Positions 1 through 56,386 are shown, numbered from the stretch's first letter. The stretch: 56,386 bases of DNA from a virus (IMGVR_UViG_3300025117_000077:1-56386), one strand, 5' to 3'. Made by a program: numbers and translations. Notes: generated by a model from the letters alone, not told the origin.

Positions 1-4
1 CCTT

Positions 5-130
5 GTGGCATGGAATCAGCCCTTGAGACTCTTGTGGCCCAACCAGTTCTCCAGGGCCTATTGAAATTATCACAAGGCTATGGTGCGGAAGGTGTCGCCT
101 CGAGCATTGTCAATATAGCGACTGAAGTCC
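5..130 (+). repeat. Terminal direct repeat, left copy (126 bp)
   Basis: gtggcatggaatcagcc...gactgaagtcc is identical to 56261-56386, indicating a circular assembly overlap. Confidence 0.95.
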
Positions 131-732
131 CTGCCAGTTTTACCCCAACCCTCTTAAATCAGATACGGCAGATAACGGACAACACTAAACGGTCCATCTA
201 TGATCCTGACATGATGGCTGTTACGATTAACAAAATGACCAATAAAATTCCTGGCCTTGCCGGATATCTTCCAGAAACTTACGATACCTTGGGGTACAAA
301 AAAGAGGTTTATCCTCAAAAGGGAAACAATCCCTTTAATGTTATGCTGAATCCTGGGTTTGTTAGTAAATTTTTACCGACCACTGGGGATAGCAAGGTTA
401 TGCGGGTATATGAAAAAACGGGAAGCACAAAGGCATTTCCAAGAGAAGTAGGGAAAGTAATCGGTATTCCTGTTTTAAAGGGCAAAATGCAAGATACTTT
501 ACAGGTCGAATTGACTGCCAAAGAATATATTTCTTTACAAAAAAATGTAGGGAAAATAACTCGCCAAATGTTCTCTAAAATACCAGACGATATGCCAGTT
601 GAAGCACAAGAAATGATAATGGTAAGTATGCTGACTTATGCTGGCATTATGGGAAGGCAGGCTATCATTCCGAGTATAAAGACGAGGCTAAAAGACCAAT
701 TAAAACAGGAACAAATTATTCTTTTAAAATAG
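10..732 (+). CDS. C-terminal 240 aa of the giant virion protein that starts at 52798 (not a separate gene)
   Basis: ATG at 10 corresponds to 56266, which is in frame with the unbroken ORF from 52798. Confidence 0.85.
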   Translation: MESALETLVAQPVLQGLLKLSQGYGAEGVASSIVNIATEVPASFTPTLLNQIRQITDNTKRSIYDPDMMAVTINKMTNKIPGLAGYLPETYDTLGYKKEVYPQKGNNPFNVMLNPGFVSKFLPTTGDSKVMRVYEKTGSTKAFPREVGKVIGIPVLKGKMQDTLQVELTAKEYISLQKNVGKITRQMFSKIPDDMPVEAQEMIMVSMLTYAGIMGRQAIIPSIKTRLKDQLKQEQIILLK

Positions 733-743
733 GAGGCCAGCCA

Positions 744-1160
744 ATGAAGAAAAGAATGTTAATCTCAACCTTAGTCCTGATGTTCGTCCTGTCTTTCGGA
801 GTGCTTCAGGTGAATGCACAACAGGCCGTTTTTGCCATTGATGGGGAGCCTAAGTATGAAGGGACTATCTCGGATACGACCGCATCGGTTGGCTTTAGTT
901 CGTCTTATTTAACCTATACCGATCCGGGATCTGGCAGGGTTATGCAGCCTAAATCTGTCCTGTTTATAGCGGAAACCGCAACTATTACCTTCACGGTTGC
1001 CGGGACAACTCCTACGGTTGCCGCAGGAACCAATGCGGGGGTACAGATGACCGCAGGGCAGAGTTGGGTAATTAAAGGGGCCACGGCTATAAGGGCCTTC
1101 AGGTGTATCAACACAGTCGCTTCTTCGGGGGCTAAGGTTAAATATATTGTAATGTTTTAA
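744..1160 (+). CDS. Putative exported/virion protein with Sec-type signal peptide
   Basis: SD aggagg; N-terminus MKKRMLISTLVLMFVLSFGVLQVNA|QQ; Thr/Ala-rich, beta-rich body. Confidence 0.7.
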   Translation: MKKRMLISTLVLMFVLSFGVLQVNAQQAVFAIDGEPKYEGTISDTTASVGFSSSYLTYTDPGSGRVMQPKSVLFIAETATITFTVAGTTPTVAAGTNAGVQMTAGQSWVIKGATAIRAFRCINTVASSGAKVKYIVMF

Positions 1161-1189
1161 AACGATAACAACCTTTAAGGAGTATAGAG

Positions 1190-2455
1190 ATGAAACGATT
1201 ATCTATTCTGGTTTGCCTTCTGTTCTTGTTGGGTGGTACGGCCTACGCTCAGTTGGGCGGGTCTGGTATTTCCGGTGGAGGTGGGACTACCACCGTAGCC
1301 ACAGACACCCTATGGGACGCCGCCGGGGATTTAGCATATGGGACCGGGGCGAACACAGGCGGGAGATTAGCCAAAGGGACCGGGTATCAGATTTTGACGA
1401 TGAAAAGTGATGCCAGTATGTTTGAGTGGTCCTCAACCCTTACCCTGTCTGCCTTTGACATGACCTCCGGAACCTCCTCGGTCCCCTGGCCGGTGGGAAC
1501 AGCAGCCGCACCTACGACCGAAGGACAGGCGTACTGGAACAGCACAACGGACACCTTTACTATAGGGACCGGGACTGTTGCGCAGGCATTTCAGGTTTAT
1601 GATGCCGACCTGACCACTTATGCCGGGATCACCCCGAGTGCCAATGTTCAAAGCCTCCTGGGGGCCGCCGATTATCCGGCCATGAAAGTCTTGTTGGACT
1701 TGGAAATAGGGACGGATGTTCAGGCCTATGATGCCCAACTTGACACCCTGTCTACTGGTGGCGCGAACAATACCCTGTTCGGAATCAACGGGGCAGGCGA
1801 ATACGGTTACTATGCCAACCACTCCCACGACGATTCAGCGGCACAGTTTACGAGTGCCACGGCCTCCAAGGGAACAATGAAGAACGTCCAATCGTCTATT
1901 TCTGACGGCGTTCTCTTATCGAATACCCCTGTCGTGACCGGGAATGCCACGATTACGACTCCGTCCCTGGCGGAAGGAACCTATACTCAAGTCTTTGCTG
2001 AAACAGCGAATACCATTGGAAACGGAGGGACCACCAACCAAAAGCTGGTCATTCGGGAAGATACGACCGATGGAGCCTGGACCGGAATAGGGCTATATCG
2101 GACCTGCTTAGCGGCCACAGCCATAGGCGCTCCCGTTTATATCGACAGCGCCGGGAAAGCGGTAGCGGCCAATGCGGCGGCAGCGGCTACCATGCCAGCC
2201 ATAGGGATCAATGTCACGACCACAGCGGAAGCCAATCAGCCTTGCTATATCGTCACCCACGGCACAGTCACTCAAGATACTTGGACCTGGACAGCGGGAA
2301 ACACAATCTACGTTGACGATTCAGCGGCGGGGGTCTTAACGGCCACAATCGGTGATGTTTCCGGAACTGACCATGTGGTTCAGATAATCGGAATCGCTTT
2401 GTCGGACGACACTATTTTGGTTCAGCCAACCTTAGCCACGATTACCCTGGAGTAA
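1190..2455 (+). CDS. Putative fibre protein with signal peptide and C-terminal capsid-cement (DUF2190-like) domain
   Basis: MKRLSILVCLLFLLGGTAYA|Q; GTDVQAYDA fibre motif; C-terminal GAPVYID..AIGI..GTV..WTWTAG..IY pattern. Confidence 0.6.
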   Translation: MKRLSILVCLLFLLGGTAYAQLGGSGISGGGGTTTVATDTLWDAAGDLAYGTGANTGGRLAKGTGYQILTMKSDASMFEWSSTLTLSAFDMTSGTSSVPWPVGTAAAPTTEGQAYWNSTTDTFTIGTGTVAQAFQVYDADLTTYAGITPSANVQSLLGAADYPAMKVLLDLEIGTDVQAYDAQLDTLSTGGANNTLFGINGAGEYGYYANHSHDDSAAQFTSATASKGTMKNVQSSISDGVLLSNTPVVTGNATITTPSLAEGTYTQVFAETANTIGNGGTTNQKLVIREDTTDGAWTGIGLYRTCLAATAIGAPVYIDSAGKAVAANAAAAATMPAIGINVTTTAEANQPCYIVTHGTVTQDTWTWTAGNTIYVDDSAAGVLTATIGDVSGTDHVVQIIGIALSDDTILVQPTLATITLE

Positions 2456-2458
2456 GCC

Positions 2459-3250
2459 ATGAGAAAATATTTATTACTTTTTCTCCTTCTACTGATCCCC
2501 TCGATCTGCTTTCCGGCTTCAGAGAATAAGACCATCATGGGGGTAGCCGATTCATCGGTTAAAACAGTCTTTGGAATAGCCACAGCCTCAGTTAAAAACT
2601 GTTTCGGGATTGACTGGAATGATGGGGATGGGGCCGACTCCTGCACCGGCTCCCTGCTCTTGTCCTGGCATGCAGAGGATGCCAATGTGGGGACCGGAAC
2701 CCCTGTAGGCTGTAATTCAGACGCCGACAAGGAGTTTACTTTTGCAGGCAGTTCGGCGGTGTCCACAACTCAAAAAGGGGATGGAACTTACTCGTACCTG
2801 AGAGCAGATTCAGGAGACACGGCGACCATAACCATCTCTTCTGCATCCGCTTCACAGGGGAAAGTGTCGTTCTGGATTTATAGCGGAGATGTTTCGGCAG
2901 ACAATCTTTACATTGCCGAATTGAATTATGACGCTGATGATTTTTTTCGAGTGTATAAAAGCTCAACCAATGCAATCACGGCTATTTATTACTATGGTGG
3001 ATCGTATCGGACGGTTGTAACCAGTGCCTTGACTGCCAACACCGCTTATAATTGTTCGGCCTATTACAGCACAGCAGGATCGCCCTATCTACACGTTGAG
3101 TGTGATGGAGGTATCACGGCGGGGAACCAGACCAACAGCGTATCGGCCATGACCGGCGCACCAACCTCTTTAATTGTCGGTGGCGGAACCAATGCCGCAG
3201 ATGACGCCTATATCGACTTAGTGAAGGTGTACAATGTCTATAATCCGTAA
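2459..3250 (+). CDS. Signal-peptide protein with LamG/ConA-like jelly-roll domain (putative receptor binding)
   Basis: Hydrophobic leader; GKVSFWIY...LIVGG...YIDLVKVYN resembles the LamG-like signature. Confidence 0.55.
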   Translation: MRKYLLLFLLLLIPSICFPASENKTIMGVADSSVKTVFGIATASVKNCFGIDWNDGDGADSCTGSLLLSWHAEDANVGTGTPVGCNSDADKEFTFAGSSAVSTTQKGDGTYSYLRADSGDTATITISSASASQGKVSFWIYSGDVSADNLYIAELNYDADDFFRVYKSSTNAITAIYYYGGSYRTVVTSALTANTAYNCSAYYSTAGSPYLHVECDGGITAGNQTNSVSAMTGAPTSLIVGGGTNAADDAYIDLVKVYNVYNP

Positions 3251-5210
3251 AATTCTACCAGCTTTAATTCTTTGTTTGTTTCTGGTGTCACCGGCCTTTT
3301 CCGCACCTACGAATTGGTATGTTAGAGATTGTGATGGGGATTCCTCATGCGGAACGGCAGCGGGTACGTCATGGACAAACCCGTTTGACCAATTAACCAG
3401 TGCCGAAACCGCCGCTGCCCGAGGGGATACTATTTATGTAGCCGATGGAACTTATACCGGGGCAACCCTCAACACGGCCGTTTTAAACGAACTTTATATT
3501 TATATTAAAAAAGCAACAGCCTCAGACTATGGAGGAGGGGCCGGTTGGGATAATGCCTATGGAAACGGACAGGCAGTTTTTACCAGCAGACTTAGTATTT
3601 ATACCGCATATTGGGATATTGACGGGATTACAGGGTCAGGAAACTCTGGGCATGGGTTTAAAATAATAAACAGCGCTATTTATGGGGGGATTTCCTCATA
3701 TTTGCCTCAATCAACCAAACATCATATTCGGCTAAAGCATATCGAATTTGCGGGAAGCGGAGGAACCTATAAGGACCTCGGCATCTATTTGTCCATATCC
3801 ACAGCGGTCGCCTCTTACGCAGATCCAAACCTGCTGATTGAAAGCTGTTATTTTTATGACCACGGAGGGGGCCATCTAGCAGGATATGGTGGAAATTATA
3901 TTGTAATTAGAAACAGTTATTTCACGGATTGCTGCCAATATAATGACCCCAACCACAAAGAAATGATTAAGGAGAATGTCGGCTCTGATTACTGGTGGAT
4001 TCACAATAATGTTTTTAAGGATTGGCGGGGGTATTCTGTCACTGGCGGAATCATTCTAGCTGGCGGGAACAGCCATTGGTATATTTATAGTAATTTATTT
4101 TATTATACCGCCCAGACTTTAAGTGGGGGAAATAGAGTAATAGGCGGTTTGGATAGTTCTGCTGAAAACCACGACAATGTAAAAGTCTTTAATAACACCT
4201 TTTATAATATCAATCAGACTGGTGGAGCCAACGTCCTGTCCACCTTTGGAATCTGGACTGATGGAAGCAACGAAGTATATAACAATCTCTGGGTTTCGTG
4301 TACCGGCCTGAGTGGAGTAGGGAATAAAACAGGGATCACGGCGAATCACAACGCTTTCTATTCGACGCCGAATTATACAACGAGAGTGGAAGGTGATGTG
4401 AGTTTAGACGCCGACCCTCTCACCAATTCAGCCGGATATGACTTCACTGTTGGGACCGATGGGCTGATTAACTCAGGGACTGATTTATCGGCCTACGACC
4501 TTTTCACAACGGATTTTGTCGGGAATCCCTGGTCAACCTGGGGGATGGGAGCTTATGTCTACGCGGGTGAACCCGCCCCAGATGTCACCGCACCAACCAT
4601 TTCTTCGGCCACGATAAACACAGATGGGGACTTGTTGACCATCGTCTTATCGGAGGCTTTGGAACTCAATAATAATTCCGGCTTTACCCTCACGATGTCG
4701 AAAGGGGCCGCCGGACTATCTTATTTTGGCAGTTCTGGAAACAACACCCTTATTTACGCAATCACAACAAGAAATATCGACAGCGAAGAAACGGGAACCC
4801 TGGATTATGTAACCGTCGCCAATGGGATTGAAGACCTGGCCGGGAACGATTTGGCCTCAACCGGCGAGTCAGACATCAACGTAACAAACAGTTCGACCTA
4901 TCCTCCCCCAACAGAGACCGTCTATACCATAACCCCGACCTTTGGGGGTGGATGCACGATTGCGCCTTATGTGGCTTTTACCGTTGTATCCGGGGGTACA
5001 GCCCAATTCACCTGCACACCGGACGACAATTATCAATGCGTGGCCTGGACCGGAACCTGTGGAGGAAGCGGAACCACAACCCTGACGACCTCGGCCATTA
5101 CCGCAGACTGTACGGTAATCCAACCCTGTCTTAAAAAAGCCTCAGATCATTCGGTCGGGAGCGGACCAGCCATAACGGTGGGGAGTGGACCGGCTATTTC
5201 GGTTTATTAA
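3234..5210 (+). CDS. Signal-peptide parallel beta-helix (pectin-lyase-like/depolymerase) protein with Ig-like and Cys-rich C-terminal modules
   Basis: Leader ...VSPAFS|A; GDTIYVADGTY; repeated IxNxxF/NNxF beta-helix turns; C-terminal CTPDDNYQCVAWTGTC module resembling InlB B-repeats. Confidence 0.65.
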   Translation: MSIIRKILPALILCLFLVSPAFSAPTNWYVRDCDGDSSCGTAAGTSWTNPFDQLTSAETAAARGDTIYVADGTYTGATLNTAVLNELYIYIKKATASDYGGGAGWDNAYGNGQAVFTSRLSIYTAYWDIDGITGSGNSGHGFKIINSAIYGGISSYLPQSTKHHIRLKHIEFAGSGGTYKDLGIYLSISTAVASYADPNLLIESCYFYDHGGGHLAGYGGNYIVIRNSYFTDCCQYNDPNHKEMIKENVGSDYWWIHNNVFKDWRGYSVTGGIILAGGNSHWYIYSNLFYYTAQTLSGGNRVIGGLDSSAENHDNVKVFNNTFYNINQTGGANVLSTFGIWTDGSNEVYNNLWVSCTGLSGVGNKTGITANHNAFYSTPNYTTRVEGDVSLDADPLTNSAGYDFTVGTDGLINSGTDLSAYDLFTTDFVGNPWSTWGMGAYVYAGEPAPDVTAPTISSATINTDGDLLTIVLSEALELNNNSGFTLTMSKGAAGLSYFGSSGNNTLIYAITTRNIDSEETGTLDYVTVANGIEDLAGNDLASTGESDINVTNSSTYPPPTETVYTITPTFGGGCTIAPYVAFTVVSGGTAQFTCTPDDNYQCVAWTGTCGGSGTTTLTTSAITADCTVIQPCLKKASDHSVGSGPAITVGSGPAISVY

Positions 5211-5220
5211 AGGAGAGAGC

Positions 5221-5553
5221 ATGAGACGATTATTTGCAGTTTTACTTTTGGTTTTAATCTGGACCTTAATCCATACTTTTGCTATCGGGGCCGATGTTCC
5301 TTTGTCCTGGGACGCTGTACCAAACGCCACGAGCTACAAAATTCAAATGTCAACCGACATGGGCCTGACCTGGGCGCAGGAAAGACCGGCCACGGGAACC
5401 TCGCTTGTCTGGATAGGCGCACCGGATAATGGCTTACTCCTGTTTCGTGGTGTCGCTATCGGGCCACAGGGTGAAGCCATCAGGGTGGATGCCGGGGGAT
5501 GGTATAACGGGTCATGGTCCCTTAATTTTGTAAAGAAAATGGGAGTGCAGTAA
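5221..5553 (+). CDS. Small exported fibronectin type III-like protein
   Basis: SD aaggag; MRRLFAVLLLVLIWTLIHTFAIG|AD; LSWDAVPNATSYKI FN3 motif. Start moved from 5185. Confidence 0.6.
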   Translation: MRRLFAVLLLVLIWTLIHTFAIGADVPLSWDAVPNATSYKIQMSTDMGLTWAQERPATGTSLVWIGAPDNGLLLFRGVAIGPQGEAIRVDAGGWYNGSWSLNFVKKMGVQ

Positions 5554-6243
5554 ATGAAAAAGCTATTTTTAATACTACTGTTTGTTTTGTCTATGGCTAC
5601 GGCGGGAATGGCCTGGGCCATAGGAACCGAGAACCTTGCAGTTAATGTCTTAGACGCTCAGGGGTTGGTTAAGGAAATTGATGGTCAAGTCGCCTTGTCT
5701 TTTTATGATGAATATAAAGTGCGGCTGGTTAATCACAATGACCGAAAAGCCACCGCCAAGGTATTTATTGACGGAGTGCCAGTGTCAAAGCTCGGAGACA
5801 TCATTATACCGGCGAACGGAAAGGTCGACCTCGAAAGATTTTTAACTCATTCCTTAACTGAAGGGGCAAGGTTTAAATTTGTTCCCTTGTCGGATAAGCG
5901 GGTTGACGATCCGGGAAGAGAAGAAAACGGGCTGGTTCGGGTTGAGTTTAAATTAGAGAGGAAGCCGATCAGGATTGAAATTGATCCTCAAATAATTACT
6001 ATTGATGGTTGGGGGAATACCTACACGGTTACGACAGCAAATAACACAATCCCCTGCGATTCAACCTTTGTCCATGATTCGGTTTCAACAACCTTAACTT
6101 CGGCCTCCCTGGAAAGCGGGGCCACGATCGGCGGGGGAAAGTCTGACCAGAAATTCCAGTATGCTCATGTTGATTTAGAGGACAAGGTTATCGTTTTGGA
6201 ACTGAAGCTTAAGGGCTATAGTCGGTATGGGTGGTTAAAATGA
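5554..6243 (+). CDS. Hypothetical exported protein
   Basis: MKKLFLILLFVLSMATAGMAWA|IG leader; coupled to neighbouring genes. Confidence 0.65.
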   Translation: MKKLFLILLFVLSMATAGMAWAIGTENLAVNVLDAQGLVKEIDGQVALSFYDEYKVRLVNHNDRKATAKVFIDGVPVSKLGDIIIPANGKVDLERFLTHSLTEGARFKFVPLSDKRVDDPGREENGLVRVEFKLERKPIRIEIDPQIITIDGWGNTYTVTTANNTIPCDSTFVHDSVSTTLTSASLESGATIGGGKSDQKFQYAHVDLEDKVIVLELKLKGYSRYGWLK

Positions 6244-6818
6244 GAAAGCTTCTTATCGCCTTACTGATCCTCTCCCTCGCCGGATGTCTGACCGGATGCC
6301 CCAAGGTTGACCTCAAGCCATATTGGGACGCTTTCCAGGCATGGAACGATGAGTATAACCAGCCTAAGCCTCCCGATCCGGTCCCTGACCCTATACCCAT
6401 TCCCGAGCCTATCCCTGACGTGCCCCCCAAGCCTCCCAACGGTGCTCAAATCGGGGGGCCACTGATCGTCTGTGACCTGGCTACCCTCCCCGAGCGAATG
6501 CGGGCTGATGGGATTCTGCTTGGTGATTCATCTATATGGTACGGGGTAGCTTGCGCCTGGGCTGGGCATGGGTGGAGCATGACGAATGAAGTTGTCCCTA
6601 TCTACGAGGCCAGGGACCGCATTCAGGTATGGTTTGAGGCCCTTATTCAACAAAGTGTCTTGAAGCTCAGAGACAACCCTACCTGGACAGCCACGGCCAT
6701 TGCCAACGATGGGCGGGACCGATGCGGTTTTATTATTGGACCGGCCATTATGGAGAGGTTCAAAGAGTTTGGGGATAGGGTTCAACCTGGAACCTGGGTT
6801 CCGGAAAGTGAGTATTGA
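6240..6818 (+). CDS. Proline-rich lipoprotein
   Basis: MRKLLIALLILSLAG|C lipobox; PDPVPDPIPIPEPIPDVPP linker. Confidence 0.65.
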   Translation: MRKLLIALLILSLAGCLTGCPKVDLKPYWDAFQAWNDEYNQPKPPDPVPDPIPIPEPIPDVPPKPPNGAQIGGPLIVCDLATLPERMRADGILLGDSSIWYGVACAWAGHGWSMTNEVVPIYEARDRIQVWFEALIQQSVLKLRDNPTWTATAIANDGRDRCGFIIGPAIMERFKEFGDRVQPGTWVPESEY

Positions 6819-6819
6819 G

Positions 6820-6972
6820 ATGAAAAGATTATGGATTAACATATCTTCCTTTATAGAAACCATCTACGATATTTACAAATACGGTATTGATGAAGCCTTA
6901 AGAAGGGCAAGACAAGAATATTATGAAGCCAGAATGAAACATTTTGAGTTAACCGGAAAGGCATTAAAATGA
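6820..6972 (+). CDS. Small hypothetical protein
   Basis: ATG directly after the previous stop; its stop overlaps the next start. Confidence 0.5.
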   Translation: MKRLWINISSFIETIYDIYKYGIDEALRRARQEYYEARMKHFELTGKALK

Positions 6973-7046
6973 AAACATTATTGATTTTACTCCTTATGGC
7001 ATATTTGCTGTCGGGTTGTTACGCTGATATTTGGTGGATGCCATAA
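6969..7046 (+). CDS. Tiny lipoprotein (25 aa), absent from the ORF track
   Basis: MKTLLILLLMAYLLSG|CYADIWWMP; ATGA overlap upstream, TAA directly followed by ATG 7047. Confidence 0.5.
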   Translation: MKTLLILLLMAYLLSGCYADIWWMP

Positions 7047-7583
7047 ATGGACCTCTTTGACGTAGGCATCTTAGAGACAAACGATCATTTTGACCCCATG
7101 AGCCGGATCATTAACCAGCGCACTTCTACCTGGCTGACCCATGCGATTTTGTTTAAGGACGAAAAGGGGAATGCCTGGGACCCAAGGCCGGGTGGAATCC
7201 TTGATGGCCACATATCCGATTATGCGGGGCGCCGGATCAGCATTCTCCGGTTTGAGGGATTGTATGACCGGGTAACGGCCCTGGCTTGGATGAACAAGAC
7301 CCAAAAGAAGTGTAAGGGGTATGATTTTAAAGCCCTCTTGGGCTTTCTGACAGGCAATGAATCCTGGGAGAGTAAACACTACTGGTATTGTTCCGAGGTT
7401 CCTTACTGGCTATTCCAGGAACAGCACAACCTACTCACTCGAGTCGACATGACCTTTATTTACCCGAGCTTCTTTTACTTCCATCGGGGATTTGAGCTTG
7501 TTGACGAATTTGTCATCCCCGGAAAGCCGACAGAAAAACCGATTGAGTTTGACTTTAACCAGTTGGTGGTGGGGAGTCCGTGA
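7047..7583 (+). CDS. Permuted papain-like NlpC/P60 (YiiX/YebB-type) amidase/peptidase
   Basis: His motif THAILF precedes YDF and the WYCSE catalytic Cys. Confidence 0.7.
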   Translation: MDLFDVGILETNDHFDPMSRIINQRTSTWLTHAILFKDEKGNAWDPRPGGILDGHISDYAGRRISILRFEGLYDRVTALAWMNKTQKKCKGYDFKALLGFLTGNESWESKHYWYCSEVPYWLFQEQHNLLTRVDMTFIYPSFFYFHRGFELVDEFVIPGKPTEKPIEFDFNQLVVGSP

Positions 7584-7718
7584 CCTGCTGTAAATGCGGC
7601 CAGCCAATGTTCCCCGGGGAGCCTCACTTTTGCCCTGGTGATGGTTCGCCGGCGATTGGCTGGAAAATAGACCTCTTGGCCTTGTGGTCAAGATGGCAAA
7701 GAAAGGATGTGAAGCAAA

Positions 7719-8081
7719 ATGGATTGGACAACAATAGCAACTCCGATACTTCAGGCGTTAAGTGGGATACTGGCAACGGTCATAACGGCCTTCCTGGTAA
7801 AATTCTTAAAGGATAAAACCGGGATTGCCCTGGATCAAAATCAGCAGAAGCAGGCGAAGGAGATCGTTCTGGGGATTGAAGAGCGAGCCATTGCCCTTTT
7901 AAAGAAGGATAAGGATAATAAAATTCCTGGATCGGTTAAGCACGCCGACGCTGTTAAACAGCTTGAGACGGTGGCCGGCATTTCAAAACCGGAGGCGGTT
8001 TCCCAGATCGACCGGGCGGTCGGTAGCCTGCCCAATGTGGGGGCCTTGGTAGTGGGGTCGCCTTTAATCTCTCAACCGTAA
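7719..8081 (+). CDS. Putative holin (single N-terminal TM, LL-H-like)
   Basis: N-terminal TM, basic region, position in the lysis block. Confidence 0.5.
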   Translation: MDWTTIATPILQALSGILATVITAFLVKFLKDKTGIALDQNQQKQAKEIVLGIEERAIALLKKDKDNKIPGSVKHADAVKQLETVAGISKPEAVSQIDRAVGSLPNVGALVVGSPLISQP

Positions 8082-8092
8082 AGGATTAGACA

Positions 8093-8293
8093 ATGAGCAT
8101 AATCGGATTAATCGTGGTGTTGATAGTAGTTGGTGTCCTTCTGTGGCTGGTTAACTCGTACATACCGATGGACGCCAAGATCAAGCAAATCCTCAACGTG
8201 GTGGTAATAATCCTGGTGGTCCTTTGGCTGCTGTCTCTGTTTATCGACTTCGGCGGGATCGGTTCAACAAGGATTGGCAGAATAAAACTATAG
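8093..8293 (+). CDS. Small two-TM membrane protein
   Basis: Two hydrophobic helices around YIPMDAKIKQIL. Confidence 0.65.
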   Translation: MSIIGLIVVLIVVGVLLWLVNSYIPMDAKIKQILNVVVIILVVLWLLSLFIDFGGIGSTRIGRIKL

Positions 8294-8302
8294 GCAACGC
8301 TA

Positions 8303-8662
8303 ATGGCTGAAGATAAAACCATTGAATCCATACCATGGAGATATTGCGAACTTAGGGCGGAGACTTGCGACAGAAAAATCTCCGACCTTGATAAATTATT
8401 GGTTCAAAGGGTGGACTCGGTTAAAACCGCTGTTGATATGGGGTTTACTTCAATGGAGAAAGCGTTGATCCTGGCAAGTAGACAGCAGGAAAAGCACGAT
8501 GCGGGAGTAAACGAATTTCAAAAAAGAATGGATAAATTAGAGGCGACCTTCGCCACAAAATCAGAAGTAGCAAAGGATCTTAAAGCCTCAAACCGAGTGC
8601 TTTTAATTGGGGCCGTGTTGATTGTAGTTTTAACGATTGTTTTGAACTATTTAAAATTATAA
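8303..8662 (+). CDS. Coiled-coil protein with C-terminal TM
   Basis: Helical body and C-terminal hydrophobic segment; lysis block. Confidence 0.55.
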   Translation: MAEDKTIESIPWRYCELRAETCDRKISDLDKLLVQRVDSVKTAVDMGFTSMEKALILASRQQEKHDAGVNEFQKRMDKLEATFATKSEVAKDLKASNRVLLIGAVLIVVLTIVLNYLKL

Positions 8663-8700
8663 AAAAGATTGGCAAAATAAATTTTAGGGGGTTCCCGTGA

Positions 8701-9024
8701 ATGACAATCAATCTGGAATTATGGAGCATCGTCGGAACTGTAGTTGCTACTTTAGTTGGTAAGTGGGTTTGGGACAGGTGGTTATCAGACTCCAGCCGAA
8801 TTAGCCAAAAAACCTGTGAACTGATACGGGCGAAGTGCCAACAGGAAATGCTCGGTAAAATGGGGCTACAAGAAAACCGCCTGGATGACGGAGACTCACT
8901 TTTTAAGTCAACCAGACATTATCAAAGGGCTGTTATCTTAACCCTGTTGCATATTTGCAATAAAATGGGAATTGACTGTGATCAAATTACTAAGGTCATG
9001 GTGGAGCAGGACATATTGCAATGA
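8701..9024 (+). CDS. Membrane protein, possible holin/antiholin
   Basis: N-terminal TM; overlaps the endolysin start. Confidence 0.5.
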   Translation: MTINLELWSIVGTVVATLVGKWVWDRWLSDSSRISQKTCELIRAKCQQEMLGKMGLQENRLDDGDSLFKSTRHYQRAVILTLLHICNKMGIDCDQITKVMVEQDILQ

Positions 9025-9434
9025 AATCCTCCTGGCCCAAAGCGATTGAGTTTGTCCTCCAGCATGAGGGGGGCTACTCGAATGATCCGGCAGATCCGGG
9101 TGGGGAAACCCATTGGGGTATCTCCAAGAGGGCATACCCAAAACTTGATATTAAAAACCTGACCCGCGAACAAGCCATTTCCATCTATTTTAACGACTAT
9201 TGGATTAAGTCAGGAGCCGATGAATTGTTTTACCCGATGGATATCATAGTCTTTGATTGCGCTGTCAATATGGGCCTCTCCAGGGCCAAGGTACTGCTTC
9301 AGGAGTCCTATGACTGGAAAGATTACCTTCTTAACCGGATAGCCCATTACAAGCGAATTGTGAAGCCCGAGACGGCTAAATTTTTCAAGGGATGGGTCAA
9401 CCGGGTACTTGACCTCTATATTTTGGTTAAATAG
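9021..9434 (+). CDS. Endolysin, glycoside hydrolase family 108
   Basis: HEGGYSNDPADPGGETHWGI; FDCAVNMG; C-terminal FFKGWVNRV. Confidence 0.9.
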   Translation: MKSSWPKAIEFVLQHEGGYSNDPADPGGETHWGISKRAYPKLDIKNLTREQAISIYFNDYWIKSGADELFYPMDIIVFDCAVNMGLSRAKVLLQESYDWKDYLLNRIAHYKRIVKPETAKFFKGWVNRVLDLYILVK

Positions 9435-9446
9435 GAGACTTTATGG

Positions 9447-9608
9447 ATGATCCATCGACTCTTAGACTGGATGTTCGGCTTGAAATGTCCCTTCTGCAAG
9501 AAGCGCACAGTCCGGGACGTACCGGGGTGTCAGATCGCCCTCCAGGAGTGCCGGGAGTGTAATATGCTCTGGATCAAGGCGCACTATGATAGGTATCGGG
9601 GGCGGTAA
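9447..9608 (+). CDS. Small Zn-ribbon protein, absent from the ORF track
   Basis: MIHRLLDWMFGLKCPFC...CRECNMLW..., two CxxC pairs; SD aggag. Confidence 0.45.
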   Translation: MIHRLLDWMFGLKCPFCKKRTVRDVPGCQIALQECRECNMLWIKAHYDRYRGR

Positions 9609-9617
9609 GGGGAATAC

Positions 9618-9836
9618 ATGGCCTGGACCTGCACCATCGAGCGAGTAGATAACGGCTATAAAATTAAGTACGAAGGCGAGAACGGTCCTTCCTGGCACGT
9701 TATTCAGGAGGATGAAGTGGACGGCCTCAAGGACCACGAGGAATTATTATTTTGGCTTATGGATTATTTTAATTTCGGCGGCTCAAAACATGACCCGGAG
9801 AGACTACGGATCAAGCGGGAGCAATCAGATGGATAA
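9618..9836 (+). CDS. Hypothetical protein
   Basis: SD and coupling with the next gene. Confidence 0.55.
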   Translation: MAWTCTIERVDNGYKIKYEGENGPSWHVIQEDEVDGLKDHEELLFWLMDYFNFGGSKHDPERLRIKREQSDG

Positions 9837-10116
9837 AATACGCATCCTGGGGCACGACTATTGCCTCACATTTGACCCATTGCTCGACAAAACACGGGGA
9901 TCAAACGGGGAGTGCTGCTCTAATATTTGCCGCATTAATATCGACTCCCACTCCGCACCATCCCGGCAAAAATGGACTGTCATCCATGAGATTATCGAGG
10001 GCATTAACTACGAGTTAGAGCTAAAACTGGAGCATCAACAGATTACAGCCCTGGGAGCGTCCTTCTTTCAGGTCTTTGCCGATAACCCAAAATTGCTGGA
10101 GTATCTAAAGCAATGA
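9829..10116 (+). CDS. Zincin-like small phage protein with degenerate HExxH
   Basis: G.C.....I.ID...TVIHEIIEGI. Start moved from 9712. Confidence 0.55.
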   Translation: MDKIRILGHDYCLTFDPLLDKTRGSNGECCSNICRINIDSHSAPSRQKWTVIHEIIEGINYELELKLEHQQITALGASFFQVFADNPKLLEYLKQ

Positions 10117-10373
10117 GCGTTCCAGGACCAAGAAAAAATTTGTACCGGCTTTGGTCAGAACAAGAGGAAAAAGTTTTAAGAAAAATGGTTGAAGCCGGGT
10201 GTACCGTCTATGAGATCCAGTCTGCCCTGCCCATGCGCTCAATATCGTCTATCCGTCAAAAAACCGATTTCATGAACATGAATTTCAGGTACGATAACGA
10301 GATTGACATGGATGCTTTTAACTCACTTATGGGAGGAAAAATTAGAGGATGGAAGCCTCTGGATGCCGTATAA
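10113..10373 (+). CDS. Myb/HTH-like small DNA-binding protein
   Basis: WSEQEEKVL...EIQSALPMRSISSIRQK. Confidence 0.5.
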   Translation: MSVPGPRKNLYRLWSEQEEKVLRKMVEAGCTVYEIQSALPMRSISSIRQKTDFMNMNFRYDNEIDMDAFNSLMGGKIRGWKPLDAV

Positions 10374-11239
10374 TCAGATACGGTAAAAAAGACGCCGAGT
10401 TTTCGATTTACGATATTGCCGATATTCACGCATTAAACCGGGGGATCTCCAAGGCTCATCTTTATCGTGACGTTCAGCGGATCAAAAAAGACCCCTACGC
10501 TCTCTGGTTTGAAGGCGGTGATTACGGGGATTGGATTTATCCCGGCGATCCCCGCTTCGATCCCCAAGCCTTTGACCCCGAAGTCAGAGTTGTCGATTTA
10601 GCCTACCTTGGCAGTTTAATAGCCGATTTCATCATTGATACTTTTACCCCCATTAAGTCTAAATGTGTAGGTTTTCTTATCGGCAACCACTCCATTACGG
10701 CGATCACCAGGAAAGATCAAGCCTGGGTGCATGATTTTATCTGTAAAAAATTAGGCGTTCCAGACATGAGGTTTTCAGGTTTTACGGACCTGTATTTTAT
10801 TTGGGAAGAAGGACGACCCTCAGTCCTTATGGAAGTATCGCAAAAACCGCCTAAGCATTTTACCGCCCGGTTAAGGTGCTTCCTTCATCATGGCATGGGT
10901 GCGGCTAATACGGCAGGAGGGAAAATCAATAAACTCAAGGCCCTGGTCGATATGGTGGACGCTGACCTTGTGATGATGGGCCATGTCCATGAACAATTTG
11001 CCAAAGCCTTTTTAAGATTGTCTCCGAATGAGAACTGTACGGAAATAGGGCAAAAGGTAACAATGGGCCTTATTACCGGATCGTATTTAAGGACCTACGC
11101 TCCTGGCTTTACCGGGTATGGTGAAATCAAGGGCTATTCACCAACCACCCTGGGGGCTACCAGGGCAAGGTATAAACCTGGAGAACTGAGTTTAACCGTT
11201 GAGAACAGAGCCGACGGAGTAGGTTTGAGGGGGATATAG
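10349..11239 (+). CDS. Calcineurin-like metallophosphoesterase
   Basis: DIH, GGDYGD, GNH, HHG and GHVH motifs. Confidence 0.85.
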   Translation: MEASGCRIIRYGKKDAEFSIYDIADIHALNRGISKAHLYRDVQRIKKDPYALWFEGGDYGDWIYPGDPRFDPQAFDPEVRVVDLAYLGSLIADFIIDTFTPIKSKCVGFLIGNHSITAITRKDQAWVHDFICKKLGVPDMRFSGFTDLYFIWEEGRPSVLMEVSQKPPKHFTARLRCFLHHGMGAANTAGGKINKLKALVDMVDADLVMMGHVHEQFAKAFLRLSPNENCTEIGQKVTMGLITGSYLRTYAPGFTGYGEIKGYSPTTLGATRARYKPGELSLTVENRADGVGLRGI

Positions 11240-11302
11240 CCAACGTAAATGTTCTCTTAAACCATTGGAGAGAAATACTATACAACGGAGGACGGAGGTT
11301 TC

Positions 11303-11563
11303 TTGAATAAGAATTATGAGGAAATTGGGAAAGAGATAGGGAAACTGGTAGCCGAGAAACAGATTGCCTATGGTGATTCCTTCGGGAAGGCCGGGGAGGT
11401 GCTAAAGATACTTTACCCGTCTGGTGTATCATTAGAGCAGTATGACGATATGTTAAGTATCATTAGGATAATTGATAAGATTTTCCGAATAGCGAATGCA
11501 AGGGATGCCTTTGGCGAGAATCCCTATCGGGACATTGCCGGTTATGGAATATTAAAGTCATAA
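11303..11563 (+). CDS. Nucleotide-modification-associated (DUF1599/DUF6378-like) alpha-helical protein
   Basis: K..AYGDSF...DKIFRI...DIAGYGIL pattern. Confidence 0.55.
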   Translation: MNKNYEEIGKEIGKLVAEKQIAYGDSFGKAGEVLKILYPSGVSLEQYDDMLSIIRIIDKIFRIANARDAFGENPYRDIAGYGILKS

Positions 11564-11608
11564 AGTCAGTAAGTATCAAATGATACTTTTACCTACAAAA
11601 GTAAAATT

Positions 11609-12007
11609 ATGACCAGAATATTATCAATCTTAATCATCCTCCTAACCTCCTGCGCCCACCCAACTTTATTCCAGTCCAACACCTGCGCCATAGATGCCGT
11701 GGTCAACCATCAGCAAGTACGTCTGCAAAGCGCCGACATATGGTGCGAGATTATGCAGGTATCTTGGGAAGAATGGGGCGATAGTTACTCTCACCATTTC
11801 CTTGTCTGGGAGCATCCACGGACCGGCACTCTCTGGGTGTCCGACCAGTACGGGTCGAGTGACACTCATTTGCTCCGAGGGGATGTCACCAACTGGTCAG
11901 GGGTGGCCTTCGTGGGGCTTATGGCTCGGGGTAGAGTTGTCCGGGCCCCTGTTTTAGCTCGGCTTCTTGACCATTTCGGTGATACCGCCGATAAGGTCAG
12001 GCGGTGA
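11609..12007 (+). CDS. Putative lipoprotein
   Basis: MTRILSILIILLTS|C lipobox. Confidence 0.5.
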   Translation: MTRILSILIILLTSCAHPTLFQSNTCAIDAVVNHQQVRLQSADIWCEIMQVSWEEWGDSYSHHFLVWEHPRTGTLWVSDQYGSSDTHLLRGDVTNWSGVAFVGLMARGRVVRAPVLARLLDHFGDTADKVRR

Positions 12008-12182
12008 GGGTTTCTAATCTTTCCTGCATTGCACTATGAGCAGTAACTAGTGTCCAAAGATTTAAATCTTCATCGGTTATATTTTCAATCCCTGTATCGC
12101 TCAATTTTTTTAGTGCGACCCATAATTCCCGAATCGAAATATCAACCTTTTGTCTTGGAGATATTCCCTTAAACTCTATCAT
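11997..12182 (-). CDS. Hypothetical protein
   Basis: Strong G-rich SD before ATG 12182; last gene of the leftward operon. Confidence 0.5.
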   Translation of the reverse strand: MIEFKGISPRQKVDISIRELWVALKKLSDTGIENITDEDLNLWTLVTAHSAMQERLETLTA

Positions 12183-12553
12183 CCTTCCCCCTTCCATCCC
12201 AAAAATTTGGCCCATTCCTCGATGAACTTGGGGCCGATTAGGTCAATATTTATAAACCACACATTTCTTAACCAATTCGGCTTCCCTTCTTCCGGTTCTT
12301 TCTTTCCGTAGTAGGCAATGAACTTTGAGAACCCCTCGCTCCCCATAGCCTTTCTCCAAACTACCATCCAGGTGGAGTCGGTTAGGTAGTTTAGTTTTTC
12401 ATTCTCTTCCCGTATGTGAATAAATAAATTTACTTGGGACGCAAAGGATGCTCGACATTTGCAAAAATAGGCCCCAAATCCATCATGATCAAACTTATGC
12501 CACTCACCCAGCCACTCTGCTATGAACTTGTTGATGCTTTCTTCTTTGGTCAT
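12179..12553 (-). CDS. Hypothetical protein
   Basis: SD gggagggggg before MTKEES. Confidence 0.55.
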   Translation of the reverse strand: MTKEESINKFIAEWLGEWHKFDHDGFGAYFCKCRASFASQVNLFIHIREENEKLNYLTDSTWMVVWRKAMGSEGFSKFIAYYGKKEPEEGKPNWLRNVWFINIDLIGPKFIEEWAKFLGWKGEG

Positions 12554-12566
12554 TCTCCCCCCTCCC

Positions 12567-12827
12567 TTAATACTTGACAGGAACAAGTTCCCACTTCCAA
12601 TCTTTTTTGGGAAATCTTTCTAAAAATTTTTCTTCTGGACCCCACCAGCATTCACACCCCCACACCGTTTCCCCATTATCTAAATCAATCCGAGGATTTT
12701 CTTGCCCAAAGTTAAATCCTCCGACCGTTGGCGGTAATTTGAAATCACCGGCATAAACACCATGACCATAATATTTTATTACCCCATTTTTTGCGGACAT
12801 AATAGCAATTACCCTTTTCTTATCCAT
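12567..12827 (-). CDS. Hypothetical phage protein (WGCECWW motif)
   Basis: SD; NPRIDLDNGETVWGCECWWG. Confidence 0.6.
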   Translation of the reverse strand: MDKKRVIAIMSAKNGVIKYYGHGVYAGDFKLPPTVGGFNFGQENPRIDLDNGETVWGCECWWGPEEKFLERFPKKDWKWELVPVKY

Positions 12828-12884
12828 TCTCCCCCTTCCCGCACGGTTTAATCCCGCTTTTTACTCCCGGTTTGTGTCATAATT

Positions 12885-13061
12885 TCATGTATTTTTAATC
12901 ACCACGGTTTTATTTGTTTTAAAGGGATCATAAATGATATAGACGAACCCACCCTTTCTAAAAACCTCTTTCCAGTTAGGATATAATTCTGGAAGGCCAT
13001 CTGAATTTTTATCATATTCCTTTTCCGGTATCTTCTCACATCTCCAGGCTTTTACGTCCAT
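12885..13061 (-). CDS. Hypothetical protein
   Basis: SD ggaagggtg before MDVKAW. Confidence 0.45.
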   Translation of the reverse strand: MDVKAWRCEKIPEKEYDKNSDGLPELYPNWKEVFRKGGFVYIIYDPFKTNKTVVIKNT

Positions 13062-13299
13062 CACCCTTCCTTTCCTTGTCAAACTGTTGTACGTCCAGGG
13101 TTTTAACCACAAGAAAACGATCCCCCTCTTTTTGGGTAACAACTTTCATACCCCCTATCCGGGCCAATCCTGCTATAGCAACCCTGTCAGCATGAGTTGA
13201 AACAAAAAAATAATCTCCTATTTTTAAGTCTCTCAGAAATTGGGTCATTCCCCATCTCTTTTTTGATTTTAGTGGGGTATCAATAAAAAATCTTTCCAT
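13036..13299 (-). CDS. Small basic putative DNA-binding protein (apparent paralog of 13520..13717)
   Basis: KKRW..F.DLKIGD.FFV...G.KV.TQKEGDRFLV. Confidence 0.55.
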   Translation of the reverse strand: MERFFIDTPLKSKKRWGMTQFLRDLKIGDYFFVSTHADRVAIAGLARIGGMKVVTQKEGDRFLVVKTLDVQQFDKERKGDGRKSLEM

Positions 13300-13396
13300 C
13301 TCACTCTCCCCCTTTCCCCTCCAGCATCCCCCTCAAGTCCTCAACCGAGGCATCGGCGTATCTCCTGGCTGTGGCCGGGGAGTTTATTTTCTGGGT

Positions 13397-13424
13397 AGTA
13401 TATCATTATCAAAATGGGTGTCAA
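13397..13424 (-). promoter_or_regulatory. Leftward sigma70-type promoter
   Basis: Minus strand TTGACA-N16-TATACT with extended -10 TG. Confidence 0.6.
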
Positions 13425-13466
13425 GATATTTTTTTACTTTGGACAAAAGATTTTTTACTTTTTCTC

Positions 13467-13495
13467 TTGACAATGGGGTTTGACTATGATAAATC
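13467..13495 (+). promoter_or_regulatory. Rightward sigma70-type promoter
   Basis: TTGACA-N17-TAAATC with TG; weak -10. Confidence 0.5.
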
Positions 13496-13519
13496 TACTT
13501 TTAAATGGAGGTAAAAAGT

Positions 13520-13717
13520 ATGGGAAAGAAAAAACATAGACAACCTAAACTACGGAAAAGATGGGAAAAAAGGGACTTTACCAACCTTAAAGAAGATGGT
13601 CCTCCTATTCAAATAGATTTTGCCGGGGCAAAAGCTGCTTATGCCTGGGGTAAAAAGAATGGCGTCCAGGTTCATACGGAAAAAGAAGAGGATCATTACT
13701 TGGTTTGGAGGTTGTAG
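13520..13717 (+). CDS. Small basic putative DNA-binding protein
   Basis: SD ggagg; RKRW..DF.NLK...WGKKNG.QV.TEKEEDHYLVWRL. Confidence 0.55.
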   Translation: MGKKKHRQPKLRKRWEKRDFTNLKEDGPPIQIDFAGAKAAYAWGKKNGVQVHTEKEEDHYLVWRL

Positions 13718-14025
13718 TGAAAATTGTCACCGTCTATGTGGTTTATGGGAAACATTGGGGGAAAAAGTGGCAAGTAAAGATAGGCGCAACAGAGGATTTA
13801 AAGGGAAGACTTTATTCACTATTCCAAAACGATAAATATAAATTAATTCATGCAATACAAGCGCCGCCATTTTTAGAAAGAATACTCCATAAAGTAGCTA
13901 AGCCATTTAATGTAGGCGGGCATAATAATGAATGGTTCAGGGTTGATTGTTTACCTAAAGTTAAAGAAATTGTAGATATTTATGAAAAATATAAAAACAG
14001 AGACCAGCGAGGTAGAAAAATCTAA
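13705..14025 (+). CDS. GIY-YIG (T5orf172/MUG113-like) nuclease
   Basis: VYVV...VKIGAT..L..R...E..LH...NEWF. Confidence 0.65.
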   Translation: MEVVVKIVTVYVVYGKHWGKKWQVKIGATEDLKGRLYSLFQNDKYKLIHAIQAPPFLERILHKVAKPFNVGGHNNEWFRVDCLPKVKEIVDIYEKYKNRDQRGRKI

Positions 14026-14143
14026 TGGTCGAAACCTACGAATTCATAATCAAGATGCAAGTCACCGACTACGACCTCCAAGAAGAGCTTGAGGCCATCA
14101 TCGAGGAGTTGGACCGGCTGTCGACTGAAGAGGCGATATTGGA

Positions 14144-14776
14144 ATGATTAACCTATTTCAAGGCGACTGCATGATCGGCATGAAAGAGTTTCCTGACAAG
14201 TTCTTCGATCTTGCCATTGTTGATCCGCCTTATGGGGTTAAGAGGGATAAGGGCTTTGAGGGCTTTGGCCCTCCCATTGCCCGAACTCAATATCATGGCG
14301 AATGGGATGATAAACGGCCGGATGGTAATTATTTTAAAGAACTTATTAGGGTCTCTAATAATTCAATTATTTTTGGTGGAAATTTCTTTGCCGATCTCTT
14401 GCCCTGTGGAAACCATTGGGTATTTTGGGACAAAATGAACACCATGCCAACCTTTGGAGATGGTGAATTAATCTATACAACCATAAAGAGAAATTCGGTC
14501 AAAAAGAAAATCTTGGAATGGAACGGTCTTTTAGGCAAAGAAAAAGAACCCCGTATCCACCCCACCCAAAAGCCCGTAGCCCTCTACAAATGGCTCCTGA
14601 AGAACTACGCAAATCCGGGGGATAAGATACTTGATACACACTTTGGGAGCCTCTCAATAGGCATAGCGTGTCATGACATGGGGTTTGACCTTTGGGCTTA
14701 CGAACTGGACCCCGAATACTTTCAGGCCGGGAATGAACGCCTTGAACGGCATCAACGGCAGATGATGTTGTTTTAG
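14144..14776 (+). CDS. DNA N6-adenine/N4-cytosine methyltransferase (beta class)
   Basis: DLAIVDPPY, HPTQKP, ILDTHFGS motifs. Confidence 0.9.
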   Translation: MINLFQGDCMIGMKEFPDKFFDLAIVDPPYGVKRDKGFEGFGPPIARTQYHGEWDDKRPDGNYFKELIRVSNNSIIFGGNFFADLLPCGNHWVFWDKMNTMPTFGDGELIYTTIKRNSVKKKILEWNGLLGKEKEPRIHPTQKPVALYKWLLKNYANPGDKILDTHFGSLSIGIACHDMGFDLWAYELDPEYFQAGNERLERHQRQMMLF

Positions 14777-15164
14777 CACTTAACCTCTAACCAGGGCAGG
14801 GTGTTGGCTGGCGCTGCAACCTGCACACCGAGCCGGGCGGTTACCCGGCAGAAAGGGGAATTATGCCCAACACATACTGGCTAATCTTAGGAATGGGGGT
14901 GGCCCTGATTCTCTTCGTGGTCGGGTACATGGCTTGGGATAGGTGGGACTATAAGCGCAGACAGGCCGAATGGCTTAAGGAGCATGGGTTATGAAGGTAA
15001 ATGTCTTGCGTAATATGGGAACAATACGGTTTTTCAATTGGGCTATTTCTGGCCGATATAATTTAAATCAAAAACTTTGGAAACAAAAATGGGTTGTTAG
15101 GCTATTTGGCCCAGGTAGGCATCTGTTGTTTTACACAAAATATGACAATAGAAAGGACTAACCC

Positions 15165-15680
15165 ATGATCTGCCCAACCCTGCACACCCGGACGCTGACA
15201 ATCCCCTGCCTGACCAGGAGGGTAGACGAGAGGTTTCCGACCTGTTCCCGATGTATCCAGGGACTAGCGCTCCATGAGGCTATTTGCTGGATTAATGGCG
15301 ATACCATCACGCCGATTATGATTAAAGGCTATCCGAAGAAAAGAACGTGGGGGAGAGCGTCGTCATGCCCTGAATGCGGAGCCGGAGTAAAAGAGAAATA
15401 CTGCGGCCTTGTCATCTTTGATTGCGAGCATGGGGCTGAAAGGCGGGAAAAAATTAAGCAAATGAAGTGCGAAGCAAATGCGAAAATGAGGCGGGTGCAA
15501 GGGATTAAGGCCAAGGCTGAAACTTGGAGTAAAGTGCTGACCGAGAAAGTATGTTCTGACTGCGGTCTTCCGAAAAAAATCGGAGAATATTACCGTCCTA
15601 ACCGGCCATATTGTCGGGTATGCGATAACAAGCGGCGGGGATTAAGGGACAAGAAAGCGAGGGCTAAAGATGCGAGCTAA
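15165..15680 (+). CDS. Cys-rich multi-zinc-finger protein
   Basis: Several CxxC pairs (CSRC, CPEC, CSDC, CRVC). Confidence 0.55.
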   Translation: MICPTLHTRTLTIPCLTRRVDERFPTCSRCIQGLALHEAICWINGDTITPIMIKGYPKKRTWGRASSCPECGAGVKEKYCGLVIFDCEHGAERREKIKQMKCEANAKMRRVQGIKAKAETWSKVLTEKVCSDCGLPKKIGEYYRPNRPYCRVCDNKRRGLRDKKARAKDAS

Positions 15681-16463
15681 ACCTGAGTACATTTTACCGT
15701 TTGAGAGGCACGAATTTGGCAACGGGGATTTATTACCGATTCTTAAGAAGTTGGCCGCTGAGAAGGCCGTCAAGGTGGATGCGGTTATCACTTCCTCCAA
15801 GGCCGACAAGTTATTAAAGGGTGTGGCCCTTGTATTCTGTGCGGCTCTTGGAATCTTGGTGGCTGTCCAAGTCGCTTTGAGGGTGATCCCATGATCTATT
15901 TCCTGCTCGGTCTGTTCCTGGGCGTAGCCCTGGGAGTATTCGCCATGTGTTTGATTATTTCCGGGGCTAAGGTTCCGGTGAATTAAGAGGAAGGAGGAGA
16001 AACCAAATGAGCCCAACCCCAATTAGCATCATTGGTGAATATCTAAGGAGGCAAATCGTGAGTTCACTAGCCAACGGCATGGTCGAAAGCGCCGCTACGC
16101 AAGATCGCCGGGAGAGGGAAGAGGACAGGAGCGACCTGTTTGAGTTTGCCATAGAACTGACCCGGAGCTATGCCAAGGCGGTATTACAAGAGAAAGGAGA
16201 AGAGGATGGGAACGACACATAGGCAAGACCAAGATTTTATAGCCGATGTTTTGCCGAAAGACTTGCTGGAATTGGCTATTGATTGGATTGTACATAACAT
16301 GGAACCGGAAGATGTTTTCGGGGAAGATCGGTTGTTTGAATGGTGCAAGGATAACTACACGGAATGAAGCCAAAGTTAATCAAGTGCCCCCACCTTAAAG
16401 GGGATCGTATGGAAATTAGATACTGCCGGGAGATTTGCCGGAAAAAGTGCGAGAGGAGGAAAC

Positions 16464-16685
16464 ATGACGGAAGAAAATGCTAAAACCAAATGGTGTCCAT
16501 ACACCCGTTTCCATGTTGTTCCAGATCAAGGGATATGGGTTTACTCCAATCGAAACAATGGAGAATTAACATCAAACTGTATCGCTTCGGCCTGTATGCT
16601 TTGGGTTGAGACGGACAATCTGCCCCAGCCGGGTAATGATTTTAGCGAACCTGTGAGAAGCGGCCATTGCGGTCTGGCCAGATAA
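16464..16685 (+). CDS. Cys-containing hypothetical phage protein
   Basis: SD gagg; KWCP...CIASACMLW...GHCGLA. Confidence 0.55.
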   Translation: MTEENAKTKWCPYTRFHVVPDQGIWVYSNRNNGELTSNCIASACMLWVETDNLPQPGNDFSEPVRSGHCGLAR

Positions 16686-16857
16686 GGGAGGGAGGAACGA
16701 TGGAGCTAAAGATTGAAAAGTATTTGGTTGAGAAAATGCTGATGAAGCTGATCCCCAAGCAAATTCTTGAGGGTCATGTTATCACCCGGATTGAAGCTGA
16801 CTACAATGGGGATATTAAAATACACATGAAGGAGAAGGAAGAAAGCGAGGGGGAATA

Positions 16858-17727
16858 ATGGGGTTGAGCGAGGGAGTTTATAAAATACCGCAAGAGGAAT
16901 ACCACCTTGATCCGGTTATCGAACCGAGCCTTTCCAGGGGTATCATAATGGATCTGCTATTCAGGAGTCCGGCCCATGCTCGTATTAACCATCCAAGGTT
17001 AAATCCTGATTGCAAGCCGGAAGTGGATAAGAAGTTTGATCCCGGTCAAGTGGCGCATGGGTTGTTCCTTGAGGGGATTGACAAGGCCGTTGTATTGGAC
17101 TTTGACGACTGGCGCAAGAAGGAAGCGAAGGAATTGCGGGATCAGGCAAGGGCAGAAGGCAAGGTTCCCTTACTTACTCACCAATACGGTGTAGTCACCG
17201 ATATGGTCAAGGCCGCAAGCATTGCCCTCAACGAATCAGAGATTGCCGGTATCTTCGATGATGGCGACGCTGAAATGACCTATGTCTGGCAGGATGGGGG
17301 GGTATGGTGTCGGGCGCTGTTGGATAAGATCAGTAAGAGCCGTCAATTCTGTCTTGATTATAAAACCACCGGGAATTCAGCAAACCCAGAAGATTTTATA
17401 AGGCAGATTCTTAATCACGGCTATGATATTCAAGCCTCATTCTATAGCCGGGGAGTCAAGGCCATTACGGGGGCTGATCCTGCATTCATCTTTCTTGTCC
17501 AAGAGGATAAACCACCTTACCTTTGTTCCTTCATCGCCTTATCACCGGCCTTTATGGAAATGGCGAATCAAAAGGTAATCAGGGGTATGGACCTATGGCG
17601 GTCTTGTATGGCAAGTGGGGAGTGGGCGGGATACCCCAAAAGGGTGTGTTATGCCGAACCGCCACCTTGGGCCTTGACCTGGGAAATGAGAGCAAATTTT
17701 ATCGGTAATTCAATGGAGGATATATAA
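16858..17727 (+). CDS. RecE/exonuclease VIII-like PD-(D/E)XK nuclease (DUF3799)
   Basis: YH..LS.....SPAH; CRALLD...LDYKTT; YDIQASFY. Confidence 0.85.
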   Translation: MGLSEGVYKIPQEEYHLDPVIEPSLSRGIIMDLLFRSPAHARINHPRLNPDCKPEVDKKFDPGQVAHGLFLEGIDKAVVLDFDDWRKKEAKELRDQARAEGKVPLLTHQYGVVTDMVKAASIALNESEIAGIFDDGDAEMTYVWQDGGVWCRALLDKISKSRQFCLDYKTTGNSANPEDFIRQILNHGYDIQASFYSRGVKAITGADPAFIFLVQEDKPPYLCSFIALSPAFMEMANQKVIRGMDLWRSCMASGEWAGYPKRVCYAEPPPWALTWEMRANFIGNSMEDI

Positions 17728-17728
17728 A

Positions 17729-18676
17729 ATGGTGTCATTTAGACCAGCAATAACATCAGAGGCAAAACCGTTAATAGGTTTGTACTCTGAAAGTGGGTGC
17801 GGCAAGACCTATGGGGCATTGCTTTTAGCCAAAGGTTTTTCCGGGGATATGTCAAAAGTGGGAATGATCGAAACAGAATCAGGCCGTGGGGAAATGTACG
17901 CCGATGATCCGGTTGTCGGTGGTTATCAGGTATTGCCTATCAGGGACAACTTTTCCCCTAAAGCCTATGGGGAAGCGATTGTTGAGGCTGGAAAGGCCGG
18001 ATTGACCGTCTTGATAATTGACAGCGGATCTCACGAGTGGGAAGGGGCTGGAGGAGTCCTGTCGATGGCGGCATTGAACCAAGAAGAAGGGAAGAAAGGG
18101 CCTCTTGTCTGGCAACGGCCAAAATTAGATCACCAGAGGGAGTTTATGTTAAGGCTTTTACAAACTCCCGTTTCTCTGGTGATTCTTTGTATGAGGGCTA
18201 AATACCCCATGAAAGAGGAAATCATTAAGGGTGAAAAAAAATGGACCAGATCAACCATTCTTGAACCGAAACAGTCGGACGACATTCTCTTTGAAATGAT
18301 GGTTCACGGGTGGATTGACCAAGAACACAACCTCCACGTTACAAAGTATTCCAAAGAGACGTTTAAGCAAATCTTTCTGGACGGGAAACCAATAACCGTA
18401 GAAACCGGGAAGCGGCTTTCGGAATGGGCCAAGGGGGGCGTCAAGAAAAAGGAGTCCCTCAATACCGCTACTGGCGAGATTGCCCCGGAGAATGGCAACC
18501 AGACGCCCCTATCACCATTTGACGAGTTTATTAAGGGTTGTGATGATATGAAGGCTAAATTGGTCTTTGACTACGTTAAGTCATTTCCAAAAGTTACACC
18601 AGATAGGATTATTGAAAAAGCGAACAGCAATATCGGTAAATTTATTGAATCTTTCGACTCTTGGGTTAACGCATAA
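17729..18676 (+). CDS. Sak4-like AAA ATPase/recombinase
   Basis: SESGCGKT Walker A; LIIDSGSHEWEG; follows the exonuclease. Confidence 0.8.
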   Translation: MVSFRPAITSEAKPLIGLYSESGCGKTYGALLLAKGFSGDMSKVGMIETESGRGEMYADDPVVGGYQVLPIRDNFSPKAYGEAIVEAGKAGLTVLIIDSGSHEWEGAGGVLSMAALNQEEGKKGPLVWQRPKLDHQREFMLRLLQTPVSLVILCMRAKYPMKEEIIKGEKKWTRSTILEPKQSDDILFEMMVHGWIDQEHNLHVTKYSKETFKQIFLDGKPITVETGKRLSEWAKGGVKKKESLNTATGEIAPENGNQTPLSPFDEFIKGCDDMKAKLVFDYVKSFPKVTPDRIIEKANSNIGKFIESFDSWVNA

Positions 18677-18693
18677 AAAAATTGGAGGTAAAA

Positions 18694-18999
18694 ATGGTTT
18701 TTGGATCTATGAAAACAAAAAATCATAAAAATTCTGGTAATATTTTTTTTGTTGATGCCGGAGATGGCTGTTATTATTGTTTAAACAGATCATTTCTAAA
18801 TGGAAGGCCACGAGCAAATAATCGTTTTCATAATTGTGTTAATCTATCTCGGGTTATCTTCGAAAAGTATGTAAGAAAACTTAAAAACTCTGAAGATGTT
18901 CACCATGTCTGTTTAAATAAATGGTGTATTAATTTTAATCACTTACAGCCAATAGATATTTCTGAACACAGAAAATTACATAGAAATTTACAATTATAA
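18694..18999 (+). CDS. HNH endonuclease
   Basis: VHHVCLNKWCINFNHL...EHRKLH; AT-rich. Confidence 0.75.
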   Translation: MVFGSMKTKNHKNSGNIFFVDAGDGCYYCLNRSFLNGRPRANNRFHNCVNLSRVIFEKYVRKLKNSEDVHHVCLNKWCINFNHLQPIDISEHRKLHRNLQL

Positions 19000-19050
19000 C
19001 GCATAGACAACCCAAAAAGGGGCGCGACCATGCGCCCCGGAAAGGAGGGG

Positions 19051-19335
19051 ATGATGATAAGAGGATTTATTGCAAAAAGTTTATTAAGTTGTTCAAATTC
19101 TTTTGATAATGATGATGCACTCCATCTTTATTCAAAAAAGGGCAAAGAAATTCAATGGCATCAAGACGACTATCCCCCGGTTGAGGTCATCGTCCTGGAG
19201 TCCGAGAAGATGGCTGAGGCGGTTAAGGAGTTGCGGCATATCATAAAGAGGACTGACAAAATGGACAGCGGTATAGCAGAGGACTTGAATTATTCGGCCA
19301 CTGTCGCATTGGACATACTGGAGGGGAGGGATTAG
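19051..19335 (+). CDS. Hypothetical protein
   Basis: SD aggagggg; C-terminus shared with the next gene. Confidence 0.55.
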   Translation: MMIRGFIAKSLLSCSNSFDNDDALHLYSKKGKEIQWHQDDYPPVEVIVLESEKMAEAVKELRHIIKRTDKMDSGIAEDLNYSATVALDILEGRD

Positions 19336-19339
19336 GGGG

Positions 19340-19603
19340 ATGATTGATTACAAAAAAGAACTAATTAATCTGATTGACAGCATTTTGTCCCTAAAAAATG
19401 AAGGCTCTGAATTTTATCCAGCGATCAAAATTTTAGACTCCATAAACGCAGAGTGTGTGGCGGTTTGTGATAGGCTGGAAAAGGAGCAGGAGGCAAGCCA
19501 CGTTGTCCTGGAACCCGAGAAGGTGGTGGAAATAACTAGTAATTTAAAGGGTATCCGGGATAAACTTCTTGAAGCTTTGGATATTTTGGAGGGGAGGAAT
19601 TAG
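19340..19603 (+). CDS. Hypothetical protein
   Basis: SD; C-terminal VLEPEK...LDILEGRN. Confidence 0.55.
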   Translation: MIDYKKELINLIDSILSLKNEGSEFYPAIKILDSINAECVAVCDRLEKEQEASHVVLEPEKVVEITSNLKGIRDKLLEALDILEGRN

Positions 19604-19606
19604 GGG

Positions 19607-19780
19607 ATGAAAAAGGAAGAATGGAAAGAAAAGTATGTTCAGACCTTAATCAATGTTGGCGGTTTGACCAAGAAGCAGGCCAAAGACAATTTTGATGGTA
19701 TTGAAGATTTTTCATCAGAAAGCCTAGAAGAAGATCCGGAGCAAATGGCTCTGGATGAAATGTCTTATTGGAGGGATTAG
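19607..19780 (+). CDS. Hypothetical protein (57 aa), absent from the ORF track
   Basis: MKKEEWKEKYVQTLINVGG...EMSYWRD; SD present; fills the gap. Confidence 0.5.
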   Translation: MKKEEWKEKYVQTLINVGGLTKKQAKDNFDGIEDFSSESLEEDPEQMALDEMSYWRD

Positions 19781-19783
19781 GAG

Positions 19784-20257
19784 ATGATAATCGCAATCGA
19801 CCCTGGAGTAACGGGAGCAATAGCCTGTCAAGACGACCAAGGGCGGGTATGGGTAGACGATATGCCTGTGACTATTGGGGATATTTGGGAATACTTTAAT
19901 AGCCTTACTGTTCCTTTTCAGGGTGTTCAAGAGGCCAAGTGCTACTTGGAGAATGTCGGGGGATACAGGAAAGGAAACGCAGGGCCGTCATCGGTTAAAT
20001 TCTCCCGGCACGTCGGACACCTGGAAATGGCCCTGTATGCCGCCGGGATACCGACCACTAAAGTTTCCCCCGTAACCTGGATGAAGGGGATCGGAGTGCC
20101 TAAATTCACCGGGACACCCCAGAGACAGAAAACGCTTCGCAAGAACTGGATAAGGGATTACGCTCAGAGGTATTTCCCTTCACTTAAGATCAAGGTGTCT
20201 CAGGGGGATGCGCTTGGGATGCTTGCTTATGTACTCAAACGGGAGGTAAAGCCATGA
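19784..20257 (+). CDS. RuvC-like Holliday junction resolvase
   Basis: IAIDPG.TGA, LE, P.TW.K and DAL motifs. Confidence 0.8.
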   Translation: MIIAIDPGVTGAIACQDDQGRVWVDDMPVTIGDIWEYFNSLTVPFQGVQEAKCYLENVGGYRKGNAGPSSVKFSRHVGHLEMALYAAGIPTTKVSPVTWMKGIGVPKFTGTPQRQKTLRKNWIRDYAQRYFPSLKIKVSQGDALGMLAYVLKREVKP

Positions 20258-20490
20258 AAGAAAAAGGAGTAAAAAAAGAAATGGATGTAATAAGAAAGGC
20301 TATGAAAACAGACAAGGGTTATTACATGGGATGGCAAGCCAATATCGCAATGGCTTTTTGTGATGAAATGGAAAGGTCTGGATATAGACTTCCAGAACTA
20401 AACAAAATAGCAAATAAGGCCGCCGTAAACTTTCTTAATTTGTTGATAAAACACTCCGGTCTAAGTACCACCAAGGAGATAAAACCATGA
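20254..20490 (+). CDS. Hypothetical protein
   Basis: Coupled ORF; GWQANIAMAF.DE motif. Confidence 0.55.
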   Translation: MKEKGVKKEMDVIRKAMKTDKGYYMGWQANIAMAFCDEMERSGYRLPELNKIANKAAVNFLNLLIKHSGLSTTKEIKP

Positions 20491-20768
20491 AAACGCTACT
20501 CGAAGTAATTGCATTGTTTGTCTTTACGGCCTTCATCGCCATTATTTTGATGGCCTTGGTGGGGTGTAATTCGTCCTCCAGTTCGGGCGGGGGACCGCAG
20601 GAACCGGCTAAGCTGAATATCTGCCAGACCTGTTCCAGAGATTCCCAATGTGAATCAAACCGCTGCGTCCAATTCAAGTCCGGGATGTGGCGCTGCGTCC
20701 CTACCAGCGTGACTAAGTATGAGTGTCCTCAAGGACAGTATTCTTTGAGCGGGGATTCGTGTAGTTAA
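20487..20768 (+). CDS. Cys-rich lipoprotein
   Basis: LVG|C lipobox, Ser/Gly linker, seven further Cys. Confidence 0.6.
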   Translation: MKTLLEVIALFVFTAFIAIILMALVGCNSSSSSGGGPQEPAKLNICQTCSRDSQCESNRCVQFKSGMWRCVPTSVTKYECPQGQYSLSGDSCS

Positions 20769-20821
20769 CCGATGCTCCTGCGGTGTGGCGTAGTTAACAT
20801 TTTAACAACAAAGGAGGTTTT

Positions 20822-21133
20822 ATGAAAGAAGAAATTAGGAATTTCTTGATTGATGTTGCAAAAGAAAAGGGATGGAAACGGCCAGAAGAGGAATTTGTTG
20901 AACTGTTGATTGACGGGAAAGAAGTTTGGTCTGGAGAAGAGGATGAGAGGAGGCATTGGATAGAATATACAAAGGTTGTCCAGGTCAAGGATAGGTTTTT
21001 TATGTTTGGATGGGCCAAGGGAGCAGGGGACCAGGGAATTTTTGATGCCGGTTGGGAGTTTGATCCCGAATCCATTATAGAGGTTAAGCCAGTTACTAAA
21101 ACCGTTACCGTGACCGATTATGTGGCTGTTTAG
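20822..21133 (+). CDS. Hypothetical phage protein
   Basis: SD aggagg; acidic; followed by a terminator. Confidence 0.6.
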   Translation: MKEEIRNFLIDVAKEKGWKRPEEEFVELLIDGKEVWSGEEDERRHWIEYTKVVQVKDRFFMFGWAKGAGDQGIFDAGWEFDPESIIEVKPVTKTVTVTDYVAV

Positions 21134-21165
21134 CAGTTAACCCTAATCTGTTTTAACTATTCCAC

Positions 21166-21189
21166 CCGGTCGAAATGGCCGGTTTTTTT
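21166..21189 (+). terminator. Rho-independent terminator
   Basis: ccggtc-gaaat-ggccgg followed by T7. Confidence 0.7.
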
Positions 21190-21256
21190 AGGCACTATCA
21201 ATTACAGTCTTTGTTGTATTTTCGCCATACCGGACGAAATGTTCTTGACAGGTAAA

Positions 21257-21327
21257 CACCAAGATATTGTGGCTGATTCAAACTTTTATCCCAATTAGTT
21301 GATTCTTTATGAGTGAGATTGTATACT
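21257..21327 (+). promoter_or_regulatory. Two NrdR-box-like sites overlapping a sigma70 promoter of the replication operon
   Basis: CACCAAGATATTGTGG (21257), degenerate TCCCAATTAGTTGATT 32 bp later, and TTGATT-N17-TATACT (21299-21327). Confidence 0.45.
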
Positions 21328-21394
21328 GAGAACGCTGAAGTTAAGAGAGGTTTTACCGTTGATTTTTTATTTTAATCCGATAAGATCGATTCCG

Positions 21395-21478
21395 CCTCCT
21401 TGAGGTAGGTGTGTCCAGTTAGGGCCGTCAACGGTCCCTTTCTTGACTTCAGCCCACTTACTTCAAGGAGGTTTTTTT
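21395..21478 (+). promoter_or_regulatory. Long RNA hairpin sequestering the RBS of the HNH gene (attenuator-like)
   Basis: CCTCCTTGAGGTAGGTG pairs with CACTTACTTCAAGGAGG (17 bp, 2 G-U), followed by T7 and ATG. Confidence 0.6.
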
Positions 21479-22105
21479 ATGGAATTAACCAAACGATGTC
21501 CATGTTGTAAAAATGAAAAAAAACTGGATTGTTTTACCACGGACAATAAAAAGAAATATGGCCGCAGTGTTTATTGTTTGGAATGTATAGGGCTGAAAAG
21601 AAAAGAGTATTATAAAAATAATTTGGATAAATTTAGGCAATATGACCTTGATCGCTATCAGTCATGCCAAGAGAGAAAAGAAAAATGGAAAAAAGAGAAT
21701 ATAGAAAAACAACGGCTTTACAGGAGACGGTCTAATAAAAAGAAATATCAGACTGTTAAAGGAAGATTAGACGTAAAAATGTCTACATCAATATATAGGG
21801 TATTGAAAGAAAACAAAAAATGGGAAAACTGGGAGGAATTGGTTGGATATACGGTTGACGCATTACAAAAACATTTAGAAAAACAATTTTTGCCCGGGAT
21901 GACTTGGGAAAATTATGGTCCATTCTGGCACATAGATCACAAGATACCAATTTCCGCCTATAATTTTAAATCATCTCAAGACATCGACTTTAGAAGATGT
22001 TGGGATTTAAAAAACCTCCAACCATTATGGGCCACCGATAACCTAAAAAAACATGCGAAACTTATTAAAAACTTTCAACCGTCTTTTTCGTTTTCTCAGG
22101 GTTAA
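21479..22105 (+). CDS. HNH endonuclease-like protein with N-terminal Zn finger
   Basis: KRCPCCK..K; GMTWENYG..WHIDHKIP; NLQPLWATDNLKK. Confidence 0.75.
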   Translation: MELTKRCPCCKNEKKLDCFTTDNKKKYGRSVYCLECIGLKRKEYYKNNLDKFRQYDLDRYQSCQERKEKWKKENIEKQRLYRRRSNKKKYQTVKGRLDVKMSTSIYRVLKENKKWENWEELVGYTVDALQKHLEKQFLPGMTWENYGPFWHIDHKIPISAYNFKSSQDIDFRRCWDLKNLQPLWATDNLKKHAKLIKNFQPSFSFSQG

Positions 22106-22256
22106 GGGGGTCTTTGTGTTTTATGGGGAAAATAAAGAAAAAGAAAAATACTTACCATGATTACAAATTGAGAAAGTCAATCCTAAAAGAACTCCCATTA
22201 ACCGCCAAGGAATACGAACAGGAAATTAAAAAGATCGTAAAGAGGTTAGGGATATA

Positions 22257-23915
22257 ATGATTGAAAACATCAGGTTAAAAGCGGCACTAATCTATAAGAA
22301 TAAGTTCGGGTTCTCTGTCATACCCTGCCGGGAGGATAAAAAGCCGTTCCTTCCCTGGGAAGAATTCCAAAAAAGAATAGCGACAGATGAAGAGATTACC
22401 GCATGGTGGAACAAATGGCCGATTGCTAATATCGGTATTGTCACCGGGTTAATTAGTAATTTAGCAGTAATTGACATAGATGATATGGAAATAGGTAAAG
22501 CCGAATTAAATAAATATATCCCCGAATCCTTCGTTTGTCCTACCGCCAATACTCCAAGAGGAGGACAGCACCTTTACTGCTTATGCCCTGATGAAAAAAT
22601 AAGAAATAATTCAAAAGTTGTTACCGGATGCGATCTTCGGGCAAACGGCGGTTATGTCTTAGCCCCTCCAAGTTCTAATGGAAAAGGAAAGCAATATAGT
22701 TGGGCGTCAGGACTGCATCTCAAGGATATTACCTTACCAGCACTTCCTAAAGACTATATAGATTTTATAACTACTAATTCTTTAAATAATATTAATATAT
22801 ATAATACTACCTTTGAAGCGTTGCAATCGTCCCTGAGCGTTGCAAAGCGTTGCGTTACCTTTGAGTATGGAAGAAAGGATGACGACCTCTATCATGTAGG
22901 AAATGCAATGGGGAAGGGAGGACTTGAGAGGGATTCAATAGAGAAGGTGTTGTTAATGCTCATGAATTCCTGGGGAGAAAATGATCCTAAATGGGCAAAG
23001 GAAAAAGTTGACAGCATAATGAAGAGGATTCAGCGCCGGGAAAGTCACGTTATGGATGACATCCGGGAATGGTTGAGCGTTGCAAAGGGTTGCTTCAGCG
23101 TCCAAGACTGTTGCCTGTCGTTGCAAAGCGTTGCAGGGGCAGTAAATAGGAGTTCGGTCCGGTCTGCCCTCTGCCGATTGGTTGATGAAGGGATAATAGA
23201 GAGGGTTGGAAACAAGGACAGTCAATTTAGGAAAGTTGAAAATAAAATAGAATTGGTTGATTGGAAAGGATCGGAAGGTAAAACAATGGATCTGGAATTT
23301 CCTTTCGATATGCTTAATTCAATTAACATTTTTCCTGGGTCAATTATCTTGGTGGCCGGATCTCCAAACTCCGGTAAAACAACTTTCCTGTTAAATATGG
23401 CTAAGGAAAACATGGATAAATATAAAATTTTATACATGAATTCAGAAATGGGAGGGGCAGAGTTTAAGGATAGAATAAAACTGTTTGGAGATGATCCGGA
23501 ATCTTGGCCTCTTGATATGGTTGATAGAAGTTCAAATTATGAAGATTTGATAATTCCGGAACAATATAAAATATTTATAATAGATTATCTGGAGGTAACT
23601 AAGGACTTTGCGGAGGTTGGTGTTCCCCTTGCGGCTATTCATCACAAATTAAAAGACAGTATTGCAATCATAGGGATTCAAAAGAATTTTGGAACAGATT
23701 TTGGCCGTGGTGGTGTTTTTACTATAGAAAAACCCCGCCTTGCATTGGCTATTGAAAAAAATAAAATCAAGATAGTAAAAGCAAAGGGGTGGAGAAAAGG
23801 CGTTGAAAACCCAAATGGAAAATATTGCAATTTTTCATTGGTGAACGGGAGCAAGTTTATCAAAAAGGGTGAATGGACGTATGACACCGGAGAATTTACA
23901 GGAAGGAGAGATTAG
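22257..23915 (+). CDS. Bifunctional primase-polymerase fused to a RecA/DnaB-like helicase
   Basis: NIGIVTG..LAVIDID, TPRGGQHLY, DLRANGGYVLAPPS; C-terminal GSPNSGKT and IIDYL. Confidence 0.85.
   Translation: MIENIRLKAALIYKNKFGFSVIPCREDKKPFLPWEEFQKRIATDEEITAWWNKWPIANIGIVTGLISNLAVIDIDDMEIGKAELNKYIPESFVCPTANTPRGGQHLYCLCPDEKIRNNSKVVTGCDLRANGGYVLAPPSSNGKGKQYSWASGLHLKDITLPALPKDYIDFITTNSLNNINIYNTTFEALQSSLSVAKRCVTFEYGRKDDDLYHVGNAMGKGGLERDSIEKVLLMLMNSWGENDPKWAKEKVDSIMKRIQRRESHVMDDIREWLSVAKGCFSVQDCCLSLQSVAGAVNRSSVRSALCRLVDEGIIERVGNKDSQFRKVENKIELVDWKGSEGKTMDLEFPFDMLNSINIFPGSIILVAGSPNSGKTTFLLNMAKENMDKYKILYMNSEMGGAEFKDRIKLFGDDPESWPLDMVDRSSNYEDLIIPEQYKIFIIDYLEVTKDFAEVGVPLAAIHHKLKDSIAIIGIQKNFGTDFGRGGVFTIEKPRLALAIEKNKIKIVKAKGWRKGVENPNGKYCNFSLVNGSKFIKKGEWTYDTGEFTGRRD
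22760..23135. repeat. Putative replication origin: AT-rich tract plus iteron-like AGCGTTGCA repeats
   Basis: AT tract 22760-22810; repeats at 22817, 22836, 22846, 23076, 23086, 23118, 23127. Confidence 0.55.
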
Positions 23916-23918
23916 GAA

Positions 23919-24344
23919 ATGAAAGGGTATTTACATGAAATGTTTCAAGTAATTACTGGATATATTTATTTTATCCAAATGGATTGTATCGGACCAATAA
24001 AAATAGGTTTTACAAAGGATATTAAAAAAAGAATGGTCCATCTTCAGCAAGCTAATCCATATAAACTAAATTTGTTGGTTTTGTTCCCAGGGAACGAAGA
24101 AATGGAAAAAGCTATTCATGAAGGATTTAGGGAAGCAAACTTAAAGGGAGAATGGTTTCTTCCTCATCCTGAGATATTAAAGGAGATAGAAGAACGTAAA
24201 AAATGGAATAGAATTAATAGGTTTTATAAGTCGTGTCCAGAAAACGACATAGGTGATTTTACGTTTGGCGGTGGCGGATGGGAAAAGCCGTATTGGAAAG
24301 AAAGATGCACGGAATACCAGAATAAAATATTAGGGGAGGATTAA
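23919..24344 (+). CDS. GIY-YIG (MUG113-like) protein
   Basis: YIYFI...IKIGFT..I.KR...LQ..NP...E..IH..F...GEWF. Confidence 0.75.
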   Translation: MKGYLHEMFQVITGYIYFIQMDCIGPIKIGFTKDIKKRMVHLQQANPYKLNLLVLFPGNEEMEKAIHEGFREANLKGEWFLPHPEILKEIEERKKWNRINRFYKSCPENDIGDFTFGGGGWEKPYWKERCTEYQNKILGED

Positions 24345-24348
24345 AATC

Positions 24349-24651
24349 ATGGGAGAATTCATCAAGACCGGAGTAAAAGCAGGGGTGCAATTATCGGAGT
24401 ATAAGGGAGCATGGTCTATTCAAACCGGATTCCAAGGCGATGATGGGAAGATTACCTTAGAATGGGTCCGGGCCGAGCATTGGGACAAGGAAGCCAAGAA
24501 GAAAGTACCCAATGAAAAGAACACCCCGCTACGGGTCTACCTGGGCAACAAAGCCCGAGCAATCGAAGTGCTGGAAGCCCTTCTCTGGGGGCTTAAGGGC
24601 GGTCCAGGTGAGGTCAATAACCAGGGGGATGATTCAGATATCCCTTTTTGA
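24349..24651 (+). CDS. Putative ssDNA-binding protein
   Basis: SSB-type acidic tail DDSDIPF; replication context. Confidence 0.55.
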   Translation: MGEFIKTGVKAGVQLSEYKGAWSIQTGFQGDDGKITLEWVRAEHWDKEAKKKVPNEKNTPLRVYLGNKARAIEVLEALLWGLKGGPGEVNNQGDDSDIPF

Positions 24652-24932
24652 TCGGAGAAAGGAGACTAATAATGTCCTGCATTAACTGCTTGAATTTAAA
24701 GACCAGAGTATTTACCCCGAAAAACATCAATGGGCAGTTAAGTAATATGACTACTTCTGCTGCCAGGAAACGCATCGACCAGGGTAAGGATATCCGGCTG
24801 GTCTGGTGTCGTCAGGATATCTGGGACAAGTGTTATGTGTTTGATACTGCGCTTAATTACAAGCTGATCGAGTACAGGATTCGGCGGGTGAGTTCAAACG
24901 ATTGTGAATATTTCCAGAATATGGAGGGGTAA
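24648..24932 (+). CDS. Cys-containing hypothetical protein
   Basis: CINC...WC...CEYF. Confidence 0.5.
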   Translation: MIGERRLIMSCINCLNLKTRVFTPKNINGQLSNMTTSAARKRIDQGKDIRLVWCRQDIWDKCYVFDTALNYKLIEYRIRRVSSNDCEYFQNMEG

Positions 24933-25109
24933 TACCTTTTTGAAAGGAGACAAGCCATGACAAAATACTACAAGGTTGAGATAATCCCCAAGATCGGGGG
25001 ATTTCTGAAGATGCCGCAGAATGCTATTCTGAGCGCACCAGGAGGCCGTAGGAACGATTATCTCCATTAAAAGGTAAATCTATACCACCCAAGAGGGAAA
25101 GGCGGGAAA

Positions 25110-25400
25110 ATGGCAACAGAAGGCTGCAAAGAAAGAATCTGGGAAAGTAATTATTATGGCCCAGGTGGTTTCCATCGACCATGCACCCGGAACCTCTGGA
25201 AGGATGGGTTTTGCAAACAGCACCATCCGGATTCGGTCAAGGCGAGGGATGAAGCCAGAGAGCAGAAATGGAAAGAAGAGGCCATATCCAGAGAAAGAAC
25301 CAGGCGTCGCCAGGAATACCGGACCTGCATAAAATTGACGCTCGAGCATGGGTTCAAAGATGTGGCGGACTATTTCAGCCGGTTACTGGATGGATTATGA
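25110..25400 (+). CDS. Hypothetical protein
   Basis: C...C.R...FCKQHHP Zn-like motif. Confidence 0.5.
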   Translation: MATEGCKERIWESNYYGPGGFHRPCTRNLWKDGFCKQHHPDSVKARDEAREQKWKEEAISRERTRRRQEYRTCIKLTLEHGFKDVADYFSRLLDGL

Positions 25401-25552
25401 TTGAAGAAACAACGGTTTCAGGTTTTAGTATGGGGTCAGTACTGGCAATGATAATTTCCTGGAGCATTAACCATTCGATAGGTTGGTGCATATTGCATGG
25501 GATATTTTCTTGGGGATATGTAGTTTATTACTGGATAGGATATGGGAGATAA
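25397..25552 (+). CDS. Small membrane protein
   Basis: GSVLAMIISWSINHSIGWCILHGIFSWGYVVYY; ATGA overlap. Confidence 0.55.
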   Translation: MIEETTVSGFSMGSVLAMIISWSINHSIGWCILHGIFSWGYVVYYWIGYGR

Positions 25553-25581
25553 AAAATCCCCCACCCGGCGAGATGGGGGAT
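25551..25581 (-). terminator. Terminator between convergent operons
   Basis: atccccca/tgggggat stem with a T-run on the minus strand. Confidence 0.6.
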
Positions 25582-25609
25582 ATGGCGAGGGTTAATTAAT
25601 TATTTTTCA

Positions 25610-25786
25610 TTAATTTGATTCTTCATAGTAATCGTTTGGGTCAGGATGATAAGCTGGATATGGATGTTTAGATAAATAATCAATAGCCTTGTCCCTTGAC
25701 CAATGTTTATCTTTAACGAGATCCTTAACCAACCTTTCGTATAATTCACAGTCAGCATCATATCTTTTACTATCAAAAAAATTCAT
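25610..25786 (-). CDS. Hypothetical protein (58 aa), absent from the ORF track
   Basis: SD gggagggg; MNFFDSKRYDADC... Confidence 0.45.
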   Translation of the reverse strand: MNFFDSKRYDADCELYERLVKDLVKDKHWSRDKAIDYLSKHPYPAYHPDPNDYYEESN

Positions 25787-25836
25787 CTTTTCCCCTCCCG
25801 GCAGTTTTATAGACTTGCCGAGGTCTAGTTAGTTGG

Positions 25837-26025
25837 TTAACGGGCCGTAGTGTCGGCAATATGAGCATTTAATAACACTTCGACCTTTTGTCTTAACCGG
25901 GCCGATTCGCCTATAAGCTCCAGTATTATAATACTTTCTACGTTATCGGCATCCTTGAGAGCGTGCCGCAATTCTCCCCAGATACCGTCAAGGCTGGAAA
26001 GAACACTATTTAATCTTGGCTCCAT
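25837..26025 (-). CDS. Hypothetical early protein
   Basis: SD gggggag. Confidence 0.5.
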   Translation of the reverse strand: MEPRLNSVLSSLDGIWGELRHALKDADNVESIIILELIGESARLRQKVEVLLNAHIADTTAR

Positions 26026-26120
26026 ATCTCCCCCCTACCTGCCCAATTCGAGCAGAAAAAGTAATTGAATCATCAATATTAACCCCCACGCCGTGACTGT
26101 ATAGATTAGGCGGTACATTG

Positions 26121-26315
26121 TTAGTCCTCCTTTTTATTGCCAATAATTTTAAAAACCCCAACAGTATTTCCATTGACATCCCTTAAATTAATAGAGTAAT
26201 TAGGAATAGAATAGGCAATTTTGTCGGCTAAATCATGTAATATTCTACCCAATTCTCCATCAGTAGGATCTTCAAAGGCCGCATTGTCCATATTAATTTC
26301 AATTTTAGCTTTCAT
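26121..26315 (-). CDS. Hypothetical early protein
   Basis: MDNAAFED...LRDVNGNTVG, a motif common in small phage proteins. Confidence 0.6.
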   Translation of the reverse strand: MKAKIEINMDNAAFEDPTDGELGRILHDLADKIAYSIPNYSINLRDVNGNTVGVFKIIGNKKED

Positions 26316-26680
26316 ATCTCTCCTCCCCGGCCTTCGGCTTTGGCTATGGCCTGAGCCGCTTTGTAAACTTCTGGCCCATGTAATCGGTTATCGGTTATCA
26401 TGTCCAAGAGTTCCTTACAGGCTTCGAGCAGGTCCGGAGCCGCTGCGATTAAATTCCCATTTGCTTCCATTTCTTCTTCTGAAAATTTGCAAATTGTTTC
26501 GATAATTTCGTCCCGGTATTTGCAAACCGTAGGTGATCTTTTTTGTGATAGATAATGGGTTGTTTTAATATGACCAATAGTTCCATTGTAATCTTTTACC
26601 CAAGGTTTAGGTGTATGTTCGCCTAATCTCAAATAAAATCCATCCTCTTTTTGAATAATTTCTGGCTTAATCATTGTCAT
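26312..26680 (-). CDS. Hypothetical early protein (HTPxPW...LIAAAPDLLEA family)
   Basis: Recognisable phage motif; SD gggagg. Confidence 0.6.
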   Translation of the reverse strand: MTMIKPEIIQKEDGFYLRLGEHTPKPWVKDYNGTIGHIKTTHYLSQKRSPTVCKYRDEIIETICKFSEEEMEANGNLIAAAPDLLEACKELLDMITDNRLHGPEVYKAAQAIAKAEGRGGEI

Positions 26681-26832
26681 TTCCTCCCTTCTTCTCCTTC
26701 CGGGGTTTGTCCCAATAGGGCGAATGGCACGACTGATTCGGACAGGCTACCGGCCTTGATAAGCTCCGAGGATACCAGGAATACCCGCACCTGGTACATT
26801 TCAACTTCCGGATTACTTCTTCTTTTTCCATG

Positions 26833-27030
26833 TTAGTTATCCTTTCGGTTGTTTAATTCACGGCAAGCAATGTCAAACAGATAATCATAGTCTTTAGATT
26901 TATGGCAACCATTTATAAATATTCTGATTTTACTTGTAGGCCAATAGGTTATTCCCTCTTTAAATGACATATTTGGTTTCCTATCAAAAGGAACTCCCTT
27001 ACTATCTTCAATTCCTTCATCAAATTCCAT
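26833..27030 (-). CDS. Hypothetical early protein
   Basis: SD ggggagg. Confidence 0.5.
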   Translation of the reverse strand: MEFDEGIEDSKGVPFDRKPNMSFKEGITYWPTSKIRIFINGCHKSKDYDYLFDIACRELNNRKDN

Positions 27031-27086
27031 AACAACCTCCCCCTCATATCCGGGTATTATTGCCCCCCGGCTGGGATTGTAGAGGG

Positions 27087-27335
27087 TTAATCTTTAAGAT
27101 TTTCCAGGGCCAGCTTGACGGACAAACGGTTAAAGGTAGCTCCGTCAGGAGTTTTCCCTCCGCCTACATTATTGACAAACCTGGAAGCTGCTGCGCCGAA
27201 TCTATACTTGCCTGTTTTCTTCGACTTGGTAAGTTCAATATCTTCCAGGGCAAGGTTATAAAGCCCTTCATCATTATTAATCCATAAAGCTACATTCCAG
27301 GTGTTCCAGCTTCTGTGACCATTATATTCTTTCAT
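27087..27335 (-). CDS. Hypothetical early protein (YNG..WNVALWI.ND family)
   Basis: YNGHRSWNTWNVALWINNDEGLY; TPDG. Confidence 0.6.
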   Translation of the reverse strand: MKEYNGHRSWNTWNVALWINNDEGLYNLALEDIELTKSKKTGKYRFGAAASRFVNNVGGGKTPDGATFNRLSVKLALENLKD

Positions 27336-27369
27336 TCTCTCCCCTCTTTCTCCCCGTTTGGGGTGTTGG

Positions 27370-27582
27370 TTAACGTGCCTTTATTTCCCTTCTCATTCTC
27401 AAGGTCCATTCCCGGTTATACTTGGCAAACCATAAACTATCCAGGGTTGGTCTGTTTAACATCCAAAACCAGAGTTTTTGACCATTGTCTCTCATTTTCA
27501 TGTGACCCAACAAATTCCTGGAATACCGGAAACTCTTTGGAGCATACATTTCAAAGGCATACTGTGATTTACTCATCTTCAT
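27370..27582 (-). CDS. Hypothetical early protein
   Basis: SD gggaggg. Confidence 0.45.
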   Translation of the reverse strand: MKMSKSQYAFEMYAPKSFRYSRNLLGHMKMRDNGQKLWFWMLNRPTLDSLWFAKYNREWTLRMRREIKAR

Positions 27583-27652
27583 TCCCTCCCGCTTTTTATT
27601 TAATCCCTTATCAAGTCCCGCTGGCAGTCGGGACTGGGAAAGGATTAAAGGT

Positions 27653-28354
27653 CTAGGCAGCCTTATCTTCTTTTAGTAACCGGTTTCTGAGATTAGAAAC
27701 CCGACTTTCTATATTTCTGGTAAGGGTATAAACCTTTAATAAATCCTGTATTAATTCAACCGGTAGCTTGTGTTCGTAGGTAATTTCCATTTCCAATTCT
27801 TTATCCCAATATACCCAACCATCAAGGGTTTCTCTGATTTGTTCTAAAAGTAAATATGTTCCGATCGCTCCCGAATAGTTATTTCCCAGAATCCAAGAAA
27901 TAGAATGAGGGGAACCATCCATCCAGGAAACGACCTCCTCCCATCGCTTGTCGTGCTTTTTACTTTCACTTCGGGAAATCTTTCTTTCATTCTTATTGAA
28001 CCAGGCCGGTTTATCTTCCTTGTAAATAACCGTCGAAGCAAAAACAATGTCTTCCCGCTGGACTTCTCTGGGCCAATAGTAGGACTGATAAAGGGTTTCA
28101 ACGTCGGTCCGGTTGTTTTCCAGGTGAAAGGCTAATGAAGTGAAAAAGTCAATCCAATTCTCTTTTAAGACCGGTACGGAATAGTTATGTTTTACGTTTC
28201 CGTCCCCATAGGTTTCATACTCCAAAAACCCGCGCCCTAAATAGGCGGCATGGTTTCTGTAATAACTGTCGCTGGTATGAGACAACGAATCGGAGTTAAA
28301 TTCATATCCTATGTTCCCCCTGCCAATACTGCTAAAGCTAAAATAATTTCCCAT
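27653..28354 (-). CDS. Hypothetical early protein
   Basis: SD gaggag; 233 aa. Confidence 0.65.
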   Translation of the reverse strand: MGNYFSFSSIGRGNIGYEFNSDSLSHTSDSYYRNHAAYLGRGFLEYETYGDGNVKHNYSVPVLKENWIDFFTSLAFHLENNRTDVETLYQSYYWPREVQREDIVFASTVIYKEDKPAWFNKNERKISRSESKKHDKRWEEVVSWMDGSPHSISWILGNNYSGAIGTYLLLEQIRETLDGWVYWDKELEMEITYEHKLPVELIQDLLKVYTLTRNIESRVSNLRNRLLKEDKAA

Positions 28355-28518
28355 TTTATTCTCCTCTCAGTTTATTTTGTTTAGATCAAAGATAACCAAC
28401 TTAATAAACTAACCAGGACACAGATACCAACCTGCACCGCCGCAATCCCTAATAATATTTTTTGGAAGATTATCATTTTTCCCTCCCGTTTAATGTTAAC
28501 TGCCGTTACCAATATGAT

Positions 28519-28536
28519 AAGCACATATCGTGCCAA
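28519..28536 (-). promoter_or_regulatory. sigma54 (RpoN) -24/-12 promoter
   Basis: Minus strand TTGGCACGATATGTGCTT is GG-N10-GC with a TGGCACG core. Confidence 0.7.
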
Positions 28537-28644
28537 GTTATTATAATAATATGATTATATTTATAAGTCTATTAAATCACTACATATTTATTTTATTACA
28601 CCAGGTATCAGGCCATTTATCGGACCTTAGAGCATGGTGAAAAC

Positions 28645-28838
28645 TGTAAGGTTTCCCGACGCTTTTCGTGATAATCATTCCTATTAAGCTAATAATCTTA
28701 TCATAATCACATATTTAAGCCACTTTTCAAAACTGTAAACTATTCCGACGTTTTATCTCATATCTCAGGGTATAATAATGTAAGTTGATAATATGTTTAG
28801 TTAACTGGTAATAATCAAATATGTAAAGAAATTCGACA
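28645..28838. promoter_or_regulatory. Three enhancer-like sites TGTAA-N7-CGAC(G/A)
   Basis: Copies at 28645, 28734 and 28822 (89/88 bp spacing), upstream of the sigma54 site. Confidence 0.6.
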
Positions 28839-28957
28839 AGCCATTTAAATCCAATATGAGCGCATATCTTTTATGGTAGGCAATCACTAAGGGTCTAAGC
28901 CTATCGCCCGCCCTGGCCCCTCCTGCTTCTCCCATTTCTCCCATTTCTCCTGATTAC

Positions 28958-28986
28958 TTGACATTTTAATAGGTAATCGGGAAAAT
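28958..28986 (+). promoter_or_regulatory. sigma70-type promoter for the TerS-like gene
   Basis: TTGACA-N17-GAAAAT immediately before the ORF. Confidence 0.4.
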
Positions 28987-29553
28987 ATGCTCACTATGGA
29001 TAACCAAGTCAATTCTGACTTACTTCCTGTTTCCTCTCAAGATTCATTCCCAGGGTATTATAACCGCCACAAAGGTGTTTCAACCAAACGCATCCTTCGA
29101 ATGTATTTCGAGGAAGGCAAAAATCAGGCTGAAATTGCGAAAATATTAGATATAACAAAACAATCCGTAGACTATCACCTTAAACCATTCAAACATGGCC
29201 TGCTCCCAAAACCCCAACTGCAAGCACTTAGAGAGAAAAAATCTGACCTCTTTGAAGGTGCTGTATATCAGTTATTATCTGACTGTGTAGACCCAGGCAA
29301 AAGGGAGAAGGCCAGTTTAAACAATTCCGCTTATGCCTTAAAGCAGATTCATGAGATATTTCGATTAGAAACGGACCAGTCAACCAGCAATCAGGCCCAT
29401 GTTATCGGTATAGACCAAGGTGTCCGTCAAGGCTTAAACGGTCTGTCAACCCTCCTATCAGCCTCTAAGGTGGAGGATAAGACCCAGGATATTAGGGATT
29501 CAGATACTTCTGAACCTGGTCAATCCCTTGTTACCGAGGATAATGAGCCATAA
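28987..29553 (+). CDS. HTH protein, probable terminase small subunit
   Basis: NQAEIAKILDITKQSVDYHL HTH; RLETDQSTSN C-terminal motif; upstream of TerL. Confidence 0.55.
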   Translation: MLTMDNQVNSDLLPVSSQDSFPGYYNRHKGVSTKRILRMYFEEGKNQAEIAKILDITKQSVDYHLKPFKHGLLPKPQLQALREKKSDLFEGAVYQLLSDCVDPGKREKASLNNSAYALKQIHEIFRLETDQSTSNQAHVIGIDQGVRQGLNGLSTLLSASKVEDKTQDIRDSDTSEPGQSLVTEDNEP

Positions 29554-29853
29554 TATTATGTCAACTTGGCAATGGTAACAATATCAATACATTATCCAAT
29601 AATGCAAGGATACATAATGGATATTATCAGACATTACATAAAAGTCCAAGTGTATCTTGTTGTGGACAGTGGTGCGGTGATTGTTGGAGCCAGGAGACCG
29701 GGGGGGGTCAGAAACGGTCAACCCAACTGGAGCCATCCCCGGCAAGCTCCCACTATATTTATAGTATCACTCTAAAACATTTATGGTTAAGAAGGTTTTT
29801 GAGGATTATGCTTGGAATGAGGTTTTTAACTAAATGCTATTGTGTTTACTTCG

Positions 29854-29896
29854 AGTCCACCACGTGAACTGGTGGTAGTTCACCAGGTGAACTGGT
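29854..29896. repeat. Tandem palindromic operator-like repeat
   Basis: AGTCCACCACGTGAACTGGT and AGTTCACCAGGTGAACTGGT, 23 bp apart. Confidence 0.65.
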
Positions 29897-29910
29897 AGGT
29901 TAGGAACTAT

Positions 29911-30375
29911 ATGAAAACATTAGACATAAAGAAACGCATCCGGGAGAAGAAAAAAGAGGATTTTTATAAGGCGCCGATGGTTATAAGGGACTCCCGGGAG
30001 CATGAGTTTTTCATAACGAACGATGTCTTTGTGGACAAATATGCAAGGTTATGTGGGATTTACGGGTTGGGGGTTTACAATCTTCTCTGTAGGCACTCAG
30101 GAAAGGACCAGACCTGTTACCCTTCGATAGACCTTATGGCTTACCGGTTAAACATCTCCAGGGGGTCTGTAATTGCCGGGTTAAAGGAATTGGAGAAACA
30201 TCGAATAATCCAGGTTGACCGTGTGAAGGGGGAGCCGAACATTTATACCCTGATGAATAAGAAAAAGTGGGGTATTACTTTTTCCAAGGTGGTGTTAATG
30301 AAGAAGGCGAGCCAATCCAGCCTGGAGGCATTTAGGGAACTTAACCATTTAAAGGAGGGACAACCTAATGGGTAA
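29911..30375 (+). CDS. Winged-HTH protein (replication-initiator N-terminal type, HTH_36-like)
   Basis: VYNLLCRH...CYPSIDLMAYRLNISRGSVIAGLKELEKHRIIQV...N.Y.L. Confidence 0.7.
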   Translation: MKTLDIKKRIREKKKEDFYKAPMVIRDSREHEFFITNDVFVDKYARLCGIYGLGVYNLLCRHSGKDQTCYPSIDLMAYRLNISRGSVIAGLKELEKHRIIQVDRVKGEPNIYTLMNKKKWGITFSKVVLMKKASQSSLEAFRELNHLKEGQPNG

Positions 30376-30546
30376 GGGGGAGGATAAAATACAAAAGATA
30401 AGGCGCTTTACGGAGGAAACATTTATTTCAATGACTGAATTTGAGGGGAAGAGATTGGTTTTAACTTCCAATGGTCTTTACTATTTTAGGGGTAATAAGC
30501 TTATAAAAGTTCTGATAGAGATTAATAAATAAGGGAGGTGATCCAA

Positions 30547-30633
30547 ATGGCAATTAAGAAGAAGGACAAGCCGAAGGGCAAGAAGCCCAAAAAGCAGATG
30601 GGTCCGGTGGTGTCCGGGAAGAAGAAGAAATAG
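30547..30633 (+). CDS. Lysine-rich 28-aa peptide, absent from the ORF track
   Basis: MAIKKKDKPKGKKPKKQMGPVVSGKKKK; extended SD GGAGGTGATCCA. Confidence 0.55.
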   Translation: MAIKKKDKPKGKKPKKQMGPVVSGKKKK

Positions 30634-30668
30634 GGTTTCCACGTGGAACAAAAAAGGAGAATAAGGCT

Positions 30669-30986
30669 ATGGGCATGACCAGTATGAAGATGAGCAAGGA
30701 GCAGAAGACAGAGGGGCGGGAGTTGGATGCTACGCATATGGCCGAGATGCCAAACTACCCCTATGGGCTGAAGATTCACCTGGAAGACGACCAGATTGAG
30801 GCCCTGGGGTTTAGGATGGACAAGCACAAGGTGGGGGAGACGGGGGAGTTGACGGCCAAGTTTTCGATTGAGTCGATGGAGTCCTTAAAGACGGACGGTG
30901 GTGAAGAAAAGCGGGTTTGCCTTCAGATAACTGATTTGGGGTTTACGGAGAAAGAGGACCGGATGTCATTTGAGGGGAGTAAGTAG
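30669..30986 (+). CDS. Capsid staple-like small virion protein
   Basis: YPYGLKIHL...EALG...LQITDL motif. Confidence 0.55.
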   Translation: MGMTSMKMSKEQKTEGRELDATHMAEMPNYPYGLKIHLEDDQIEALGFRMDKHKVGETGELTAKFSIESMESLKTDGGEEKRVCLQITDLGFTEKEDRMSFEGSK

Positions 30987-30994
30987 GCCAGGGT

Positions 30995-32803
30995 ATGCCT
31001 AAAGGCCAATACGCCAGATACCGGCCTCAACAGCCTGCACAGCCTCAGCAGGAGTGGATACCGGATAGTACGCCTGCGGACGTTGAAGCCCTGCTTGGGA
31101 AGATGAACGAGCTTCAGCTTCAGACGTTCAAGGTGGTTATTGGCAGGAATGTAGTCGGGAAGATAACCGACAAGGATGTGTTCAAGTATGAGAAGGCTTT
31201 GAGCCTGGTGGACCCTGGAAGATGGGCCATGCAGAATCACCTTTACCTGCCTTCTTCCGGGAACTACTTTACCTTCGAGGGGCATGAATATCTGAGGGAT
31301 ATCTACGACACCCATGCGCCTTATATCGTCTTGCTTAAGGGAGCGCAGTTGGGCCTTTCAGAGTGGTGCGTCATAACCTCACTTCATGACTGCGCTTATC
31401 GTTTAAAGTCGGGGCTGATTTACTATTTTCCTACATACACCCACGTTTTGAAGTTCTCCAAGTCGAGGTTTAACCCAATAATCAAGGCCAATCCTATCCT
31501 GCAAAGTATGGTTAGAAACACTAACTCTGCGGATATCAAACAGGTTGGGAATTGCACCCTTCATTTCTTTGGTCTACGGGGGCCGATGGGGGCCAAGACA
31601 ACCCCGGCGGATAAGCTGGTGTTCGATGAAGAGGACGAGGTTGAAGATCCTACCTATGTGGATATGGCCCATAAGCGTATGGCTCATAGCGAGTTCCAGG
31701 AGGAAGTTCACCTGAGTACCCCTACCATCCCTGACTTCGGGGTGGATGATAAGTTCCAGCTTACAGACCAGAGATACCGGATGATGTACTGTGAGGGATG
31801 CCGGAGCTACACCTGCATGGAAGAAGAGTTCCCGGAATGTTTGATTATGACACCGGAGGGGGCCAAGCGGGTCTGTGTCAAGTGCCAGAGGGAGTTGAAC
31901 CTTTCCCACCCTAAGAATCAGTATGTAGCTAAATATCCGGGCAAGGAACTGAATGGGCGGCCTGCCGTGGGGTACTGTGTCAGCCAGCTTCACTCTATTT
32001 ATGTCCCTATGGACGAGATATGGAGTGAGTACCATACGACCAAGTACCCGCAGGACTTCTGGAACCAACGGCTTGCCAGGGCTTTCATAGAGGTTCAGAA
32101 CCGGATGGAAGTGGCCCACGTTATAGCCATGTGCGGTTCTCACGGGATGGAACAGAGATCGGACGTGCCTACCTGTATCGGGGTGGATATAGGGCCTAAG
32201 ACGCACCATGTGGTTGTGGGAAGGAAGGAGTACGGGGGATCGGTTAAGATAATCTATCTCGGAGAAACCAAGCCGAATAACAATGCTAACCCTAATGAAG
32301 CCTGGGACGACTTGAAGCAGATTATCAAGAAGTTTGACGGGTACTTGGTTTTGGATGGTCTGCCGGAACCTAAGAAGGCTTTGAACTTCACCAAGGACCA
32401 CCCTTACCGGGCCTGGGCCTGTTTCTACTCCAACTCCCCTTCAACCGGGATGAGATGGGATGATGACCAAAAGAAGATAACCGTTTATCAGTCTATGGCT
32501 ATGGACGCCAGTCACCAGATACTACAGGACGGCAAGACGGTTCTACCGAGGAAATCAGACCTGATAACTGAATTTGCCAAGCATTGCCATAACGTAGCCC
32601 GGAAGAAGATAGAGGACCGGGAAACGGGAAGCGTTTATAATAAGTGGATCAAGACTGGCCCGGACCATTACCGGAAGGCATTTTCTTATATGTGCTTGGC
32701 TATGGAGAGGACACCGGAAAGCAAGTACAGCGGAAGGGATTATTCCTACCTGGATGGAACCAGCAGTTCGGCCAGGGGGGACTTAGCGGGGAGTTATGCG
32801 TAA
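30995..32803 (+). CDS. terL: Terminase large subunit (GpA-like)
   Basis: KGAQLGLSE Walker A variant, LVFDEED, STPT coupling motif, CxxC pairs, GVDIG nuclease, PDHYR. Confidence 0.85.
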   Translation: MPKGQYARYRPQQPAQPQQEWIPDSTPADVEALLGKMNELQLQTFKVVIGRNVVGKITDKDVFKYEKALSLVDPGRWAMQNHLYLPSSGNYFTFEGHEYLRDIYDTHAPYIVLLKGAQLGLSEWCVITSLHDCAYRLKSGLIYYFPTYTHVLKFSKSRFNPIIKANPILQSMVRNTNSADIKQVGNCTLHFFGLRGPMGAKTTPADKLVFDEEDEVEDPTYVDMAHKRMAHSEFQEEVHLSTPTIPDFGVDDKFQLTDQRYRMMYCEGCRSYTCMEEEFPECLIMTPEGAKRVCVKCQRELNLSHPKNQYVAKYPGKELNGRPAVGYCVSQLHSIYVPMDEIWSEYHTTKYPQDFWNQRLARAFIEVQNRMEVAHVIAMCGSHGMEQRSDVPTCIGVDIGPKTHHVVVGRKEYGGSVKIIYLGETKPNNNANPNEAWDDLKQIIKKFDGYLVLDGLPEPKKALNFTKDHPYRAWACFYSNSPSTGMRWDDDQKKITVYQSMAMDASHQILQDGKTVLPRKSDLITEFAKHCHNVARKKIEDRETGSVYNKWIKTGPDHYRKAFSYMCLAMERTPESKYSGRDYSYLDGTSSSARGDLAGSYA

Positions 32804-33008
32804 GGAGGGAACCATGAAAATCGAAACAATAGGGGATGAGCTTAACTTCAAGTATCACCGCACCGGGGATGATATTCATTACGAGTGCAAAAACTGCGGC
32901 CATGAGTACCATCCGATTTATCGCAAGGGCATACCGATTAAGATGCAGAACGGAAAACTGGATGAAATATGGCTGGCCCTGGGGAACCATTTTAAAGGGT
33001 GTAAATAG
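32796..33008 (+). CDS. Small Zn-binding hypothetical protein
   Basis: CKNCG. Confidence 0.45.
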   Translation: MRKEGTMKIETIGDELNFKYHRTGDDIHYECKNCGHEYHPIYRKGIPIKMQNGKLDEIWLALGNHFKGCK

Positions 33009-33221
33009 GCTTTAACCTATGCGTCAAATAGATAATACCTATAAAAAAACCTTGACAATGCCGCAATTATCTGATAAGGGAAAAGATAAAATAGCTTCTA
33101 TTTTTACGGAGGACGAACGCGATCAGATAATTTCCATACTTAAAACAATGGAGGGATTCAAGCGTAAGCTATTATTATTGCTTAAATAGTCTCCTAAACT
33201 TAAATTTTCGCACTAAGCCAA

Positions 33222-33270
33222 AGGTCACTTATTCGGGGTAGCATTTCCCGGTAGTGGCCTTTTTTATTTT
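33222..33270 (+). terminator. Terminator-like structured element before the portal block
   Basis: aggtcact/agtggcct stem with an inner hairpin, followed by a T-run. Confidence 0.5.
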
Positions 33271-33281
33271 GGAGGGATTGG

Positions 33282-33530
33282 ATGCCGTTAAATCAGAACC
33301 GCTGTAACACCTGCCGGAGAGGGGTAGCCGAGTTCGTGGGACATAACTACGATGTCAAAAAAGATAAGTGTGTTTCTGTCTACCGCTGTATCGAGTGCGG
33401 AGCCATACACCTGGAACCCTGGAGGTTTATCGGAAGCGGGTCTTTCGATATTGAGCATCCCAAAGCACAGAAGGGGATGTTGCCAACCGATGATTACATG
33501 AAAAGGAAATTTCACGGATGGACCCCTTAA
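33282..33530 (+). CDS. Zn-ribbon protein
   Basis: CNTC...CIEC. Confidence 0.5.
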   Translation: MPLNQNRCNTCRRGVAEFVGHNYDVKKDKCVSVYRCIECGAIHLEPWRFIGSGSFDIEHPKAQKGMLPTDDYMKRKFHGWTP

Positions 33531-35578
33531 CCGGAATAAATCTATCTTCGGCGGGAACGGGCGACCAGATTTTCGATGTTCCCCCCAAGACGGAACCAAA
33601 GACCAAGAAGGCCAAAACTCAGACTATCGACCTGAATGAAACCAGGGACTTGATTCTGGCCTGTCAACAGGAAGCGGAAGAAATTTACCGTGAAGTGCGT
33701 AATACCTGGAACGATTGTTGGGATGCCTACCGGATGTACCAGGACTTCTCTAAGAAGCAGGACTGGCAGTCAAAGGTTTATGTTCCCGAGCTAAACCCGG
33801 CTATCAAGAAAGCGACTTCCATGATTCGCCGGATCATCATTCAGGCCGGGGAGTATTTCGATATCCATGATCCTCTCAACACCAATATCAACGACAGAAG
33901 CGTTCCTGGGCAGAAAGCGGCGCTTAAATACTTTTTGGATAGTATAAAGTTCGACACCAAATTGATGGAGGGGGTTGAATCCGGATTTACCTTTGGAACC
34001 GGAGTTCTCAAGCTCTGGTGGGAACCGCAGGAGAAGTGCCGGATAGAGGCTAAACAGGCGGTCAACTGGACGAACATCTTTCAACCAACCACAGAAACTA
34101 CTTTTGAAGAAGTGAAATGGATGTCGTCCGGTCTGGCCGCCAGGGTAGTTGATCCCCGGCAGATTTATTTCGACCCGGAACACAGCTATATCGTGGAAGA
34201 ATCTATGGCCAGCTTGCCGGACATAGTGGCCTTATCCAAGATTAAAATGCCGGACGGCTCCTGGTATTATGACCCCAAGCAGGTTGAAAAGTTAAAAAAC
34301 ACCGATTACTCGGAGGACCCCAAGGAAGTTGAACGGCTGGAGAAATTAAAGCTCTACACCGGGAAGAATGAGTTTAAGCGTCGGGTTCACCTTTACGAAT
34401 ATTGGGGGCCTGTCTATAACCGCAAGGGCGAAGTTCTAAAAAAGAATGCCCGTGTCGTTCTGGCCAACAAGCAGTATATCCTCAACACCGGGAACCTTGA
34501 GAACCCCATGCGGTTCTATGGGCCTCTCTACGGGAAACCGCCTTACATCATCTTCTCCCCAGTAGACTTCCTGTTCCGTCTTGAGGGGCAATCATTGATC
34601 GAAGGTGCTATCAGCCTCCAAAAAGCCATTGTCAACATCACCAACATGAGCCTCGATGGTTTGCTCTGGAAATTGATTAAGCTGTTTGAGGTCAACCCGG
34701 ACAGACTGAGAAACCCTGATGTCTTGACCAAGCTACGCCCTGGTAGTCCTATCCTGGTCAATGGAGACGGTAAGGCCATTAATGAAGTCCAAATAAGTGA
34801 TGTCCCCCGCGGAGCAATGGCTGAGACGGAGATTCTTAGACGGGCCTTGCAGAACTCTGACATGGTAACTGACTTCTCGTTAGCCCTGGAAACCAAGAAA
34901 ACAACGGCGACCGAGTACGAAGGGGCCAACAAGCAGACCGACAGTATGTTTGAGAGCATAGGCCGGAATCTGGAAGAGGGGCTTATCGAACCTTCAATTG
35001 AAATGTCACGGCAACTGATTATCCAGTTTTGGGATGATTTCAGAGATCCGGCCTTGCAGAAAATGGCTATGCAGTTCGGCCTTCCCTTTGCCGCACAGAC
35101 CAGGGAGGAACGTATTGCTTTCATGCTAAAGACCTCATGGGTGACTTCCAGGGGCATTTCCTCTTACTTCGAGAAGATGGCCAAGCTTAAGAAGATTATT
35201 GACTTCTTCGGGGTAGCGTCCAAAATACCGCCGCTTCTGGAACGGCTCAAGCTGAGGGAGTGGACAAACCGGATTATTGACTGTTTCAGCTTTGAACGAC
35301 CCCACGAACTGGTTGTCGATGAGCAGGAAGAACAGCAGATACAGGCCAACAATCAGGCTGAGAAGCAGGCCAAGATGGACAACCTCAATATGCAGAAAGA
35401 GGCTTTCGATATGAAGAAGATGGAAGCCCAGGCCAAGACCCAACAATTACAGGGCCAGTTGCCTCCCCCGCAGGGGATGCCGCCTGGTGGTAATGGGGGC
35501 GGGGGGAGAGCCGGGATACCTCCCGAAGCTATTCTTGCTGCTCTTGCCGCACAGAGCCAGGGGAGGACGCTTCAGTAA
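33518..35578 (+). CDS. Portal protein (podovirus type)
   Basis: 686 aa after TerL; GTGVLKLWW, VDPRQIYFDP, TATE motif, Gln-rich tail. Confidence 0.85.
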   Translation: MDPLTGINLSSAGTGDQIFDVPPKTEPKTKKAKTQTIDLNETRDLILACQQEAEEIYREVRNTWNDCWDAYRMYQDFSKKQDWQSKVYVPELNPAIKKATSMIRRIIIQAGEYFDIHDPLNTNINDRSVPGQKAALKYFLDSIKFDTKLMEGVESGFTFGTGVLKLWWEPQEKCRIEAKQAVNWTNIFQPTTETTFEEVKWMSSGLAARVVDPRQIYFDPEHSYIVEESMASLPDIVALSKIKMPDGSWYYDPKQVEKLKNTDYSEDPKEVERLEKLKLYTGKNEFKRRVHLYEYWGPVYNRKGEVLKKNARVVLANKQYILNTGNLENPMRFYGPLYGKPPYIIFSPVDFLFRLEGQSLIEGAISLQKAIVNITNMSLDGLLWKLIKLFEVNPDRLRNPDVLTKLRPGSPILVNGDGKAINEVQISDVPRGAMAETEILRRALQNSDMVTDFSLALETKKTTATEYEGANKQTDSMFESIGRNLEEGLIEPSIEMSRQLIIQFWDDFRDPALQKMAMQFGLPFAAQTREERIAFMLKTSWVTSRGISSYFEKMAKLKKIIDFFGVASKIPPLLERLKLREWTNRIIDCFSFERPHELVVDEQEEQQIQANNQAEKQAKMDNLNMQKEAFDMKKMEAQAKTQQLQGQLPPPQGMPPGGNGGGGRAGIPPEAILAALAAQSQGRTLQ

Positions 35579-35827
35579 ATGGATGCCAATGAGAGGTATT
35601 TAAAACTTGCCAGGTTGATTGAATCGGAACACGGGAAGGTTCTGATTGAGGTCATAGATAACTGGATTATGGGAATACTTGAAAATCTCGACATCGCAAA
35701 AATTGATGAAATCCCCAAGGTAGTCGGGGCCTACATCAACATGAAGCAGTTCAAAAACCATTTGGTTAAGTCACCGGATGTTGTGAGTGCGATTAATATA
35801 ATGAAGAAGTTAGAAGGTAAATCATAA
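35579..35827 (+). CDS. Small head-assembly-region protein
   Basis: Lies between portal and scaffold; translationally coupled. Confidence 0.55.
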   Translation: MDANERYLKLARLIESEHGKVLIEVIDNWIMGILENLDIAKIDEIPKVVGAYINMKQFKNHLVKSPDVVSAINIMKKLEGKS

Positions 35828-35880
35828 CAATTTAGCAATAGCGAACACTTCCGCTTGAGCGGGACTCGCAAGGAGGTTTT

Positions 35881-37107
35881 ATGGCTTGGCCAAAAGGTGT
35901 ACCAAGAAAGAGACAAAACATAGATAAGGAATCGGCTGTGAATCCATTTGAACCGCAAGAACCGGCAATGCAGGCCCAACCACAAGGCGATACGGCCCCC
36001 CCGCAGAGTGATGCTATTACTCAGAAACCGGACGCCCCGCCTAATTTTGTGGAAAACAAGCCTGTCTTCAGACCGTTTCATGACCGTGATTCCCTCGAAG
36101 AGAAATACGCCAAGCATCTTGGCCTTGATACTTTAGGGGAACAGAAAATGGAAACCGCCGAGGACAAGCAAGAAACGCCCCCTGCCGAAGCGGATACGGG
36201 CGTAGTAAAAACAGAGACTTCGGAAACCATTGAGGTAAAAAAAGATGAACCTGTAACGGCAACGGAATCCACTACGGTTACGCAACCAGAGGCCACACCC
36301 GTAACCGCCCCTATTGAAGAGAAGGTCTTTAAGCATAAGACTATCGAAGAGGCGGAGAAGGCGGCCAAGGAAGCGGAACGGAAGATGCACGAAGCCACAC
36401 AGGAACGGGCCAGAATCGAAGCAGAGAAGAAAAGCCTTGAAACCCTCAACAAGCAAATGCTGGAAGTGTTGCAGACTATCAAGACTTCTCAGGTTCCGCC
36501 CGCCGAAACACAACCTAAAGACGAATTGGAACTGACACCGGAACAAAAGACAGAACTGATTATCAATGACCCGGATAAATACGAGCGGCTTGTTATTGAA
36601 AAAGCCAAACGTGAGATCCGGGGAGAGTTCGAAACAAAGCAAAAAGCCGACCAGGAAGCGATCGCCAAGGCTTCTCAACAACGGGGCTTAGAATTGTTTC
36701 TTCGCATGGGAGATCAACACTTCGTAACTACTTACCCCGAAATGCAGATATTTGGGCCTTATGTTAAAGAAGCGGCAGAAAAGATTCTCCGTTCTCCGGG
36801 GGCTAAAGAACTGATTTCCCAAAAAGGGCCACAGGGATTAATAGATCAGGCTGTCGAAGATACCAAAATCAGGATTGAGCAGATTAAGACCGATTTAACC
36901 GCTGGAGCTACACCTCCACCGCAAAACGCCGCCCCTGCCAATACCGGAGAAGTCAGAACTCCTATTCCTGCATCCCCTGTCGTTAAACCGTCAGGAGTTA
37001 TTCCAGCACCCGTAGCGCCGGCAGTAGTTATTCCGACGCAAGAACAAATAACAAAAGATTATGCCGCCGAGAAGAATGCCTGGAGACAACAGCGCGGCCT
37101 CGGCTAA
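35881..37107 (+). CDS. Capsid scaffolding protein
   Basis: Acidic/Pro-rich, coiled coil, directly upstream of the MCP. Confidence 0.65.
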   Translation: MAWPKGVPRKRQNIDKESAVNPFEPQEPAMQAQPQGDTAPPQSDAITQKPDAPPNFVENKPVFRPFHDRDSLEEKYAKHLGLDTLGEQKMETAEDKQETPPAEADTGVVKTETSETIEVKKDEPVTATESTTVTQPEATPVTAPIEEKVFKHKTIEEAEKAAKEAERKMHEATQERARIEAEKKSLETLNKQMLEVLQTIKTSQVPPAETQPKDELELTPEQKTELIINDPDKYERLVIEKAKREIRGEFETKQKADQEAIAKASQQRGLELFLRMGDQHFVTTYPEMQIFGPYVKEAAEKILRSPGAKELISQKGPQGLIDQAVEDTKIRIEQIKTDLTAGATPPPQNAAPANTGEVRTPIPASPVVKPSGVIPAPVAPAVVIPTQEQITKDYAAEKNAWRQQRGLG

Positions 37108-37126
37108 ATATACCAGGAGGTAAAAA

Positions 37127-38047
37127 ATGTCTGAACAACTGTGGGTAACTTCATCACTTGGCGGGTATGCTGCCGCCCCTATCCTCTCCAAAGAGGTTCG
37201 GGTAGCCGCACAGCCGTTAATGCGATTCATGCAGTTTTGCACCACCAAGGAAGACTTCGGGAAGGGTAAAGGCGACACCATCCTTTTCGATAAAATCGGA
37301 AACGTTGCAACCGGCGGAGGTACTTTGGTTGAAACCACCACCATGCCCTCCACTTATTTTACAATGGCCCAGGGTACTTTGACCCTTACAGAATACGGGA
37401 ATAGTATTCCTGTGACGGGAAAACTGTTAGCCCTGGCCGATATAGACATGAAAACTCCGGTTATCAAGGCCCTGAAGAACGATGCGGCCAAGGTTATGGA
37501 AACCGCAGTGGAAGCCGAAATGAATAAATGTAAGATTCGGTATGTCGGTTCCACCGCTTCAACCGGGAACTTCACCACCAATGGTACGGCTACCGAAAGC
37601 TGTAGCGTGGTTTTGGATGCCTATCATCTCCGCACCATAATTGACTATCTCATGGGAACCCTTTACGCTCCCCCGGCTGATGGCGAGTTCTATTTCGGTA
37701 TTCTTACCGTCGCCGCCGCCCGGAGCCTGTACGAGTCCCTGGAAGGGGTCTGGCAGTATACCCAATATCCCGTAAACGGCGAGATGGGCAAGAATTATAA
37801 GTGCCGTCTGGTACGTGATGCCTATGCGATGGACAACTCAATCGGGGTCAGCAACGTGAGTGGTGAGGCTTATTTCTTCGGGGATGAAGCCGTAGCCGAA
37901 GGTGTTGCCATTCCGATTGAAATCCGGACCGAACCCATCAAGGACTTTGGCCGGTCCAATGCCTTTGCCTGGTACGCTATCGAAGGCTTTGAGCTTATAT
38001 GGGTCGGAGATCCCGATAATCGTATATGCAAATGGGACTCAGCTTAG
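37127..38047 (+). CDS. Major capsid protein (N4-gp56-like HK97 fold)
   Basis: GKGKGDTILF, LTEYGNSI, GEMG..Y..RLV, DFGR...AWY; position. Confidence 0.85.
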   Translation: MSEQLWVTSSLGGYAAAPILSKEVRVAAQPLMRFMQFCTTKEDFGKGKGDTILFDKIGNVATGGGTLVETTTMPSTYFTMAQGTLTLTEYGNSIPVTGKLLALADIDMKTPVIKALKNDAAKVMETAVEAEMNKCKIRYVGSTASTGNFTTNGTATESCSVVLDAYHLRTIIDYLMGTLYAPPADGEFYFGILTVAAARSLYESLEGVWQYTQYPVNGEMGKNYKCRLVRDAYAMDNSIGVSNVSGEAYFFGDEAVAEGVAIPIEIRTEPIKDFGRSNAFAWYAIEGFELIWVGDPDNRICKWDSA

Positions 38048-38069
38048 TGATATTATTAGGAAAATAGAC

Positions 38070-38705
38070 ATGGACAAAACTTGGAAATTTCCTATTTATG
38101 ATGATAGCGGCACTTTAAAGCCTTATCTCGAAGTAGTGGAATGCAAGATTTGTGGTGTTAAATTTCCTGATAAAAAATGTCATAGGCGAACCTATTGTTC
38201 ATCGGAGTGCCAGCATGAGGACCAAAAAAGCAAAATGAATGCTGTTTGTGTAAATTGTGGAGAAATTTATTCTTATGAAAAATCTTCACGGTGGGGTTTG
38301 TTTTGCTCCAATAAATGTCATCATGAATGGAGACGTAAGAGAGAACTGGTACAATGTCTTTATTGTGGGAAGGAATTTATTGATAAGGTTAGTTCTCACC
38401 GTAAGTTCTGTTCCCTTAAGTGTTTTAAGGCACATCATGTTCTTGAAAATCATCATTGGTGGAAGGGCGGGGTGTTTGTTAAAAAGTATATATCGGTGCG
38501 GAAGCCCTACCATTCAAGATCGAGAGACGGCTATGTCTATGAGCATCTTTTAGTGATGGAGGAAAAGTTAGGACGGCCAGTAAAATTGGGCGAGATAGTC
38601 CATCATATAAATGGTGATCCTCTGGACAACCGAAGTGAAAATTTAATGTTAATCAATAACCAAGCCGATCATGCCTATTATCACAGGACTGGTCGGTTTA
38701 GATAA
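38070..38705 (+). CDS. HNH homing endonuclease with repeated CxxC...FCSxxC zinc modules
   Basis: YVYEHLLVME..LGR...VHHINGDPLDNRSENL. Start moved from 37902. Confidence 0.8.
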   Translation: MDKTWKFPIYDDSGTLKPYLEVVECKICGVKFPDKKCHRRTYCSSECQHEDQKSKMNAVCVNCGEIYSYEKSSRWGLFCSNKCHHEWRRKRELVQCLYCGKEFIDKVSSHRKFCSLKCFKAHHVLENHHWWKGGVFVKKYISVRKPYHSRSRDGYVYEHLLVMEEKLGRPVKLGEIVHHINGDPLDNRSENLMLINNQADHAYYHRTGRFR

Positions 38706-38726
38706 CTTTTCAGGAGGTAAGCTAAG

Positions 38727-39218
38727 ATGTCTAAATATTCTGACGAAAAATATGGTGTTGTTGAACGCCATTGGTTCGGATTAACCAAGAAGTTCGGAGG
38801 TGATGCCGCCAGTGGTTTCACTTTCGGCACAACGGATGCGACGAGCGTGAATCAGGTAACTCGTTTTTATCCGAAAGGCCCTATCCGAATGTTAAAATTC
38901 GGGTACATAACCCTTGGGACTGTTTCTGGTGGTGGAACCGGAATGGATGTTATCCCCTTACGGTTAAGGGTAAACGGTAGCAATGAGTCTTCTACCATTA
39001 ACATTCCTACCGCCGCCATCAATTATGCTATTGGGTCCACGGAAACCTTCACCAATCCGGTTGTTGATGCCGGTTCGTACATCGACATCATTACCGGAAC
39101 CCCCCAAACTGCCGATGGAACTGCCGCTAATGCGGCCACCTCTTCGGGGACCGTTTCGTTTTTCTTGGATTATGTGCGTGAGTACGCAAGCGGTTGGGAC
39201 CGGGAAGATTACAGCTAA
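38727..39218 (+). CDS. Ser/Thr/Gly-rich virion protein, probable capsid decoration
   Basis: Same SD context as the MCP (caggaggtaa); followed by a strong hairpin. Confidence 0.5.
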   Translation: MSKYSDEKYGVVERHWFGLTKKFGGDAASGFTFGTTDATSVNQVTRFYPKGPIRMLKFGYITLGTVSGGGTGMDVIPLRLRVNGSNESSTINIPTAAINYAIGSTETFTNPVVDAGSYIDIITGTPQTADGTAANAATSSGTVSFFLDYVREYASGWDREDYS

Positions 39219-39228
39219 CCTTTAACCG

Positions 39229-39262
39229 GGTATGGTGGGGGGACACCGCCTCTCACCATACC
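39229..39262 (+). terminator. Stem-loop after the capsid genes
   Basis: GGTATGGTGGGGGG-acaccg-CCTCTCACCATACC, 14 bp stem, weak U-tract. Confidence 0.55.
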
Positions 39263-39295
39263 TAATCTTTAGATGGGAATTAGAGGGGAGAGGGA

Positions 39296-40351
39296 ATGAA
39301 AATAGTGATGGTAAGCAACCACAACTGCATAAGAGTCCATAAGGAGTCATTGCCTATAATGGACTTAGGGAATGAGGTTCACTTGATCGCCAAAAAGCAG
39401 GTGGGTTTTTCTGAATTTTATAAAACATTTATTCATTATTCAGACATAGGCCAATGTATCGAAGGGATAAAACTTCATCCTGATGCCGATATTTTCCATT
39501 GCCACAATGAACCGTCTTGGTTTGTTTCCGCAGTTAAAGAGGTATTCCCTAATAAGCCGGTTGTCCTTGATGTTCACGATACGTTTTTAACCCGGTCAAC
39601 AAGTGAAGAAGCAGATGAAGCTATGTCTAAAGGATTGCCTCACGTTAGAGTTACTACCGAGGAACGCAATAATTTTCAATTAGCAGACGCATTAGTATTC
39701 GTTTCCGATGCAGTCAGGGACGCAACGGTTGAGGAATTTGATTTAAAGCAAAAAAAAATAGTTCTTCCTTCTTATGTCCCGGCTACGCTGTTCCAGTACC
39801 ACACAAAAGAATGGATGGGTGGATTGGTCTACGAAGGACGGGTTACTTTGCCAGAGGAAAACCAGGGATTAAACCTTAATACCGGGGCATACTATTGTGA
39901 TTATCAGCAGGTAGCCGGGGCCGCCAAAGAAATAGGTATCGACTTTCATGTCTATGCTGGCAGGGAAGACGAGGCTTTCAAGAAAGCCTATTCGGAAATT
40001 TCTTTTATCCATCCGGGATATGATTTTAGAAATCTTTTGCGCCAGATAAGCAGACACGATTGGGGGTTGGTTGGAAACTTAATTAACAGCCCACAATGGA
40101 ACATGACACTTCCCAATAAATTATTTGATTACATGGCTTCTGGTATTCCTTCGGTTTGTATAAACGCATCCTCTTCGTCGGAAGTAGTTGAGGGCCGCAA
40201 AATAGGTATAACCGTGGCATCCTTACCTGAATTGGCAGAAAGGTGGTCCGAACACAGAGAATGCAGAAATAATCTTTGGAAGGTACGCAAAGGATTAAGC
40301 ATGGAAGCCAATATAGGAAGTCTGGTTGAATTATATAAGGGGCTTTTATGA
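39296..40351 (+). CDS. Glycosyltransferase, GT-B/GT4-like
   Basis: ADIFHCHN, VVLDVHD, LPNKLFDYMASGIP. Confidence 0.85.
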   Translation: MKIVMVSNHNCIRVHKESLPIMDLGNEVHLIAKKQVGFSEFYKTFIHYSDIGQCIEGIKLHPDADIFHCHNEPSWFVSAVKEVFPNKPVVLDVHDTFLTRSTSEEADEAMSKGLPHVRVTTEERNNFQLADALVFVSDAVRDATVEEFDLKQKKIVLPSYVPATLFQYHTKEWMGGLVYEGRVTLPEENQGLNLNTGAYYCDYQQVAGAAKEIGIDFHVYAGREDEAFKKAYSEISFIHPGYDFRNLLRQISRHDWGLVGNLINSPQWNMTLPNKLFDYMASGIPSVCINASSSSEVVEGRKIGITVASLPELAERWSEHRECRNNLWKVRKGLSMEANIGSLVELYKGLL

Positions 40352-40950
40352 GAGACAGCGAATCGGCCTATTGGGACTCTGAGGCTAAAATAAAACTTGA
40401 AAAAAGCAGAGATAATGTTTGGAAGAGGGCCGCAATAGCAAGCAGGATTTTTTCAATTCCCTGGCACAATGCAAGAGTTTTAGAAATAGGGGCAGGTCAG
40501 GCGGCCATTGCAGCCGCTTTAAAATTTATTTATCTTAATAATTTGAAGTATGTGGGAACTGATGTTTCAAAAATGTATTGCGACTACTGTAAAGAACGTC
40601 TCGGGATGAATATGATTCACACCGACATTCTTGCACTCCCCAAAATTGATGGGGGATTTACGAGGGTAATCGCCCTTGACAGCCTTGAACATATTAGACC
40701 TGAAGACAGGGAACAAGGCTACAAAAACATTGGGAACGTTATAGCCGAAGATGCCACGATGGTTATCAATATGCCGTTGAATGAATCGTATCATGATCCT
40801 CAGTTTGATTATATGTTTGGAGTAAATGACGTTGCCAGGTTATGTGAACTCGCAAAAATGGAGGTTGTCTCCTGGGAAACATATAATATTAATGCCCCAA
40901 GTGGAAAGGCTTTTTATGGGTGGATTGTATTGCAGAAAGGTCTTGGATGA
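40348..40950 (+). CDS. Class I SAM-dependent methyltransferase
   Basis: VLEIGAGQ, GTDVS, DSLEHI. Confidence 0.85.
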   Translation: MRDSESAYWDSEAKIKLEKSRDNVWKRAAIASRIFSIPWHNARVLEIGAGQAAIAAALKFIYLNNLKYVGTDVSKMYCDYCKERLGMNMIHTDILALPKIDGGFTRVIALDSLEHIRPEDREQGYKNIGNVIAEDATMVINMPLNESYHDPQFDYMFGVNDVARLCELAKMEVVSWETYNINAPSGKAFYGWIVLQKGLG

Positions 40951-41924
40951 GAGCCCCAAACTTAGATGAAATTCTGATCGGCGCAAGTCCTAAACGGTAT
41001 ATTTGTGAAATACATCGGGAGTTATACGATCTTGTTGATAAGAGTGAATTAAACGGGGATAAAGAATCTTTCCTAAATCTGATTGCCGAAGCCTATTGGT
41101 CGGGGAAGCGGATGAGCGAACGGTTAAGCGATTTAAAGAAGGGATGGCAAAACGAAGAAGACTGGGGGGATAATTTAGACTACAACGAGGACTTGGTGCG
41201 AAGAGCCACCAGAATGAATCTACTTAGAAATGTAAAGTCGGTCAACATAGAAACCATTGATTATTGTAACAGGAAGTGCGATTGGTGTCCAAATAAGAAC
41301 AGGGAAACATCCCCCGAAAATTTAATGACCTGGGAAACCATTAGAAGGGTTATCAGGCAACTCTTAGAATATCAATACGCCGGGGACATTCATCTATTTC
41401 TTAACGGCGAACCATCCTTGGACGAGCGCATAATTAAAATAGTTAGTTTAGCAAAGACCTTCTTACCTAAAAACTATATTCGGATTGTAAGTAATGGGTC
41501 CGGCTTTGATTATGATAAGGTCAGCAATCTGTTTAAGGCGGGTCTTAATTCTTTGCACATTAATCACTATGACGGGCCGCTGTCCGACAAAGGTAAACTG
41601 AGAGATGAAGATTTTCCGGGAATGTCTCATTTTGGGATGAAGACCCTGTTGCCTACATTTTATAACAGGGCCGGGAAAGTTAATTATACACCAGAAAACA
41701 AAGCCAAAAGGTGTCTAAATTTTAACAACAAATTGGTTTTTAATTGGAAGGGGGACTTGATTCTTTGTTGTTCTGATTTTAATAGCGAGGTTGTTTTCGG
41801 AAACATTAACGAACAGCCGCTAAGTATTATTCTGGCTTCAAAAAAATACCGTGAATACTATTATGCGCACAGGGAGGGGAAGGCAAAAACTTTGCCTTTG
41901 TGTGAGAAATGCAACTTAATATGA
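40947..41924 (+). CDS. Radical SAM protein with SPASM/twitch domain
   Basis: CNRKCDWC, NGEP, SNG; C-terminal C...GDLILCC.D...GNI...CEKC. Confidence 0.9.
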   Translation: MRAPNLDEILIGASPKRYICEIHRELYDLVDKSELNGDKESFLNLIAEAYWSGKRMSERLSDLKKGWQNEEDWGDNLDYNEDLVRRATRMNLLRNVKSVNIETIDYCNRKCDWCPNKNRETSPENLMTWETIRRVIRQLLEYQYAGDIHLFLNGEPSLDERIIKIVSLAKTFLPKNYIRIVSNGSGFDYDKVSNLFKAGLNSLHINHYDGPLSDKGKLRDEDFPGMSHFGMKTLLPTFYNRAGKVNYTPENKAKRCLNFNNKLVFNWKGDLILCCSDFNSEVVFGNINEQPLSIILASKKYREYYYAHREGKAKTLPLCEKCNLI

Positions 41925-41937
41925 GGGGAAGGGTAAA

Positions 41938-42915
41938 ATGAAAATATTAATTATTGATTATCCCTGGAACAAGACATGGCTCCCGCTTTATGCGAAGGCC
42001 ATTAACGAATTGGGTCATGAGGTTGCCGTGTGGGACGGAAAGGGTGAAGTTACTCTCCAACACATACCGGATGTTGTTTTATGCACCTGGGCTGACCGAG
42101 ATTTTACGGAGATGTTTCCGAACTCTCGCCATATTCTTATGATGAGGAGATTTGAATTTTATCATGCTCCCTGGATCAATTATAAATGGGACAAAGTATC
42201 GGCGTTGATTTGTTGTAACCCCTGGATTGCTAATCAGGTCAGGATGGGATTACCGGACCACAAGGATAAGATCCACTATATTCCTAACCCAATCTCTCCT
42301 TCCTCCTGGACCTACATGGATAGGGGGCACGGTAAAAAGATAGGCATGGTGGGGCGGATTCATTCGGTTAAAAATTATCCATTAGCCGCTCAAATTCTCA
42401 TGGCACTCCCCGACGATTATGAACTCCATATTGCCGGGGAAAGAAATGACTCCTGGATTGAAATTTATCTGCGGGAATTGAAATTAAAAAACTTATTCCT
42501 TCATGGGCCGATACAGCATAGCGACCTTGACAGGTGGTGGGAAGATAAAAACTATTGCCTGTCTACGGCCACCTCTGAGGGTGATCCCATGTTTGTATTA
42601 GAAGCTATGTCTAAAGGGATTAAACCAATTATTCATGAATGGCCGGGAGCCAAAGAAATGTATCCGGTAGGCTGGACCTTTGACAGTATTGAAAGGGCCA
42701 AAGAGATAATTTTGTCAAGCCAATATGATTCAAGACAATACAGAACTTTTATTGAGAAACACAGACCAGTAGTGCTTGCTGACAAAGTGGCTGATATAAC
42801 CTGTAACATTGGCATCCTGGGCGGCAGTGAACCCTCTAATCTGTCGCCATCCCAGGGGGGGCGGGTTCCCTTCCCTCCCCGCTCCCCCATTACTTTTCAA
42901 GAGGTAAGAGTATGA
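41938..42915 (+). CDS. Glycosyltransferase, GT4-like
   Basis: IPNPI, VGRIHSVKNY, SEGDPMFVLEAMSKG (EX7E). Confidence 0.85.
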   Translation: MKILIIDYPWNKTWLPLYAKAINELGHEVAVWDGKGEVTLQHIPDVVLCTWADRDFTEMFPNSRHILMMRRFEFYHAPWINYKWDKVSALICCNPWIANQVRMGLPDHKDKIHYIPNPISPSSWTYMDRGHGKKIGMVGRIHSVKNYPLAAQILMALPDDYELHIAGERNDSWIEIYLRELKLKNLFLHGPIQHSDLDRWWEDKNYCLSTATSEGDPMFVLEAMSKGIKPIIHEWPGAKEMYPVGWTFDSIERAKEIILSSQYDSRQYRTFIEKHRPVVLADKVADITCNIGILGGSEPSNLSPSQGGRVPFPPRSPITFQEVRV

Positions 42916-42943
42916 AAATAGATGCCACTATTTTGAGGTTGGA

Positions 42944-43537
42944 ATGATGCAGATAAACGACTTTTGGGAAGAAGAATGGAATAAGCGTATCCTGGGTGAT
43001 GGGACAGTTAAGTTCAATGTTGGCAAGGCGGAGAAGATATTGGGGAACCTAAAGGGTAGAGAATATTTTAAGCCACATAAAATTCTTGATATAGGTTGCG
43101 GCCCAGCGTTCCATGCCATAAGAATTTTACAAGATGACCCAACTTATAAAAACAGATGGTATGGAATTGATTTGGCGCAAAATGCCGTTCAGTTTTTTCA
43201 GGAACAAGGTCTTCAGGGAGAATGCGGGAGTATTTATAACTTTAACCCTAACGGCAATAAATTTGGCATATTCCTGTTGCTCGACACCCTTGAACATATA
43301 ATGGACAGAGATAGACTGGCAGGTAAGATAAAAGAATTAGCGGAACAAAAATATATCATTTTCGGGAACATCCCCCTTTATACGGACAAAGTAAACGGGG
43401 GGGCGGGCTTTGAGAATCCGATGGACATAGGTATTTTAAAAAAGTTTATGAAGGATGCCGGGATACCGGAATTTGACTACCTTGTTTATGGCATTTATGG
43501 TTGGCCATACATGATGTTTGAGGGAAAAGTTTTATGA
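42944..43537 (+). CDS. Class I SAM-dependent methyltransferase
   Basis: ILDIGCG, GIDL, DTLEHI. Confidence 0.85.
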   Translation: MMQINDFWEEEWNKRILGDGTVKFNVGKAEKILGNLKGREYFKPHKILDIGCGPAFHAIRILQDDPTYKNRWYGIDLAQNAVQFFQEQGLQGECGSIYNFNPNGNKFGIFLLLDTLEHIMDRDRLAGKIKELAEQKYIIFGNIPLYTDKVNGGAGFENPMDIGILKKFMKDAGIPEFDYLVYGIYGWPYMMFEGKVL

Positions 43538-44106
43538 CCTGGACAAATCCAAAAGGAGAATATGTTTCTGAGACAGCCAAGTGCCGTTTTAGGCTTATCC
43601 CCTACTGCCTTGGAGTAGGACTCGACATAGGTTGCGGGATAGATAAGATACGGGTTGAGGCCATTGGCATTGATATTGACGGAACAGGGGATTTAAACTT
43701 TGACGTTAATCGGGGCCTGGACATTTTAGCCGACGAATCATTTGACTATGTGTTTAGCTCCCATTGTCTTGAGGACTTGGAGTACCCCGAGATTTCCCTG
43801 AAGGACTGGTGGAGCAAGATCAAAGTCGGAGGTCACTTGGTGCTGTATCTCCCCCATAAGGACTTTTATCCGAATGTCGGTCAGGAAGGGTGCAACACCA
43901 AGCATAAACATGACTTACTGCCGGAGGACATTATAACGATGATGGATAAATTCGCCTGCTCCATCGTCCTTCATCAAAAGATATGCTTCGAGAAAGATGA
44001 GTATAGCTTTGAGTTTGTTTTTAAGAAGCTGTCTAATTTTAAGATAAGGGCCGAGTTTATCAACTATCAATCCAAAGCCATTAACTTTGATTGGAAAAGC
44101 GTATGA
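43534..44106 (+). CDS. Class I SAM-dependent methyltransferase
   Basis: GLDIGCG, FDYVFSSHCLED, IKVGGHLVLYLP. Confidence 0.85.
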   Translation: MTWTNPKGEYVSETAKCRFRLIPYCLGVGLDIGCGIDKIRVEAIGIDIDGTGDLNFDVNRGLDILADESFDYVFSSHCLEDLEYPEISLKDWWSKIKVGGHLVLYLPHKDFYPNVGQEGCNTKHKHDLLPEDIITMMDKFACSIVLHQKICFEKDEYSFEFVFKKLSNFKIRAEFINYQSKAINFDWKSV

Positions 44107-45209
44107 AGCGGGTCATGGTGCATAGGTACGGAGGTCACGGGGACCACATAATCGGCAGTCCTTTATTCAAGAGACTGAAACGGGATGGCTTTGAAACAAC
44201 CTTAAATACAACGTCCCGGGCCTTTGCAAGTATCAAGAACTCCCCCTATATCGACAGGGTTCTTTTGCAGGAAGACGACCTTATTCCAAGGAACAGGCTT
44301 GGCGATTATTGGGATGCCATAGGAGAAGGTTACGACAAGGTGGTTAATCTCTCTGAAACCCTTGAAGTTAAATTCTTGTTTCACCCCAGAACTCCAGAGT
44401 ATGCACTTCCGGTTGAGAAGCGGAGGGAACTATCGGGAGGGGCTAATTATTACGACTATGTTCTACAACACGCCGGTTATACCGATATTGAGGCTCCCGT
44501 AGGCGAGCTTTACCCGGATGAACTTGAGGTAGCCTTAATGAGTACCTTCAGGAAGAAATTCAAGGGTAAATTCCTCATTCTTTGGTGTCTGTCTGGGTCT
44601 GCTATGCACAAGGCATGGCTGAGGGCTGAAGAAACGGCCATTACCTTTCTGGCACGGCACAAGGACGTTATTATTATCACCATTGGGGATTACTTTACCA
44701 AGATGATCGACTTTGCTCAGTGGTCCCCTCCCGGCAGGGTATTAAGCCAGGTTGGAGAATGGGATGTACGGACCTCTATGCTTATGACCAACTATGTTGA
44801 CTTGGTTGTATCTCCTGAAACAAGCATCCTGAATGCCGCGGGGTGCTACGATACTCCAAAGATAGGGTTGTTGACCCATTCCAACAAGACGAACCTGACG
44901 AAGCATTTCAAGAACGACTACTCGCTCCAGGCCGAAACGGAATGCTCCCCATGCCACAGGATGATTTATATGGACAATTTCAAGACGGATTGTCCCTTGC
45001 TCGGTGGTGGTAAGGAGAAGATAGGTTTCGATACTTGTGCCTGTGCGGACGGCTTCTCGGTAGACAGGGTATTAAGGAACATGGAGAAAGTCTATCAGAT
45101 ATGGAAGTCCGGGCATAACACGGTTCAATTTACCAAGCCGGAGAAACCCATTGTTCTTTATGGGCCAGCCGGACAGAAGGTTTATCAGTCCAATGCGGTT
45201 TTGCAATAG
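44103..45209 (+). CDS. Glycosyltransferase family 9 (heptosyltransferase-like)
   Basis: RYGGHGDHI, HKAW, LVVSPETSILNAAG, CSPCHR...C. Confidence 0.8.
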   Translation: MKRVMVHRYGGHGDHIIGSPLFKRLKRDGFETTLNTTSRAFASIKNSPYIDRVLLQEDDLIPRNRLGDYWDAIGEGYDKVVNLSETLEVKFLFHPRTPEYALPVEKRRELSGGANYYDYVLQHAGYTDIEAPVGELYPDELEVALMSTFRKKFKGKFLILWCLSGSAMHKAWLRAEETAITFLARHKDVIIITIGDYFTKMIDFAQWSPPGRVLSQVGEWDVRTSMLMTNYVDLVVSPETSILNAAGCYDTPKIGLLTHSNKTNLTKHFKNDYSLQAETECSPCHRMIYMDNFKTDCPLLGGGKEKIGFDTCACADGFSVDRVLRNMEKVYQIWKSGHNTVQFTKPEKPIVLYGPAGQKVYQSNAVLQ

Positions 45210-45218
45210 GTATGTAAA

Positions 45219-45749
45219 ATGGACAAACAATTAATAAACATGATATTGGCAGATTTGCTTTTTGGCCGTTCGGGACAAAATGAAAGCGGTGTCCTGTCTG
45301 ACCAAAAAATGCGTTCTATCCTGGGAGCCAATATAGATAAAAATTTTGTCCAGAGGCTACTTAATCCTTCTATATTTCCAGTAGTTCAAAGACCGGAACT
45401 TGGGCCTAATACTGCCTCGACACATTTAATGGCTTCAAACGGCAATACGGTTTTTCCTTGGATTACACAGAATCCAGTTACGGGAGAACTGGAAATGGCT
45501 TCAGAACCCCGATCCCCTTCTATCCCGTATGATTGGCGACAGGCGCAGAAAGTAGCAGAAAGCAGGGGAGATACAATAAATTTCGATAATGAAGATGAAG
45601 CTATACATTTTGGCGAAAATTACAAGCGTGTGTTAGATCAATTTGCAAATCTGCCGTACAATTATAATGAAAAACAAACTTTACCAGAAATTATTCCGAA
45701 TACTGACAATGATATATTAAATAGCTTGATGTTGCTTAATCAAAAATAA
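45219..45749 (+). CDS. Hypothetical protein
   Basis: 176-aa ORF in the late operon. Confidence 0.6.
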   Translation: MDKQLINMILADLLFGRSGQNESGVLSDQKMRSILGANIDKNFVQRLLNPSIFPVVQRPELGPNTASTHLMASNGNTVFPWITQNPVTGELEMASEPRSPSIPYDWRQAQKVAESRGDTINFDNEDEAIHFGENYKRVLDQFANLPYNYNEKQTLPEIIPNTDNDILNSLMLLNQK

Positions 45750-45760
45750 GGAACAATAAA

Positions 45761-46420
45761 ATGGCAACAGTAGGAACCCTGAAAACAAGAGTCCTTTACG
45801 ACCTGAGTGATATCAGCCAAAACAACTATGTCGATGCGGAGATATGGATTCAGTTCAATAAGGGATTAAACTTCATAAGCAAAGAACTGGCTAAATTCGA
45901 TTCTAAGGTTGGGGTAGATAATACTACCCTGACCATAGCGGCAAGCGGAAACTCGGCCTCTCTCAACGCCGCATTCCTTAACTTTGTCGTTAATGAGAAA
46001 AGCGAACCCAAGGTGTTTAATGCTACCAATGATTACTCCCAAATGACTCAAGCCAAGGAATCGGATGTTGATTTATGGGAGCAGGAAGATTCAACAGATA
46101 CCGGAACCCCAAGCGAATTTTATCTCAGGGGCCTTACCTTCTATGTTCATCCTTGGGCCGATGTGGAAACGACCGTCAAGTACCACTACCATCCTATCAA
46201 GACCATAACCAATGATGCCTCTACGATGCCCTGGGACGGCTTATTTGACGAAGCTGTAGCTCATTTCGTAGTTCTTGCCCTTCGTACAAGGGATGAGCGT
46301 CTTAATATGGTGCAGATGGATTCTTTCCTGTTTGATGTTCTCAAGAGAGACGTTATGGATATCCTCTTCAAGCGGGAAGGTTTTACTATGAATTTCGCTG
46401 ATGGAGCCGGTTGGAATTAA
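45761..46420 (+). CDS. Head-tail adaptor / tail tubular protein A-like
   Basis: GTPSEFY...VHP..D; size and position before the nozzle. Confidence 0.65.
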   Translation: MATVGTLKTRVLYDLSDISQNNYVDAEIWIQFNKGLNFISKELAKFDSKVGVDNTTLTIAASGNSASLNAAFLNFVVNEKSEPKVFNATNDYSQMTQAKESDVDLWEQEDSTDTGTPSEFYLRGLTFYVHPWADVETTVKYHYHPIKTITNDASTMPWDGLFDEAVAHFVVLALRTRDERLNMVQMDSFLFDVLKRDVMDILFKREGFTMNFADGAGWN

Positions 46421-47935
46421 ATGAAGCCAATTAAGTTTAACATAAGAATGCCGAAGGACTGGCCACTGATTATATCTAAGCTGGATGGCGGGGTTAATTA
46501 TTCAGTCCCGGAAGATTCGATAAAAGACAGCGAACTCTCCGGGGCCTTGAATTATTTCTATGATCCCAACACCTACAGGCTTATGCACCGGCCTGGAGTT
46601 TCCCGGTATAGCGGAACTGTTTTGGCGGGATCAGGGACAGAACTTCAAATAAAGGGGAGCTTCTATTCCAGCATTCTGGATAAGGTTTTTATCGTTGCCA
46701 ACTCGGTCTTATATTACCTGGATTCAAGTAAAAATCCTCAGTCCATTGGAACCTTGAACGGGTCCGGATACCCATTCTTTCTCGACTTTAACGGCCAATG
46801 CCTTATTGCCAGCGGGGGAGTTTTGGAAACAACGGATGGTTTGCTTTTGGCCGATGTCTCCGGCGCTCCAATTTTATCCAAGATATTTACCAAGGATGGC
46901 CGGGTTTGGGGAACGGGGGATACTGCAAATCCACACAGAGTTTGGGGATCAGGGCCAGGGGATGAAACAGATTGGGATTCGGTCGGCGGGAATGCTGTTT
47001 ACTTTGACGTAGAACAAAATGTCGGGGACCGGGTGGTCAATGCCGATATTTATAAAAATAATGTCATAGTCTTTAAGGGGATTCAACAACGGGGCATTTT
47101 TGCCATTGTCGTTCCCCTGGGAGTTTATGCAGATGCCTATGTCCAGGAGATAAGCACCAAGAGTTCGGCCCTGAACATTCATTGTAGTATTGAAGAAGGG
47201 AACGACCTTCTGTTTCTTGATAATACCGGATTCAGGTCTTTGGTTGGAGTTCAACAATATGGTGATATCGAACAAGACCCGGTAGGCTATAAAATAAATT
47301 CTACACTTTTGCCTACTCTGGATAGCTCGTTCGCCTTTTTAGCCAGGAACCCTTACTATAATCAGGTTTTAATAAAATATGCTGATGTGCAGACCTGTTT
47401 TGTGTTTAATCCGACCAAGAAGTCATTCTTACCCATAGAGTTTACCAGTCTTAAACCCTATTCGGCCTGTTATATGGAGAACGACAAGACTTTCCTTATC
47501 GGTATGGATGATGGGTTTTTGTATAAGATGGAAACCTCTGTTTTTACGGATAACGGTGTAGCCGTTCCCGCCTTCTTTAAAACCAAGAAGTTTACCGGCA
47601 AAGTGGGGGGGAGTTTTCTTAAGGTTCTAAAGTCGGTCATTTTTGACTATGAGGGCTTAGCATCAGGGTCTGCCTCCCTGCAAGTCATTGTCAACGGTGG
47701 GGAGAAGACCGTTTCGCTTTCATCCATTACACCGGAGGCCGGTAGTGGTTTGCTCTTTGATGCAACCGGATACATTGATGCGGCCACAGGGCTTTTATAT
47801 GGAGAGAGTTTTTCGACTTCTTTTATCAATAAGTTTGTCAATTTTTATGACATTATCTTTTTGGTTTCCAATGACACGGGAGCGATAAGGTTTAATCGCT
47901 TGGAGGGACGATGTTCTACGTTGAAACGGAGATAG
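46421..47935 (+). CDS. Tail nozzle / stabilization protein (beta-propeller)
   Basis: GGVN...N...L..RPG start, propeller-like repeats, podovirus gene order. Confidence 0.7.
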   Translation: MKPIKFNIRMPKDWPLIISKLDGGVNYSVPEDSIKDSELSGALNYFYDPNTYRLMHRPGVSRYSGTVLAGSGTELQIKGSFYSSILDKVFIVANSVLYYLDSSKNPQSIGTLNGSGYPFFLDFNGQCLIASGGVLETTDGLLLADVSGAPILSKIFTKDGRVWGTGDTANPHRVWGSGPGDETDWDSVGGNAVYFDVEQNVGDRVVNADIYKNNVIVFKGIQQRGIFAIVVPLGVYADAYVQEISTKSSALNIHCSIEEGNDLLFLDNTGFRSLVGVQQYGDIEQDPVGYKINSTLLPTLDSSFAFLARNPYYNQVLIKYADVQTCFVFNPTKKSFLPIEFTSLKPYSACYMENDKTFLIGMDDGFLYKMETSVFTDNGVAVPAFFKTKKFTGKVGGSFLKVLKSVIFDYEGLASGSASLQVIVNGGEKTVSLSSITPEAGSGLLFDATGYIDAATGLLYGESFSTSFINKFVNFYDIIFLVSNDTGAIRFNRLEGRCSTLKRR

Positions 47936-47945
47936 GAGGTTAAAG

Positions 47946-49019
47946 ATGTTTCGCAAAATTACCAATATAGTCCTGTCAACCATTTTTGCCGTTGCCATAA
48001 CTACTGGTATTTCATACGGAGTCTGGACGAAATCGTATACCATCGACTTTGGTGCAACCGGGGACACGGTAAAGCAAGGCATTGATAAACTTGAAGATAA
48101 CATTGATGCGATTATTACCTACCTGAATCTTCTCAAGTCAACCTTCGTCAGCACTACGGCCCCGACCAGTCCGGATACCGGTCAGTTCTGGCTGGATAGC
48201 AACACGACCCCGTATACCCAAAAATATTATAACGGGTCTGCCTGGGTAGTTGTCGGGGTTGGTTTGCCGACTAATCACCTTTCGGGCCTCACCGTTTCCC
48301 ATGATACCGATACGGATCACGATGTTTCCATAGCCGCAGGGAAGGCCAGGGATGCCACGGATGCGGTTGATATAATTTTAGCCTCAGCGATTGTAAAGCG
48401 ATTTGACGCAACTTGGGTGGTTGGAACGACTAATGGGGGAGCGTGTGACGGAGATGCTTTACCGACTTCTGGAACATGGCACGTTTTTGTTATTAAGAGG
48501 GTTGACACAGGCGTAGTCGATGTGTGCGGAGACACAAGTCTTACCCCAACTTTGCCTACCAGCTATGGCTATAAACGCCGGATCGCTTCTTACAGGACTG
48601 ACGGTTCGGCCAATATTTTAAACGGAGATCAATACGGGACTGGCAATCATAGAGAATTTGTTCTTGATGTCCCCATTGTGGATATATCGGCCAACAACCC
48701 TGGGACCAGTGCAGTTACAGCGGCGGTTAGTGTGCCGTCCGGGATTGTAGTCAAAGCCCTTGGACGGGCCAGGGTAAACAATACGGCAAGCGCATCATAT
48801 CCTTTATTGTGGATTTCGTCACTCGCCACTACTGATGCTGCGCCTTCGGCAACAGCTACCCCAGGGACCACTGCGTATACTAATGTTGATGCGGCAGGTG
48901 AGTTTACCCAATTTGATGTTTTCAGTAACACCTCTGCACAGATTAGGTATCGAATATCGGCCAGCGCCGCTGAAAACACGGTCTATATTATCACGGATGG
49001 GTGGGAAGATTATCTCTAA
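47946..49019 (+). CDS. Tail fibre protein with hydrophobic signal-like leader
   Basis: TAPTSPDTGQFWLDS..KYYNGSAWV fibre motif; LPTSYGYKRRIAS; leader MFRKITNIVLSTIFAVAITTGISYG. Confidence 0.7.
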   Translation: MFRKITNIVLSTIFAVAITTGISYGVWTKSYTIDFGATGDTVKQGIDKLEDNIDAIITYLNLLKSTFVSTTAPTSPDTGQFWLDSNTTPYTQKYYNGSAWVVVGVGLPTNHLSGLTVSHDTDTDHDVSIAAGKARDATDAVDIILASAIVKRFDATWVVGTTNGGACDGDALPTSGTWHVFVIKRVDTGVVDVCGDTSLTPTLPTSYGYKRRIASYRTDGSANILNGDQYGTGNHREFVLDVPIVDISANNPGTSAVTAAVSVPSGIVVKALGRARVNNTASASYPLLWISSLATTDAAPSATATPGTTAYTNVDAAGEFTQFDVFSNTSAQIRYRISASAAENTVYIITDGWEDYL

Positions 49020-49044
49020 CCAGTTGAAACAAAAGGAACATACA

Positions 49045-49467
49045 ATGAAATACTACGACTTAGACGAAAATGGAAGAATCGAAGGCAGTTATGCGGTTGA
49101 ACAGCCGGGAAGGGTTCTTTATTTTTTAGAGGAACCGATTATCCCCTTCCCCATGCGTGACGGAGTACCAGGGGAGAACTGGATAACTGATCCCATAGCA
49201 GAAGCAGCGGCCCAGGCGGTAGCAGACTTTGAAAATACGAAGGCAGAGGCTATATTGGATTTGTTGCCTTCACGCCAACAGGTCATCAATTTCTTTGCCG
49301 ACCTCCATACAGCTATAAACACGACCAAGACCAACATTCAGGATATGCCAGCCGGAGCCGCTAAGATAGCGATTGCAAGTCTTGGGGGAGTTGTGGAAAG
49401 CATGGAAACAGTTTTGGAGAAATTAGTTCAACTGGAATATCTTATTGTTAAAAGCAGTTTGGATTAA
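49045..49467 (+). CDS. Putative tail fibre assembly protein
   Basis: Directly after the fibre; SD aagga. Start moved from 48835. Confidence 0.45.
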   Translation: MKYYDLDENGRIEGSYAVEQPGRVLYFLEEPIIPFPMRDGVPGENWITDPIAEAAAQAVADFENTKAEAILDLLPSRQQVINFFADLHTAINTTKTNIQDMPAGAAKIAIASLGGVVESMETVLEKLVQLEYLIVKSSLD

Positions 49468-49479
49468 AGGAGAACCATC

Positions 49480-50220
49480 ATGGCCAATTTATACGAAGGA
49501 ACAGACTGGTATAACAATCCGCAGGATACGGTAAGGCAGTATTATCAGACTTATGGGGGCAGAGAGCCGGACGCTGAAGGATTAGCATGGTGGTCAAATA
49601 ATGTAAAAAATAATTGGGGTACGGGAAGCATTGACCAGGTTTTTTCTGATTTGCAAAGAGACCTTTCTGCAAACCAGGGGGGGGGTGGAGGCGAAGAAGA
49701 AGGTGGGATTGAATGGCCAATGGACTTATTCCCGAAATCGGAATCAAAGTCATCGTCTGTCAGTTCTGCCGGACTTCCCGAATGGGGGGCGCAATGGGTG
49801 AAGGACTATCTGGCTAAATATGCCCCGGAACTGGCGGGAGGTTTGTCAAAGTCTTTGGCCGAGCTGGAAGATCCCGTAGCCCTGAATGCAGCGGAAAAGT
49901 CCAATCTGGAATATATGTCCCAGGAGAATCTTAACCCCATAATTAGCGGCCTTGGCTCGAAGGGTGTTCTTAATTCGTCTACTTCCCAGAATGCCATTGC
50001 TAAGGTCCTGGCTGAGCTTGGCGGGACTTCTTACGACAGGGCTATGACTAATCAACAGGCAAAAATTAACGATTACCTGAAGGGCATGGCGTTGCTCTCA
50101 TCCTTACTTGGAGCTTCAAGGGTAAGTTCTGGAAGCGCAAAGTCTGAATCTACCCAAAGCAATGCTTGGGAACCTTATGGCGATTTAATGAATTATATGG
50201 CCTTAATGAGTAATGTATAG
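49480..50220 (+). CDS. Putative internal virion/ejection protein
   Basis: GREPDAEGLAWW module; LGSKGVLNSS; position. Confidence 0.5.
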   Translation: MANLYEGTDWYNNPQDTVRQYYQTYGGREPDAEGLAWWSNNVKNNWGTGSIDQVFSDLQRDLSANQGGGGGEEEGGIEWPMDLFPKSESKSSSVSSAGLPEWGAQWVKDYLAKYAPELAGGLSKSLAELEDPVALNAAEKSNLEYMSQENLNPIISGLGSKGVLNSSTSQNAIAKVLAELGGTSYDRAMTNQQAKINDYLKGMALLSSLLGASRVSSGSAKSESTQSNAWEPYGDLMNYMALMSNV

Positions 50221-50231
50221 GAGGAAATGAA

Positions 50232-50747
50232 ATGGCAACCGAAACGGGCGGAACTGATTGGGGATCTTTGATAACCTTACTGGCCGGGGTTGTAGGCGGT
50301 CTTTCGAGCGGTCAATCTTTAACGGGTAAGCCACAGCAGCAGGTGTCAAATACCGGGCCTTTGACCGCAGAAGGGCAACGGATCATGGATGAATATACTC
50401 GGACCCTGGACCAGACCCCCATGACGACTACAAACAGAATGGGGAATGTCAGTGTTACCCTGCCCAATAAATCGAGACTTGGAATACTCAAGAATATGGC
50501 GGCCTTGGAATTGATACGAAAGGGCAATTTAACCCAACAATCGGCGGAAGAAGGGATTCTTGGGAAGCTGGCCCCGCTTTTGGCCGCTATGACCAAGAAG
50601 AAGAAAGACCCCAATGACCCCTATAATTTGGGGACTACTACTCCTAACACCAACTATAATGCCGGAACTGTCGGGTATGATCCTAACTATAAGCCGGAGA
50701 ATGATTGGATGGCCGATATTTGGCGGTATGGGTCAGAAGGAGAATAA
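50232..50747 (+). CDS. Putative internal virion/ejection protein
   Basis: Gly-rich hydrophobic N-terminus typical of pilot proteins. Confidence 0.5.
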   Translation: MATETGGTDWGSLITLLAGVVGGLSSGQSLTGKPQQQVSNTGPLTAEGQRIMDEYTRTLDQTPMTTTNRMGNVSVTLPNKSRLGILKNMAALELIRKGNLTQQSAEEGILGKLAPLLAAMTKKKKDPNDPYNLGTTTPNTNYNAGTVGYDPNYKPENDWMADIWRYGSEGE

Positions 50748-50749
50748 AC

Positions 50750-51469
50750 ATGGGCCTTCTTAACGATATCTATAAGCAGGAAATGGCAAAGAACACAAAG
50801 GAAAAGTACCCCAATGCCTCCAAGGAAGATCAGGAGTATTATGAGTTGCTTAAGGAGGTTAATGCCAACTTGGGTGGTAAATATGGCTCTGGGATTGACT
50901 CTGGTGGGACAGGGATTGCATCTGAGTCTGGTTCGCAAATGAGTGTTGCCGATGCTTTGGCTTTGGCTTCCAGTCCTCCAAATGCGTATGTCTCTGGACT
51001 TGGAAATGTTTTAGGTACTGTCGGTAGGGGTGCTGTAGCTACTATACCAGGGATTAATACGGCCTATGGTATTGCTAACTCCTTATTTGGGCAAAGCATG
51101 AACAATTCTTGGGGAAATTTGTTTAACACACAACAAATGGGCCTCAACGCACTTAGCGATTATGGAGTAACGGCAGATGATATAGCCGAAATGCTTGCGG
51201 CAGAAAATGAAAATGAATTGGCTATTCTTCTTTCTAAGTTTGGTGGTGATAAGGGAGAAAGTCCGATAGGTGCTTATGATGCTCGGGGGAACCCCGTTAA
51301 TAATGACTTCACTGGATTTACTTATGGCAAAAACGGCGAACCTACTGGATTTCAATTCGGGGCTAAGGGCGATGTAAGCGCAACGTATGGTGGTGGCGAT
51401 TTGCAGGGGGCAGAAGGAAATCCGTCTGGAATAGTAGCAGGTGATGGTTTTACTGGTAGTTTTATCTAA
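50750..51469 (+). CDS. Putative internal virion/ejection protein
   Basis: Gly/Asn-rich, low complexity; position. Confidence 0.5.
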   Translation: MGLLNDIYKQEMAKNTKEKYPNASKEDQEYYELLKEVNANLGGKYGSGIDSGGTGIASESGSQMSVADALALASSPPNAYVSGLGNVLGTVGRGAVATIPGINTAYGIANSLFGQSMNNSWGNLFNTQQMGLNALSDYGVTADDIAEMLAAENENELAILLSKFGGDKGESPIGAYDARGNPVNNDFTGFTYGKNGEPTGFQFGAKGDVSATYGGGDLQGAEGNPSGIVAGDGFTGSFI

Positions 51470-51480
51470 GGAGAACCAAG

Positions 51481-52797
51481 ATGGGCTTAATGGACATTTT
51501 AAAGGACATTGACCTGAAAGACATAGCGATGGGCATGGCGGTTGCTTCTCATGGCAACACGGCTGTTCCTAATGTTATTAACATAATGGAACAACGAAGG
51601 AAAGAAGAAGAAGCACGGGAGAGGTCGGCCAATACCACCAACTTCATTACGTCTCTTTTTAAGAACCTGAGTGGGCCTGACCCGACTATGGATTTAATGA
51701 AGCAACAGAGAACCGTCAATGCTATGCCGGATGAAGTGACCCAATATGATACTTCTGGAATACCTGCCGCTGTTTCCCAAGAAGACCTTATGGCTTCTAT
51801 GGTAGACCCCACTGTCGGGATAGTTAGGGAATCTCCTGAAGACCAAACCCCTGCTTGGGATACCGGAAGTATTACGGGAAAAAGAGTATCCAATCCGGAG
51901 AAGGCCAAGGCGAGTGCCGACTTTATCCTGTCCGTCTACAAGGCCAGGGAGACTATCCCAAACGTAGCCGATGCCGTAGCCTCTCTTATGCCTCAGATTC
52001 AAGGGAAAGACCTTGACCCACAGCTTGTAATGTCTGCCTTGAGTACCGTTTATAATAAGCGGGAATCACAGATAGCCAAGATGATGGATATAGCGGCAAG
52101 ACATGAGGAGAAGGAAGCTGACAGAAAGGCAAAGAGTATGGAAATAGTCAGCTTTGATCCTACCCATAGAGTTATGACAAAAGGCGGCAAGCTAATAAGT
52201 GAAGGTTCTTCTAAAAAGACAGGGGCTATCTATAACGACCTTTCCGCTATTTATGGTTCTGAGGCTGTTGATGCTATGTCCCCGGCAGAACGAATTACGG
52301 CTTGGAAAAACATCAAGTCTGACAAGGTTACTGTGATTGGTCATGATCCCAAAGGAAATCCGATTACTACCGACGAAGTTGGACAACAATGGGTTACTTT
52401 TTCTGACGGAACAAAGGAGGTTTATAGAGGTAAAATTACTCCGAAAGTCGATAGAGTTGAGAAAACGGAAAAAGACAGACAACCAACAACACTTACTGAA
52501 TTGAAAGGCATGATGGAAAGGGGAGAAATAACAAGAGATCAGTACAAAAAGAGATTGTTGGCTGTTCCCGGTTTATTCAATTATCTCTCGGAAGAAGGTG
52601 GAGGTGGAGAACCGACTTCAGGCGAAAGACCTCAAGCAAAACCGAAGGGGGAAGCTCCAAAGCCCACCACAGCACAGCCCCAAACAAATTCGATCAAGGC
52701 GAATGCTATTGGCAATAATGTTATTATCGAAGGGAAATCATATCCCATAGTAAATGGGATCGTAACGGTTGGGAAACAAAAGTACAGGGTCAAATAA
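51481..52797 (+). CDS. Putative internal virion/ejection protein
   Basis: 438 aa; precedes the giant ORF. Confidence 0.55.
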   Translation: MGLMDILKDIDLKDIAMGMAVASHGNTAVPNVINIMEQRRKEEEARERSANTTNFITSLFKNLSGPDPTMDLMKQQRTVNAMPDEVTQYDTSGIPAAVSQEDLMASMVDPTVGIVRESPEDQTPAWDTGSITGKRVSNPEKAKASADFILSVYKARETIPNVADAVASLMPQIQGKDLDPQLVMSALSTVYNKRESQIAKMMDIAARHEEKEADRKAKSMEIVSFDPTHRVMTKGGKLISEGSSKKTGAIYNDLSAIYGSEAVDAMSPAERITAWKNIKSDKVTVIGHDPKGNPITTDEVGQQWVTFSDGTKEVYRGKITPKVDRVEKTEKDRQPTTLTELKGMMERGEITRDQYKKRLLAVPGLFNYLSEEGGGGEPTSGERPQAKPKGEAPKPTTAQPQTNSIKANAIGNNVIIEGKSYPIVNGIVTVGKQKYRVK

Positions 52798-55700
52798 ATG
52801 GCGCAAGTTACTCTTGAACCGATAGAAGAACAGACCGAACAGATGGTTACTCTTGAACCTATTCAGGAGCAACCTCCCGGCGGTGCGGTCAATCGTCTCA
52901 AACAGTATTATGAATATCTGCATACGCCAACCGAGGGACCAAAAAGCGTTAAGGATTTTCTTACAAGAGTTGTTCCGGCGAGCCTTGAAAAAACTGCTTA
53001 TGGGCTTATTGAATTTCCATACCAAGTAGTCAAGTCTGTTACTGATCCTATTATCCACGAAAAGGGGGTTAAGGCAGGGGCAACAAAATTAGGCAAGAAT
53101 CTTTATGAAAATGTTGAAGGTTTAGCAAGATTTTCGGGCGAGCAAATAGGCGTTTATGGGTGGGACAAATTAAAAGAAAGGTGGTCAACTGACCCCATTG
53201 GTTCTGTTCTAGGATTAGCTCCTTTAATTAAAGGCGTTGTGTCTTATGCCAAAACAAAAGGAATTACTCCTAAAGAAGCAGTAAATGAAATAGTTCTTGA
53301 TAAGACTTTTAGCAATTTTGAGAGATTGAAGGAGGAACAGGTTAAGGCCGTCCAGAACAAACTTGCAGGAGGTCAGCGACCTCTCGGAAAATTAGTAACC
53401 TTAGAAAGAATGGCCGAATCAGAAGGAAAGATTCGGGGCAAGGTGGGCGGTGAAGATTATGCCAAGAACATTTTTACTGAGGAAAACTTACAGAGGACTG
53501 AAGATTTAGTAAAGGCGCAGAAGGGTTTTGATGAAAGATTAAAACCGGAAGAACAAACGTTAGACCAACTTCATGAACAGGCGTATGGCGAAAAAGTTGC
53601 CCCTGAAGAATTAGCCAAACAGCAGACTGAGTTTGATACAAGAATGGCAGGCAAGGAACCAGAGCCGCTTATTATGGATAAAATCAGAGAAGCCGCCGTC
53701 AAAGAAGAGGCTTTGGCAAAGGGAGAAATATCAGGTTTTTATCCGGCAGAAGAACGAGCAAAGGCGGCAGTTGGTGGAACCGAAGGGATAAGAGAGAAAG
53801 TTCTTCCAGTAGAAGAACTTATTGAAAAACCTGTTGCGACGCAAGAACAGAGTAACCCCCAAGTTTTCTTCCACGCTACCGATACCCCGATAACCGAGTG
53901 GAAACCGGGCCAGAAGGTGAACTTTTCCGAGCGTCCCATGACCGAGGACTTTGGAAATCACGTTTACAAGATGGAAGTGGAGTTGAAACGCCCTGCTCCC
54001 GATATGGATGCCTATCAAACAGACCTGGCCCAAAAGACAGGGAAATATGATGGGGTAATAGTAGAAGGTACGGACTATCAGGGCAAGCCTATTAAGTGGG
54101 GGATAGCCAGCGATCCGAGTAGTTTGAAGAACATCGAGTACCAGGGGCCGAAGGCGGGAGAGGTTGGGGTTGAAGAATCAAGAACCATAAAAAACATTAT
54201 CTCCGATATTAATACTGCTATGGGCGAGAAAGGGGCTATCGGCAATATTGAATTATCTCCTGAACAGATTGCGGCCAGAAAAAGACTATTGTCTGATTTT
54301 GATAAGATAAAAGCTAACGCCGCCAATGTCGGAAAAAACATTGATGATTATTTAAGCGGTCTTGGTGTGGACGAAAAAGTCATATCTTCCATGAAAGGAG
54401 TAGTTAAGGAACAACCCGTAAAGGAAGGTGAAGGGATTGTTATTAATAAGGGAGATTATGTAGGTGAAAGTGGAGAAAAGGTTCGGTCATTTGCCGTTAC
54501 CGCCGCCACTTCTGATTTAGTAGCTCCCGAGGTTAAATCGGGGATCATTGAAGAAATAAAGCCTGGGGGGAAAGGCGTTTATGAACCGATAACCCTCAAG
54601 GACGCCCAGGCCGAGGCAGTAAAGAAAATAACACAAGACACGGAAAAAGCGGTTAGATTCTTAAGGTCTTCTCGTAACCCTGGCGCTGTACATACCGCTG
54701 TTGGGGAAGAATTGATTAAGAAATTTCAGTCTGAGGGAAATCACGAAAGGGCTACGGAAGTTGCTCTCGACTTATCAAAGAGATTAACCAAGGCTGGCCA
54801 AGAAATTGTTGCCGCAAGGCTTATGGGTAAACTTTCCCCAGAAGGAATTTTAATTACAGCTAATCGAGCTATCGAGGAATTTAACAATAAATCCTTAAGG
54901 AAGGCAGGAGTTAAACTTGTTCCAGGTTGGGTTAAACAGCTTGAACTTGGGCCTGATACAGCTAAGAATTTACATGATTTAGCTAAGGCGATAAAGGAGG
55001 CTAAGGATGAAAAGGTAAAAATAGAGCTTAGCCAGGAATTACAAAATGCCTTGAATGCCATTACTCCTTCAACAATAGGGCAAAAAATATCGACCTTGCA
55101 AATTATAGCTCAATTATTTAACCCAAAGACTATTGTTACCAGGAATCCGTTAGGAAATGAGCTTTTTTATCGAGTGGAACGGATGAACAAGTATCCTACC
55201 GCTTTGGTTGATTGGGCCGCTTCAAACCTTGGTGGTGGAGACCGATATATCACTTTTAGAACCGGCGGTGCAGGCCGGGGGAAATATTGGGAAGGTTGGC
55301 TGACAGGTTGGAAGGCTGGCTTTGAAGGAGTAAACCCCCAAGGATTACAAACTCAATATGACTTAGGGCGTAAGCCAGCCTTTAGGAATAAGCCTTACGA
55401 AATAAAGCTGGATGACGGAACCTGGACTTATAAAATGCCTAATAGGGCTGAGCGAGTTGCCAGCTTTCTTGAAAGGACAATGGGGGCCACCCTTAAGTCA
55501 TTTGACTATGCGGCTTATAACCGAGCTTATTGGAACACCATTGGAGAAATGGCAACCTTAAGGTCTATGAATGAAGTCGGCAAAGTAGATCCCAAATTAG
55601 TACAGCAATATATAAAAACATTTGATGAAAATGTTAATAAAACAGCCATGGAATACGGGAAATATGTAACTTTCCAGGACAATAATATTATTTCTGTTGG

Positions 55701-56386
55701 TCTTAATAGGGCAAAGAAGGCCATGAATCTTGGTTTTGAGTTCGGATATGGTGATATGATTTTAAAGTACCCCAAAACTCCGGGAGCATTATTGGCCAGA
55801 GGGTTAGAGTATTCTCCGGCAGGGATACTTAAAGCTACCTATGAAGCCACAAAGCCTTTATTTACTGACAATAAGTTAGACAATAGGGCATTGTCACTTT
55901 CGGTAGGCAGGGCCATTTTCGGAACAATGGGATTATCGGCCTTGGGGTATTACTTTTTCGATCAAGGCATTATTACTGGACCAACGAATAAGGACAAAGA
56001 CGTTGCATCTGCTCAAAGAACAATGGGTACGCACCCTTATAAAGTAAATATTTCGGCCTTTAAAAGATGGGCTTTTTCGGGGGGAGATACAGACCAAGTT
56101 AAGCCACAAGAAGGGGACACTTATTATTCTTATGATTGGGCACAGCCGGTAGCGATGGCTATCGCTGGTGGTGCTAATATGGCCAAGGAATACGAAGAAA
56201 GAAAGGTTTTTACAAAAGCCTTCAGGGAGTCCATGAAGGGAGCTCCCCATATTATTTATCGTGGCATGGAATCAGCCCTTGAGACTCTTGTGGCCCAACC
56301 AGTTCTCCAGGGCCTATTGAAATTATCACAAGGCTATGGTGCGGAAGGTGTCGCCTCGAGCATTGTCAATATAGCGACTGAAGTCC
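52798..56386 (+). CDS. Giant internal virion (DNA-ejection/polyvalent-type) protein, ~1,396 aa, continuing across the junction to 732
   Basis: ATG right after TAA 52797; the ORF track lists no closed + ORF here; same frame as ATG 56266 (equivalent to ATG 10). Confidence 0.8.
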   Translation, partial: MAQVTLEPIEEQTEQMVTLEPIQEQPPGGAVNRLKQYYEYLHTPTEGPKSVKDFLTRVVPASLEKTAYGLIEFPYQVVKSVTDPIIHEKGVKAGATKLGKNLYENVEGLARFSGEQIGVYGWDKLKERWSTDPIGSVLGLAPLIKGVVSYAKTKGITPKEAVNEIVLDKTFSNFERLKEEQVKAVQNKLAGGQRPLGKLVTLERMAESEGKIRGKVGGEDYAKNIFTEENLQRTEDLVKAQKGFDERLKPEEQTLDQLHEQAYGEKVAPEELAKQQTEFDTRMAGKEPEPLIMDKIREAAVKEEALAKGEISGFYPAEERAKAAVGGTEGIREKVLPVEELIEKPVATQEQSNPQVFFHATDTPITEWKPGQKVNFSERPMTEDFGNHVYKMEVELKRPAPDMDAYQTDLAQKTGKYDGVIVEGTDYQGKPIKWGIASDPSSLKNIEYQGPKAGEVGVEESRTIKNIISDINTAMGEKGAIGNIELSPEQIAARKRLLSDFDKIKANAANVGKNIDDYLSGLGVDEKVISSMKGVVKEQPVKEGEGIVINKGDYVGESGEKVRSFAVTAATSDLVAPEVKSGIIEEIKPGGKGVYEPITLKDAQAEAVKKITQDTEKAVRFLRSSRNPGAVHTAVGEELIKKFQSEGNHERATEVALDLSKRLTKAGQEIVAARLMGKLSPEGILITANRAIEEFNNKSLRKAGVKLVPGWVKQLELGPDTAKNLHDLAKAIKEAKDEKVKIELSQELQNALNAITPSTIGQKISTLQIIAQLFNPKTIVTRNPLGNELFYRVERMNKYPTALVDWAASNLGGGDRYITFRTGGAGRGKYWEGWLTGWKAGFEGVNPQGLQTQYDLGRKPAFRNKPYEIKLDDGTWTYKMPNRAERVASFLERTMGATLKSFDYAAYNRAYWNTIGEMATLRSMNEVGKVDPKLVQQYIKTFDENVNKTAMEYGKYVTFQDNNIISVGLNRAKKAMNLGFEFGYGDMILKYPKTPGALLARGLEYSPAGILKATYEATKPLFTDNKLDNRALSLSVGRAIFGTMGLSALGYYFFDQGIITGPTNKDKDVASAQRTMGTHPYKVNISAFKRWAFSGGDTDQVKPQEGDTYYSYDWAQPVAMAIAGGANMAKEYEERKVFTKAFRESMKGAPHIIYRGMESALETLVAQPVLQGLLKLSQGYGAEGVASSIVNIATEV
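56261..56386 (+). repeat. Terminal direct repeat, right copy (126 bp)
   Basis: Identical to 5-130. Confidence 0.95.

Follow-up and report, generated by a model that had tools for sequence, protein, structure and literature searches.

The cytoplasm is the normal site of assembly for tailed phages. The podovirus fibre gp17 of T7 and tailspike gp9 of P22 have an N-terminal particle-binding domain, are leaderless and are assembled in that compartment. Virion proteins with cleavable Sec signal peptides occur in the filamentous phages, namely g3p, which serves in adsorption and receptor binding, and the coat protein g8p; as inoviruses, these phages are put together at the membrane and leave the cell by extrusion, without lysis. 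Leaders are also found on morons such as lom and bor of lambda, which encode outer-membrane proteins or lipoproteins, and such morons adjoin tail or lysis genes. Prophages of Porphyromonas gingivalis likewise encode leader-bearing proteins that are candidates for modifying the host envelope (PMC10367356); the passages on these proteins do not present them as a fibre module or tie them to leaderless structural homologues.

A cultured, short-tailed analogue is Cellulophaga phage phi18:3 (Pachyviridae, NC_021794), whose host is known. By our heuristic, its three consecutive large proteins gp085-087, encoded directly upstream of the lysis genes, bear Sec-type leaders. According to the notes of the database record, which cite 'experimental MS/MS proteomics', the three are virion, structural or tail proteins; such an annotation could include co-purifying contaminants. 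None of the nine other MS/MS-annotated proteins in the record bears a leader by the same heuristic. The cuts of gp086 and gp087 were placed before Gln, and the best site of gp085 lies two residues earlier, with the Gln recognised by eye; these cuts fit the Bacteroidota Q-rule.

Here we analysed the complete 56-kb genome of an uncultured short-tailed phage (the window, meaning the whole stretch of 56,386 nt). It resembles phi18:3 in having a run of leader-bearing proteins directly upstream of the lysis genes, and the two endolysins are 30% identical. However, gp085-087 have no detectable sequence similarity to the proteins of the window and only two of the six window leaders fit the Q-rule; phi18:3 is an analogue in how it works. 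The run also recalls T7 and P22 in its beta-helix depolymerase-like and fibre-like bodies and in its mosaic evolution between relatives, and it occupies the T7 slot, after the internal-protein genes and before the lysis genes. Unlike gp17 and gp9, six of its proteins bear leaders. Unlike the filamentous phages, the window phage is a tailed, lytic-type phage that encodes terminase, portal and HK97-type capsid. A literature search found no description of such a leader-bearing fibre module.

A run of leader-bearing genes precedes the lysis cassette

A greedy search of both strands, with a minimum ORF length of 50 aa, gave 104 ORFs, spurious antisense ORFs included. Leaders were called with an n/h/c-region and lipobox heuristic built for this analysis, not a trained predictor, and a score of at least 3.5 was taken as leader-positive. 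All eight ORFs of the original prediction were recovered where it had placed them (Table 1). Six of these had been proposed to open with Sec-like leaders, and ORFs 744, 1190, 2459, 3234, 5221 (5185 in the greedy list) and 5554 were indeed called as type I, with scores of 4.2-5.4. Type I leaders are characterised by a positive n-region, an uncharged, hydrophobic h-region of 7-15 residues and small residues at -3/-1, within a total length of 15-35, and by the heuristic the six conform to this pattern. The remaining two, described as lipobox proteins, were found as such by the lipobox scan, and ORF 6240 was called as type II. Leaders were called on 11 of the 104 ORFs, seven of which form the consecutive run 744-6818. 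Outside the run, the calls on 47946 and 54741(-) were rejected as a mis-called start and an antisense ORF within the big internal-virion-type ORF, respectively; the leader of ORF 9712 is doubtful and that of ORF 11609 is the only one that looks real.

Table 1. Features of the leader-bearing module, the lysis cassette and the virion genes discussed in the text.
Feature	Coordinates	Strand	Basis
138-aa protein, predicted Sec leader and small jelly-roll domain (30-138)	744..1160	+	heuristic, AF2 model
421-aa fibre-like protein	1190..2455	+	heuristic leader, homologue comparison
263-aa leader-bearing protein	2459..3250	+	heuristic
658-aa putative right-handed beta-helix (polysaccharide-lyase-like) protein, leader, Cys-rich C-terminal domains	3234..5210	+	Pfam, family profile, homologues
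110-aa single-domain leader-bearing protein	5221..5553	+	heuristic
229-aa leader-bearing protein, viral family without name	5554..6243	+	heuristic, Atlas neighbours
192-aa lipoprotein (LAGC), Pro-rich linker	6240..6818	+	lipobox scan
50-aa ORF without leader, inside run	6820..6972	+	ORF call
25-aa mini-lipoprotein (LSGC), mature part 9 residues	6969..7046	+	lipobox scan, by eye
Lysis cassette, directly downstream of run	7719..9434	+	topology, Pfam
TM proteins	7719-8081, 8093-8293	+	topology
C-terminal TM protein	8303-8662	+	topology
N-terminal TM, i-spanin-like protein	8701-9024	+	topology
Leaderless GH108 endolysin	9021-9434	+	Glyco_hydro_108, E 7.5e-27
Canonical leaderless tail fibre, tail module	48021..49019	+	homologue comparison
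Large internal-virion-type ORF, about 1396 aa	52798..56386, continuing to 131-732	+	runs through terminal repeat

The called starts of the run are supported by the GGAG-type ribosome sites that precede them, by the tight packing of the genes (neighbours are separated or overlap by no more than 30 nt) and by the failure to find a plausible alternative start shortly after the leaders. The run begins 11 nt past the stop of the large internal-virion-type ORF, which crosses the 126-nt terminal repeat. Neither promoter-like sites (26 against 17.6 +/- 4.7 expected by shuffling) nor terminator-like sites (15 against 13.3 +/- 4.3) were in excess. The GC content of the module is 49.1%, compared to 44.9% for the genome.

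The leaders behave as add-on modules in homologues

The original prediction also proposed checking whether homologues keep the leaders. Type I leaders were called on 36 of the 47 homologues of ORF 3234, and leaders on 84 among the best 120 of ORF 1190 and on 23 of 104 family representatives of ORF 744, compared to 6 of 120 homologues of the canonical fibre, used as a control. The n-region charge, the Leu/Ile/Phe-rich h-region and the AxA sites are kept across hundreds of homologues while the leader sequence itself diverges. In these comparisons leaders were either kept despite drift or exactly absent; for ORFs 2459, 5221 and 5554, this separability is drawn from few leader-bearing relatives.

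The boundary of such a module is seen in ORF 744. Its predicted cut, VNA|QQ, falls after residue 25, and the 81 leaderless representatives of its family begin at query residues of about 28-30, just past the cut. In the AF2 model (pLDDT 91.9) the leader is a detached helix (residues 2-17), suggesting that it is dispensable for the fold; a fold search of this protein gave generic jelly-roll matches only. The family tree (76 rows) needs 15 leader-state changes, and the well-supported branches alone force at least seven. The state of the leader also varied together with that of the next gene. For 25 distinct 744-like genes the downstream neighbour was complete; both genes bore a leader in three cases, neither in 21, the neighbour only in one and the 744-like gene only in none (Fisher p 0.0017), the three leader-positive loci including the window and its close kin L147. 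Together, the homologue comparisons show that the leaders are real add-on modules. Export is strongly supported because the leaders are conserved, lie at a domain boundary and switch together with neighbouring genes; we consider it highly likely, and the proteins of the fibre block very probably mature outside the cytoplasm.

Bodies of the leader-bearing proteins

The leader of ORF 1190, with a predicted cut at AYA|QL, is followed by a Gly-rich linker. The body consists of a fibre N-terminal motif (residues 44-82), a 52-aa shaft repeat (135-186) and a conserved C-terminal domain of about 210 aa. The 39 aa of residues 44-82 share 54% identity with the very start of the leaderless fibre P0176 (pairwise E 2e-7), which supports a fibre character for this protein, whose AF2 monomer reached a pLDDT of just 39. 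Of the domain labels of the original prediction, only the beta-helix was recovered, and that weakly. The cement label, Phage_cement_2 (PF09956), had no Pfam match in ORFs 744 and 1190 at E <= 0.1; it was matched only in the N-terminal part of the distant relative P0114, outside the region common to P0114 and ORF 1190. LamG/ConA-like and FN3 domains likewise had no Pfam match at E <= 0.1 in ORFs 2459 and 5221, respectively, and phmmer against the PDB gave nothing significant for either.

ORF 3234 matched Beta_helix (PF13229) at E 0.0022 and 18.1 bits, under the cut-off of 25.9, and PF13229 is present in the precomputed annotation of two homologues. Its nearest solved relatives by profile are the PL6 alginate lyases (8bwk, 5gkd), the family profile matching 8bwk at E 1.2e-4. 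In this family the AxA site immediately precedes a conserved YVRDG motif. The mature ORF 3234 protein would open directly with the putative beta-helix; unlike in gp17 and gp9, no particle-binding domain precedes the helix. The family occurs at 70 loci in cellular genomes of many phyla, usually without leader-bearing neighbours, and is mostly a stand-alone secreted enzyme. These cellular copies share the leader and the beta-helix core with ORF 3234 and are mostly 450-500 aa long, whereas the phage protein has about 200 aa of additional Cys-rich C-terminal domains and lies in a leader-bearing cassette.

Paired Cys, which had been proposed for several of these proteins, were found in ORF 1190 (two in the mature part, invariant in 13 of 13 relatives) and ORF 3234 (12 in the mature part). 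ORFs 744, 5221 and 5554 have one, none and one. The proposed folding with disulfides is plausible only in the case of ORFs 1190 and 3234. Among the remaining proteins, ORF 2459 has weak leader-bearing relatives in L080 (26% identity) and L003. ORF 5221 matched PHROGs, at E of about 1e-3 only, on the Ig/FN3-bearing ends of tail proteins and is possibly an FN3 domain. The Atlas neighbours of ORF 5554 are 85-100% viral and their structural alignments start at residue 21; no close relative was found in IMG/VR.

Between 6000 and 10200 the lipobox scan picked out ORFs 6240 and 6969 alone. ORF 6240 combines its lipobox with a Pro-rich stretch, as expected of an o-spanin, a small lipoprotein of the outer membrane whose gene lies inside or next to that of the i-spanin. 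However, its mature part has 177 aa, and the i-spanin-like ORF follows only 1.9 kb further downstream. ORF 6240 had no family match and may be an o-spanin-like or exclusion lipoprotein. ORF 6969 had weak family matches only. Both are probably lysis- or exclusion-type proteins and not fibre parts. Topology points to holin and spanin roles in the adjoining cassette.

The same slot holds leaderless fibre modules in relatives

In a set of modules from related uncultured podophages (L091, L092, L093, L095, L096/L097, L098 and L150), members of the jelly-roll family of ORF 744 lie directly upstream of fibre-like genes. Unlike those of the window, all of these proteins lack leaders, and both their synthesis and their assembly presumably take place in the cytoplasm. 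In L091, L096/L097 and L098 the slot of the leaderless pair lies between a homologue of the big internal protein, on its upstream side, and the lysis genes. In the close relative L147/G001 the same slot holds four leader-bearing genes, and the big-protein homologue is upstream of the module in L147 as in L096/L097. The cassette is not always found in this place: L080 has it between portal and protease, together with an endolysin, and L089 and L099 have it between the genes for capsid and adaptor. Runs of leader-bearing genes adjoin holin or endolysin genes in the window and in L080, L082, L088, L003 and L147.

The window phage also encodes a canonical tail fibre. Its translation probably begins at the GTG at 48021 rather than at the mis-called 47946; its closest homologues begin with MxWxKSYT, which corresponds to query residue 27.

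What the leader-bearing proteins may do

We favour the reading that ORFs 744-6243 derive from a podophage virion fibre/depolymerase module, that they are exported and that their products rejoin the particle at lysis. The parts of the module would be the small jelly-roll protein, the fibre, a lectin-like protein, the beta-helix enzyme and small accessory domains. The probability of the whole chain, docking included, is roughly 0.45. The module would be transcribed late, in one run with structural and lysis genes. The pre-proteins would pass SecYEG and lose their leaders to signal peptidase I. In the periplasm they would fold, form oligomers and, for ORFs 1190 and 3234 at least, acquire disulfides, and they would stay there until lysis. 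Since the endolysin is leaderless, a large-hole holin should start lysis. Once the holin breaks the inner membrane, periplasm and cytoplasm would mix and the exported proteins would meet finished particles. More speculatively, they might then dock on these particles and form additional fibres or spikes next to the canonical fibre. The joining of the particle gains indirect support from the homology and synteny with leaderless fibre modules, and further support from the phi18:3 leader-bearing proteins annotated as MS/MS-detected virion proteins.

Several observations speak against this reading. The canonical leaderless fibre is already present, so that the module is not needed as a source of receptor-binding protein; ORF 3234 belongs to a family of mostly secreted cellular enzymes and has nothing ahead of its helix with which to bind a particle; the position of the cassette varies; and the module differs from the genome in GC content. 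The first two observations favour a module that is exported and never enters the virion, acting free in the periplasm. Under this alternative a duplicated fibre module would have been exapted, and the beta-helix enzyme, with its sugar-binding partners, would degrade or mask host capsule, EPS, O-antigen or nascent polymer, with the benefit of easier release at lysis, clearance of progeny-trapping debris or a block to superinfection. The kinship of ORF 3234 to alginate lyases, the adjacency of leader-bearing runs to holin or endolysin genes and the move of the L080 cassette, with its endolysin, into a non-tail position fit this alternative, which we hold to be somewhat less probable than the favoured reading. 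It does not readily explain why a free enzyme would retain the fibre N-terminal motif of ORF 1190, or the family and slot of leaderless fibre-module proteins in ORF 744. Moreover, a Sec signal alone reaches the periplasm only, so that surface receptors could not be masked before lysis, and the phi18:3 proteins are annotated as found in virions.

The original prediction had also offered a phage-encoded host-surface structure. As a lysogenic-conversion or moron cluster, in which such a structure or an adhesin benefits the lysogen, the run would have precedents in the lambda morons and would fit a GC content about 4 points above that of the genome. However, no outer-membrane sorting signal was recognised by eye at the C-termini, a scan of 10 further proteins, a subset of the ORFs, turned up no integrase, promoter- and terminator-like sites were not above chance in what is a packed late operon, and the position of the module is kept in G001; we judge this explanation improbable. 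Slightly more improbable still is that the leaders export nothing and instead represent wrong starts, membrane anchors that stay uncleaved or, in cytoplasmic virion proteins, hydrophobic helices for assembly. The heuristic nature of the calls and the start-codon artefact at ORF 47946 in the same genome leave some room for it, but the ribosome sites at the called starts, the lack of plausible alternatives just downstream, the conservation of leader features despite sequence divergence and the dispensability of the leader for the predicted fold all argue against it.

The favoured reading, export followed by rejoining of the particle, points tentatively to a two-compartment assembly, which we would put at somewhat less than an even chance. 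Head and tail would be built in the cytoplasm, while the outer host-recognition gear would travel via Sec, fold oxidatively in the periplasm and be added when the holin breaks the membrane. If this is true, lysis would be the last morphogenetic step, and the repeatedly reversible, all-or-none switching of leaders across whole fibre modules would mean that phages move their host-recognition gear between compartments at will. The two-compartment reading would extend to the numerous similar-looking cassettes of widely varied tailed phages that are uncultured.

Results

An exact direct terminal repeat of 126 nt (5-130 identical to 56261-56386) and a big internal-protein-type ORF that reads through it show that the window, a single contig comprising the whole record, is a complete phage genome of ~56.26 kb, closed or terminally redundant. 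No cultured phage was close (top terminase identity 27%), and tblastn of the portal and of ORFs 1190 and 3234 against cultured-phage records returned no match. In IMG/VR, neither the ORF 1..732 fragment nor ORF 5554 had a close relative. No tRNA genes were found in the window, and no integrase among the window proteins scanned. The GC content of the module (744-7046) was 49.1%, above that of the structural half (45.5%) and of the genome as a whole (44.9%). The lipoboxes, an i-spanin-like ORF and the GH108 endolysin suggest a diderm host.

Features of the phage genome (ORFs are named by start coordinate)
Feature	Coordinates	Remark
ORF 744	744..1160	module
ORF 1190	1190..2455	module
ORF 3234	3234..5210	module
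ORF 6969	6969-7046	lipobox LSGC
178-aa protein	7047-7583	leaderless
Candidate holin TM proteins	7719-8293	
Lipoprotein-like ORF	11609-12007	LTSC
Lipoprotein-like ORF	20487-20768	LVGC after long hydrophobic stretch
Large terminase	30995-32803	
Portal	33518-35578	SU10 type
Capsid protein	37127-38047	
HNH endonuclease ORF	37902-38705	PHROG E 3.8e-20
Sugar/methyl/radical-SAM island	39296-45209	
Short-tail module	45219-52797	
Nozzle	46421-47935	
Tail fibre, as listed	47946-49019	
Internal-protein-type ORF	52798..732	~1396 aa, wrapping genome ends
Endolysin		GH108, E 7.5e-27; leaderless

The island, which separates the capsid gene from the head-tail adaptor, encodes two glycosyltransferases (GT4 and GT1) and three methyltransferases, along with a radical-SAM/SPASM protein and a protein of 372 aa, and could have a role in virion or glycan modification. 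At L008, a comparable island of sugar genes precedes a beta-helix homologue that is a lipoprotein. As listed, the HNH endonuclease ORF begins within the 3' end of the capsid gene; its true start probably lies further downstream. The 178-aa protein, located between the mini-lipoprotein and the lysis-cassette TM proteins, had no match in family or PDB searches.

Leaders were called with a simple heuristic written for this analysis, which scores n-, h- and c-regions and lipoboxes (cut-off 3.5), on 104 non-overlapping ORFs with a length of 50 aa or more. All eight ORFs named in the original prediction, six with Sec-type leaders (744, 1190, 2459, 3234, 5221 and 5554) and two with lipoboxes (6240 and 6969), were present. 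A score of 3.5 or more was obtained for 11 of the 104 ORFs, seven of which form a consecutive run from 744 to 6818; a 50-aa ORF within the run, 6820-6972, had no leader. The other four positives were ORF 47946 (wrong start), an antisense ORF within the big internal-protein-type ORF, the doubtful ORF 9712 and ORF 11609, a real-looking lipoprotein. The module genes start at GGAG-type ribosome sites, tight against the preceding stops, and no alternative start lies shortly 3' of the leaders that would place the true starts downstream.

The leaders are also kept in homologues. Those of ORF 3234 carry a type-I leader in 36/47 cases, with an AxA site directly before the conserved mature start (A/xYVRDG, the slash marking the cut), and a leader is present in 84 of the best 120 matches of ORF 1190. 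The leader signal is family-specific and not general to fibre-like proteins in metagenomes, because only 6/120 members of a control family, that of the canonical tail fibre, were positive. An exhaustive search for ORF 744 relatives yielded 104 representatives, 23 leader-bearing and 81 leaderless. The leaderless relatives are 105-125 aa long, and their first residue corresponds to residues 28-30 of ORF 744, just past the predicted VNA/QQ cut. In the AF2 model of ORF 744 (pLDDT 91.9), helix 2-17 is detached from a compact jelly-roll (30-138).

To judge from profile searches, ORF 3234 is probably a right-handed beta-helix of the polysaccharide-lyase type. The beta-helix label of the original prediction had a Pfam match below the model cut-off (E 0.0022), and the family profile matched PL6 alginate lyase (E 1.2e-4); the labels 'cement', 'LamG' and 'FN3' were not reproduced in domain searches. 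ORF 3234 has ~200 additional, Cys-rich residues at its C-terminus. Its family also occurs at 70 loci in cellular genomes of many bacterial and some archaeal phyla, with a leader in at least 34 of 54 callable ORFs and usually without leader-bearing neighbours. ORF 1190 appears fibre-like: it contains a 52-aa shaft repeat common to leader-bearing and leaderless fibres, an N-terminal motif at residues 44-82 shares 54% identity with the extreme N-terminus of the leaderless fibre protein P0176, and its C-terminal domain of ~210 aa has two invariant Cys. In some distant relatives, an Mtd_N, T4 gp9/10-N or Phage_cement_2 domain follows immediately after the leader. The structure prediction for ORF 1190, from a 13-row alignment, was unusable (pLDDT 39).

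ORF 744 is a small jelly-roll that occurs in many uncultured phages, and no function could be read from its fold matches. Foldseek against the PDB returned only generic jelly-roll/cupin matches (best E 0.016), the best VIA hit (PM2 spike P1, Z 8.4) was barely over the cupin background of 7-8, and BFVD returned only uncharacterised phage proteins. PHROGs gave no match for 43 family members. The Bacteroidota O-glycosylation sequon D[ST][AILMTV] was not enriched in the seven mature module proteins (12 sites against ~9.6 expected); ORF 1190 alone was high (7 against 3.0; p 0.02, uncorrected). A Gln follows the predicted cut in 2/6 window leaders and in 16/81 of the ORF 1190 family, counts that are too weak for a host to be named from this Q-rule. 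Neither the Gln cleavage nor the sequon test clearly pointed to a Bacteroidota host.

ORF 47946 has a leader-like N-terminus as listed. Its nearest homologues begin MxWxKSYT at its residue 27, and the orthologue in G001, the complete 56.9-kb record that contains the closest relative, L147, starts MAWSKTYTIDYG, directly after the nozzle gene. These homologue starts rule out the leader, which stems from a mis-listed start (47946-48020). The real start of the window's tail fibre is probably the GTG at 48021, and the phage therefore has a normal leaderless fibre in its tail module, its N-terminus conserved and its C-terminus swapped. In G001, a 126-aa leader-bearing protein (L152, 327-707, minus strand) lies directly after the canonical leaderless fibre gene.

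Leader state was mapped on a tree of 76 single-domain ORF 744-family members with leaders removed, after 29 of 105 rows were dropped for length. The tree required 15 changes, and well-supported branches alone forced at least seven, although resolution of the tree is weak and truncated gene calls may account for some of the 'leaderless' rows. Among 25 distinct loci with a complete downstream neighbour, the 744-like gene and the next gene both bore leaders in three and neither did in 21; only the neighbour did in one (L137), and only the 744-like gene in none (Fisher p 0.0017). The co-variation is suggestive rather than strong, because there are just three positive loci, two of which are kin. 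At L137 (2042-3200), the sole all-or-none exception, a leader-bearing gene of 139 aa comes after a two-domain leaderless 744-like gene.

The only lipobox ORFs within 6000-10200 are ORF 6240 (LAGC, with a Pro-rich linker) and ORF 6969. The latter encodes 25 aa, with a would-be mature part of nine residues (CYADIWWMP), and had only weak matches, to the leader of Cor-type exclusion lipoproteins. Both are situated past the module and ahead of the lysis genes, and G001 lacks them in the equivalent region; we infer that they are lysis- or exclusion-type lipoproteins. Two more lipoprotein-like ORFs, 11609 and 20487, are found in the early/replication region, distant from the module, and are possible superinfection-exclusion proteins.

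In related uncultured podophages, leaderless 744-like genes lie directly upstream of leaderless fibre-like genes (L091, L092, L093, L095, L096/L097, L098, L150). These leaderless modules occupy the same slot as in the window, after a big-internal-protein homologue and before the lysis genes. The slot of L147 holds four leader-bearing genes. Only the ORF 744 counterpart is well conserved (66% identical), and the similarity of the others to ORFs 1190 and 3234 is confined to single domains, a mosaic pattern. Mosaicism is usual for host-recognition genes. The unrelated HK97-type phage L080 has a syntenic cassette of leader-bearing proteins (704, 125, 418, 271, 661 and 122 aa), in which the 418-aa and 661-aa proteins are each 56% identical, to ORF 1190 and ORF 3234 respectively. 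It is flanked by the portal gene on one side and the protease and capsid genes on the other, with an endolysin two genes later; because of this syntenic copy, the cassette is regarded as mobile. Two to five leader-bearing genes in a row, often by holin/endolysin genes, were also seen at L001, L003, L004, L009, L082, L085, L087, L088, L089 and L099, loci that were retrieved through homology to leader-bearing proteins, so how often they occur is uninformative for phages at large.

A similar arrangement is found in the cultured Cellulophaga phage phi18:3. Its gp085, gp086 and gp087 begin with leaders and lie just upstream of the lysis genes, like the window module, but are not sequence relatives of the window proteins. 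The heuristic cut falls before a Gln in gp086 and gp087, and the best site in gp085 is two residues ahead of its Gln. In the record annotation, all three are called virion, structural or tail proteins, with the remark 'based on experimental MS/MS proteomics', and none of nine other proteins so annotated in that record has a leader.

Discussion

Conservation, the leader boundary and leader switching all favour the leaders being real export signals. Export of the module proteins is thus highly probable, and the least probable reading is that none takes place. Textbook tailed-phage morphogenesis is entirely cytoplasmic. The module genes sit in the late operon, and promoter- or terminator-like sites around them were not above chance. 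We propose that the six proteins would undergo export, processing and periplasmic folding, and that holin firing would free them or mix them with particles. A leaderless endolysin requires a large-hole holin, and such a holin is therefore needed here. The freed proteins may then dock on the virion.

We tentatively favour export with virion docking, at a probability of roughly 0.45. Ancestry in leaderless modules, the fibre motif retained in ORF 1190 and the cultured analogue phi18:3 argue for docking, but the phage already owns a fibre, ORF 3234 lacks an anchoring domain and resembles a captured cellular exo-enzyme, and the cassette position varies between phages. These three points make it quite conceivable that the exported proteins act free of the particle. 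The original prediction also allowed for a phage-encoded structure on the host surface; such a conversion-type role for the exported proteins is improbable.

A literature search found no paper on leader-bearing tail-fibre modules of tailed phages, which does not prove that none exists. Leader-bearing proteins of Porphyromonas prophages, their function not known, are noted in a passage of one paper (PMC10367356). New from the window are orthologous modules paired as leader-bearing and leaderless versions, a leader-bearing module alongside a canonical leaderless fibre, cassette mobility and, as a suggestive rather than strong result, recurrent all-or-none leader switching. The paired modules lend themselves directly to experiment, since a leader can be put on or taken off.

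If docking or free action is borne out, a Sec-routed fibre/depolymerase module would represent a periplasmic branch of assembly or a new class of phage exo-enzymes set free at lysis. Such routing would explain by what path host-recognition proteins of phages might gain disulfides, and would link host range to the host export machinery. Recombinant receptor-binding proteins or depolymerases of this kind would have to be directed to the periplasm, and they would escape any annotation pipeline in which signal-peptide proteins are thrown out as 'non-structural'.
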